Source: Balanoglossus misakiensis (Eukaryota > Animalia > Hemichordata). Taken from it: a stretch of 64,000 nt of DNA. Position 1 is the first letter of the stretch, and each line of letters starts with the position of its first letter. Below are positions 1 through 64,000 of this stretch, piece by piece. Under the pieces are notes generated by a model. That model searched no databases, had not been told where the DNA came from, and saw nothing but the letters and a program-made list of their open reading frames with translations. The stretch covers positions 11,214,454 to 11,278,453 of the forward strand of contig CM082596.2 in the NCBI GenBank assembly GCA_040954595.2. Reading direction: 5' to 3'. The translations under genes were made by a program, and so were the position numbers.

Positions 1-1702
1 TCTAAACGCGTCATGTACGCGAAATTAAAAGTTTTCAGAGAGGATGGCTCAAATGTAGAATTAAGTGAGTATATGGCAGCTAAAGCTAGGTTTAGACAAA
101 TTTGCAGAAAAAGTAAAAGGGAATATCAGGCTCGTATCAGGTGCCAATTGAATGAAGCTTCATCTAAGGGACCGAATGACTTTTGGTCAATTTTGAAATC
201 AGTGTTAAACCAGAGGCACAGTCGTGATGAAAGCATCAATATTGAGACGTGGTACAACCACTTTAGTTCTTTACTTAATAGTATAGATAACACAGATACT
301 GACCATATTTTGCCTACCTCGATTGAAGAGGAGTTTGACAGTATTGATGATTCAGTCAGTTCCGATGCAGGACACTTGGATTCACTTAACTCCAAGATCA
401 CGGAGGAAGAGATCCTGAGATGTCTAAAAGGTCTCAAAGACGGCAAGGCGCCTGGACCAGACGGGATCCCCAACGAGTTTTACAAATTTTCTGCAGATGT
501 AACTTTGCCTCTTTTAACTGAATTGTTTAATTTCATTTTCGACTCCGGTACCTTTCCATATGAATGGTCTATTGCAATAATCATTCCACTTTTTAAAAAA
601 GGCCGCAAAAACGATGTTAATAATTATAGGGGAATCTCTCTTTTGAACACACTGGGTAAAGTTTTCACTTCTGTTTTAAATCAGAGAATTACAAGGTGGG
701 TAGAAGATACAAATCTTCTCTCAGATTGCCAGGCCGGTTTTCGAAAAAATCACTGTACAGTCGACAATCTATTTGTTCTTCATGCAATCATTCAGAAATA
801 TCTCGGCATCAGACGAGGAAAGCTTTATTGTATGTTCGTGGACTTTTCAAAAGCGTTCGACACTATCAATCATTCTTTGTTGCTGTACAGATTGAAATCA
901 CTTGGTGTTAATGACAAAATGTACACATTATTACAGTCCATGTATAGTGGTGTTAAAGCATGTGTAAGAACAAACAATGTAACTTCAGCTTATTTTGATT
1001 GACCAAAGGGAGTAAGGCAAGGATGTATCCTCAGTCCAATCTTATTTGGACTTTTCATCGAAGAACTCAATTCCATGTTGATGTCTGCCGGGCGTACAGG
1101 AATTCAACTGACACAAGATATTTATGATCTGTTTGCGCTTTTATATGCAGATGATGTAGTAATTTTTGCAGATTTGATTGCCAACCTGCAACACCTTATC
1201 AATATTCTGCAGGAGTTCTGTAAACATTGGCAGATGAAAGTGAATTTAGACAAAACAAAAATTGTTATCTTTCGTAAGGGTGGTAGAAAGTCATCTAGAG
1301 AGGCATGGTACTTTGATAATACTGTAATCGAAGTAGTTTCTTATTACAAATATCTTGGGCTGTTACTATCATCTACGAATGTATGGTCGAAAGCTGTCTC
1401 GACTCTTGCTTGCCAAGCAAACAAAGCAATGAACGTGCTGTTAACTGCTACTAGAAAAATTGATAGCTTTACGCTTAAGGTTCATTTCAAGGTTTTTGAT
1501 GCGATGATTGTACCGATCTTGACTTACGGTGCCGAAATATGGGGTTTCCAATACTATGACTGTATTTAAAAGATTCAGAGAAAATGGTGCAGACGACTAC
1601 TGACAGTCTCAAATAATGCCCCTAATGAGGCAGTAGTGGGAGAATGTGGTCGTCTACCTTTATTTTCAAAGACCCTACGGAAATGTATTGGCTACTGGTT
1701 AA

Positions 1703-3526
1703 AGTGAACCGACACCTTCCTTGTAGAGAGATTCTAATAAAATCTTTGTGAAAAACATGAGTGATTTGCGTCGTTTTTATTCACTTTCACTTATCGCGCA
1801 GCAGCGTAGCGTCGATCTCGATATGCAGTGTGACGTCACCAACTACGCACCAGTAGCAGACGCCACCGTGCGCACGTACCCTAACGTACACAGACAGTTG
1901 ACATGGCTGGCTGCCTCGCAAGTGGGAGCAAAAACAGAGTTGGCGAAAACACGGCGAAAGGTTTTATAAGAGTTCCCGACCCTTCGGTGGACAGTCAAAA
2001 TGCAAATCGACCTGAAAAATGGGTGTCAAACATTGGCATATTATTTCGGTGCTTATTGCTGAGACAGATGATACTTTTGCTTCGGAAATGTTCGTGTTCA
2101 ACTAGGCCCTATATCGTGAAGCATACTGCAAAAAAAAAAAAAGAAACTACACAGCAAGAATTGTCGAAACAGCCGGGGCTCCTGATTTCCTTTGATCACC
2201 ATATGACGAAACCGAATTTTTGGCACTGTAAATCAAAACTCTGATCGGAAGAAAGTAGTGTGGCGGAAATAGGCCTACTAGTGAACACTGTTTTTGTCGC
2301 GTACCCAAGCTGTGAATGCATCGCAAAACCATTTCCAAAGACGCGATATGGAGTTTTCAAACGAAGATATCGTCGGATTTTTGTACGAACCCGAATACAG
2401 CAGCGATGAGATGGTAGGCGACTCAAGTGAAACTGATTCCAATAGTACAGAGGCAAGTGTAGACAGCAAAGACGATCGAGAAGAGTGATCGGCTTCGTCT
2501 TTCATCACGCTCATGCTCATGGTGTAGCTGCGCTGCGGTAAATGCGAAGTTATTTCTACTGTCAAGGAATGCCGGTGCTGCCATGAAATAGATGTCTTGA
2601 CAAGGCAGTTAGATAAAGACTTGAATGACATATCACGAAGCCATGCGATAATTTTTGACATTTAGTCACCCATGTCATAATAGGGACCCTCGTGATTTCC
2701 CAAAAGAATAGAAAGTAAGCCTATTGTCACTCTCGCGAAAATGTCTACCACACGTGTCTACCATCCTTTACGTTGATCAACAGCTGTGAAAAGATGCGGC
2801 TTTGTTGATCAAAGGGAGGCAGAAACTCCGATTGTCATGTTTCGAGTACATCTGTGGTGCTTCCAGATGGTAGAGGTGGTCGTTTTTGTCTTTGGAAATG
2901 GTTTTGCGATGCATTCACAGCTTGGGTACGCGACAAAAACAGTGTTCACTAGTAGGCCTATTTCCGCCACACTACTTTCTTCCGATCAGAGTTTTGATTT
3001 ACAGTGCCAAAATTTCGGTTTCGTCATATGGTGATCAAAGGAAATCAGGAGCCCCGGCTGTTTCGACAATTTTTGCTGTGTAGTTTTTTTTTTTTTTTTG
3101 CAATATGCTTCACGATATAGGGCCTAGTTGAACACGAACATTTCCGAAGCAAAAGTATCATCTGTCTCGGCAATAAGCACCGAAATAATATGCCAATGTT
3201 TGACACCCATTTTTCAGGTCGATTTGCATTTTGACTGTCCACCGAAGGGTCGGGAACTCTTATAAAACCTTTCGCCGTGTTTTCGCCAACTCTGTTTTTG
3301 CTCCCACTTGCGAGGCAGCCAGCCATGTCAACTGTCTGTGTACGTTAGCGTACGTGCGCACGGTGGCGTCTGCTACTGGTGCGTAGTTGGTGACGTCACA
3401 CTGCATATCGAGATCGACGCTACGCTGCTGCGCGATAAGTGAAAGTGAATAAAAACGACGCAAATCACTCATGTTTTTCACAAAGATTTTATTAGAATCT
3501 CTCTACAAGGAAGGTGTCGGTTCACT
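1703..3526. mobile_element. Non-autonomous Kolobok DNA transposon with ~640-bp TIRs
   Basis: TTAA at 1699-1702 and 3527-3530; AG...CT termini. 1703-2342 is a near-perfect inverted copy of 2888-3526. Removing the element restores the LINE frame (YWLK|LIEMPTDRLP). Confidence 0.93.
2348..2664 (+). pseudogene. KolX-like (P2X7 ballast-related Cys-rich) protein remnant inside the Kolobok element
   Basis: ATG just inside the left TIR, then GFLYEPEY and an acidic tract, then WCSC/GKCEVISTVKECRCCHEID. Contains a stop and a small duplication; truncated. Confidence 0.75.
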
Positions 3527-5483
3527 TTAAAGCTTATTGAGATGCCAACAGATAGACTCCCAAGACATGCGTACAAAATGTTAAGAAATCTCGATAACTT
3601 AGGGAGGCATACATGGGTCTCTTCAATCAAACATATTCTTTATTCACATGGGTTTGGTTATGCCTGGATTGCTCATGAGGTGGGCAACAAAGATATTTTT
3701 CTCAGCTATTTTCACTCTAGGGTTATTGATATATGTAAACAACAATAGTTAATTAATGCAACAAACAAACCTAAGTTACGCACATACTGTACATTCAAAA
3801 GTATTCTTGAACCTGAAAGGTATTTAACTTTGAACTGTAATGTAAAATTTATACAGGTTCTTGCTCGCTTCAGATGTTCGTCTCTCCCTCTAGCGATAGA
3901 GGAGGGGCGTCATCGGGGAGTTGACCCAAACCATAGGTTTTGTAAGTTATGTAACTCTGGTGATATTGAGGACGAGTACCATTTTTTGTTAATTTGTTCT
4001 CTTTATAACAGCATCAGAATCAAATATTTACCACGAAGTGCTTTCCTTGACCCAAACTACTACAAATTCAAAAGGCTTATGAGCTCCACAGATTCACAGG
4101 TACTACTGAACATTTGCCACTATGTCTATAAAGCTATGGCTGTGAGAACAGCCACCTGTCCTGCATAGAGTGTATTACATTGTTTAACTTTCTCTGTAAT
4201 TCTGAAATTAGCACTCAATCTGTATTTGTGCGATGGTTCACTTTATTTGAGAACGGGATGTTCTCCATGCATTTGGACCCGAGGTCTTGAAACGCAATAA
4301 ATTATTATTCTATATCATTTTGATATCAAAAGTACACTAGTCAAAAATGTTAGATGTACAGGAATAAGTTTATTATTACTGTACACCATGAAGTATGCCT
4401 GTAAACATTAATACTGCAGTGACTTATGCATGCTTCTCACTATTTTGGTATTGGCCCAGTATTCTTTAAAATCACCAGGAATGATGTTTTGAACATTTTT
4501 TTATTAGTATGATAGTTAAGTGTTTTGTTATCATTTTAAATTCTATTCTCAGATGCTGGGGAAACTCAGTAAAAAAATGAATAGGTGACCAGAACTCCAG
4601 AAGTTTCTATATGGTAATAACAAAAGTAGAAGCTATCTGAAAGGTGACTTGAGAAAGGTAAGTTTGCAGCTACAATCTCCACTTATAAACTATGACCATG
4701 GGGAAATGTACCATACTAAAATAGCAGAATCCGTGGACTTTTGCATGCATCCTATGCCGTATACCGGTACAGACGGTATTTTCATGAGTGATGCAGTGTA
4801 TTCTGTGCCAGTCATGTGCAAGAATCTATCATATACACCTGACTCTATTCAATAAAAAAAATTTGTGAGCGTGTTGATAATTTTCACACATTTGAGTGTT
4901 TTAAAGAATAATAGACAGTAATGAAATATTTTTACAGCTGCAAGCTGGCATGGCACATGTGAAGCATCCATAGAGGAGGAAACAGCCAACAATGACATGG
5001 ACAGGTAATGTCACAACTCCATTGAGTCACAAGGTTGAACACGCAGTGTTTTACAATGCTGTCCATTTATCACTTTCACTTTAAACAGCTACTGTAAACT
5101 TATTAAAACCATGGTTTATGTGATCAATTTGTGATATGTCTGCAGATACAGTTTTTAAATTTGTTACATTCCGACTTTTAAGTGTTGTTGTTTTTTCCTG
5201 ATTGTGTACATGTTGTTACTTTCGTAACTTTAGACTGATTGCAACAACAGATGTCAGGCCAAGAGAGTTCAAAGCAGTGGAAGCAGAAAATGGTATTGTA
5301 AACAGAGGTGCTTTTCTGAGCTATACAATGTCTTCCAGAGAGGTAATGCAATTGCATAACAATTAATGGAAAATGATATGGGTGCACTATATGTTCTGAC
5401 ATTTCTATTTCATCAATATTATGGTCAGAGATCAACATCCCTCATGCAGGCTAAATATGATAATATAAGGTTATTCACTAATT

Positions 5484-5575
5484 ATATTATATCATGCTAC
5501 CGTCCACAATTCTGATTGGACGAGAGCTCAATCCAGCGATGATAAAATACTCAATAATGCACTGCTAAAACGGTG
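5484..5575 (-). repeat. End fragment of the Crypton-like MITE family B (fuller copy at 59858-61486)
   Basis: Reverse complement matches 60334-60353, 61093-61106 and 61419-61486 joined together, i.e. the uninterrupted version. Confidence 0.7.
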
Positions 5576-6068
5576 ACCTTTGACCTAACCCAAGTAATAT
5601 GTTGTATAAAATGTGATATTTGCATAAATGTGTTATCGGGGAAACTTTTGCAATTTTTGTTAAAAATTGTTTTCGCTGAAACCGCTTGTCATATTGCATT
5701 GAACTTTGGCAGGCATGTTCCATGTAGTGATTGAAGTAAGATATTGTACAATTTGGTGATATTTTCATATTTGTGTTTTTGCCACTTTTGAACAAATATT
5801 TTCTGTGAAACTGCTTGTTGGATTGCTTTAAAATTGTTTTTTTCTCTGATTGCTTTGAAATTTAAGATATAATTACATAACACATACATGTATATGTGCA
5901 ACTTTTATTCAATTCTGATATCAGAAATATTCAATATTTAGCCAATTTTTTTGTAAGTTTCTTTGTTTTTGGTTAGCAAATCTTCTCCTAAATTGTCCAG
6001 TTGTTTTGAAAGTTACTGTTTACAACGAGTTGTTACCCCCAACTTAGAAATGTTTACATAACTTTAAT

Positions 6069-6412
6069 AGGCCAGCTGTTACAGAGACCACCGGCTATTA
6101 AATTTTAATTACCAGTGGCAGGTCAGTGTGTGTCTGTCTGTCTGTTCCAGGGCTGACTGAAAGAAGTTGCTTCTCATATGTGTTTGTACAGACAATTTTT
6201 GGTCAATTTTTTTTCTAGCACCACTTGTAAGACTGCCATGACACATGAAAGTTTTTTGGGCATGTTCTTTGATAATTTTTTTACATTCCATATTTCTATA
6301 TCGTAAGATCATATCTGCTTGCAATGTCACCTTTAATTTTTATTCTGGTGTGTCACTGTTTCCGCATAATCCTCAAATGGGACCACAGTGTCCTTGATGC
6401 TATTTTTTTTTC
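6069..6412. repeat. Interspersed repeat with (TGTC)n; related copy at 19534-19740
   Basis: Both copies start AGGCCAGCTGTT, contain a (TGTC)n run and end ATGGGACCAC.GTGTCCTTGA.GC.ATTTTT. Confidence 0.55.
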
Positions 6413-6943
6413 ATTTTGTGGAGGGGTAAACACAAGTCCTTTCAAAGATAATGCGCTGAATCAATGGCACTGTCTTTGGTGAAATGGAAACAGCCACTCG
6501 TTTTGTAAATACTACATGTAATGCAAGGCTCCAGATCATGCAACACTAAAACATTGGTCAAGTAACTTAAAGTTATGAATATCATTCTTTTTTTAAAAAA
6601 AACAGGGAGAAACCAATTTGAAATACATTTGGTATCTCTTGCAAAAACAGGACATGACAACGCCTAGTTTGTATCAGGTGAAACAGCATCTAGCTGACCT
6701 ACCTGGAAAACTGGAACCAAATTTGGTATGCATAAACCATAATAATCTTTTGTCTAGATATGCATTGCAATTTCCAGTTATGTTTAATTAATGCATGTAA
6801 ATGTATATATTGTCGTGCTGTGAAACTGTTTTGCATGGGGGTAATTTACTTGTTATTCAAAAATATGCAGAACATTGACCATGTCAAATTTCCCCAAAAT
6901 CTCACTGTTTATATAATAATAATGTTATTAATTGTCATTACAG

Positions 6944-9041
6944 TTTGTAGATGCCAAGGGACAGGAATACTATTCTTTGTCCATGATCGACACTATCAGA
7001 AGCAGGATAGCAACACCAAGTACATCTGGTCGTCTATCTCATTACCCCAGAAAACAAACTAATAATGTCATAAGGTATGTTGAGAGTTACATAAATTCAT
7101 TGGTAATGTCACCATGGTAATGTGCTTAAACTAAACTTAGAAATTTGTCATGATACCAAATCAGCACACAGATACATGTAGCGTAGATTTCTGAATGAAC
7201 ATGTCCTCATTGCATTGCATCGCATTGCATTGAGTCACCGACATCATTTATGGCTGTAATGTCAAACAGGCTAACTCAACAAACCATACACAAGAAGATG
7301 TACACATTCGATAGTAAATATTTATTTGGTTCCTGCAGAATTCTACCTATAACACTATGGGAACCAAGTGTAACTGATTTTAAATGTATTTTGAAATAGG
7401 GAAATGTACGAAGCAAAGAAGTGGCATCTTCACCACAGATATCAAACACCAATGGTTGAGGTAAATGATGAGGTTTTTTACCTGAAAGACTTTTTATGGA
7501 TTGACAAAAATGGGACACAGCTGCTTGGGTACATCTCATCAATATATGTTGACGTAAAATAGTACTGTTTTTGTTTTTTTCCAATATCATTTTTCTCAAG
7601 TCATCTGTTTTGGGTTGTTAGTATTGACTCGTTCATCAAATTTTTGTCTCACCAACATGTTATCACTTGTCATTTAATTTGTTTCAGATGACACCTGAAG
7701 ATTGTGAAGGTGAAAAGCCAGGTATTTTTGTGAAGGTCATTGTTTGTAACATACGTGATCAAAAAGTATGTCATACAGACAAGATCCTAGCTATCCATAG
7801 TAATCAACTGAGGGGCCACTATAAAAGGTGATGTGAACAGCAAAACAGTTGGATGGAAGATAGATTCAGAGAATGGATTAAAGAGACTCTCCCATGAGGT
7901 ATTTACAAATTCTACATTGTCATGGTTATGTGGTGGCCATGCATTTATTAAAAAGGAAGTGTAACGTTGGCTATTTTATCCCTGTCTTATATGATTGTAG
8001 ACACTTGACTCCTTCCATCAGCATCAGGTGATAAGGTACATACCTATCAGTAAGCTTATAAAGATGGCCCAATTCAAGTTGGAAAATAAAATCATGAAAA
8101 TAATGCAAAAAGTGGCAGCTCTAGAGGCTTTAACTAAAATTAAACAAATCATGTCAATGGTAATGTTATCATGATTTATGTTATTATGCGATCACATATA
8201 CATAAATATAAAATTGTTATTTCTGTTACAGTTTGTCAAGTCTTTGGTGTATGGACATCCAGTTAAGAAAAGACCAACAGCAATTGGTAAGAGTGTAATT
8301 ACTGTACCAATACAATGTAGTTCTCTTCTCTGATGACGTTGGTAGCAGCAGTACCAAGAAGTGGAGTCCATTAAGTGTGTGGTGTTTGATGCTGGGAGGG
8401 CTACCAAAGGAGGACAACAACAAACTTGAGAACATTTCTTTTGTAAATGCTTCTGCAAGAGTAGATGCCTTGGAGCTGAGCAAACCTCTCGTAGCCGAGT
8501 TGAAAGTGTTAGAGTCCGAGGGGGTTGTAATGTTTGACGCCAACCTCAATAAGGAAGTTTTAGTGGTGTCCCCTCTTTTCTTAGTAAAAGCAGACAATGT
8601 TTGGCAGTCGGAGATTGTTAATCACACCGGTGCTGCATCAGCGAAATTCTGTCAATGCTGTACTGTAAGTAAATAGTGTTATTCTAGCAGTGGTACAATA
8701 TGACATGCCAATACCCACAACACATAAAATCACTCTTTGGGTATGAAAGTCAAGGTTTATTGCCGTCTAGAATCTCATAGCCACATTTATGGTTTGATAA
8801 TGTGTAAGCAAAAGTGGCGGGCCTTTACACCAAAGCCAGTCCAGTCGACTTTTTCGTCTTTCCGAGGTTTATCCTGCAAGTACTGTTATATGCTGGTGTA
8901 ACAATTTCCCATGGATTAATTGGGAAATCATCATTATTATTTACAGGTTTCCAGAAATGAGCCATTTGAGAAAGGTGCTCATCGGACCAAGGACTCCACA
9001 CAGACAATCATCCGCGAAATAGAATCTGCTGGCACTGATGG
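6944..9041 (+). pseudogene. Spliced, decayed EnSpm/CACTA (CMC)-like DDE transposase fragment
   Basis: Exon 8232-8664 reads VLFSDDVGSSSTKKW...LGGLP...LENISFV...PLVAELKVLESEGV.MFD...KADN...NHTG...FCQCC, which parallels the TNP2-type core, with a frameshift near 8315. Further AG/GT-bounded exons at ~6944-7074, ~7340-7460, ~7688-7878 and 8947-9041. Candidate upstream exons lie at ~4553-5343. The C-terminal half is not seen. Confidence 0.65.
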
Positions 9042-9347
9042 GTGAGTTTTGTTAATTTTATTCAAGCTTTGAATGTGGAGTAATTGTCTGTTGAGCATTG
9101 TGGAACATGCACGTTTGTCTTGTAAAATCCTGACCATATTAATCCACGTACCTTTTGTATGTAGAAAATGTACAAAATTTTACAGAAAGGGAGTGTCAAT
9201 TTATCCGTGATGAAACTTTTGCACCATGAACAGAAACACAAACAGTTTCTCTATTAATGTCCATGACAAGTCACAGATGCCAACACGGCACCGGGTACAA
9301 AGTTCAACCCCTGTTAATGGTTTTAAGTGGCGATGTGTAAACTAAGT

Positions 9348-10423
9348 TAAGGGACCGTTCAGTTTTTACGGCCAGGGGGGGGGCAAAATCCAGGGGGGGG
9401 GGTCACTTAAATTTTGAAGTCCAAAAGGGGGGGGGTCATCTGTTATTTTTAAATGTTCAGGGGGGGGGGGTCACAAACTTTTGCCACCGAACTTTTGCTT
9501 TTGAGTCCACAAAATTGCAGTTTCGCGCCCTTTATTTTACAAAAAAAATTAATATGGGAGGGGGTGTCCCCCTCCACATTAGAACATTTTTGCTGGTTTG
9601 TCTAGTGTACCAGGGCAGAGTGCTTGCCACCCCAACCCCACTGATGATAATATTTAACAAAGTAATACATAAAAAAGAATAATCGTTTAAACCATTTTGC
9701 ATAACTGACAGTTTCGTGCTCCATCTTCTATATGCTTGAAGTTTTATAAATGATGTCATGATGAAGATGACGCCAAATCTTCTTACTTTGAGTGGAATGG
9801 CAAAAAGTAAAATTGGTCCTCCCAAATATTGAGATGAATTTGCTTTTGAGTTCATAAAAATGCAACTTTGAGCTACATATTTTACAAAATTTTCTTATGT
9901 GGGACTATGTGTACCATGTCAGACTTATTCCCACCCACCCCTATTCTTACTTTGAGTGGAGTGGCAAAATCAAAATTTGTCCTGCCTAACATTGAGTTAG
10001 TTTGCTTTTGAGTTCATTAAAATGCAACTTTGAGCACCGTATTTTACAAAATTGTCTTATGTGGGAGGGGAACACCCCTCCCACGCACACCCCCGCCACT
10101 TTTCTTGTTTTACCAATTCTAGCAAGTATTGTATTGACTTGTCATTTTATTTTGTTCATAGATTTCTTTATTGCAACGATATTATTATAAGAAATTTATA
10201 ATTGAGGTGTGAGGAACCTCATTCCCTTTATTGCATACAGTGTACATAGGATCAGGATGGCAAATGTTTTCAGCGTAGGGGGGGGTCATCATATTTTTGG
10301 GTCTGTCAAAGGGTGGGTCATCATTTTTTGGTGCTGGGCGAAAGGGGGGGGGGTCGGCCTGATTTTGAAAACCGATGACTCAAACTTGCCGACCCCCCAG
10401 CCATAAAAACTGAACGGTCCCTA
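9348..10423. mobile_element. MITE with TAAGGG...CCCTA ends (Academ-like; Harbinger reading also possible)
   Basis: TIR GGGACCGTTCAGTTTTTA / TAAAAACTGAACGGTCCC with subterminal G/C runs. 3-bp TSD AGT at 9345-9347 and 10424-10426; an alternative reading gives a TAA TSD with GGG/CCC ends. Confidence 0.8.
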
Positions 10424-11259
10424 AGTGGGCCGCCGCAAGCAGAAACACCCCTGATGCAAACTTGCTACATTTTGCGTAAAATGTATCAAAAGTCAACGTG
10501 ACGCATTACGCTTACAAACGACTACGTACGTAAATTTAATTGCACTGCTTGTGATTTATTAGAGTCCTGGCTTTTGGGGGGCAGATGGAGCGCATATGGA
10601 GTCTTACACAATACCTCATTAATTATGCGCATACCTAATTCTAGGTGAACCAATAGAGCTAGGGTTCTGGTTTTTGTTGGACCTAGACTTGTATGGGGTC
10701 CGATTTTTTTGCCCAAATTTGGGGTGACCTCAAGTGACCTTTGACCTACTTTCCCATATCTTGGTATCCACAGCTGATACAGCCTTGGCATTTGCTGGTT
10801 ACCATGGGAACCGCTTGTGCCCCGCCAACGCTGCTTGCAGCTTAAATATTTTTTCTGCTATTTCCCTAGGGATTCATAGTCGATTCTATTTTCCTATCAC
10901 GTGACCGATTCTGGCGAATCGCAACACACTATTAGCATGAGGTATATTATAGTGTCATACATGAGAACGTGCACTTTTCTTCCTCTCTGGGGCTTGGGTC
11001 TGGAGGAAGTTAAAATCCGAACACTCCATAGGGCCCTACGTTTCAAACAATTTACTCGGTCCAATCAGTTGACAAAATGTATCAATGTCGAAATGGAAAT
11101 ACTATTTTCAAAATACATTTTCCTAACGTGTTTCACCAAAGGGCGAAACAGTGAATGTTTATCTAAAAACGGGAACGAGGTCGGATTTTGTTTCTTTGTG
11201 ACAACCAAAAATAACTTTACAAGAGCACTACGCAGTCTTGGAAGGCTGTTTCTGATTGG

Positions 11260-12911
11260 TAAGGGAGCATTCCTTTTTTACAGGGAGGGGGGCGGTGGAA
11301 ATCAGGGGGGGTTTACTTTTACAAAGCAGTTTTTAGGGGGGGGGGACAAATTTTATAATCAATGGTTTGGGGGGGACAATTTTTACAACAGATTTGTATG
11401 GAATTATAGCAAAAAACAACAGAATTTACGGTAAAGTGTATAAAATAGAATACGAACATTCTGTGTGATCAGGTGACAACAAGTACACTTTTGATCACAA
11501 AAATAACATTTTCAGGCTGTATCATGGCAATATACAGAAACAGTGAACTATGTGAGCTGAAAGTTTCTGACCTAGACATGTACATGAACAGACATAAATT
11601 GACAGCAGAGAAAAAGATGCTGAAAAAAGACAAACTGAAAATAGTTGAAGCGCACATTGGCCGGAAACTGTGTCAAACAACTCTGGAAAGTCTCAGAGTA
11701 AACCATGAGAGGGACAAAGAGGAGGATGAGCAGGAGGATGAAGAGGATGACTTGGACGAGGACAGTGAACCAGAAGATGAACATGTAGTGATAGGTGAAC
11801 TAGGTGATTCAGAGGAAAGTGACTCAGAAAGTGATAGCGGCGACATTGAAAATGAACTCTTTCACATAAGGCTGCATTCACAAACACCTCTGGAGGGGGG
11901 GCAGGAGAATTGAGGGGGGGATTTGAAAAAATTGAGGGTATGTAAGGGGGGATTTGAAATAATTTAGGGACTGAAAGGGGGAGACTTGAAAACTTTGACG
12001 ACTAAATATTTATTTTGAGTCCACAAAAATGCAGTTTCGCGCCCTTTATTTTACAAAATTTTCTAAACACCCACCCCCTCCATTCATCAGCACCTTTCAA
12101 CCATTGACTGGTTTATCTAGTGTCCCAGGTCAGGGGATTTGCCCCCACCCCATGATAACTTTGAGCGGCGACGGTTAAATTTGTCCTCCCCAACATACCG
12201 GTAGTTGAGTTAATTTGCTTTTGCCGGGTTCATTAAAATGCAGCTTTGAGCTCTGTATTTTATAAAATTTTCTTACGTGGGAGGGGGATACCCCCTCCCA
12301 ATCCCACTCCCTTCAATTCTCGGTTTACAATGTCTCCCAACACAGAATACAAATACTTAAAAAAAACAATGTTCATTGAGGGGGTACATCAGTTTCAAAT
12401 TCTCTTCATGGGAGCGCTGTTTTTTTCTTTTTTTACAAGATAGATAGGTGATGTGTTTTGCTCTGTGAAAGAAAATGGGTGGGGGGATTTCAAAATTTTG
12501 GCAGTTCGGAAGGGGGGGATTTGAAAATATTTCGGGTTGTGTACGGGGGGCATGTGAAAATTAGCGGTAAAAAAAATTGGATTCTCCCGTCCCCCCCCCC
12601 CTCCAGAGGCGTTTGTGAATGCAGCCTAACAAGATCAGGCAGACAATGCACTACTTGGAAATCAAGGAACTATGTAGAACTATGTTGATTATGTGGTATG
12701 TCGAACATACACCAATATCTGACAAAGTTTGATAAGTTTAATCCGGTGGATAAACTTTTTTTTGGGGGGGGTCACATTTTACAATTGAAGAATTTAGGGG
12801 GGACACATTTTAGAAAAGTAATTTCGAGGGGGGTTGCCTTTTACATTTAGTCGGCGACTCAAATTCCACCGCCCCCCCCCCCCCCTCCCTGTAAAAAATG
12901 AATGCTCCCTA
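11260..12911 (+). mobile_element. Internally deleted DNA transposon (TAAGGG...CCCTA ends) carrying a protein C-terminal remnant
   Basis: TIR GGGAGCATTC.TTTTTTACAGGGAGGGGG / CCCCTCCCTGTAAAAAATGAATGCTCCC; TSD imperfect. Internal ORF 11473-11866 has a SAP-like helix pair (ELKVSDLDMYMNRHKL...KKDKLKIVEAH) and an acidic tail. Confidence 0.75.
11867..12628. mobile_element. MITE nested in the 11260-12911 element
   Basis: TIR GGCTGCATTCACAAAC.CCTCTGGAGGGGGG; 3-bp TSD ACA at 11864-11866 and 12629-12631. A second copy of its right end lies at ~56416-56646. Confidence 0.85.
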
Positions 12912-13231
12912 GGATTTGAGACAGCTCAATCTGCATGTTATCAACAACTATATCCTGTTGTTATATCCAGGATTGTTGTTGCTACCCCTATTTATATCCC
13001 TATAAATAGGGGTAGCCAAATGGCTGCGTTCATTGTGTAATTGACTCTGAAGGAGGCAACACGCGGACACACGCTCCCGAGAATGCATGGTTTTCGACCA
13101 CAAAATCCTTCACAATGCATACAAATTCCACCATGAATATGTATCCTACCGATTTATGGCGTAAATTCCCCAGAGAGACGAAAATCAGGGGCGATTTTCA
13201 GCATTTCTTGGCGTCGACGGTAACCGCTTAA

Positions 13232-13536
13232 AGCCCCCAGAGCTGCCAAATTTCATGGATTTTCTTCCACAGTAAAACACTTCAAATATATTCCCTATCC
13301 TCTAAAATCCTCACCATTAAGCCATATTACTTGCATTTGCATCAGTTTGTCATCTCTTGGTGATGCATACCACGATAGCTGCGTACTGTTTGTATGGAGG
13401 CTGATTAAACCGTTTTAATACATAGCATTTTCAAATCGCTACATACAGCCATAATCAGGCATCAGTAAAGTGTTCACATATACCTCAGTAAAATAAAATT
13501 GTGAAAATAATGCAAAAAGTGGCAGCTATAGAGGCT
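13232..13536. mobile_element. Kolobok-type MITE (inverted family copy at 27584-27923; fragment at ~8010-8133)
   Basis: TTAA flanks; AGCC...GAGCTGCCA / TGGCAGCT..AGAGGCT TIR; internal sequence shared with the 27.6-27.9 kb copy. Confidence 0.85.
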
Positions 13537-13775
13537 TTAATGTATTTCCCCATGTTTTAGGTCTCCATTTTGATTCACAATTTCATGTCAACAAGTTCAC
13601 ATTCTACCACCACATCACATCTACACATCAACTATCACTGTGATAGAAGCTACCATTTTCAAGTTAAAGATATACAGTCACCGCAAATTTACATACACCC
13701 ATATATGGCTGAAATAGATTATTTGCGGGTTCTAAATAACATATGGCGGCGCTCTTTTTTTCGCATGTGCCACCC

Positions 13776-15090
13776 TACGGCGCGCCAAGTGTTTCAAAAT
13801 TATTTATCATTATTTTATAGAAAATTGATGTCTTTTAACAAAAAAATACGTACAAACAGAAAAAACTGATTGGTGGTTTAAAAAACAACGAGTGTAAAAA
13901 GTAATCCATCGTGGAGTAAAAAAAAAAACAACAACAACAACAAAAAACTAACACACACAGAAGAAAATCTCACCTGTTGTCAAAAAAAACCACCAAGCTT
14001 ACCAAAAAAACGTCCACAAGGCAGTTGCCAAAAAAAAAATAACTAATTTGTCACAAAAAAAACACGCGCACATTTTTCACGAAAAACGCACACTTCACCC
14101 CCACAAAAAATACACACAAAGTATTAAAAAGAACACTCTTTGAAAAAAAAGAGAGACTACAACTTTTAAAAATGCACACCCCCAGAACAAACAACACAGG
14201 CAAACATAGAAAAAACACGAACATGTTAGCCATAAAAAACGGAGATATTTGTCACCGAAAAAAAAAACCCGCACTCATGTCACCCCAAAACTAACGGGCC
14301 ACTTTAAAAAACGCAGATGCACTGAGGTTGCAAAAATAAGCACATTTTTAATCCCCCGAAAAAAAAAAAAAAAACAGGCAATTTGAAAAAAAAAACACAC
14401 AGCAATTTGCAAAAAAAAAAAAAAAAAAGGAACATTTGTCACCCCCCAAAAAACATGCAATTTGAAAAAAAAACGCAGAGCAATTTGCCAAAAAAAAAAT
14501 ATAGGAACATTTGTCACCCAAAAAAAAAACAAGCAATTTGAAAAAAAAAACGCAGAGCAATTTGCAAAAAAAAAAAAAATATAGGAACATTTGTCACCCA
14601 AAAAAAAAACAAGCAATTTGAAAAAAAAAACGCAGAGCAATTTGCAAAAAAAAAAATAATAGGAACATTTGTCACCCAAAAAACAGGCAATTTGAAAAAA
14701 AAAAACACGATATAAAATTTGAAAAAAAATATATAGGCACATTTGTCTCCCAAAATATTCAGGCAGATCCAAGTTGTAAAAAATGGTATATTTGTCATCC
14801 AAAAAATAAAACAAGCGTGTTTAAAAAAACGAGCATTCAGTTGTAAAAATAAATAATAGTCTTTAACAACTTGAAAAAAAAAACGGACGCATTTGAAAGA
14901 ATAGAAAAAAAAATGAGTGAGAAATCCTGGGGAATAAATGCGCATGCGCAAAAAAAAAAAAAGTGAACAATCCTGGCTGAAAAAAAAAAGTGAGAGATTT
15001 CGGTAGAGGAGTCTGGGTAATATTTGAAAAAAAAAACGGAGTCTGAAAAAAAGTTGAATTGAAGAAGAGAAAAGAAAGGGGAAACGCACA
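13776..15090 (+). repeat. Left TIR with internal ~70-bp A-tract tandem repeats
   Basis: Unit ATAGGAACATTTGTCACCCA(n)C..GCAATTTGA(n)CGCAGAGCAATTTGCA(n) repeated at ~14370-14760; mirror image of 30922-32394. Confidence 0.92.
14939..14950. promoter_or_regulatory. TGCGCATGCGCA palindrome (NRF1-type site) in the left TIR; counterparts at 31049-31060 and 31098-31108
   Basis: Exact match to the NRF1 consensus near the inner end of each TIR; on the right it lies ~150 bp upstream of the transposase ATG. Function is inferred. Confidence 0.5.
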
Positions 15091-15574
15091 AACAACTGCT
15101 AGGCGTCGAGATACGTGAGACTGAACTCCGAAGCATCTTTTGGGCATCATCGTTATCAATCGACATCCACAAAAGGTGTGTATCATCTGTATGTTATATT
15201 TAAGTTTATTTTAACCGTGGCTAGCTGCAGTGCATGACAAGTCGTTATTTTGCATGGATTGCATCATGTTTAAAAAATCATGTTATCGAGTGAACTTTCT
15301 TATTCTACTATTTCCGAAGTATAAAAGTTCAGTTGTGTCTTTTCGCATCGTTTCGCATATAGTTAGCTCTGCGTGACAGGGCTGTGTGACGAAGATCGAC
15401 GCACGTTTTGAGTTCGGAATTCGGCCGTTTTTGGTAAGGAAACCATACCGCAACAAATCCGTTGAGTTTCGCCAGGTTTGGCTATGTAGCTTAGCAGGGC
15501 TGTGATTGGAGGCGTAGCCGTTAACAACACACAGCCCTGGTAGCTAAATTCCCGCCGCTGGAGTGATGTAACAG

Positions 15575-15797
15575 CACAGGGGACTCTCCCTCCGCGATTT
15601 TGTTTGTTTGTTTGTTTGTTTGTTGTTGTTGTTGTTGTTGTTGATGATGATAATACCCTAACACTTACATGTCAACAAACCATATTTATTAATAAAGAAA
15701 TATGTATTTGTTTATTATGCCAAAAATCATCATCATCATCATCATCAACAACAACAACAAACAAACAGACAAAATTGCGGAGGGAGAGTCCCCTGTG
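15575..15797. mobile_element. Palindromic MITE with 7-bp TSD (P-element-like ends)
   Basis: CACAGGGGACTCTCCCTCCGC...GCGGAGGGAGAGTCCCCTGTG; TSD GTAACAG at 15568-15574 and 15798-15804; mirrored (GTT)n/(CAA)n inside. Confidence 0.85.
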
Positions 15798-16023
15798 GTA
15801 ACAGGGCAATGTGTTGCTTTGCGGCTTGCTGCCAACCGCCAGCGGTTGATGATAGTTTACCAAGACAATTAACTTACATTCTTGAATTGTATGTAGTATT
15901 TCACATAGAGATGCATGGCATATTTTCATGTGTTACATTTTAACATACAGTTATTCCTCATTATGGTCTTTGTGAAATAATGTTTCATATATTTTTCATA
16001 TCTTCTTTCCAAAAGTCATCAGA

Positions 16024-19000
16024 ATGGATAATACACAAAGGTCAGAAATACAAAGAACATTGGACTCAATGGACACACTTGAAGTAAGAACAGCCGTAAA
16101 CAATTTATTTAGGGGAAGAAGGCAGCCAGCTCAAGTACAACAATTACAGAACACACCACATAACACCAGCCGCGCACGAAATCCTAGGGACACATCAAGA
16201 AAAACTGCTGTATTTCCTCGATCCACAGCTGTATATTTACCCAAATCAAGAATGTACCATATGAAACTGTGTGTCCTAAAATATGATGAAGCAGTCATGA
16301 TGGACACAACAGGAACTGTACATAACTGTGATGGAGACTGGCTTTTCAAAGGTGACATTTGCTTAGAAAGTAAATGGAATGATATACAGGTGGAGCGAGA
16401 AATACAGAACATGATAAGCCTTGCATATCCAAACTATATGGGAAAATTCAAGTTTGTGGATGTTCCACGCAAGGGTTCAGTCCAGTTACGAATCGTTTCC
16501 CGCTCATTCAAATATACGGCAAAAGCAGTATGGGATACAAGGAGTTTGAATAAAACCATCTATGTCATGCTTGATTCAGAACATGACCACACCCAGGAAA
16601 CTGCCAGCATTCAGCATTATCAGAGGTGTTCAAATGTTGTAGATACATATAACAGTACAGTGACTGCAGACACGTCCCTCCAGTCCCCATCCATGGTACT
16701 TGATGAAGTCACCACTGAGATTGAAGGAAATACTACTACTTTGCAAAGCCATTATGATGAAAGATATGCATGCACTACCGTTGTCCAACCTCTTCAAACA
16801 GAAAATGATACAACTATACAGCCTTTAAGTTTCACATCTAATCGGGCCATTGAAGACACTGTGCCATCTCCAACAAGTGAATCAATAAGATTAACAAGTA
16901 CAATACATGATGATACAACAATGCAGCTAGTGCCTTTAAGTTTCCCAGACAGTGTATCCAATCAGGCGAGTGAAGACAGGCCATCTCCATCAAGTGAACC
17001 AATGGGATTAACAAGTACAACTCATGACACCCTATGCATTGGACCTCAATCAACCACTGGACAGAGTCCAATTGGTAGACAACACCACCAAATGGAAAGT
17101 ACTGCCAAGAGACATAAAGGAAATCCAAAGAATGTAAGTATCCTGCTCAATAAGTCTTCTCATGTTGTTTAGTTTCAATAAGAGAGCTGTGCTCAGGCTG
17201 ATGACGTGCTTGTGAGTGAGTGAGTGAGTATGTTTATGTTTGATCAACTGTACGCATCACAATTTTTTAATACAGATGCTTCAATTCAAAATTTATGAAA
17301 GATAAAAATGAAAATATGGAAACTATTTCTTTGAATATTGTCCTGCCCCCCCCCCCTGACAAATTCCTAGGGGGTGCTAACATGTCAACAGGTGAACCCC
17401 TTTGGTCGAATTGTGTTAACATACAAGTGACATTGACAAAAGTCACATAAAGACAATTAATGCCATGATTTTCTTATTTGTAGGAGTGCACACTGAGAGA
17501 CATGATTTGTACTGATGGTGCAGAGCAGCTTGTAGATTACGGTAATGTGAACCTAAGTACTTATTCAGCAAAGACACATTCATCCTTGTCAGAAAAAGTA
17601 AACATGCATGATCAAGGGAGATGTAGTCTGATGTAGATTGAGTCATGACTTTTGAATATAAAAAAAATGACGTTCTTGCCCTCAGTAAAATTTACTTGAA
17701 TTTGCAAGATAAGATCAGTTGGTGCACATGCATATATTGTTCAAATGTCCATTATGTACTAGAATCCAAATAGTAGTTTAGCTGTGCTGATCTTCAATAA
17801 AATAAAACCTAAGGTTTGATAGCACTCTGAGATCCCCTAATTTCTTATGTTCCAGCATAAATCAGTTGATCTCAGTGTGATCTAATCCTTAATACTTACC
17901 AGATTATGACCCCTCAACTTCTGACCTTTAACCATTCTGCCATTACATGTAATTTCAATCATGCACTCTTGGCTTGTTAGAAATGTCTGTGCCCTTCTTT
18001 CCAAGAAAACAAGAAACTTTAAAAGGATGGTGACAGGGATATTGCCTTGTTGATAATTGAAACAAATTACTAGCTTCCACTATATGTAGTGTGTTTCTCA
18101 CAACAGGTCTACCAAACCCTGGCAATTACTGTGCAGTCAATGCGGTGATACACCTTCTTGCATGCATAAAACCAATTATGGAATGTTTATCTGAGGTGGT
18201 TTCTGGTGGTCCATGTATTGAAGCTGTCATTGAGGTATGTCAAACTTTTCATTTCAAGTTATGCAAATTGTCTTTAGGTATTGCAGACTAAATGGGCATT
18301 ACGATGACCTACTGAGTCATATGATTTTATAATTGTTTTCGCAATTTTCATGATAATTCATTATTTGTTATTATTCTTGACGTTATGTTTCTGTCAGTAC
18401 ATGCAGTGAATTGGTTTGTATTCATTCAAGGTAATATGTCACCTTTGACAGGTATTTTGATGTATTATACTTTTTTTCATATAATTACCATTACAAAATT
18501 AACTTAACAAATACTCTCCATTACAAAAGATTAAAGCTTATGACTGTATTCTTTAAAAAATAGTTATTGTGTGCAGTCATAGCTTCTCACTTCTAATTTT
18601 ACTGAAGTGAGCAAAGTTGTCTCTCACAGCATATAACAATTTACCTTCTTCTATGCCATAGGATGGGTTATATACTTGATATCAGTATATGATAGTGTCA
18701 ACATTATTAAGCCAAAAATATAATATCAGGAATTTTCATAAAACACTTTTTCATCTATCATTCCCATTTAAATCTAGATGATATCTTTGATTGGTGAAGA
18801 GGATTGTTTGGCAGAATACGAAACAGCAGTAAGCCATTTCCTCAAAAGTATGCCACGGGATATGGCTGGCGGTGGGTATGACCCTGCAGAAGTGTTGGAC
18901 GAAACCTTGAAAGTGTTGTGTACAGAAAATGAGGTACAGTATTTTCAATCTTGTCTGTGTTAATTGATTTTAGGTCAGTCTTACATTTGTTCTGATAATG

Positions 19001-22000
19001 TAACTGTGTCAAGTTTGTCGGACATGAACCAGCAAAAATTTATTTAAAAAGTTTTTGGTGACCTTAGGTGACCTTGACCATCTTTCTGATATCTCATTAT
19101 CTGGCTCAGATACAGCTTTGGAATTCCGTGGGAACCACTTGGGCCCCACAAACCATGCCTGTAGATTTAGATTTTAGGTCCAATTTGATTTATATGTACA
19201 TATATACCATGGGACCTTATGGGATTGGTTGCGTCTGTATGTATGTATGTATGGATGAATGTATGTCTGTCCACATCAAAAACTTGAAAACCGCTGCGTG
19301 TATCACCTTGATATTTGGTGTGCAGATGCAGGCTGGGCTGAAATGGGAGTTTGTTCAAATGAAAAATTTGAATTTGGTCAAAACTCAGTGACTCAAGAAC
19401 TACTGGTCAGATTGCTTTGCAAAGTGTGTGTATTTACTTTATTGAGTTCTTTGTAATTAGGCAGGAACCCCCTCCTGATATTTATACACACAGCAAATTC
19501 CTGCATGATAACATAACTGGCTAAGTTTTAAAGAGGCCAGCTGTTCTATTTAGTGTATGTACAGTACATATGCCATTGGCAGCTTATGGGTCAGTCAGTG
19601 TTTGCTCTTTGATCTCTCTCTTTCTCTATGTGTGTGTGTGTCTGTCTGTCTGTCTGTATATGCCATGTACTCTGGTGTAGACATTTTCTGGTGTAATCCC
19701 TCAATGGGACCACCGTGTCCTTGACGCGATTTTTTTTCTTCCAATTGATAGATTTTTTCATTCGTTTCATGTTTTATAGCATTTAGCACAGGTAATCCAG
19801 ACAACTTTGGCAGGTACACGGAGACGGATCTGGATTTACGAGGATGAGGAATTTGAAGACGACAGTTATCGTCGTATCCTTTGTTTGACCCTGCTGTTAT
19901 AAGGGATTTAAGCTGTAACTGTTTGCTCTATTTTCAGTATTTTTGATCAGTGAATCAATTGCAGTTTTGTGGTCCTCTAACAACAGCATGCCATTTCTAG
20001 TACTGCACTAATAAACATAGGCTGTATGTGTGTAACGTAACATTGACCATTGTTATTGTTGACAAATATATTCTTGTCCAGACTTTAATTACATTTTTGA
20101 ATGTGGGGCATTTCTTCATACTATAAGGATTTGAACAAAAAACTGCAGGAGATAAACAAACCAAAATTACCTGTACTGAAAACATCGAAAAGTTACAGCT
20201 AATTTCCTGACTTAAGTATATATTTTTGTAACAAACTAGATTCTTCATGTTGACGAGACCAGTGTTCAAGTGCATATATATCCATAAATACTGTTGTACA
20301 CAAACTCAGAAACTATGAATGGTTGTATGGTGATTTTATCACGCATATATAAAGTAAAAAGGTTGCTGCCCTGTGGTAGTAACTAACAGATGGTGAGATA
20401 ATGTGTTTTCAAGAAGTAGGGGTGGGCATTAATTTGAAACTAAATTGGGCAGACCTTTTCAGGGTGTGATCATTTTATAGGGAAAAATATAACAAATGAT
20501 ACTGACATCATTGATTTTGCTGATGATTGTCAATTTAATATTCAGTTTTCCTATACATTACCTTGATACACCCCTGGTACGTTCTTCAACTAAACCCAGG
20601 ATCATCAATTGACAGTATGCTAAATCATTTTCTCACAGAGAGAATGATTTATTGTTGGCGAGACATTCCTTCTAATGTGAAAGTCCAAATCAAAGACAGC
20701 ATAGACGGAGCACCTGAACCTTCTGAACGTATGTTTTTTATTTATTTGATTATACATGTACACTTAGTTACTTTGCTATATGTTTCGCTGTTACAAATAT
20801 AGAACTGAAAATATAGTTAATTTTCATAATTTCTCTTTGAGGGGTCACTGTATAAATATTGACATTGTCACGGTATCAATTTACCCCCAGAGATACTACA
20901 GAAGTAGAAACCCTTAAATGAAAAAGTGATTGTCATTTACTCTACTTTAGGGAGAAGGGAGGAAAAGGAACATCATTTTGTTTGTTTTCTTCATTATAGA
21001 TGACAGCGTAAAGCATGTTGACTTCTGGGTAACAGAACCCAATTTAATATGTTTGGGGATTCACAGAAATGATGGTTATGGCAATAAGGTAGGTTTCATA
21101 CTTTCTGTAGACTGATCATAAAAATGTTAATTATCAAGAGAAAGTGAAGTATAATTCATTGCACCACAACATGTGACTTTTGCTGTAGTTGCTATAGGGC
21201 ATAAGCTCCAGGTCATGAATGATTTGACAACTGAGATGAGACACAAGGATGCTGATCAATGCACATACAGTAGCTGGGGCCAGTGCAGTATTGTCTTCTA
21301 CATTTTTCTAAATACAGTCAACCAAAAGAATAAGTAGCTTCTTTTATCCTAGGTAGAGCAAATGATTTAGGATAAATTTAAATTGTATACTATTAGTCTT
21401 TGAAAAGTTTGATGCTTTTGTGATATTACAGGACAATAGGAGTATAAAAATTCCGAGGTCGATGACTGCTGAAGCACTGTTGTCTCCACAAGATTTCCCT
21501 GCATTCTGGTCACCCCCTGATATGGAAGTCACTGCCATAGTTGTGCATTCTGAAATAAGGGGCCATATAATGTTGTTAGTAAAGAAGGAGGCAGATACAT
21601 GGTAAATATAGTCTGTTTGCTATGTTCTTCTTTGTCATCATTTCGTGTGTAAAGCTGTTAAATACTGAAAAGAATGAATAATCAATAACAGATCAGTTTT
21701 AGTGAAATTTAGTCTGTAAAGCCTCTTAATTGATGGTGCTCATGAGAACATGTATGTAATTGACTGCAGAAAAGTGATAATTGATATAATTTTACAATTT
21801 CTTTCTTTGACAAATTACAATTAAAGATAAAGTTTGAGTCTCTATGCATGTTATATTAATGTGTTAAAACTTATCAAATTCCCTGCTATTGTTAACACAT
21901 CTCATTTGTTTTTGTCTGTTCAGGGTCATGTATGATGATGACCATGTAACTGAATTTATCATGACTTCTGCCATTCTGAAGTATCTACAAGGAGGCAATC

Positions 22001-22071
22001 AACAAGACAGTGTCAATATCCTTTTTCTCTTGAAACCAGAACAGACGCACGTTTCTTGTTACTTCATGTAA
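16024..22071 (+). CDS. Multi-exon cargo gene, part 1: N-terminal domain, Ser/Thr-rich linker and divergent USP (peptidase C19) deubiquitinase
   Basis: Phase-consistent exons 16024-17133, 17484-17541, 18107-18234, 18778-18933, 19780-~19873, 20546-20728, 21000-21088, 21432-21601 and 21924-(22071). Cys box GLPNPGNYCAVNAVIHLL; YDPAEVL; PNLICLGIHR; His box AIVVHSEIRGHIMLLV...W|VMYDD. Confidence 0.82.
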
Positions 22072-22381
22072 CATGTTACAAAAACTGTTGATTTTATAGT
22101 GGATAAAGTGATCAGTACACAATAATTTTTTGATGTATTTCACAAGTGTCTCAGTGCAGTCCATTTTAGAAATTGATACAAGCTCTGCAGTTAATGTCTG
22201 TTTGTAGGTGATCACTATTACACAGTCCTTGTGTAAACATTAAACTACCGTACACTTTGAAAATAAATAGAATATCAGTACTTTCAAAGAAAACTTTAAA
22301 GGCTGTAAAAGTGATGAACATGTAGTCATTCTAAAATGGAAAATAGAGTTTTGTTTGTCTTCCTTAATTACTCACTAATAG

Positions 22382-25300
22382 CTGTGTACTCAAAGGCCGA
22401 AATGTTCAGTCCTTACCCTTCAAAGCTGAGTGATGCTGTGAGGATATCTGCTAAAGAAAGGTATTTTCCTGGTGACAAAACATCCAAACAAAAGTTTTAG
22501 TTGTATGCAAAAGGACAGAACATAACATCTTTCATTTTTTTGCACATTCCATGTAATCAGGCAATATGTGTTTACTGTATCAAATATTCTCATTCGACAT
22601 TGTCTAGCATTCTAATATGTTACCACAGATCTGTATGTGTGAAGACTTTTCATGATATGTCCAATGTTTTTCTTCATTCTGGCAAGAGGTAAAGGTTATT
22701 GTCGTAATCAAAGCCTCATAATGTCACTGAGTGTGTACATGTACTATTGTACCACTTTTTTCTTTTATTTTCCCTGCAGACTTCAGGATTCTGTTGACTT
22801 GAGACAAATAAGTTGTGGATTAGGTAAATATTTATCATATGATAACAAACCATTTTTGTCCTTGCTGTTGAAAATGGAGGGATAAATGGCTTGTTTCTCA
22901 TGGAAAAATGATAATATGTGACTTCTATATTTGTTAATTTAGAAGATTTCCCTTCTGTACTGCTTAGGGACAGAGTTGATATGACAGGACGTGTTTTTTT
23001 TCCTTTTAAAAGAGTTGAATAGAGAATTGGTCAGAAGACGAGTTGGGAGAAGACTAAAATCTGTTGTTGGGATGGAGGATATTAAGAAGAAAGTAGAAAA
23101 GCTAGCCATCCGCGCAATAAACAACAAAGCCCGGAGTACAATTAAGAAACAAGAAGAGGAGCCCCTAAATTTATTATTTTATGGGCCACCAGGCACAGGC
23201 AAAACTATGTTTGCTAGGTTGCTGGCAGGTATGTTTCTTTTTGTGTCCATTCAATCTGTTACAATGTATAGAACTCATTAAACTTTAAAGCTGTAAATTT
23301 GTTTTCAATATTAAAGCTTCAGTATTTCTCGTTTTCGCATAAATTTTGTTTGAAACGGCATCTTCAATTTCTAAAAGTACATGATAATTGATTCTGAATC
23401 TAACAGTTATCATGCCCAGCTCTGTTCATAAACACATACAATTTACAATATAACGAGTGAAGAATGACTTTCTGTCCGGACAGAAAGTCAGGCTCTGTTG
23501 ACACACGTGACTACTGCGCATGCGCACTCAAATGTGAATCTATGCGGAAGAGGTTTGGTCGCCCCAAATCTAGCGCCTCAGCGAAGAAATGCGCACTAAT
23601 TCGGCGAAATTCTGGGAAGATAACTATATGGGAGAAATCAGTCGATGGAACCAGATCAAATCTGAAAATGGTCTGACATCAAATATCAAAGTGGCACGTT
23701 TGCTGATCGAGATGTACAACATTTCCGTTGTAAACAAACCCGCGCATCATTTCAAGTGTTACGGGCAATATTTACAGCTTGCATATAGCTACAGTTGCCC
23801 AAACCTTTCTTATATCTTCATTATGTAGTATTCCATGATGAATGTACAGGAAAAACGGGCATTTTTCGATGATGAAAAATGGATACACACGAGAAATACT
23901 GGGGCTTTAACCTATAATTCGCAAATGTTTCAAAAAACACAATGCAAAAGTCAACACCCTTCGTAATTTAATGGTACAGTTTTCATTTCACAGAGTACCA
24001 CTTTCACAGAACTGTGAGAAAATTAGTTTTACCTTCATTTTTATTACTTAATATTTTGTTCCAGGTGCAATATAAAGGATGATACCATAATAGGAAATCA
24101 AGTTTTATTCAATGTATAAATAGAGAGTTTAGGGAGTATTCCTAGTTTCTTTCCACTTTGCATAGGCTGTACATGGTTATCTTATACCATAGGATTGTGT
24201 GTAAAAATGCAAGAAACCACCGATAAAATATTGTCATTTTCTTGAAATTGTCAGAAATAATTCAGAATGAGAATCAAAATCAATATCTGCAAAAATAAAA
24301 TTTATGTCAGACCAGCTTGAGTCTTGGAGTCAGCTCATCTAAAAACTCCTACCATGAAGATCTAAAGTGGGGAGAAGGGATGACTCAGCAATTTCCTTTT
24401 TTGGGGGGGTCATAAAATTGTCGCTAAAATTACCATTGCTTCTCCAATAATTTCCATGTTTGTCTTTGAATCCACACGCACAATTGTCATATAACTAGAT
24501 GAAATGTACACAGTGGTGAGGGGGGGGGGGGGTATTTCCATATCATGTAAGTCAAAACCTAGTCTGGTAATTTCTATATTCTAGATACAGCAATCGGTGC
24601 AGTAAATTCAAAAGCATTTTTAGCCATGGTTCTACTTTGTGCTTTGCTATTTCAGGATGCTTATATGATGTTGGTATATTAAAGGAAGAGAAAGTTGTTG
24701 AAGTACAGAGAGATAATGTTGTTGCTCAGTATCTGGGAGAATCAGAGAAGAAAATGAAGAAAAAGATCGAAGAGGCAGCTGGTGGATTGCTGTTTATTGA
24801 TGAGGCATACTCACTATATAAAGGCAAATCTACGAAGGACTTTGGAGTTGACATAATAAACACCCTTATGCACTATCTCACTGGTGACTGTATGAGAGAT
24901 ACCCCAGTATTTGTTCTTGCAGGATATAAGATGGAAATGGAGAAGTTGCTGTCAGCTAATGAGGGTCTCTTAAGAAGGTTCAGGGAACCATGGATCTTCC
25001 AGCCATACACATCTGAAGATCTGAAACAAATAGTGTGCAACAAGTTGCTAATGCAGGGGTTCCAGTTTGAAAGTGGTACTGATGGTGAGATCCTGGCCCT
25101 GATAGAGGCTGTACCGCCTGGATTGCGTGTGAAGTTAAATGCAGGACTTTGTGGTCGCATTATCGACTACATGAAGGATAGCATCGATGATCGGGTTTGT
25201 AATCCATCCAACACGACAGAACTGTTACTTGTAAAGCTAGAAGACATACACAGTGTCAAAGAACAGCTGAGTGGGCAGTGGGTTGATGATCCCAAAACAC

Positions 25301-25518
25301 ACACAACCATTGGGATACAGACTGATCATGTGGAACTGACAGATAGTACTACAGAGATGATATCTATGAAATGCGTGAATGTCAATACACAGACAACTGG
25401 CCATGTGGAAACTGCACATACACATGCACAGACTGTGATGTTGGGTTCTCTGAACAAAGAGACGCAGACTGACCGACTGGCGAAACTGATGATCAAGGGA
25501 CACAGACATATCATGTAA
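22382..25518 (+). CDS. Multi-exon cargo gene, part 2: CbbX/CfxQ/SpoVK-family AAA+ ATPase with TQT-rich tail
   Basis: Phase-consistent exons 22382-22460, 22629-22688, 22780-22823, 23013-23228 and 24656-25518. Motifs: VVGMEDIK, Walker A GPPGTGKT, VAQYLGES, Walker B LLFIDEAYSL, DFG, LAGY, NEGLLRRF. Confidence 0.9.
23315..23906. mobile_element. Kolobok-type MITE in the AAA gene intron
   Basis: TTAA at 23311-23314 and 23907-23910; TIR AGCTTCAGTATTTCTCG / CGAGAAATACTGGGGCT. Confidence 0.82.
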
Positions 25519-25594
25519 AACTGAGGTCAACAATGGGACAGAGACTAGTTTGACTTTCTATTATGTATCACCAGACAGGTACAATTATCAAGAG

Positions 25595-26465
25595 CAATCT
25601 GAATAAAATTAGATGTAGTGTTGGGCGCCATATTTACTTTTGCTGATTCTTGGCTGTTCTGTTAAAAAGAGACGCCCACACTACATCTAAACCTATGCCA
25701 TAGAAGATCTCAATCAGAGCGGTAGTCTCGGTTACCCAGACGCCTTTGCTCTTCCGATGCTCTCCAGAAAAGGGTCTGGGGAAATACTATTGAAAGCTTT
25801 GTAAAACAAAATGGCCGATGTCAGGATTTTGATCATCGCCTGATTGGCTGAGCTGTCAGTATGACCTTGGTCACTGATTCTCGACAATGTGTGATTATTT
25901 GTCATATCTTCATATCAAGAGACCGGTACTTGTTGGTTGATGCGAAAGGCAAAAGGCGTCCTCTGTTAGCATTGTTGGAGAAATTATACGAAATATCTTT
26001 AGTAGACGATTGTCGAAACTATTGCAGTGACCTGGGTCATACTGACAGCTCAGCCAATCAGGCGATGATCAAAATCCTGACATCGGCCATTTTGTTTTAC
26101 AAAGCTTTCAATAGTATTTCCCCAGACACTTTTCTGGAGAGCATCGGAAGAGCAAAGGCGTCTGGGTAACCGAGACTATCAGAGCGGTTGTTTAGAAAAC
26201 TGGAGGTGTGGAAAAACAAACAAACTTGAACAATAGAAGTTAGTTTCCAGCGCGTGGCCAGTTCCGAAGCGTTAGGAAAGCCGCTCTGTGATTGGTCGAA
26301 TGGATCCATTTGCCAAAACTAGATGTTCTATGGCATAGGTTCAGAATGATGTAGTGTGGCACGTACACCAAGAACAGCCACGGCAGAGAACAGAACAGCC
26401 AAGTCAAAGACAGAGAACAGAACAGCCAAAGACAATGCCAAACTTATCTGATTTTAACCAGATTG
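25595..26465. mobile_element. Older MITE with CAATCTG...CAGATTG ends and ~9-bp TSD (AcademH-like)
   Basis: Flanks TATCAAGAG / CATCAAGAG (8/9 match); imperfect TIRs. Confidence 0.7.
25723..26178. mobile_element. Young palindromic MITE with 9-bp TSD (AcademH-like), nested in the previous element
   Basis: TAGTCTCGGTTACCCAGAC...GTCTGGGTAACCGAGACTA; ~150-bp near-perfect TIRs; TSD TCAGAGCGG on both sides. Confidence 0.9.
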
Positions 26466-26496
26466 CATCAAGAGCAGAGAGGTGGTGAACAATTAT

Positions 26497-26579
26497 CCCT
26501 TTCACCTCTCTGGTGCCGTCCAAATCCATTGTTCTCTATGGTAAGGTTGGACCTCTAGAGGGAACTGGGGGTGAAAGGG
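26497..26579. mobile_element. Tiny piggyBac-like MITE
   Basis: CCCTTTCACC...GGTGAAAGGG flanked by TTAT/TTAA. Confidence 0.55.
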
Positions 26580-27583
26580 TTAAGGTCATATTGTAATTCA
26601 CTTACAAGCATTTAAATATTCTTATATGAAAATGAGTATTATTCTTATATGCAAAAATAGCTCTATACTATTATAGCTCCTATCACAGCCGTTTTAGTGA
26701 TCTTTTTCACTCGTTTTTTGTTTCAAAGCTGTTTTATTATTCCTTAAATCATGCTAGAAATAGGTGATCATTTTAATGTGGATGTAATTTTGTTGATTAA
26801 AGCACCACATGGTTCTGACTCAGAAAAAGGTTTTTCTTTGGTTACTTGAATAGCTGTAACTTTTGACGTTTTTTTTTTAAATTATTTAGCTTACCAATGC
26901 AACATTGACGTGTATACAGAAGCATTATTATTATAAATTGCATTCAACTTGGGACACAAAAGCATTTATCGAAAAATAACATCGGTCATTACACATGCAC
27001 TGGCTATGTTGACAACCAGAACACGGCCATATGTAGTAGAACAAGAATCTGTTAATACACAGAAGCAGAATACGGATAAAACAGTAAAATGTTACTACTA
27101 ATGTTGCTTTAAAATGGCATAAAGTACTGACCTGTGGTAGGGGAAAAAATTGGCATTTTCTGAAACCTTGGTGTAAATGGATTGATAAAGGCACTACTTG
27201 TACACACCAGTGGACTTTAGTATTTCCATTTATTGACAAAAATCTTCAAAGCAGGTCAAAATGTAGGTGTCAATCTAAACACTGTCCCTGTTATTTTTTT
27301 ATGTACAAGAAAACAAAGTAACTGCTACCTATATGATTTTGTGGAATACCAAGTCTGACATCAATAAATGTTTACAAGTTTTTTTCTATGGTGTATTGAG
27401 CCATTAATAAAGTGTGTTTTTTTTTTGCAATGATGTCTTGTTGCTGTAATCAGAGCACATTCTTCAGTTCAGCATTGCCAGTTAAAAAGATACATTAAAA
27501 TGTCAATGAATAATAACAATGTCGCAAACATTTTCATTTCTTCTTATCTCTTTGATAAATGGCCAAAGTACATTACATGTTAA

Positions 27584-27923
27584 AGCCTCTGGAGCTGCCA
27601 CTTTTTGCATTATTTTCATGAATTAATTTAAATTGGTCCATCAAAATAAGCTTGCTGTTAGGTATAAACAAACATCTTATCCATGCCTGATCATGGCTGT
27701 ATATAGCGATCTGAAAACGCCATGTATGAAAACGGTGCCGCACCGATTTAATCAGCTTCCATACAAACAGTACGAGGCTATATTTGTATATGTCGCCAAG
27801 AGATGACAAACTGATGCAAATGCAAGTAATATGGCTTAATGGTGAGGATTTTAGAGGATAGGGAATATATTTGAAGTATTTTACTGTGGAAAAAATATGC
27901 AAAATTTGGCAGCTATAGGGGCT
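27584..27923. mobile_element. Kolobok-type MITE, inverted relative to 13232-13536
   Basis: TTAA at 27580-27583 and 27924-27927; same TIR and internal sequence. Confidence 0.85.
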
Positions 27924-28138
27924 TTAAAGGTATACAGTCTCCGATGCAAATTAAGCCACAGTTACCAGCATGGAAAGTGGAAATTTAGCCACTAATATCT
28001 CTTGTTTTCAGTAGGTAGCCATGTGAAAAGAAGTGTGCCACTTCATCATGGTTATCAAAAGATTTATACACACCCTTGTAACCATACATGGGTAACCGGT
28101 ATGTGTAAATTGGAGGTGATTGTATTTCTTTATGGATA

Positions 28139-30895
28139 TTACAATGACATTTGTCTGATTAAGGAACATGCTCTAGTGTAAATATCAATACCCTTTTCAT
28201 CACTTGCTGCTAATGGATCTATCCTTTCCTGTAGAGTCTGAAAACATTGCTCATAATTTGACAATTCAAATGTTGGTGATAGCATTTCATTATTTGATTC
28301 TTCATCACTGTTGACAGTGATGTATTCTTCATCACTGTTGACAGTGATGTCAGTTTCCACTCCATAAGTGGCATAATCTATGTTCTCTGGATCTAACAGT
28401 TCTCTGATAGCAGTTTTATCAGAATTTTTGAATGCAGTAACACTTTGCAGCCACAGCTGATTCGGACTCAAATTGTGTTCTGTTTGCAATCTATGTTCAT
28501 TCCAGCCTTTCCTAAAAACTGTCAGTGAATAATTTATACGAGGAAGAAAAACAAAATGAAGACACAGTATCTCTATAGGATTATCAGGATTTAAAAGACC
28601 CTGGCATTCCATCTGTAGAAAAACATCACGATAGTATTCCAAACAACATTTAAATGTATCTTGATGTAATCGTTCAATTCTTTGATTATAAATTGATGAT
28701 CCAACAATGTGTGAACCTCTGTTGTCTCCACGGTGTGCCAGCATGAAAGCTGCAACCGTTGTATTTTCCATCCCATAATCAGATCTGACACGGGACGGAA
28801 TGCCATATTCTTGCACTGCACCAAGGAAACCATCTAAAACAGTTGATGCCATCTTGTTGTTGGCAGCAATGAGGTAGACAACTACTCTAGAATACCCATC
28901 TATTCCACCATGAACATATAGTCCCCATCTTTGTAATTTTTCCAGGCCATCTGCAAAAAATGAAATATGTATTAAGCCTTATGAAACTCTTGATAAATGT
29001 ACACGTAGATCAATTCTATTGGCAAGGAGGACTATATATCACACACTTATTAATTAAGTTCAATATTCAGAAAAGCAGCAATCCACATACATAATTATGG
29101 TAAATGTTTCACTAAGAAATAAAATCAACATGGAAAAACAGCATCATGGCAATGATGCTTAAGCTAGCTTCAGATTTAGTTTGGCATTCAGTTTTGGTTT
29201 CGTGGGATGCAGGCCCACTTCATAAAACTGCATTTCCAGCTTCCTCACCCAAATTAGTCTTAAGTATAAAAAGAATATGCTGAAAGACGAGTACACATGA
29301 TCAATTGCTCAATGTATGACATGTACAACATTTTAGCACTTTAAAGTTATATTTAGATGTGGAAAATTATTTTTTTTATCACATCAAATATGTACCTCAG
29401 AAATGCATAATTGATTGGAATGTAAATTAAATATGAACACGGCCAAATGTGATCAAAATATTTTTCATTCTAAATAGGGTTTCCTAAACTACAACTATAC
29501 AAATCAGCTCTTGATGCACAATTACTCTCCGTTACTCGAAACCGAAGATGTATCTGTATCAGACTGAGTCTAACTTAAGCATCTTTATGACAACTGTTCA
29601 ATATTGAGTATTATATTATACCAGTATATTGATGGTGTAAATCACGCTATTTGATTGGTCGAGACACGACACGTGACCATGGTATATTAGCCATATACCA
29701 CAGTCATATATCATAGTCAAAGAAAATGCCTTTTTAAAATGTTTTATGCAAAGTTTCAATATACTGGCATAATATAATAGCAATAAAACACCCCCAGCCA
29801 TGGTATACCACGAGATTTTGACCAGTTCGTGCGTATATGTCGTGAACTGGTCAAAATCTCGTGGTATACCATGGCTGGGGTGTTTTATTGCTTAAATACA
29901 ATAGTTCCATTTGAAAACATGCAGTGGTTTTAAGATTTCACTGACACGCATACACCTACATAGATAGATAAATACATAAATAGATACATGATACATACAT
30001 ATTTACATGTATGCATGCATACATACATACATACATACATACATACATACATACATACATTACATGCATGTACGTACATACTATCTATCATAATAACTTT
30101 GTGTAATGTAAACTCTTACCAATATGCCATAAACTTTGTGCTGCCGCCACATTGTACACACCATGCCTTTTACTTTTCATTCTCAAGAGTGGCCAACGCA
30201 GGGCTCGTTCAAAAGGTTCAATCCTCTGGAGACTTTCTCTTATTTGCTGTCTTTGAACGGAAACTCATAGATCTCAGAATACCTTCCACGATTCTTTCTC
30301 CGCAATGCTTAAAAGTCGATTCCTTGATTCTGCGTATGTGCATGTCAAGATCTGCATCACTAATGGGATTGTACTTATCTGTGAAATCATACCCTAATGA
30401 TTTCAATCTTCTCCATAATGTTTGACGAGATATTTGGAGCATTTCTGAGATATCTTTCATTTTGAACCCGTATTCGATAAATAATTGTACCTTGTCATCA
30501 ATATCATATGGTGGACGTCCAGGTTCACCAGTTCGAATAGTTTCAGTCTCAGATAGTCCACAGTTCACATCACGAGACGTATTAACATTCCCAATCGTAA
30601 CACAAGAGCGAGGACTGTTTCCAGAGTTAGAGCTCCATATTTCCAAAACAGATTGCAATGCAATATGTACAGAGTTCAAGCAATCCAGTAACAAATGAAT
30701 GTCCTGCACAGAAACGGCCATTACATGGTGCTGCACCGCTTCTCTTATGTTCAGTGTGTAACGTATCATAGAGACAGTTCTCTCGACCATGTTACACACC
30801 ACTCGCCGGTCATTTAGACCAGACGGTAACCTGTTTCTGTGGTCTCGAACAAGTATCTTCACTTCCTTCACGAAGGAATCCCATAACGGCGCCAT
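28139..30895 (-). pseudogene. IS3EU-type DDE transposase/integrase; two exons, one frameshift
   Basis: Exon 1 (30895-30120): MAPLW..., GRPPY, HTH-like ISEMLQISRQTLWRRL, ISDADLD, CGERIVEGILRS, frameshift ~30265, QIRESLQRIEP...SLWHI. Exon 2 (28950-28139): DGLEKLQRWGLYVHGGIDGYSR, PSRVRSDYGMEN, NQRIERL, WNEHRL..SPNQLW. The GT-AG intron splits the first catalytic Asp codon. Confidence 0.9.
29610..29895 (+). mobile_element. Hairpin-ended MITE family A (Crypton-like), in the transposase intron
   Basis: TATTATACCAG start, GATTGG box and long terminal hairpin AGCAATAAAACACCCC...GGGGTGTTTTATTGCT; no TSD. Near-identical copies at 58916-59232 (-) and 61103-61418 (+). Confidence 0.75.
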
Positions 30896-30921
30896 GTTTG
30901 CTTCTCTTCGACCCTTATCGG

Positions 30922-32394
30922 TGTGTGTGTTTCCCCTTTCTTTTCTCAACTTATTTTCAGACTCCGTTTTTTTTTCAAATATTACCCAGACTCCTCTACC
31001 GAAATCTCTCACTTTTTTTTTTCAGCCAGGATTGTTCACTTTTTTTTTTGCGCATGCGCATTTATTCCCCAGGATTTCTCACTCAATTTTTTTTTCGGCG
31101 CATGCGCATACGCTATTCTTTCAAATGCGTCCGGGTTTTTTTCAAGTTGTTAAAGACTATTATTTATTTTTACAACTGAATGTTCGTTTTTTTAAACACG
31201 CTTGTTTTATTTTTTGGATGACAAATATACCATTTTTTACAACTTGGATCTGATGGAATATTTTGGGTGACAAATGTGCCTATATAATTTTTTTTTTCAA
31301 ATTTTATATCGTTTTTTTTTTCAAATTGCCCGTTTTTTGGGGGTGACAAGTGTTCCTATGTTTTTTTTTTTTTCAAATTGCCTGTTTTTTTTGGGGTGAC
31401 AAATGTTCCTATATTTTTTTTTTGCAAATTGCTCTGCGTTTTTTTTTTAATTGCCTGGTTCTATTTTTTTTTTTTTGCAAATTGCTCTGCGTTTTTTTTT
31501 TAAATTGCCTGTTTTTTTGGGTGACAAATGTTCCTATTATTTTTTTTTTTGCAAATTGCTCTGCGTTTTTTTTTTAAATTGCCTGTTTTTTTGGGTGACA
31601 AATGTTCCTATTATTTTTTTTTTGCAAATTGCTCTGCGTTTTTTTTTTAAATTGCCTGGTTCAATTTTTTTTTTTTTTGCAAATTGCTCTGCGTTTTTTT
31701 TTAATTGCCTGTTATTTTGGGTGACAAATGTTCCTATTATTTTTTTTTGCAAATGCTGTGCGTTTTTTTTTTCAAATTGCCTGTGTTTTTTTTTCGGTGG
31801 ATTAAAATGTGATTATTTTTGCAACCTCAGTGCATCTGCGTTTTTTTTAAGTGGCCCGTTAGTTTTGGGGTGACATGAGTGCGGGTTTTTTCGGTGACAA
31901 ATATCTCCGTTTTTTTATGGCTAACATGTTCGTGTTTTTTCTATGTTTGCCTGTGTTGTTTGTTCTGGGGGTGTGCATTTATTTCAAGTTGTAGTCTCTC
32001 TCTCTCTCTTTTTTTTTACAAAGAGTGTTCTTTTTAATACTTTGTGTGTATTTTTTGTGGGGGTGAAGTGTGCGTTTTTCGTGAAAAATGTGCGCGTGTT
32101 TTTTTTGTGACAAATAAGTGATTTTTTTTTGCAACTGCCTTGTGGACGTTTTTTTTTTGGTAAGCTTGGTGGGTTTTTTTTTTGACAACAGGTGAGATTT
32201 TCTTCTGTGTGTGTTATTTTTTTTTTTTTTTTGTTTTTTTGTTTTTTTTACTCCACGATGGATTACTTTTTACCCTCGTTATTTTTTAAACCACCAATCA
32301 GTTTTTTGTATTTTTTTACGTATTTTTTTTGTTAAAAGACATCAATTTTCTATAAAATAATGATAAATAATTTTGAAACACTTGGCGCGCCGTA
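30922..32394 (-). repeat. Right TIR with internal A/T-tract tandem repeats
   Basis: Reverse complement of the left TIR, with a different number of repeat units and an extra GCGCATGCGCA block. Confidence 0.92.
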
Positions 32395-33571
32395 GCGACC
32401 CACTGAAAATCCGTGATTGGCTAGATCTCAAGTTAACGTGGTAACTGTAGCTAAATTTCCATAGGTGACCGTATACCTTCTCTACACGTACTGTTGACTG
32501 ACACACACAATCCCCTAACTCTCAACACATACATACAAAGACCCAACCCACTCCACGTGTAGTCTCCATGGCCATGCCACCTGGCCTGCAGGCTACCACA
32601 TCCAAAAGCATACACACACACAATACATGTCAATTTTACATGAGGAGCGGCTCATGTACTTTATTCTAAACTTGAATGATATATAAACTGAAAATTTACC
32701 CCGCACCAAAACCCAGAGATAAAACCCTTTTTTCAGGATAAGGGGAAAAAACTCTGGGAAAGCGTAGGTAATTCACCAACTTTACAAAAAATTCTATTTC
32801 TAAATTCATGCCTCTTTCTGCCTCACAGAAAGAAAATGTTGGAAGTTTTACAATACCAAGCAAAATTTGGTATTGTAGGTCTAAACTAAAACTGACAAAA
32901 ATTAATATTTCATCTCTGAATGAATAAAGTGTTCTCAATAAATCATAATAGGTTTGGTGTTACACTGTTCTAAATGTAGCATTTACAATTAAAGGGCAAC
33001 TACCTGTAATTTTTGGTACAGAATTGTTAATATTGACAAATGCATTCAATTGACTTGAATACAATTGTTAACAATAACAATGCTGATTATGCATACCAGA
33101 AATCGTGGTGCATACATAGACCAAAATTACGTACTGAAAAATTTGTCAAATGTAACACATAGTGGACCTTAATGTCTATAAGAATGAATCTCAAACAATG
33201 TCACGTGAACGTAAAATATTAAATTTCATATTAAAATACAAAAAGAATAAAGTCATACTATTGAACACTGCACACAGCAGTTGAGTCTAAAGTGACTAAT
33301 GTACTGGGGGCGATCCCAAACAGAAACGGGTCATATAGTCATAAATATCCCCCACCCTTATAAAGACCCCTTTCTCCTTGGGATGGCTCCTGTGATAAAA
33401 TGAAACTGTGCTAGACTTGAAGAGATATACGCAGGAAACCTCATCAGTTACAGCCACTGCGAAGACTTCATTGATGATCCCCCCAAATTGGGGGGGGGGG
33501 GGGGGGGGGGGAAATGTAGATGAATGTTGAAATCTTCAAAAGCAAATTGAAAGTATTTTACTGTCAAAAAA

Positions 33572-34930
33572 GTGTAAATAATGTGTTGCCTGTAAGCCAT
33601 GATGCATGATCTCCATGCCATTCAATTTATGAGCGAATTTACTGATTTACTACCCTCCCCCCGAAATACAAACAAAATAAAACAATTATGAATATATGGC
33701 TTCTGCAAACACATTATTTAGCAAATTAAAATCTTATCTGATAAAGTCACTTGAAAAGTTGAAAGACCCTCTTAAATTGAGGAAAAAGAGGAATGTTAAA
33801 ATGTAAAATAACTGAAAACTGAATGTGTATAAAACTTCTTAAAAAGAAGTATATCATTGTAAATAATGTGTTGCCTGTAAGCCATGATGCATGATCTCCA
33901 TGCCATTCAATTTATGAGCAAATTTACTGATTTACTACCCTCCCCCCGAAATACAAACAAAATGGCTTCTGCAAACACATTATTTAGCAAATTAAAATCT
34001 TATCTGATAAAGTCACTTGAAAATGTGAAAGACCCTCTTAAATTAAAGGGAAAAAAAAGAATTTTCAAATGTAAAATAACTGAAAACTAAATGTGTATAA
34101 AATAGAGAAAACTTCTTGAAAAGAAGTATATCATTGTAAATAATGTGTTGCCTGTAAGCCATGATGCATGATCTCCATGCCATTCAATTTATGAGCAAAT
34201 TTACTGATTTACTACCCTCCCCCCGAAATACAAACAAAATGGCTTCTGCAAACACATTATTCAGCAAATTAAAATCTTATCTGATAAAGTCACTTGAAAA
34301 TGTGAAAGACCCTCTCAAATTGAGGAAAAAGAGGAATGTTAAAATGTAAAATAACTGAAAACTGAATGTGTATAAAACTTCTTAAACAGAAGTATATCAT
34401 TGTAAATAATGTGTTGCCTGTAAGCCACGATGCATGATCTCCATGCCATTCAATTTTTTAGCGAATTTACTGCCCCCCCCCCAAAAAAAATACAATCAAA
34501 ACAAAACAATTATGAATACATGGCTTCTGCAAACACATTATTTATGTTCTTATAAAGGAAATTTTCATCAATAAAATCAAAGGACTGCAAACACTCAGAC
34601 GATGCATAAATACTTGGCAATGTCAAGCCAAAGCAAATTACCTCGTCTGATACAGCCTTTGGAAAAAAGTTCATTAAAGACCCTCGAACATTGAGGAAAA
34701 AGGCTAAAGACGTGCGTTTAAATAACTCAAAACTGTGTATAAAATAAAGAAAACTCCACAATGTGAAGTTTTTTTATTGTCCACAAAGTTTAAATAATGT
34801 GTTGCCTGTAAGCCATGTTGCATAGGCTCAATGCTATTCAACTTAAGAGCAAATTCACCAATATATTCCCCCCCCCCTGCCAAAAAAAACAAACAATTAT
34901 GCCTATATGGCTACTGCAAACACATTATTT
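33572..34930. repeat. Tandem array, ~270-285-bp unit, 4-5 copies
   Basis: TAAATAATGTGTTGCCTGTAAGCCA recurs at ~33575, 33860, 34137, 34403 and 34791. Confidence 0.9.
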
Positions 34931-35705
34931 ATGTATTTAAAAAGAAAAAAAAATCATCAAAAATCAAAGCACTATAAACCTAGTAATCACACAATGCATA
35001 TACATGCAACGATGCAAATGCATTAAAAGTGTGATATAAAAATACGTAATTATATCAAGTAAAGGCAAAATCATTAAGGTAATATTAAAGAACCTACTTG
35101 TGCACTGAGTCTGTTGATTGGGGCCGTCGTTGTGTGGGACTCGCTAGCAATGTGGGGAAAATCTATTGATTATCGACAGACTCAGTGGGCAAGACGTGAC
35201 CATAAAATAGATATACCAACATATCAAACTGTTGAATACTACGCAAACAAAAAAAAACCCCAACTAATGAAATGATCCCAGGAAACTACACTGGACTTGA
35301 AGGATCTATTGCAAGTTTTAGTGGACTTGAAGTATTTATTGAAATATTTTTCTCATCATGAAATTAAGTTAGTCATGCTAAACTATGGTATTATAAAAAC
35401 ATATTGCAATTGAAACCTTCTCATCTGTTATAGCCATTGGAAAAATTCATTAAAGACATACCCTAAAAAAATAGGAAAAAGAACACAGACAGATAATAAA
35501 ATCCTAAAAATTTAAAAATGCACACACATACATACCGTATTCTTTATTTATAATATGGGAAAGTACAACGGAGCAAGCGACAGACGCGCGCGCGCGCACG
35601 CAAAAACATAAATTGCTTGAAGACGGACTGCAATCTTGGGATTCTTGGGATCTTGTAGAGAACCAGCTTCATCAGATGACCAAAAACATCCTAGGTGCGG
35701 AAAGA

Positions 35706-36808
35706 ACACAACCACGGCAAACACAGAGGCCAGAATGTGACGAGAGAGTAGTCACAGACACCCAAAAATGTCGACAATTCGAATATGAATTCGAAAACAC
35801 AACCACGGCAAACACAGAGTCCAGAATGTGACGAGAGAGTAGTCACAGACACCCAAAAATGTGGACAATTCGAATAAGAATTCGAAAACACAACCACGGC
35901 AAACACAGAGGCCAGAATGTGACGAGAGAGTAGTCACAGACACCCAAAAATGTTGACAATTCGAATATGAATTCGAAAACACAACCACGGCAAACACAGA
36001 GGCCAAAATGTGATGAGATGTAGTCACAGACACCCAAAAATGTTGACAATTCGAATAAGAATTCGAAAACACAACCACGGCAAACACAGAGGCCAAAATG
36101 TGACGAGATGTAGTCACAGACACCCAAAAATGTTGACAATTCGAATATGAATTCGAAAACACAACCACGGCAAACACAGAGGCCAAAATGTGACGAGAGA
36201 GTAGTCACAGACACCCAAAAATGTTGACAATTCGAATATGAATTCGAAAACACAACCACGGCAAATACAGAGGCCAGAATGTGACGAGAGAGTAGTCACA
36301 GACACCCAAAAATGTTGACAATTCGAATAAGAATTCGAAAACACAACCACGGCAAACACAGAGGCCAGAATGTGACGAGAGAGTGGTCACAGACACCCAA
36401 AAATGTTAACAATTCGAATAAGAATTCGAAAACACAACCACGGCAAACACAGAGGCCAGAATGTGACAAAAGAGTAGTCACAGACACCCAAAAATGTCAA
36501 CAATTCGAATAAGAATTCGAAAAAACAACCACGGCAAACACAGAGGCCAGAATGTGACGAGAGAGTAGTCACAGAAACCCAAAAATGTCGACAATTCGAA
36601 TATGAATTCGAAAACACAACCACGGCAAACACAGAGGCCAGAATGTGATGAAAGAGTAGTCACAGACACCCAAAAATGTCGACAATTCGAATACGAATTC
36701 GAAAACACAACTACAGCAAACACAGAGGCCAGAATGTGACGAGAGAGTAGTCACAGACACCCAAAAATGTCGACAATTCGAATAGGAATTTGAAAACACA
36801 ACACAGAG
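35706..36808. repeat. Homogeneous 91-bp minisatellite, ~12 copies, followed by (CATA)n/(CAGA)n/(GAAT)n microsatellites to ~37130
   Basis: Unit ACACAACCACGGCAAACACAGAGGCCAGAATGTGACGAGAGAGTAGTCACAGACACCCAAAAATGTCGACAATTCGAATATGAATTCGAAA; two units are 89 bp. Confidence 0.95.
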
Positions 36809-38504
36809 AGTACTCCGAGACATCCAACAATTTTGAAAATATTCATACATGCATACATACATACATACATACAGACAGACAGACATACATACATACAGAC
36901 AGACAGACATACATACAAGACAGACAGACAGACATACATACATACATATATATATATATACAATACATACATACATACATACATGCATACACACACACAC
37001 ACACGGGTACATGCAAACATACAACGACACAAATAAATATATAAATAAATGAATGAATGAACGAGTGAATGAATAAATGTATGTATGTATGTATGTATGT
37101 ATGAATGAATGGATGGATGGATGAATGAATCATGCCTATATCCAGTGCATTCTGGAAAAATGACCGTCCAAGTTTATAGAGAGAGAGAGAGAGAGCCAGT
37201 CAAACAATTTTCAATGTTGGTCAACTGTTCATTGTCATATTTGCCTTCTGTATCAATACAGGACTAATGCTGTAAACCCTTTGTATTCTGTTTACCATTC
37301 GGCTTTAATATCTTAACTTGACTTTTTCTTTATATGTGGGTGCAATTATGCTACAAAGCTAAACAGTAAACACCTGAAGGATGCTGTACCCTGTGCAATT
37401 AACGTAAATTTACACTAAGTGCTTGCTACATGCAATGCTTATTGTGCCTATAGGATTCAACAACCTTCAGGTTATGCTGAATAAATCATGGTGATAATTT
37501 AGCAGTGTTGGCAAACTGAAGTGTACAATTTAGTTTTAACCTACTTAAACCCTCTCTCTCTCTCTGACACAATGACAAAAAATGCTATCAGAATAATACA
37601 TTTGTAATACAGATCATATAAATGAGGAAGGGATTGATCAATGTTCAATTTCGTCCTGTGGGAGAAGTTCCATTCTTGGAATGACGATGGAATCAAAGTC
37701 AGTAAAATAAAGTCATCCTGTCCTTGGAAGGAAACTTCTCTGCATCCGATTCACTGGGGCTTCTGCATTCATACATGTATCCTCTTCTTGCCTATGCACA
37801 GAAAGACGACATAACACTCACCTTGTATTGATTGATTGATTACAGCAAATAAGAGACATTCAACATTCACACAGAAACGAAAATATGCTCCTGTCAAACA
37901 CTGAACATGGGTAAAAAAGGGGCCCAGGATGTGACAACATCTGATCAGGTCACTTCTTGATCACTATGTAATATGGTGGTAGAACACACTTGGGCCCCAC
38001 TTTTGTATTTTTGTCTGGCGTGACACTCCCTTAAAACTCTACCAAATGAAGATAAGCCCGCGTCAAAAGAGTGAATTGAAGTCCGCGAAACTACAAGTTA
38101 AAGAATCTGATGTTTTTCATCAGGCAATGAACTGGTTGAATGCATATTGGAAGAGAAAGCAATAGGATGAATTGGACATCAGTTACAGTATTCCGAGTAT
38201 GCCGTTGACTCCTCTCTCTGTACAGTGATTATGAATAAGTGGAAAGACCAGCTCTGGGCATAAATGCTATAAAATCAGACCCAGTTCATCATGCATTGCT
38301 GGATGAATATTTATCCCGACTGAAGCACACAGTATATACCGACCATGTGCACTTCCAGTGTTTTTATATAATATGGATGTGTATAGGAGCATTTAAGGGG
38401 GTGGGGTGGGGGGGTTTGCTATCAAGTAGGGGGGGGGGGGGGCTTGCTATCAAGTAAAATGAAGGAATGCATCGACTTTTATTATCAGTGGCCCGTAAGG
38501 TTAA

Positions 38505-39540
38505 TGCTATGTTACCTTTGAAGTGCTTGGCGGCTATACCGGTACAAGCATGCACAGATCTATGTTGATAGACGTTACTCATCACAGGGACCAGTGACTG
38601 TTATCTGCAAAAATGAAAAATATGCCAATAAGTATTTCTGTGTCAAACAGCACGGCAAAATGTATCTATGGACAGAGATGATCTCCTGTCTTCATGAACA
38701 ATATAATACGTTGTACAGGGGCCTCCAAATGAGACATTAAATTCTATGCTGTCATCCATGGCGTCTAGGAAATCTTTAAGAGAATAAGAATTATCTTATG
38801 TTACCCTCAGACACCACTTGGCTGCAATACAGGCATGTACACACATCCAGTTAGACAGATCAATGTTGATCACCAGAGAGAAACCATTATCTGCAAAAAT
38901 GGAAAATATGACAAAGTATTTTAGTGTAAAAAAACATGACAGTAAAATGTGTGGACAGATGATCTCCTGGATGGACAATACAATAAGTCACACACTGACC
39001 TCCAAAATGAGCAATTAAATTATATACATTCTTCTATGGGGTCTAGGAAATCTTTAGGAGAAAAATAATTATCTTATATGTTACCCTCAGACACCAATTG
39101 GCTGCAATACAGGCATGTACACACATCCAGTTCAACAGATCAATGTTGATCACCAGAGAGAAACTATTATCTACAAAAATGGAAAATATGACAAAGTATT
39201 TTAGTGTCAAAAAATAAGGCAGTAAAGTGTAAGGATAATCTCCGGGATGGACAATACAATAAGTCACACACTGCCCTCCAAAATGAGCAATTCAATTCTA
39301 TGCTATCATCTATGGGGTAAAGGAAATCTTAGAAGAACAATAATTATCTTATGTTACCCTTGCAAACTACTGTACTGCTTTACAGGCTTGAATATACATC
39401 TAGTTTGGCAGATTTTGATCAACAGCTAGATACCCCTTTCTGCAAAAAATGGAAAATATGCCAATAAGTATTTCTGTGTCAAACAACATAATGGTAAAAT
39501 ATATCTATGGACAGAGATGATCTCCTGTCTTCATGAATGT
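38505..39540. repeat. Diverged tandem array, ~270-290-bp unit, ~4 copies
   Basis: TATGTTACC...TCTGCAAAAATGGAAAATATG recurs at ~38508, 38797, 39077 and 39350. Confidence 0.75.
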
Positions 39541-39574
39541 AATGTACTTCAATGGCTGGTTACTCAAATTTAAT

Positions 39575-41108
39575 TTGCATACTCACACCACAGGAATAAT
39601 GTTACCTGGTTAGCAACTTGGCATCTGGACAGGAGGATATTGGGCATTATGGAAATCTGAAACTAATGAGAAAAAATTGTGTAAATAGACAATTATAGCT
39701 GACTGCTATGAACTTCAACTTGGCTCCAATCCATAATTATTTCTCGTTGGGTGCTCAGTTGTTTCTGGTTCAAAGGCCACCAGTGCAAAGTGTCCAGGAA
39801 AACACAAGAGACACGGAGATGTCACATGACTGCAAGCCATGAGCCATTATTTTGCATACTCACACCATAGGAATCATGTTACCTGGTTACCAACTTGGCA
39901 TCTGGACAGGAGTATATTAGGCATCATGGAAATCTGAAACTAATGAGAAAAAATTGTGTAAATAGACAATTATAACTGACTGCTATGAACTTCAACTTGG
40001 CTCCAATCCATAATTATTTCTCGTTGGGTGCTCAGTTGTTTCTGGTTCAAAGGCGACTAGTGCAAAGTGTCCAGGAAAACACATGAGACACGGAGATGTC
40101 ACATGACTGCAAGCCATGAGCCATTTATTTGCATACTCACACCATAGGAATCATGTTACCTGGTTACCAACTTGGCATCTGGACAGGAGGATATTGGGCA
40201 TCATGGTAATCTGAAACTAATGAGAAAATTTGTGTAAATAGACAATTATAACTGACTGCTATGAACTTCAACTTGGCTCCAATCTATAATTATTTCTCGT
40301 TGGGTGCTCAGTCGTTTCTGGTTTCAAGGCGACTAGGGCAAAGTGTCAAGGAAATCACAAGAGACACAAAGATGTCACATGACTGCAAGCCATGTACCAT
40401 TAATTTGCATATACTCACACCATAGGAATCATGTTACCTGGTTACCAACTTGGCATCTGGACAGGAGGATATTGGGCATCATGGAAATCTGAAACTAATG
40501 AGAAAAATTGTGTAAATAGACAATTAAAACTGACTGCTATGAACTTCAACTTGGCTCCAATTCATAATTATTTCTCGTTGGTTGCTCAGTTGTTTCTGGT
40601 TTCAAGGCGACTAGGGCAAAGTGTCCAGGAAATCACATGAGACACGGAGATGTCACATGACTGCAAGCCATGAGCCATTATTTTGCATACTCACACCACA
40701 GGAATCATGTTACCTGGTTACCAACTTGGCATCTGGACAGGAGGATATTGGGCATCATGGAAATCTGAAACTAATGAGAAAAAAATGTGTAAATAGACAA
40801 TTTAAACTGACTGCTATGAACTTCAACTTTTCTCCAATTCATAATTATTTCTCGTTGGGTGCTCAGTTGTTTCTGGTTTCAAGGTGACTAGGGCAAAGTG
40901 TCCAGGAAATCACAAGAGACACGGAGATGTCACATGACTGCAAGCCATGAGCCATTAATTTGCATACTCACACCATAGGAATCATGTTACCTGGTTACCA
41001 ACTTGGCATCTGGACAGGAGGATATTGGGCATCATGGAAATCTGAAACTAATGAGAAAAAACGTGTAAATAGACAATTATAACTAACTGCTGTGAACTCC
41101 AACTTGGC
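39575..41108. repeat. Tandem array, ~277-bp unit, ~5.5 copies
   Basis: TTGCATACTCACACCA recurs at ~39575, 39852, 40129, 40405, 40683 and 40960. Confidence 0.93.
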
Positions 41109-42414
41109 TGCTAACAATCCCCAACACCTGCAACAAATAATAAATAGTAAATATTAATTTATTATCATAGACTGGTTAAGTTTAATGTTACCTATGGTAC
41201 ACTTACATTGTATTTTCCCTTTTAATCTGGTGGGTAGTTAGCTATCTGATGTACATTAACCATTGTAAAACTCTAGGATCTGATAAACTTATTTATTTAT
41301 CCAATAGACTTACAAAATGTGAAAATATTTCTATTTCTATGGGAGAAACATGGACCGGTACTCAGTCAACTAATAATTATGGGGGAATAAAATTTCAACA
41401 AATTTAAAATTATTCCTGTAATTATCACCTGTCTATATTATGTACATTGTAATTGCTAAACTATACCATTCACTGGGTTTAGCTCCTTACTGGAAAATTG
41501 CCATTACAATTTATGCCCAGTTGTGGGTTTAAGAAAAATACACAGTGATAAAAACTGCAAAATTATTAATGGAGTTTTCAAAAGTTATTCCCTAAAATCA
41601 TCAGACATAAGTACTAAATTATCACTTAAAGCTAAGCCTACTAATCAATACAAATTCAGCAGAATATTTAAGCTCCACAGCTGAGGGTTAATGAGAAAAC
41701 AACACATTTCTTATTTATCATTATCATCATCATCATCATAATCATCATCATCATCACCATCATTGCCATCATCATCACCATCATCATCACCATCACAACC
41801 GTCATCAACATCAGTACAACCATCAATGCCATCACCATAACAACTAGCAATAATAATTAACATCAAAACTGCCAACACCATCACCAACATTAACAGGAAT
41901 AAAATCAAAATGTTGAATGACCCATGAAAATCAGAAACTGTCAACCAACAGCATTCTACAAAGTCACTAGTTTATTAATCTAGCTGAGGTGATTGTATTA
42001 TACTCTAAAATATTATAGGTTTATTATTATCAGTTTGTAAATTTTTAAGTCTAAGAATATTATAATATTAAAATTTCAAATGGCAATTTTTTATACGCAT
42101 AGCTGACATTATACACCAGTAATTCTGAATGTTCATTTACTAAATTATTGCAATTTCCAAAACAGCCATGTTATGTAAATTATTTTCCAATTTTCAAACG
42201 AGTGCTAACTTCACTGATGAAAAGGGGGAATTTAGACAAAGAGCTGTTGGTGAAACTGACTGGATGGTATTAAAACACAATTAAATACAGATCTGGAACA
42301 TAAATGTTATACAATGCAATGTTAAATCATATTATTTAATCTGGAAAGAAATCATGCATTTGCGACAAATCAATTGTGATCACAATTACCGGTTCAATGC
42401 AAACACTGTCTGGA

Positions 42415-45400
42415 AGTTTTCATATCAAGCTACAGTACCTGAAACAAAAATTTGTAATCACTGACACCCCCATCATTATGAATCGCTGACACCCCCACCC
42501 CCATCATTATGAACACCTTGGTTCACACAGGTTATTTGTTTACGATTGTGAAACACTGTTCACTTAAGAACACAAGCATAGTCAACTTATTAATGATAAA
42601 ACACATTATGGTGCAGCATTTTAATACTGCAGATTAGTTGAAGGTTTTCATATCAAGCTACAGTACCTGAAACAAAAAATTGTAATCACTGACACCCTCC
42701 ACCCCTGACAACCCCCACCCCCGATCATTACCAATTAGAACACCATGGATTCACACAGGTTGTTTGTTTACGATTGTGAAACACTGTTCACTTAATTAAC
42801 ACAAGCATAGTAAAATTATTAATGATAAAACACATCATGGTGCAGCAATTTAATACTGTAGATTAGTTCAAGGTTTTCATATCAAGCTACAGTACCTGAA
42901 ACAAAAAATTGTAATCACTGACACCCTCCACCCCTGACAACCCCCACACCCGATCATTACCAATTAGAACACATTGGTTTCACGTTGGTTGCTTGTTTAC
43001 GATCGTGAAACACTGTTCACTTAATTAACACAAGCATAGTAGAATTATTAATGATAAAACACATCATGGTGCAGCAATTTAATACTGTAGATTAGTTCAA
43101 AGTTTTCAAATAAAGCTACAGTACCTGAAACAAAAATTTGTAATCACTGACACCCCCCTCCCCTGACACCCCCCCCCCACCCCCAATCAGGATGAACACA
43201 TTGGTTCACACAGGTTGTTTGTTTACGATTGTGAAACACTGTTCACTTAAGAACACAAGCATAGTCAAATTATTAATGATAAAACACATTATGGTGCAGC
43301 ATTTTAATACTGCAGATTAGTTCAAGGTTTTCATATCAAGCTACAGTACCTGAAACAAAAATGTATTATGGCTGACACCCCCCTCCCCCGATCATTATCA
43401 ATTTGAACACTTGGTTTCACACAGGTTGTTTGTTTACGATTGTGAAACACTGTTCACTTAATTAACACAAGCATAGTAGAATTATTAATGATAAAACACA
43501 TCATGGTGCAGCATTTTAATACTGCAGATTAGTTCAAAGTTTTCATATCAAGCTACAGTACCTGAAACAAAAAATTGTAATCACTTACACCCCCAACCCT
43601 GACACCCCCACCCCCGATCATTACCAATTAGAACACCATGGTTTCACACAGGTTGTTTGTTTACAATTTTGAAACACTGTTCACTTAATTAACACAAGCA
43701 TAGTAAAATTTTTAATGATAAAACACATCATGGTTCAGCATTTAATACTGCAGATTAGTTTCAAGGTTTTCATATCAAGCTACAGTACCTGAAACAAAAA
43801 TTTATAATCACAGACACCCCCCACCCCTGACAACCCAACCCCGATCATTACCAATTAGAACACATTGGTTTCACACAGATTGTTTGTTTATGATCGTGAA
43901 ACACTGTTTACTTAATAACACAAGCATAGCAAAATTATTAATGATAAAACTCATCATAGTGCAGCAATTTAATACTGCAGATTAGTTCAAGGTTTTCACA
44001 TCAAGCTACAGTACCTGAAACAAAAAATTGTAATCACTTACACCCCCCAACCCTGACACCCCCCACACCCGATCATTACCAATTAGAACACCTTGGTTTC
44101 ACGTTGGTTGCTTGTTTACGATCGTGAAACACTGTTCACTTAATTAACACAAGCATAGTAGAATTATTAATGATAAAACACATCATGGTGCAGAAATTTA
44201 ATACTGCAGATTAGTTCAAAGTTTTCATATCAAGCTACAGTACCTGAAACAAAAATTTGTAATCACTGACACCCCCCACCCCTGACAACCCCACCCCCAA
44301 TCATTACCAATTAGAACACATTGGTTTCACACAGATTGTTTGTTTATGATCGTGAAACACTGTTTACTTAATAACACAAGCATGGCAAAATTATTAATGA
44401 TAAAACACATCATGGTGCAGCAATTTAATACTGCAGATTAGTTCAAAGTTTTCATATCAAGCTACAGTACCTGAAACAAAAATTTGTAATCACTGACACC
44501 CCCCACCCCTGACAACCCCCACCCCCGATCATTACCAATTAGAACACATTGGTTTCACACAGATTGTTTGTTTACGATTATGAAACACTGTTTACGTGAT
44601 AACACAAGCATAGTATAATTATTAATGATTATAAAACACATCATGGTGCAGCATTTTATTAATACTGCAGGTTAGTTCAAAGTTTTCATATCAAGCTACA
44701 GTACCTGAAACAAAAAGTTGTAATCGCTGACACCCCCCACCCCTGACACCCCCCATCATTATCAATTAGAACACTTGGCTTCACACTGGTTGTTTGTTTA
44801 CGATTGTGAAACACTGTTCACTTAATATGGTGCAGCATTTTAATACTGCAGGTTAGTTTAAAGTTTTCATATCAAGCTACAGTACCTGACACAAAAATTT
44901 GTGATCACTGACATCCCCTCCCCCATCATTATCAATTAGAACACTTGGTTTCACACAGGTTGTTTGTTTACGATTGTGAAACACTGTTCACTTAAGAACA
45001 CAAGCATAGTCAACTTATTAATGATAAAACACATTATGGTGCAGCATTTTAATACTGCAGATTAGTTGAAGGTTTTCATATCAAGCTACAGTACCTGAAA
45101 CAAAAAATTGTAATCACTGACACCCTCCACCCCTGACAACCCCCACCCCCGATCATTACCAATTAGAACACCATGGATTCACACAGGTTGTTTGTTTACG
45201 ATTGTGAAACACTGTTCACTTAATTAACACAAGCATAGTAAAATTATTAATGATAAAACACATCATGGTGCAGCAATTTAATACTGTAGATTAGTTCAAG
45301 GTTTTCATATCAAGCTACAGTACCTGAAACAAAAAATTGTAATCACTGACACCCTCCACCCCTGACAACCCCCACACCCTATCATTACCAATTAGAACAC

Positions 45401-46290
45401 ATTGGTTTCACGTTGGTTGCTTGTTTACGATCGTGAAACACTGTTCACTTAATTAACACAAGCATAGTAGAATTATTAATGATAAAACACATCATGGTGC
45501 AGCAATTTAATACTGTAGATTAGTTCAAAGTTTTCATATCAAGCTACAGTACCTGAATCAAAAATTTGTAATCACTGACACCCCCCCACACCCGATCATT
45601 ACCAATTAGAACACATTGGTTTCACACAGATTGTTTGTTTATGATCGTGAAACACTGTTTACTTAATAACACAAGCATAGCAAAATTATTAATGATAAAA
45701 CACATCATGGTGCAGCAATTTAATACTGCACATTAGTTCAAAGTTGTCATATCAAGCTACAGTACCTGAAACAAAAATTTGTAATCGCTGACACCCCCCA
45801 CCCCTGACAACCCCCACCCCCGATCATTACCACACTGGCTGTTTGTTTACGATTGTGAAATACTGTTCACTTAATAACACAAGCTTGGTAAAATTATTAA
45901 TGAAATTAATCACATCATGGTGCAGCATTTTAATACTGCAGGTTAGTTCAAAGTTTTCATATCAAGCTACAGTACCTGAAACAACAATTAGTAATCGCTG
46001 ACACCCCCTACCCCATTATTATGAACACATCGGTTCACACAGGTTGTTTGTTTACGATTGTGAAACACTGTTCACTTAAGAACACATGCTTGGTAAAATT
46101 ATTAATGAAATTAATCACATCATGGTGCAGCATTTTAATACTGCAGGTTAGTTTAAAGTTCTCATATCAAGCTACAGTACCTGACACAAAAAGTTGTAAT
46201 CACTGACAACCCCCTTCCCCCATCATTATCAATAAGAACACCTTGGTTTCACACAGGTTGTTTGTTTACAATTGTGAAACACTGTTTATG
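42415..46290. repeat. Tandem array, ~180-235-bp unit, ~18 copies, with variable C-rich segment
   Basis: AAGCTACAGTACCTGA recurs about every 225 bp from 42426 to 46168. Confidence 0.95.
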
Positions 46291-46474
46291 TTATAACACC
46301 ACCAATTCCATAGTGTAATATTATTAACTAGTTTGATAAATCAGAAACTTCTGAGTGCGTGGTTACTTATACGGTATTTCATGTTTGAGAGTGCAAGGTT
46401 ATGACATCCTCAAATCTGACTGGCCAGGTCAGAATGGGAACACCCACATGTGTGCAAGTTTTAATAAAATACAC

Positions 46475-46562
46475 CTGAGAGCATGACTGCACCCAGCAGA
46501 TCACCCATTTACAAAGCTTTGTGTCATAACATGTGAGTATGATATTTTTTATTTTTATAAGT

Positions 46563-46596
<34 letters not shown>

Positions 46597-46936
46597 CCAT
46601 CATCATCATCAGTATCACCATCTAAACCATCATTATCACTATCTAAACCATTATTATCACCATCACCATCAGTATCACCATCATCACCATCAGTATCACC
46701 ATCACTACCATTATTATCACCATCATCACCATCATTATCACCATCACCACCATTATTATCACCATCACCACCACTATTATCACCATCATCATCACCATCA
46801 TCACCATTATTATCACCATCATCACCATCACCACCATTATTATCTGAGAGCATGACTGCACCCAGCAGATCACCAATTTACAAAGCTTTGTGTTATTACA
46901 TGTGAGTATGATATTTTTATTTTTATAAGTATCACC

Positions 46937-46968
<32 letters not shown>

Positions 46969-47105
46969 CACCATCATCATCAGTATCACCATCACCACCA
47001 TTATTATCACCATCATCATCACCATCACCACCATTATCTTAATCAGTATCACCAGTACCACCAGATTCACCATCATTGTCATCACTATTATCACCACCAG
47101 TATTA
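46475..47105. repeat. (CAT/CAC)n low-complexity tracts within a local duplication; similar tracts at 41718-41890 and 47905-48035
   Basis: CTGAGAGCATGACTGCACCCAGCAGATCACC occurs at ~46475 and ~46844, each followed by (CAT)n. Confidence 0.85.
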
Positions 47106-47975
47106 TCATATTCAACACCGCTATGTTACGGTTAAAACTGCTGTACCAGTTAGTACAGATCTCCATTTACCATGGTAACTGTATTTAAATTTGCATGCAT
47201 GCATTTTGTCTGAAACACAGACGAACCCGTTTAATACATGATATATTTTACATGTCAAGCAAAATGGCTGCTACATTTGTACATTAAAATGATACGAGGC
47301 AACAGGGATTCATATGAAGTGCATTCCTAGAAAAAAGACAACTTTATTTAATTCATTTAATAACAGGCATATCAATGATATTTATCTATACCAGTCATAA
47401 ATTTTCACCAACAGCTCTATGTACTAGGATCATTTTACCCTGGTTTGTACAAACACATTTGCTTTGCAAAACTCTGTACACAGAATCACAAAGTATGTAA
47501 TGCCAACTTGAACTATGCATAAACATTAGGCTACCAATTCTGACGAATATTTAAGATGAATGTGACTGATTGTCTGGATGAAAATACATCTCTGTGTAAC
47601 GTATATTTATGGTTAAATTAAACCTTTAGTAACATTATTATTTCTGTTATTTTATACCACTACAACCACAATGCCAAAGCTAACGCTAGTAACAGATACA
47701 ACATTACAGCCATTATTCTGGAGTAAATTAAGACCACTAAGAAACAAATATTAACCACCTATACCACTCAAGACATATTCATTCTCCAACCTATTGCGTC
47801 TCAAAGTATCCTGAAGATTCACCAAAACCAGACAATACCACATTGACATATGCTCTGCAGAAACTACTATTATTGGTGTCTTTCTTACACAGATATAAAG
47901 AACTAATCATCATCATCATTGTTACTGTTTTTGTAACATCTTCATCATCATCATTGTCATCATCATCCTCATTAT

Positions 47976-48007
<32 letters not shown>

Positions 48008-49038
48008 CAATCATCATTATCATCATCATCATTGTAGTCATTATTTTTAGTTATTTTATTATCATCCTCCTATTATTCATCCTATTATTCCTAATCATTT
48101 TTTTTCTCATATTACATTTGTCTTTCAATTGTCATTGATTTTAAGAATATTACTGCTCCAATTTCAACATGACTGGTGTGATCATCCTCTTTGCCGTAAT
48201 TTGCATTTGAACATCATGAAGTTAATCCAAACTGAATAGCAGATGCCTACCATGTCGTTTTTAATCCTCCCTACCTTAAATAGGTTTTAAGCTACCTAAG
48301 TGAGTGATGCAAATCTCATTATATGATCGACACAATTTCAAGATGGCCGATTTTTGCCATGTTTAAGAAATGGGAGTTCATGAGCTAAAGTGATATTGAG
48401 TCTTTCTGAATCTTTGTAACAGAAAAAATAACAAAATGTGAAAAAAGTTTAATGAATTTGATATGTTAAGTACAAAGACAGACATGTTTGACCAAAGGAA
48501 GTCATAACATACAGTAAACATATCATTTATTCTATCTCTTACTACAGTGAGTTGTCGACTTTTTACCCAGAATGCAATTATTATAATGTGATTTGACCCC
48601 CTAGCACAAAGTGAACACCTATTAAAGGCAGCCAGAATTCTGCACCATCTGCCAATTATGCAATATTTAAGCTGTCAAGTAAAACAATAAAGTACATCGT
48701 ATACAAAATTTTACTTCCCTGCTCAAAGATCGGCTGCAATAATGTACATCTATTTCTGTAATCTTCAACTTTTTCCCACAAGTCCTGTCAGCTAGATCAC
48801 ATGGAAAGTTCCTCCTGCAATTTAAGAAAGTTGAAAACATTTTTGAGCACAAAATCAAAACTTTCAAAAAATATAGAAATCATGGGTAAGAGGAACTCAT
48901 ATGTTTTCATCTTCAAATTTGTATACAGTTGTTTATAAAACTGTTGCCAGTTCTCATCCACATATAAAAATGAGATAGCTACAGAGCCTTATATTATAAT
49001 CCTAAATTTTAAAATTTAGGAGAACATTTACTATAGTT

Positions 49039-49417
49039 CTAAGCAGGAAAGTTAAAGGACAAAGTCTCTCTTTGCTACCCTTTTCCCAATAATTATGTTT
49101 GATACAAGACACCGTTTATGTTAATGTATATGTGGATATATAGTGAACCAACGTTCAACCACACACAACTTCCATCCCGCTTGTAGACATTCAGTGAAAA
49201 ACTCGCCAAAATGAATAATCAGTGTCTACCATTTATTCATTTTGGGTGAGCTTTCACTCTCATATCATACAAGTGGTATGGAATTTGTGTGTTGTTGAAC
49301 GTACATTCACTACATATACAAATGTTCATTAACATAAACAGTGTGTTGTATCAAACCTAATTAATGGGAAAAGGGCAGGGAGAGAGAGACTTTGTCCGTT
49401 TAACTTCCTACGCTGAG
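49039..49417. repeat. Degenerate ~380-bp palindrome (fold-back, MITE-like)
   Basis: AGGAAAGTTAAAGGACAAAGTCTCTCT is mirrored by AGAGAGACTTTGTCCGTTTAACTTCCT, and symmetry continues to a centre near 49225. Confidence 0.75.
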
Positions 49418-52400
49418 AATACTGAAATACTTGAATAGACGCAGACATGGTCAATTGTCAATAGTCTCCTCAGTAAAAGTCCAGAAAATGTTACCACAGG
49501 CAGTTCAACATTAAGATGATACAGTTGGTGTTTGAATCAAGGGTGCTATTCTTTTGAACTTTATGCAAATGTGCAATTCAGATCATTGACTCAGAACAGC
49601 AGCTCACATTGTAAAATATTGGAAAATGCTTCACAAATCATCATTAATAATCATGATCACACCGAAAAAAGATTAGATAGCACAATTTTATTCCTACACT
49701 TTACATGGGGTGTAGTAAGTTGCAGTGCAGTGTACAGACTAAAACTGCAATGGAATTCTCTGCAATTCTTACTCTCAATCTTGCCTTACTTGATGAATAT
49801 TTTGTATACTAGTATGATTGTCATAATGGCAACAGAAAAAATGTCCCTCTCATTATCAAAAGGCCCTTAAAGCGGAGACCACCGGCAAAAATGACCTCAA
49901 ATCTCTGATCCTAGATTCACCACTGCACAAACACACATTGTGTCCGCTGTGGAAAAATCATATTGACAGGCTAAAAATATTGTGTATGGAGACATTTACA
50001 TAACCAAAACAAAAAAGTCCCACTATTTATACAAAGTATGTTTATCAGTGACCAGATGTGTTTGCCAACCTTTATATGCCAAGATTCAGAAGCGCAGCTG
50101 CAGCTGTTTCTGAGATCTAGGTGAACAAAAAATTATAATGACTCAAGAAAAAAGAAGAAAAAACTCCAGTAATTACAGTAGGGACCCAAGCGCCCTTAAG
50201 ACCCAAAACACCAAAAATTGCCCTAAGAACACAAATTTCACCAACACTTTTCATTACCTACTTGAGTTCCCACATGATAATTCCCACAAAATGTCACAGC
50301 AATATTGCTTCAAAAGTGGTAAAAACACAAGAATGCAAGTATCACCAGAATTGTACAATGTCTTACTTCAATCACCATAAGGAATGTGCCTACAAAAATT
50401 CAAAGCAATCTGACAAACGGTTTCATAGAAAACAATTTTTTGCGCAAAATCCCCCAAAATTGCCCCAAGAACACGAATATGGAAATTTCACCAACAAGGT
50501 ATGTACGACAGCTTACTTGGGTTATCCCTAGGAACATGCCTACCAAAATCCTAATGATTCTGGACAAGAGGTTTCAGAGAAATGATTTTTTACCAAAAAT
50601 CATAAAAATTACCCAAAAATTACAAATATGCAAATTATGCAACAAACTGGAAAAAATGACTTAGATTACCTATTGGAAGCTTCATAATAAATTTTAAAGC
50701 AATCAACCCATGATTGTTTACAGTCTATAATATAAAAAAAAGACTAAAATCTTCATAAAAATAGAAAATTCATGATATTAACTAAAATTTTGAGGACTGT
50801 GTGAGGTTCAGTGGTTGACATAAGGTACATTCATACCAATTTTCAAAGCAATTTGCCCAATAGTTGTTGAGTTTCAGAGTTTTGACCAATTTCACATTTT
50901 CAAGCTAATTTGCATATTTTTGAGAATGACAACTTCGTTTATATCAAGGTGATATGCCAAGTGGTTTCCAAGTTTTTATTTGGATTGACATACATACCAT
51001 GGGACCTAAACACAACGTTTCAGTCAACTTTATGAGCGTTGCTACTCTAGTGAAATTCAAATTGTAATTGCTCGGATAGAAATTTGTCTAGTCATGCTTT
51101 ATATGGATAGTTTTGGTTTGCTATGGAACTACTGACTATTTGGCTTGTTGTATGAATACGACTATGAGTAAACATTCATACAAACTCGTTATTATGATAT
51201 AAAAAACCTAAAAATGCATCTGAAACCCAATTTTTCGCTTACTATGAATATGTGTAATAAAATTGAATCCTTCGTCAATGCTGGCCGGGGTCACAAATTA
51301 TGTCACGGCATGTTTTTTCGTAAACACGATATTAAATTTAATTAAATAGGACCTAATGTACTCACTGAAACGTTCAAGTCGACCAACGATATTCCATGCA
51401 CACTGTGTAACATCTTCAGAGGGACTCCAGCATAAAATTTGGATTCAAACGCGCACACAAATCATAATATACTATTCTTCGTGTTCAGTGACGGCATCCA
51501 TCCCGAATATTCTCGTCAGAGAGATAAAGTGCGCCATGACACCTTTGTGACGCAATCGTGTAAAATTCCATTACGTTGGACAACTTCCACTGCCTGCGCT
51601 AGAAATACACAAGAAACTTGAACTGTTCATGATAAAACTTGCACCTGGACCTCTGGCGAATACTTGGAACCAGTATTTCAGGAATAATATTCCATTTTGA
51701 GGGCTTCGCGATCCATTCAATCCGAGCGATGGAAGTCAGAGATTCAAATCGCTACGCCATGACACCACGACTATACAGCGCCCCCAAGGCCATGTTTTGT
51801 TTTTGTCAGCTGGCTCCAAGTACGAGTGTTCATTGCAAGCCGTGTAATATATAAGGCCAGATGGCCCAGACTGCTATGAAAGTTTCCTCGGGCAGTGTAT
51901 CTAATACAGCGGATGTTATATAGCGATTCCCTTTCGCTACAGTCACGGTGACCAGCAAAGCCATCCTTTCCTTTTAGCATATAGCGCAGTCAGCGTGGGA
52001 ATGGGCGGGGGAACAGACCAGTACTGGAAAGTAAAACTGTAAAAGTAAAACGTCTTTTCATATTTTAATAGACGAACTCTGCAAAAGTTTTATTCCCAAA
52101 CATGAATTTTGAGATATTTAAAACTTGTATTTGATAGCAATTTAGGCCTACACTGGCCTACAGAATCAACATTTTTTCACACCGAGTAGGCTCGGATGCG
52201 TAACATTATGTACCGATCATGCCGATTTTGGAGAGAAAATTGTCCCCAAATGGCAAATATTTCCCTCAGCCCATAATTGGTGGGATAAATTCGTAGAGTC
52301 TGGTCGGAATGTCGGTTGATGAAGAGACGGGAACACGAGTAGAGTAGATTTAAACGCCAATGATAGGCCTATGACTTTATTTCAAAAAGGATCAACCGTG

Positions 52401-52535
52401 GATATACTGGACAAGGCCTGTAGTCCAGGCTGGACCCCACTCTGGAACGAACTCCTTTAGTGTAGAACAGGGTGTAGAATGAACTGAAATGTGTTGGAAC
52501 CCCCTGACTTTAGGAGCTGAAATCCACTCCTTTGT

Positions 52536-52744
52536 ATATGCTGTAAAAGACAATAAATTTTCGCGAAATACGCGCAAGCCAAAATAGCGTGAAAATAAAA
52601 AGTCGCGTAATTTTTTTTAAGATGACGACGCAGTGAATGAAATAAGAGAACGCGAATATTAAAACTCGGGAATTAAAACAGTGGCCTCTCTCGATATCGC
52701 GAAAATTTCAACTCGCGAAAATAAAGTGTTTAGGCCTAACAGTA
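52536..52744. mobile_element. Degenerate Tc1/mariner-type MITE with CGCGAAAA subrepeats
   Basis: CTGTAAAA start, repeated (T)CGCGAAAAT motifs, ...ACAGTA end. Confidence 0.45.
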
Positions 52745-54024
52745 GTCATGGTAGCCTGAGGTTCTCCCATCCCATTTCCCGTTAGATTCTGCATTAATTC
52801 GGCATATCAACTCAACTCTAATGTACCAATTTACACAAAGCGTTACATAACAGAGTCAGTTTGTTGATTTTTTTCTTTCTTTTCGTTAAAATTCAGCAAT
52901 TGCAGGTTATTAGTTACAATTACTTCATGAAATCTAGAATGGTGCGACCTTTATTATCGACCTATTTCGCTCTCATCTGTGTTTTCAAAGATCTTTGAAA
53001 TTGTCTCTTGTTTACTCAAGTTTCTTGTATACCCCAGATAACAAGTTTGGTTACCCAGACCCCTCTGCTTCTTCCGCTGCGCTCCCGAAAAGAGTGCAGC
53101 GGAAGAAGCAGACTCACCTGCTTTTTCCGTTGGACACTCCAGAAAGAGGGATGGTCCCGCAGAATATACCCCACGAGGACGCTGTTGCTGACCTTCGACC
53201 CGTAGACTTTGACCCCGTAAAGCGTTGTAAACACATTTGAGATGCAGGCTAGCGAATCTGCCAGTTCGTTTTAATGGCACATTTTTTCTGTCGTCAACTC
53301 CAATGTCGCCTTTTCTATGGACGTTACTTGGCCAGTGTTCGTTACACATCCAGGACAGTGTCAATATTTCTGTGAAAGAATAGCGGAAAACATGCGAAGC
53401 CAAGGAGCGAGCAACCAGCTGTTTCATGCCCCCAACACTGTCCACCATCATTATTCCTATATACAGATTTGGCGCAGTGAGTATTGAAACATTACAGTAT
53501 TTAGTGTGTTTTAAGATATCACAGATAGTTTTCACGACTTAATGTGTGGGTAGAATCACATTCGTCGAAATAACGCTGCTGTAGTCCCCTGATTCAGTCC
53601 GTAAACAAGGTAAGCTTGAGACATGGACGATCGACAATCAGTTTCCGCTGTTGATTTCGTCCTATCGCAACTCAGTAACTGGGGCCGAGTGATGCTCCAT
53701 ACATTAAAGTTCATGACTATTGACACCAATTGCAAAATATCAATGTTAAGGCGTGCTTTCAGAGAATATTCAACCAGAAAACCGACAACAATTGATGACC
53801 TCATGTGACCTTTACTGGTTGAATCAGGCGACCACTGCAGTGTGATTCCAACGTTTGTGGGAAGACCACAGGGAGCTCTTCCTCCTTGTTTGTAGTGTGT
53901 GTGTGTCTTTGTTTAATATAATTATGTGTGACAAAAATATTTATGTTTACAAATATGGTCATGATTGTTTGTTTGTTGGGAGGTTAAGGGGATTAACCCT
54001 TTCTGTGGAATATACCCACAAAGG

Positions 54025-55600
54025 CAGGGCTCGAAAATTCCCGCCGCCCGACGCCCGTGGCAAGTGAAATTTACGTCCGGGCAAGTAAAATCAAAATTCC
54101 TGCCGCCCGACGGGCAAGTGTCACGGCCAGGGTTCGTACGCTCCTGGAAACTCCTGGAATCTCCTGGAATTTGAAACCCCTCCTGGAAACTCCTGAAATC
54201 TCCTGGAAATTCAAAATTTCTCCTTGAAACTCCTGGAAAACCGCGAGTCACGATCGCATTTCACCGGATCGTGAAACAGTACGCGTTGCCCATTTCACTC
54301 AGCGTACCAGTTATCTTTAGACAGACGTCCTATAAATAGTATCATTGACATAGTAACGCACAAATTGCAACAACTAACGCAGCTCAGCGTTCCGGTCGCA
54401 ACAAAATATCTAAAACTTGACAAAAGATGTAGCAACTTTTGTTAGAGGTCATGCCATGTGTCCGCGCGTCTGCAGAATACTTGTACAGACGGCCGCGGCA
54501 GACACCCTGAGATCGATGTTCAAGGGCAATTAGTGATGTCAAAAAGAAGCAAAAAAGGCAGGCGGTTTTTGTGTGTTTTTTTCAGCAGCAAAACAATAAT
54601 TTCCATCATTAATTTGTCGATTTTATCAGGACAGAAATCATTGCTTTAGAGACTGTTCAGTGTTTACGGCCGAGGGGGGGGGGGGGCGGAGATCACTTAA
54701 ATTTTAGCCAAATATGCTAAATGATTTGGGAAAATTTGTTTTACTTAGGTCTTCATGGGGAGGCCATTGAAATGTGTACTATCACAGTCAAAAGCCTTTA
54801 AATGATTTGTTAAACTAGAATAACAAGTGCATGTGAGTGTAACAGTAATAGTAAAGTTGTACAATTTTGTTGGGTAAAACATCCTGGAAAATGGCATTTT
54901 TACCACAAAAACTCCTGGAAAATTACTGGAATTTTGAATTGCTCTAGGTGTATGAACCCTGACGGCGATAGGGAGACCGTGGTCATGTTGTGGCTAATCC
55001 CCAGCTATCAGAAATGTCAACTTTCTTTGAGTTTACCGCTATCACAGCTGGCAATCGGCTTGAATGCAAAACACGAGCCCACTGATTTTTTTTCAAAGTT
55101 CTTTTCAATAAAGTCATGATACAGTGTAGCAATATTGTGATGGGCGACTGTCAGATTTTGTTGCATTGTCAAATTACGCATAATCGTATTGCTAGATGCA
55201 GTTGCTATTTTTATTGGAAAAACCAATGAAATGGTCGATCTAACTAGTCAAATTCAAATTAGAATGGTTCAAAATAAATTCAGTTACGACTCTCGTAAGC
55301 CGACGGTGGCAGAGATTTGAAAAACAGCCATGAGTCTCTTGCGTTATTTTTCATCGAACGCATCTGGGTCAACTGACTCAAAGAAACGACGTGACCTCTC
55401 TGAATCTGAGGGCGCTTCTGAAAGTGACGCACGGTCAAAGCATCAGCGTTACGATGCAGACAAACGCCAAAGAAACTACCTTCCGAAATGGGAGGAACAG
55501 TGGCAAGGTTGGGGCAAGTCACTTTTCTTGGGGGGCAAGTGAAATTGAAAATTTGCTTGCCCGATGGCAAGTGGGTTATGAAAAATTTTTTCGAGGCCTG
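54025..55600 (+). mobile_element. Internally deleted hAT element retaining a transposase N-terminus
   Basis: CAGGGCTCGAAA...TTTCGAGGCCTG; GGGCAAGT subterminal repeats; ACAAAGG on both flanks. ORF from 55330 (MSLLRYFS...YDADKRQRNYLPKWEEQW) resembles the start of ZNF862-like hAT transposases. Confidence 0.82.
54128..54961 (+). mobile_element. hAT5-like MITE (5-bp TSD) nested in the hAT element
   Basis: CAGGGTTCGTAC...GTATGAACCCTG; CTCCTGGAA subrepeats; TSD ACGGC at 54123-54127 and 54962-54966. A partial second copy lies at ~60478-60975. Confidence 0.85.
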
Positions 55601-56415
55601 ACAAAGGTGAACAAATTTGTAAACAAACATTTTTCACAGAGTTGTTTTATTATATCCGCATTGCATCCAGCATGATCGCAGAAAACATCACCAATAATCC
55701 AAAATTGGAGTTGATGGCTTTATTTGGGACTATCATTATTTGGTTATAGTCCACGGGCCAGAGACCGACAAACTCCCCCCCCCCTGCACCCAAGGAGTTT
55801 TTTTGCAGACATAAATTTTGGGAAAGCCTGTTTATCCAGCTGTCAGAATGAGGTTAAAAATAAAATATTTCAGGATCTGAGAAAGCTAGAGATAAAATTC
55901 AAACATTCAGTCTTATAAAGTATGGTACAGGCTATCCAATGATTACATGACTGACAAGGTCAGAGGTCAAGTTCAAACTTTGGGTCAAAATGAAAATTTC
56001 TCTATTTGCATATTGATCATACATAGTTTTGATTTACCTGAATACGGTTTGCTCGAAGAAGCTGTAAATTGGTCATCAGGGTCACCAAAATTGTAAGGGT
56101 TATCTCCTTGTTTTACCACTCATACTGATGGCTAAATTCTTTCATTGAATGTTTAATGTAGTCTGCCTGCAGTTGACAAGAATCTAACTAGTCAAAAACA
56201 AAAGAGAACTTTCCTAAAATAAAATAATTATGAAGAAAGGTACAACGATAGAGAGTGTGACTTAAAATTGCTAATCTCATATACAGTCAATTCAAATTAC
56301 AGGTTGTTATTTTCGTTCCTGACACACTTCCTAATAGACCCCTTAACTTCTCCCGATTAGAACATGGTTATCATAGTCAGTCAAGAGATAACAATATTCT
56401 TCATGGAATTTGAAA

Positions 56416-56646
56416 CATCAGTTTCAAATTCTTTTCATGGGAGCGCTGTTTTTCTTTTTTACAAGATAGATAGGTGATGTGTTTGGTCTGTGAAAGACAA
56501 TGGGGGGATTTCAAATTTTTGGCAGTTCGGAAGGGGGGATTTGAAAATATTTCGGGTTGTGTACGGTGGGCATGTGAAATTTAGCGGTAAAAAAATTGAA
56601 TTCTCTTGCCCCCCCCCCCTCCAGAGGTGTTTGTGAATGCAGCCTA
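56416..56646 (+). repeat. Right-end fragment of the 11867-12628 MITE
   Basis: Closely matches ~12387-12628 and ends GAATGCAGCCTA. Confidence 0.85.
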
Positions 56647-57294
56647 CAGGAGGTGGAGACTTCGGGGTCAACCCCTCTACTGTCTATGCCCCACACCCTA
56701 TCTTATCAGTTGTAAATCTAGAATGCAAGCTATCAAATTTCCAATAAATATGGTTATGTAGAGAGAGACTTTGTCCTTTTAATTCAAATTTATTTACACA
56801 AAACTTGAGTTTACAAGGAAATATTAAGGAATACTTTATTTTTGTTTTCCAGGGTCTGGCCCTACAGCTATTTCTTAGTTCGGGAAATAACAAATTAACA
56901 CAATTTTCGTATGTTCAGATGTCAAAATTTATTCAATCGAGGTGAACTGGCAACGCGGGGCAACAGCTAGCTCTGCGTACAGGTCTGTGTGTTCCTGGCG
57001 TTACACGGCCTCCACGCCAAGAACACTGTACGCAGAGCTGGGCTATACCATAGCAAGGCTGGCGATTACACCAACTGGTAGTGGTTTTGAGTGGTTTGAC
57101 TAGAAAATTCTGTCTGTAGACCAAAACTCGTTCACCGATCGCCGTTTTGGAGCACACCGCATTTATATTAGACAGCAAATCGCCCCAAAACGTCTCACAA
57201 CTTGTACAACGGCCCCTTTTTGAACTTTATGCAGCGAGAAAGACATGCTCAGCCACCGCCATCTTGATTTACGCGGAAAGGATTGTAAGGGCAA

Positions 57295-57625
57295 TATTAA
57301 TTCGACACAACGTAAAATAATTCGACACAACACGTGAAATTAATTTGACCAAACAGGTGATATTAATTCGACACTACACGTGAAATTAATTCGACACAAC
57401 ACGTAAAATTAATTCGACACTACACCTGTAATTAATTCGATTGTACACGTAAAAATAATTTGAGATATTGTTGGCAAAATTATTTCTAACAAAGATAAGC
57501 TAAAATAATTATTTAGAACACATAAAATGATTTCTGCATGACTACAAAAAATAATTAAAGCACATAAAAAATAATTCTACATACTGGTAAAATTAATTCC
57601 AGGCTCTATACAATTAATTCTAACA
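57295..57625. repeat. ~22-bp decaying tandem repeat (AATTAATTCGACACAACACGTGA)
   Basis: Clear units at 57295-57460 that degrade rightwards. Confidence 0.75.
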
Positions 57626-58128
57626 TGTTTTAGTAATAAACTACAATTTTGACCAGAACGAGCCCAAATAGATACCGGTAGTACATGTTACTTTGGGTGT
57701 TTTTCTCAATGTTTATAATGTGTTTTCATTGCCTGTTCTACTTGTGTCTGAACATATTTCAAGCTTCATTAGCTGTACAACTTTTCACTTTGTTTTCAAT
57801 ATTTTTGTTTTAAGTATTTACTGCAGTGTCTTCTTCAGAAAATGGGACTTCAAGAGTTGCAAGTTCAACATCGAATTAAAAATTGGAAGTCATGAATTAA
57901 AAATGGTGGTTTGAATACTGGCCTTGATAATGCTCCATATTAACTAGGTTTGTTACTCTTTTTGGACAGGCAATTTCACCACCAAAGATGACTTCCCAGC
58001 AGGCACCAGCTGCTGCACTGAAAGCCGTAGAAGGTGTCATGCAAATGGCAAATTGCTGATGTGAATCCTATCAACTCCAAGCCCTAGAGATGGTCAGGTA
58101 CTGATTCACAGCCACAAAGAGGTAGGTA

Positions 58129-58290
58129 CAGTCAAACCTGTCTATACTGGCCAGTCAAGGGACTTTCCTAAACTGGCATTTATAGACAGGTGGCTTCTAT
58201 AGACGGGTCAATTAATGTGCAATGTACATGTACATGAACTGAAACAAAGTGGCCACTATATAGTGGTGGAAACAAACACAGATTTGACTG
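58129..58290. mobile_element. Old Tc1/mariner-type MITE
   Basis: TA|CAGTCAAACCTG...CAGATTTGACTG. Confidence 0.6.
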
Positions 58291-58915
58291 TCAAATATGT
58301 TATGTTGCCACTGCAGTCATTTCGATTGGTTTGATTACACTTTGCCAAAACCTGAGGAAAAAATATTCAAATTCCCCTTTTCATATTCTCCTATCAATGG
58401 TATAATACGCCAATGTCTTGGTAAAATTTTGGTGACATTTTCTGCTAACTGCTAAAGGCAAATTAACATTTGTTTTTTTTCAGTATTTTTCACTGATAGA
58501 ATTAACCCTAGTTTCTTGTTCAGCTCTGGATAGCTTTATGAAATGTTCAGTCTTTAGCTTTTCAACAGAACTTGTACCTGAGTAATGGGCAGTGTGAATA
58601 TTAAATGAACTCGGAATTTATTTTTCAACAATAACAATGTTTAACAATATGTAGAACACCATTGTTTGAAAACCAAACTCTGAGTACCTTGATCGTGCCA
58701 TCTGTTCGACCGTGTCATTAGTTCGACCTTCCACTATTCTTTCGATAATTAATTATTTTATAACCTCAAAGTGTTGGACCAGTGCGTAATTGCCTACTGT
58801 GAATTTCCAGCCATTTGTTTCTGGTTGAATTATTGGCGTGATTACGGTAATTCTTAATGTTTTACAGAGTAGAATAAGACATCACGGCTGATATCCAAAG
58901 TTAATGTTGGAGTTA

Positions 58916-59232
58916 TTTAAGCAATAAAACACCCCAGCCATGGTATACCACGAGATTTTGACCAGTTCACTTCATATACGCACGAGTGATAGCGAGTGCG
59001 TATATGGAGTTGAACAGGTCAAAATCTCGTGGTATACCATGGCTGGGGGTGTTTTATTGCTATTATATCATGCCAGTATATTGAAACTTTGCATAAAACA
59101 TTTTAAAAATGCATTTTCTTTGACTATGATAAATGACTGTGGTATATGACTAATATATCACAGTCACGTGTTGTGTCTCGACCAATAAAATAGCGTGATT
59201 TACACCATCAATATACTGGTATACTATAATAA
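58916..59232 (-). mobile_element. Crypton-like MITE family A copy
   Basis: Reverse complement of 29610-29895 and 61103-61418. Confidence 0.8.
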
Positions 59233-60353
59233 CGATTTAATACTACTGTGTTTACTTATGCAGTCATCGATGCAAACAGGAGTGCAGTCAACACAACCGA
59301 CAGTACCTAATGTGAGCTGCAGCAAGAATCCACCTGTCACCACTGGCACCAATGTTGTTCGAACTCTGACACAGCCACAAGTACATGTACAAAACCAGTC
59401 ATTGGTATGTTATGTTATGAACTGAGTTATAATACCCATCTATCCCTTTTGCCTGGCAAGTGACATTTTATCACTTTTCAGTATTTTAATAGAACTGCAT
59501 TTGGATAATTTGTTACCTAACATGACATCAGAAGATGGCAGCTTGATGTCTTAACTGAGGACATTGGATGACCAGTAGATAAAGATTTTCTTTGATATCA
59601 ATGACATCAGACGCAGTTCCGTTGGCATTCAAATTTCCAGCTAACGGGGAATTTCAGCAATGTGGTGCAAATGACGACTGTGCAGACGAATGCCAAGATG
59701 CTGTTGAGGCACCATGACTGATACATGTTACCTGTCTGGTGGTTCTAAAGTATAAACACATATGGAAAAATATTATACGGGATACCACAATATTGTTTTC
59801 CCATTACCTGGAAATGACAATGCTTTGGGTCACATGGCCAGATCATGTGATTGATATTTATAAAGCAATAACCCCCACCGAAGGCGGGTATACGCGATAT
59901 TTGGGTACAATTCGAGACATATAGCACAAGCCGTCAGGCGAGTGCTATATGGAGGGAATTGTACCCAAATCAAGTGTATACCCGACTGAGGCGGGGGTTA
60001 TTGCTATTATATTATATCAACAATTGTTTTTGTGGCATATCAGTGTCATTTTCTTACCGAAACGGCGTCAGAAAGAGAAATTACGATTGTGAACCAACAT
60101 GGCGACGATGAATGTAAACACGAGCGGCCGGGATCGAGCATTAAACATGAAGCAGATGACAAAAAGTGACAAGACGGGCATCGCGCGTGACAAAGTGACA
60201 AATATTTTCACAGAGCAGTTCCAAAATGAAACATCTGTTCATTCAACAGTATTTTTGTTTTATTTATTTGATTTAAACACGCGCGACTGTGGTTTAATCG
60301 CACATTTTTGCTGCCGTATGCTAGTTCAGCGGCCCGTTTTAGCAGTGCATTAT

Positions 60354-61092
60354 CAGGGTTTTCGCTAAGCGCCGGCCACCGGCCAATTGGCCGGGTACTT
60401 GCACTGAACTGGCCGTCTACTTTTCCTTAAGCCATTAGGGTTATTTTTATTTGTATACTCTTTCACGCTCATAAATAAGGGTCGTACGCTCCTGGAAACT
60501 CCTGGAATTTGAAACCCCTCCTGGAAACTCCTGGAAAACCGCGAGTCACGATCGCATTTCACCGGATCGTGAAACAGTACGCGTTGCCCATTTCACTCGG
60601 CGCACCAGTTATCTTTAGACAGGCGTCCTATAAATAGTATCATTGACGTAGTAACGCACAAATTGCAACAACTAATGCAGCTCAGCGTTCCGGTCGCAAC
60701 AAAATATCTAAAACTTGACAAAAGATGTAGCAACTTTTGTTAGAGGTCATGCCATGTATCCGCGCGTCTGCAGAATACTTGTACACACGGCCGCGGCAGA
60801 CACCCGTGAGATCGATGTTCAGGGCAATTAGTGATGTCAAAAAGAAGCAAAAAAGGCAGGCGCTTTTTGTGTTTTTTTCAGCAGCAGAACAGTAATTTCC
60901 ATCAGTAATTTGTCGATTTTATCAGGACAGAAATCATTGCTTTAGGGACCGTTCAGATTTACAGCAGAAGGGGGGGGGGTGTCAAAGGTCAACATGATTG
61001 GGGGGTCAAAGGTCAACATGTCCCCGGCCCGCATAATTGGCCCCCTACTTTGCCAATATGGCCCTCTACTTCAAATTTTAGCGAAACCCCTG
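60354..61092. mobile_element. hAT6-like MITE (6-bp TSD) containing a partial hAT5-like copy
   Basis: CAGGGTTTTCGCTAA...TTAGCGAAACCCCTG; TSD CATTAT at 60348-60353 and 61093-61098. Confidence 0.8.
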
Positions 61093-61102
61093 CATTATTG
61101 AG

Positions 61103-61418
61103 TATTATATTATACCAGTATATTGATGGTGTAAATCACACTATTTGATTGGTCGAGACAGGACACGTGACCGTGATATATTAGCCATATACCACAGTCA
61201 TATATCATAGTCAAAGAAAATGCCTTTTTAAAATGTTTTATGCAAAGTTTCAATATACTGGCATAATATAATAGCAATAAAACACCCCCAGCCATGGTAT
61301 ACCACTCGATTTTGACCAGTTCAACTCCACATACGCACTCGCTATCGCTCGTGCGTGTATGTTGTGAACTGGTCAAAATCTCGTGGTATAACATGGCTGG
61401 GGATGTTTTATTGCTTAA
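61103..61418 (+). mobile_element. Crypton-like MITE family A copy nested in family B
   Basis: Near-identical to 29610-29895. Confidence 0.8.
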
Positions 61419-61859
61419 TTTTAGCATCGCTGTATTGAGCTCTCGTCCAATCAGAATTGTGGACGGTAGCATGATATAATATAATACAGAATTATTTACA
61501 GTCATGATTTGTATGTGTTATTACAGGCTAATACCAGTACTTCACTACCGATGGATCTGGACATACCAGTGCCCTCTACAGCTCAAGTGCATCAAGTTGA
61601 CTCACCAGCAGCAAGTTGATCCACAACAACAAAAACAACAACAACAACTGAAAAGTGTTGTTTGGCATGGAGCCTTGGAATGGCAAGAGGTGTGTACAGC
61701 TCACATACAAATAACTAATTAAAACAATTGACTGTAGGTCAATGGGGTTATTGTGTTTGGATCATGTTGGATAGTGAGCATTTTTCGATAAACGATTTGA
61801 TTTTTAGGGTGCTTCCAGATGTATCTTTGGAGGGTACACATTACATAAATTATGAGCTT

Positions 61860-62345
61860 GGCTGAACAACGTGTGGTAGTACCCATCAAGGAAGTACACA
61901 GATTGGTCTTTCATCCAGAGGCACACAGTGTACATGCAATGCAATAATTTCCCTTTGTATGTCTTAACAAAGCAACCTTATACGACAGGAGCAGATTTAG
62001 ATAAAAAATTTCATCTGGGTGATAAACTATATAAGTCCACTGTTACTTGGGATTTGAAACTCAATGATAATTTTGTTAGTGATATTCTCATGTTGGATGA
62101 CCTACAACACTTTGTATTCATTAATTCATTGCATAAGTAGAGGTGAAATATTTAAATAATAACACATGTTAGCGAGGGCAATATCATGATCTTTGGCCTG
62201 CACAAGGGATGGTGATTGGAGTCAATTTTTTCCCCACAGCAATCACTTGGTGCCATGTTTCAAAACTCACGCACTGTGGAGTTCCAGTTTATGAATAACA
62301 GCCAGGAAGCATACATATCTCTCTTCAGAATAATGTCTGGAGGAT
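61860..62345 (+). pseudogene. Decayed herpesvirus-tegument-type (peptidase C76, UL36/BPLF1-like) deubiquitinase domain
   Basis: GSTHQGSTQIGLSSRGTQCTCNAIISL (61875-61955), then after a frameshift TGADLDKKFHLGDKLY...LMLDDL. Possible His-box relic THA..GVP near 62265-62330. Upstream low-complexity exon candidates at ~57970-58121, 59263-59404 and 61527-61700. Confidence 0.7.
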
Positions 62346-62371
62346 TTGTAAGTATTATCTTATAATTGCAC

Positions 62372-62869
62372 TGTAAAATTAAAGGATCATGTCAATTGTA
62401 CTGCCATGCACCTGCAACTGACACTTTACATATTAAAGGCCATTTTCTCAATCCCAGGGCAGAACAATGAAGACAAATAAGAAATCCTTTGTGTTCCGAA
62501 CACTGTAAAAGGACAAAGGCACTTCACACGCAATAACAATGCCTTGACCTTACAAGTCATTTCACATTTAAATGCTCGACTTTGCATCACAAAGAATGAG
62601 TCAACGTACCTGTAGGTTTCAAATAAATCTGTTTGAAAGACCAACCACACCGTCTCTGGGCAATTCCCTAACAAGAAACGCTGCACTTCGTCCACAGAAG
62701 TGTTAGCCGTCAGTGGACTGAAACTTGACAGTCTCACATTGTTGTATAAAGGAAAGTAATTACGTGACTGAAACTTTTATCACGTGACCCTATTTGGCGG
62801 GAAATGATCCTCCCTTGGGACAGCATATCACATGACTATCACATGGTTTATTTTGTAAACCGGGTTACA
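62372..62869 (-). repeat. 3' LTR of the Gypsy element (left boundary uncertain)
   Basis: On the minus strand a polypurine tract GGAGGGGAATG precedes TGTAACCCGG at 62869; a candidate ...TTACA end lies at 62372. Confidence 0.6.
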
Positions 62870-64000
62870 CATTCCCCTCCAAAGCTTACACACTCCGGGT
62901 GTAAGTATCAATTGGGCAGTGGTACATTCAAACAAATGTTAAATATAACTGCAGAACACTTTCAAACTACTTAACAAGAATACTTTCAAAGGGACTTTTT
63001 GCACAATTCCCCATCCCTCACCATGGGCGCCACTAATTCATGTTATTGTATGACATTGGTGCCTGTTTGGTTTCAAAATTTACAAGGGCATTATTGGCTA
63101 GCACACCCCCTCGGTCATAGGTCAATCGTTCAGCAGGTTTTCCGGCAGTTCGTCGCTTGGATCTTCTGACTGGAACAGGGGCTACGGGTGCTGTGTTACT
63201 CTCATCAACCAGGGCATCTTCTGGGGCAGTGACTGGATCTGGCAGCTCAGGTTCAAGCACACTTGGGACATCAGTTTCACATTTGTGTACAGATTCATGT
63301 ACTTCTGCTACATCAGTGTCCTCTTTGAACAACTGAGAAATACATCCATCATCAGGTTCTGAATCTGATTCTAACTGTGTTGTCGCAATGGCTCTCTCCT
63401 TGGCATATCTCCTGGTCACTGGTCTTCATAGTTCTGGTTCGGCTTCTACTGGCTCAGATGCAGACAAATACCCAACAGGAAGCAGCATATTCCTGTGCAA
63501 TGTCCGTTGGCTACCTTCCCCAGTTTCAGGCTTCACCACGTACACTGGCAGTTTCTCATCGTTTTTCTTCATCACAATATAGACATCAGGCTTCCATCGG
63601 TCAGCCAACTTCTGTTTGCCTATCAATCCAACATTGCGTACAAGAACTCTATCACCCACAAGGAGATCACTACTGCCACGGACTTTACTGTCATATCTCC
63701 GCTTGTTGGCAGCAGCGGACTTCTGGGCTTCACTTTCTGCCATCTTGTAGGCTCCTTTCAATCTCTGCTTCAAGTCCTCAACATACTGAAGGTAATCTTG
63801 GTGAGAATGCTCGTCTGGACTCACGCCAAAACACAGGTCAATGGGAAGTCTGGCTTCTCTCCCAAACATCAGGTAATATGGTGAGAACTGCGTGGATTCA
63901 TTCTTTGTGCAATTGTAAGCATGCACGAGGAAACTGATATGTTTGCTCCAATGCTGCTTCTCCTTAGCATCCAAAGTGCCAAGTAGGTTAAGGAGAACTC
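62870..64000 (-). mobile_element. Gypsy/Ty3 LTR retrotransposon pol 3' end (integrase C-terminus)
   Basis: LVHAYNCTKNESTQFSPYYLMFGREARLPID, GDRVLVRN, KLADRW, RTLHRNMLLP. A tail ORF at 63033-63419 follows a stop. The element continues beyond the window. Confidence 0.93.

What the first reader, a model, noticed from the sequence alone, without database searches (positions are those of the whole stretch)
13776..32394. 18.6-kb IS3EU-type transposon carrying a spliced deubiquitinase + CbbX-type AAA+ ATPase cargo
Seen: long TIRs with TACGG/CCGTA ends enclose two convergent intron-containing units, a DDE transposase (-) and a ~9.5 kb cargo (+) with USP Cys/His/Asp boxes and a CbbX/SpoVK-like ATPase. 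Established: TAYGG ends and this integrase core mark IS3EU elements; CbbX/SpoVK AAA+ proteins are remodelling ATPases best known from bacteria and plastids. Inference: this is a cargo-carrying transposon family with its own ubiquitin-editing and protein-remodelling module. It might disassemble or stabilise the transpososome (as ClpX does for MuA) or counter host ubiquitin-based defence. I know of no described element with this combination, but I could not search.
Basis: partly seen in the sequence, partly recalled or inferred. Interest (0 to 1): 0.92.

Follow-up and report, generated by a model that had tools for sequence, protein, structure and literature searches.

The report
Transposon with a deubiquitinase-ATPase helper gene
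This 18.6-kb cut-and-paste transposon, likely from an acorn worm, carries beside its transposase a second gene predicted to splice into one protein joining a ubiquitin-removing protease to a bacterial-type protein-remodelling ATPase; related transposons elsewhere carry the same gene pair, so it is likely a long-kept helper that would reshape and protect the transposase.

Summary
An 18.6-kb IS3EU-type element has ~1.3-kb inverted repeats ending TACGG..CCGTA, a DD34E transposase and a convergent gene. That gene can be spliced (12 exons, all GT-AG) into one 1,080-aa protein: a predicted ubiquitin-like domain, a divergent USP with Cys/His/Asp, and a SpoVK/CbbX-clade AAA+ ATPase. This copy's transposase is frameshifted; a contig from another run keeps the frame open.

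The cargo recurs. The fused protein is annotated in Saccoglossus and Ptychodera (lineages split over 370 My). In P. flava, cargo and transposase accessions are two apart on one contig, and cargo copies lie on five contigs. One metagenome contig carries a diverged USP-like + AAA cargo facing a transposase of the same clade (98/88). HECT-motif elements fall outside that clade.

Function is untested. Best guess (0.45): a dedicated remodeller and deubiquitinase for the element's own transposase. Against: an imperfect 7-bp TSD, sensor-2 Arg lost here, catalytic His lost in the metagenome copy, no RNA or empty-site evidence.

The scan noted IS3EU with HECT or kinase partners before, not this one. 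My searches found no paper on it; Repbase could not be read.

The parts
13769..13775 (+). Left copy of a candidate 7-bp target site duplication
   Evidence: 6 of 7 bases equal to 32395-32401; about 1% by chance
13776..15093 (+). Left terminal inverted repeat, ~1.3 kb, begins TACGG, with internal ~75-80-bp tandem units
14939..14950 (.). GCGCATGCGC palindrome at the inner end of the left TIR (NRF1-type promoter motif; name recalled). Candidate cargo promoter
   Evidence: 7 strand matches at 4 sites in the window, 0 in 100 shuffles; 3 of the 4 sites lie in the TIRs
16024..25518 (+). Cargo gene, predicted exons 16024-17133, 17484-17541, 18107-18234, 18778-18933, 19792-19873, 20546-20728, 21000-21088, 21432-21601, 21924-22067, 22780-22823, 23013-23228, 24656-25518; 1,080 aa. 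An optional in-frame 60-nt exon 22629-22688 is possible
   Evidence: colinear with Saccoglossus XP_002741888 and P. flava XP_070562339; no RNA evidence
16234..16590 (+). N-terminal domain, predicted beta-grasp (ubiquitin-like) fold
   Evidence: AlphaFold model pLDDT 74; VIA-align top rows mostly ubiquitin-like/PB1/RA domains, best Z 5.5, rmsd 3.5, 82 aligned; 64%, 54% and 31% identical to homologues
18107..22067 (+). Divergent USP (peptidase C19) domain; Cys codon at 18130, His at 21564, Asp at 21934
23013..25290 (+). SpoVK/CbbX/EccA-clade AAA+ ATPase; Walker A Lys codon at 23201, Walker B Glu at 24802; sensor-2 Arg replaced by Gly
23311..23910 (.). Nested high-copy small element with short inverted ends, in the last cargo intron
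   Evidence: I16; contig depth spike
25686..26345 (.). Nested MITE-like inserts between the two genes (palindromic core 25723-26178)
28139..28950 (-). Transposase exon 2: second Asp and Glu of the DDE core, and C-terminal region
   Evidence: Pfam rva_4 E 2.3e-66; 88% identical to P. flava XP_070533302
29599..29898 (.). Nested repeat in the transposase intron, also at 58914-59231 and 61093-61418
30120..30895 (-). Transposase exon 1: helical N-terminus, HTH, start of the core; frameshift near 30264 in this copy
   Evidence: one X1 contig spans it with two more bases at 30264
30921..32394 (-). Right terminal inverted repeat, ends CCGTA; inner end 26 nt upstream of the transposase ATG, with two GCGCATGCGC sites
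32395..32401 (+). Right copy of the candidate 7-bp target site duplication

Best explanation
This is an IS3EU-type cut-and-paste transposon whose second gene, predicted to encode one ubiquitin-like + USP + AAA+ protein, recurs beside transposases of one clade and likely works as the element's own remodelling and deubiquitinating helper for its transposase. Shown: TIRs, DD34E transposase, open spliceable cargo ORF, fused homologues in two hemichordate families, and linkage to transposases of one clade (about 0.9 that the cargo is a heritable part of the family). Inferred: both genes are transcribed inward from TIR promoters; the ATPase forms a ring like CbbX; the N-terminal beta-grasp domain recruits one dedicated client; the ATPase pulls on that client (most likely the transposase, to activate it or to take apart the post-integration complex), while the tethered USP strips ubiquitin so that the client is recycled instead of degraded.
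For: Fusion conserved: Saccoglossus XP_002741888 (39% over 960 columns) and P. flava XP_070562339 (29% over 901) align in the order N-domain, USP, AAA; the lineages split over 370 My ago (PMC4729200, passages). Folded domains are conserved, the linker hardly (N 64/54/31%, AAA 81/72/48%, linker one weak hit in 4 comparisons). Linkage: P. flava XP_070533300 (cargo N-half) and XP_070533302 (transposase) lie on a contig of the same length, accessions two apart. Dispersal: P. flava cargo proteins come from five contigs of different length, one 90% cluster from three of them. Locus L083 has an intact transposase and a convergent USP-like + AAA gene; a profile from the three hemichordate USPs finds it at E 7.6e-7 among 13,287 ORFs, next unrelated hit 0.19. 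Window, P0147 and L083 transposases fall in one 19-member clade (98/88; 0.97 among 207 rows) that holds 0 of the 31 loci with HECT motifs. SpoVK/CbbX/EccA-clade ATPases are described as chaperones with dedicated clients recruited by variable N-terminal domains (PMC11513918, passages). Walker A/B, sensor-1 GY, the Asn and arginine finger, and a pore-loop Tyr are present.
Against: No test of binding, expression or activity. The USP is divergent: the window's own Cys-box exon scores below the Pfam cut-off, and in L083 the catalytic His aligns to Arg, so catalysis may be dispensable or my alignment off. Sensor-2 Arg is Gly in the window and P0121. L083's AAA does not join the hemichordate AAAs in the best trees (one origin not rejected, p-AU 0.41). 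Only 1 of 97 transposase loci showed the cargo; the other four loci of the clade end 0.8-1.3 kb after the transposase stop and show none. The P. flava linkage rests on accession order and contig length, not on DNA that I read. The TSD is imperfect and 7 bp, not 6. Most IS3EU relatives carry the opposite activity (a HECT ligase), which fits a host target as well as the transposase.
Confidence: 0.45

Rival explanations
1. The cargo is an element-borne counter-defence enzyme that acts on host proteins (ubiquitinated chromatin, silencing or DNA-repair factors), and helps the element spread without touching the transposase.
For: Fungal IS3EU carry TET/JBP and alpha-kinase genes, read as escape from silencing (PMC12730594, passages). 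OTU and Ulp1 domains of Ginger1 were proposed to act on repair pathways (PMC2836005, passages). The partner gene varies across IS3EU (HECT motifs at 31 of 97 loci). A ubiquitin-like domain ahead of a USP recalls proteasome-docking USP14/Ubp6 (recalled).
Against: The AAA clade is described as client-specific chaperones for activation or assembly. The pair has stayed with one transposase clade rather than spreading among superfamilies as TET/JBP did, as far as sampled.
Confidence: 0.3
2. The ATPase works like MuB, TnsC or IstB: it binds and bends target DNA and licenses integration.
For: Bacterial transposons use dedicated AAA+ partners (PMC11208146, passages); the transposase core weakly matches IS481 transposases.
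Against: IstB is a DnaC/I paralogue, whereas this domain matches EccA, SpoVK and CbbX (E 1e-25 to 1e-45) far better than IstB_IS21 (E 0.014-0.09), and keeps a protein-threading pore-loop Tyr.
Confidence: 0.1
3. The cargo is a captured host gene or a neutral passenger (Pack-TE style) with no role in transposition.
For: GingerRoot elements carry acquired gene fragments (PMC6839031, passages). The gene has many introns and nested repeats.
Against: No parental animal gene was found: nearest non-element AAA relatives are bacterial, algal or viral at about 30-46%, and the N-domain hits only 3 of 1.84 billion representatives, all hemichordate. Open frames and catalytic residues are kept across over 370 My.
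Confidence: 0.1
4. Two unrelated insertions or an assembly artefact put a host USP-AAA gene between two TIRs.
For: TSD imperfect; empty site not seen.
Against: TIR pair about 95% identical outside gaps; contigs of other runs cover cargo and transposase at about 99.6% with similar depth; same gene pair in P. flava and L083.
Confidence: 0.03

Closest known systems
IS3EU/GingerRoot superfamily (Repbase; PMC10045372, PMC6839031)
   Same: TA..TA ends (TAYGG..CCRTA), integrase-like DDE core matching the IS3EU rows of the paper's alignment motif for motif, TIRs, size under 30 kb
   Different: ~1.3-kb TIRs against 100-150 bp in GingerRoot; 7-bp imperfect TSD; none of the 14 IS3EU rows seen in supplement part 12 has this clade's ERLH-x-DT motif (read by eye); USP-AAA partner not mentioned in the passages read
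Fungal IS3EU with TET/JBP and alpha-kinase genes (PMC12730594)
   Same: An IS3EU with a separate enzyme gene opposite in orientation to the transposase; same terminal motif
   Different: Animal host; partner is a deubiquitinase-ATPase fusion
Ginger1 (OTU, Ulp1), Mutator (Ulp1), Helitron (OTU), and a Trichomonas transposase_11-peptidase C19 fusion (PMC2836005)
   Same: Transposons that encode ubiquitin or SUMO proteases; one precedent for a C19/USP domain
   Different: In Ginger1 and the Trichomonas protein the protease is fused to the transposase; here it is a separate gene fused to an AAA+ ATPase
SpoVK/CbbX/EccA clade of classical AAA+ chaperones (PMC11513918; PDB 3SYK, 3ZUH, 9LUR)
   Same: Best structure and family matches; GY sensor-1, conserved Asn, arginine finger, pore-loop Tyr
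   Different: Below every equivalog cut-off; sensor-2 Arg lost here; fused to a peptidase, which that paper found no evidence for in this clade; sits in an animal transposon
IS21 IstB, Mu MuB, Tn7 TnsC (PMC11208146); ClpX acting on MuA and p97/Cdc48 with its deubiquitinases (recalled)
   Same: An AAA+ ATPase serving a DDE transposase; an ATPase coupled to ubiquitin removal
   Different: IstB/MuB/TnsC act on target DNA and belong elsewhere in the AAA+ family; ClpX and p97 are host-encoded; no role is shown here

Membership tests
IS3EU/GingerRoot | TA..TA termini (TAYGG..CCRTA) | tested here: met
   TACGG..CCGTA; definition
IS3EU/GingerRoot | Terminal inverted repeats | tested here: met
IS3EU/GingerRoot | Integrase-like DDE core of the IS3EU type | tested here: met
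   Pfam rva_4 E 2.3e-66; DD34E; same motifs as the IS3EU rows in the supplement (by eye; those rows were not put in a tree)
IS3EU/GingerRoot | TSD usually 6 bp (6-8 accepted for GingerRoot) | tested here: inconclusive
   6 of 7 at 7 bp, 3 of 6 at 6 bp; empty site not seen
IS3EU/GingerRoot | Dispersed copies with different flanks | tested here: inconclusive
   Relatives on five P. flava contigs; flanks of other copies not read; no genome held
USP / peptidase C19 | Cys box with upstream Asn, His box, Asp after a Trp | tested here: met
   N393/C398, H647, D663 in the window; kept in P0142 and P0145; His aligns to Arg in L083
USP / peptidase C19 | Pfam UCH above the gathering score | tested here: inconclusive
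   Met by homologues P0141, P0144, P0145, P0146 (35-52 bits against 23.9); not by P0142 (16.5) or single window exons (14.6); the spliced window protein was not scanned
USP / peptidase C19 | Cleaves ubiquitin conjugates | not testable with these tools
   needs an enzyme assay
SpoVK/CbbX/EccA AAA+ clade | Walker A and B; sensor-1 GY signature | tested here: met
   GPPGTGKT, FIDEAY, AGY; features from PMC11513918
SpoVK/CbbX/EccA AAA+ clade | [quoted passage not shown] | tested here: met
   N895 and R901 align with CbbX and SpoVK homologues
SpoVK/CbbX/EccA AAA+ clade | Second arginine finger (sensor-2) | tested here: not met
   Gly in the window and P0121; Arg in L083 and the bacterial rows; P0142 and P0145 end before it
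CbbX, SpoVK or EccA proper (equivalogs) | NCBIfam curated cut-off | tested here: not met
   90-153 bits against cut-offs of 423-467
IstB/MuB/TnsC transposition ATPases | DnaC/I-related AAA+ fold of IstB | tested here: not met
   IstB_IS21 E 0.014-0.09 only; MuB and TnsC profiles did not appear in these scans
Ubiquitin-like (beta-grasp) domain | Beta-grasp topology | tested here: inconclusive
   Model from 7 sequences, pLDDT 74; best Z 5.5, no Foldseek hit at E<=0.001, but nearly all top rows are beta-grasp domains

The most novel reading that the evidence does not exclude
An ancient IS3EU lineage encodes its own 'segregase': a bacterial- or giant-virus-type CbbX-clade ATPase ring with a built-in deubiquitinase and a ubiquitin-like adaptor that activates or dismantles the element's transpososome. 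It would be a eukaryotic cut-and-paste transposon carrying the job that phage Mu borrows from ClpX, and a peptidase-fused member of an AAA+ clade reported to lack such fusions.
Probability: 0.35. Interest if true: 0.9.

Novelty: new variant of a known kind. Interest (0 to 1): 0.72.

Why it matters
How eukaryotic transpososomes are activated and taken apart after integration, and why so many transposons carry ubiquitin-system enzymes, are open questions; the link has been proposed since at least 2010 (PMC2836005). Here is a compact two-gene system in which a deubiquitinase and a remodelling ATPase travel with one transposase clade, so deleting or mutating the helper tests the idea directly. It also puts a SpoVK/CbbX-clade ATPase into animal genomes by way of a transposon, fused to a peptidase, against the published statement that this clade shows no such association (PMC11513918).

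Tried and rejected
Own genome: none held, so copy number, other flanks and the empty site stay open; the junction could not be examined in sequencing runs either. Contig depths are only a hint of several near-identical copies: element contigs 311-330 in X1, against 18-51 for five joints and one contig from other loci, but three other joints at 478-632; the tool states that depth is no copy number. No RNA holder was listed: no evidence either way on expression or splicing.

First gene model with a frameshift in the T-run near 22993: rejected. An acceptor at 23012 puts the run in the intron, gives an open frame, and fits the length variation there in both runs.

Single-sequence fold of P0145: pLDDT 32, not used. 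ESM Atlas: weak unnamed hits for the N-domain, no usable feature hit for USP+AAA. Homology between the N-domain and the ubiquitin-like segment of HECT cargoes: not supported (hhalign probability 1.1, matched or beaten by 2 of 40 shuffles). PDB sequence search for the USP part: 0 hits. Donor of the AAA: unresolved; bacterial, algal and giant-virus rows are about equally distant; no USP found in the 80 viral AAA loci. No close AAA relative in metagenome contigs; no IS3EU core in viral contigs. The 'longer' AAA search listed 120 of 360 hits and none aligned to the USP region; lengths 344-501 aa were not searched. The review 10.1266/ggs.18-00024 is not held and Repbase could not be read.
Full report
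1. Observation. The element runs from TACGG at 13776 to CCGTA at 32394. Its inverted repeats are about 1.3 kb on the left and 1.5 kb on the right, with 1,216 matches and 66 mismatches outside gap columns. The flanks share 6 of 7 bases, which random pairs reach about 1% of the time; at 6 bp only 3 match. IS3EU are defined by TA..TA ends and usually 6-bp TSDs (PMC10045372, passages); TAYGG..CCRTA is given for fungal IS3EU (PMC12730594, passages); 6-8 bp was accepted for GingerRoot (PMC6839031, passages).

2. Transposase. Two exons on the minus strand (30895-30120, 28950-28139) give about 528 aa with an HTH region and a DD34E core (Pfam rva_4 E 2.3e-66). The core shows the same motifs as the 14 IS3EU rows in the supplement of PMC10045372 (part 12 of 18 read; compared by eye). 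This copy has a frameshift near 30264. One contig of run X1 spans the exon with two more bases there, which keeps the frame open; X2's contig ends at that place with the same extra letters. X1 and X2 are one sample. So either this copy is defective or the assembly has an error, and an intact version exists.

3. Cargo. Twelve exons from 16024 to 25518, all with GT-AG introns, give one 1,080-aa frame; an extra 60-nt in-frame exon is possible. No RNA run was listed, so splicing is predicted. Contigs of X1 and X2 cover the gene at about 99.6% identity, and a length change in the T-run at 22993 falls in an intron of this model. Three domains: (a) residues ~70-190, modelled at pLDDT 74 from 7 sequences, match beta-grasp domains weakly but consistently (best Z 5.5); (b) a divergent USP with N393/C398, H647 and D663, whose homologues pass the Pfam UCH cut-off in 4 of 6 proteins that contain part of the domain (P0141, P0144, P0145, P0146; not P0142 or the truncated P0143); (c) an AAA+ domain whose best family and structure matches are EccA, SpoVK and CbbX, below each equivalog cut-off, with Walker A/B, sensor-1 GY, the Asn and arginine finger, but Gly in place of the sensor-2 Arg. 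A GCGCATGCGC palindrome (NRF1-type, name recalled) lies at the inner end of both TIRs, which suggests inward transcription of both genes; this is inferred.

4. The cargo belongs to the family. The AAA's closest hit is a Ptychodera flava protein at 80%, and the N-domain hits 3 of 1.84 billion representatives, from P. flava and Saccoglossus kowalevskii. The host is therefore likely an acorn worm (inference). Saccoglossus XP_002741888 and P. flava XP_070562339 carry N-domain, USP and AAA in one chain; the two lineages split over 370 My ago (PMC4729200, passages), though horizontal transfer of the element is not excluded. P. flava cargo proteins come from five contigs of different length, all 40-48 Mb. 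XP_070533300 (cargo N-half) and XP_070533302 (transposase, 88% in the core) share a contig length and are two accessions apart; this is indirect evidence of adjacency. Of 97 loci fetched with the transposase profile (80 metagenome, 17 genome), 1 (L083) has a convergent USP-like + AAA gene; a hemichordate-only USP profile finds it at E 7.6e-7 among 13,287 ORFs. 31 of the 97 have HECT-type motifs by regular expression; Pfam confirmed HECT in 4 of 20 ORFs tested. In transposase trees the window, P0147 and L083 lie in one 19-member clade (0.97 among 207 rows; 98/88 among 62 rows holding 25 of the 31 HECT-motif loci), with none of the HECT-motif loci inside. The set was chosen by similarity to the window's transposase, and the cargo status of 16 of the 19 members is unknown.

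5. Against. L083's His box has Arg at the catalytic position. Its AAA does not group with the hemichordate AAAs in the best trees, although one origin is not rejected (p-AU 0.41). The four other loci of the clade are short and show no cargo. The empty site and other flanks were not seen. The donor of the AAA is unresolved: bacterial, algal and giant-virus relatives are about 30-46% identical.

6. How it likely works. Characterised members of the SpoVK/CbbX/EccA clade are chaperones with narrow clients recruited through variable N-terminal domains, and no peptidase fusion was found in the clade (PMC11513918, passages). Here the N-terminal part is a ubiquitin-like domain plus a USP, kept beside one transposase clade. 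The simplest dedicated client is the transposase: the ring would activate it or take apart the post-integration complex, and the USP would remove ubiquitin so that it is recycled (0.45). A host target such as chromatin, silencing or repair factors is the main rival (0.30). A DNA-targeting role like IstB, MuB or TnsC (PMC11208146, passages) is less likely given the clade (0.10), as is a passenger (0.10). ClpX acting on MuA, p97 with its deubiquitinases, and USP14/Ubp6 are recalled analogies. None of these steps was tested.

7. What is known. IS3EU with extra enzyme genes are in print for fungi (TET/JBP, alpha-kinase). Ubiquitin and SUMO proteases are known in Ginger1, Mutator and Helitron, and a peptidase C19 is fused to a transposase in Trichomonas (PMC2836005, passages). 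Searches for IS3EU (62 papers, 30 listed), IS3EU + HECT (0), GingerRoot/IS3EU + ubiquitin (3), transposon + CbbX/SpoVK (15, 14 listed), transposon + deubiquitinase/USP (37, 20 listed), AAA+ + transpososome (33, 15 listed) and hemichordate terms showed no description of this combination in the listings; most of those papers were seen as listings only. PMC11175523 was read in passages and gave nothing used. Repbase and the 2020 review could not be read, and the supplements of the other papers were not opened; any of them might name this protein. The scan's earlier notes report IS3EU with HECT, RING or kinase partners and gave me the GingerRoot paper and the idea of partner-transposase binding; none held USP or CbbX with IS3EU.

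8. Verdict. A real, probably recently mobile IS3EU element of a distinct sublineage with an undescribed deubiquitinase-ATPase partner gene. New variant of a known kind; interest 0.72; 0.9 if the helper proves to remodel the transpososome.

Noticed in passing
L083 2662-4475 (-): Second USP-like + CbbX-type cargo, without introns in the part seen, with a frameshift near 3730, His box altered, and an AAA closer to CbbX consensus than the hemichordate ones; its host is not identified
   Followed up: partly
P0149 (P. flava XP_070582194): A sister transposase (60% in the core) that may belong to the second P. flava cargo family (P0141, P0143-P0146); linkage not checked
   Followed up: no
window 30838-30891: Contigs of about 4-5 times the element's depth share about 54 nt at the transposase start and then diverge: a more abundant relative or non-autonomous family
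   Followed up: no
L096, L122, L129, L131, L145, L150, L161: Convergent ORFs with a shared ubiquitin-like-looking motif upstream of HECT-type cargo; no significant link to this element's N-domain
   Followed up: partly
L107 13775-14680 (-): Weak Ulp1 (Peptidase_C48, E 0.0013) ORF facing an IS3EU transposase
   Followed up: no
window 1003-4168: LINE reverse-transcriptase fragment (RVT_1 E 7e-18) interrupted by an element with ~650-bp, 99% complementary arms (1699-2342 / 2888-3530)
   Followed up: no
window 15575-15797: Small inverted-repeat insert with microsatellite arms between the left TIR and the cargo ATG
   Followed up: no
window 33543-46216: Several tandem arrays with units of about 91, 229 and 277 bp
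   Followed up: no
window 54208-54507 and 60506-60805: Direct repeat pair, 96% alike, 6.3 kb apart; possibly the LTRs of a retrotransposon
   Followed up: no
L161-L177: Animal-type IS3EU loci inside assemblies filed as bacterial or archaeal MAGs, that is, probable host contamination
   Followed up: no
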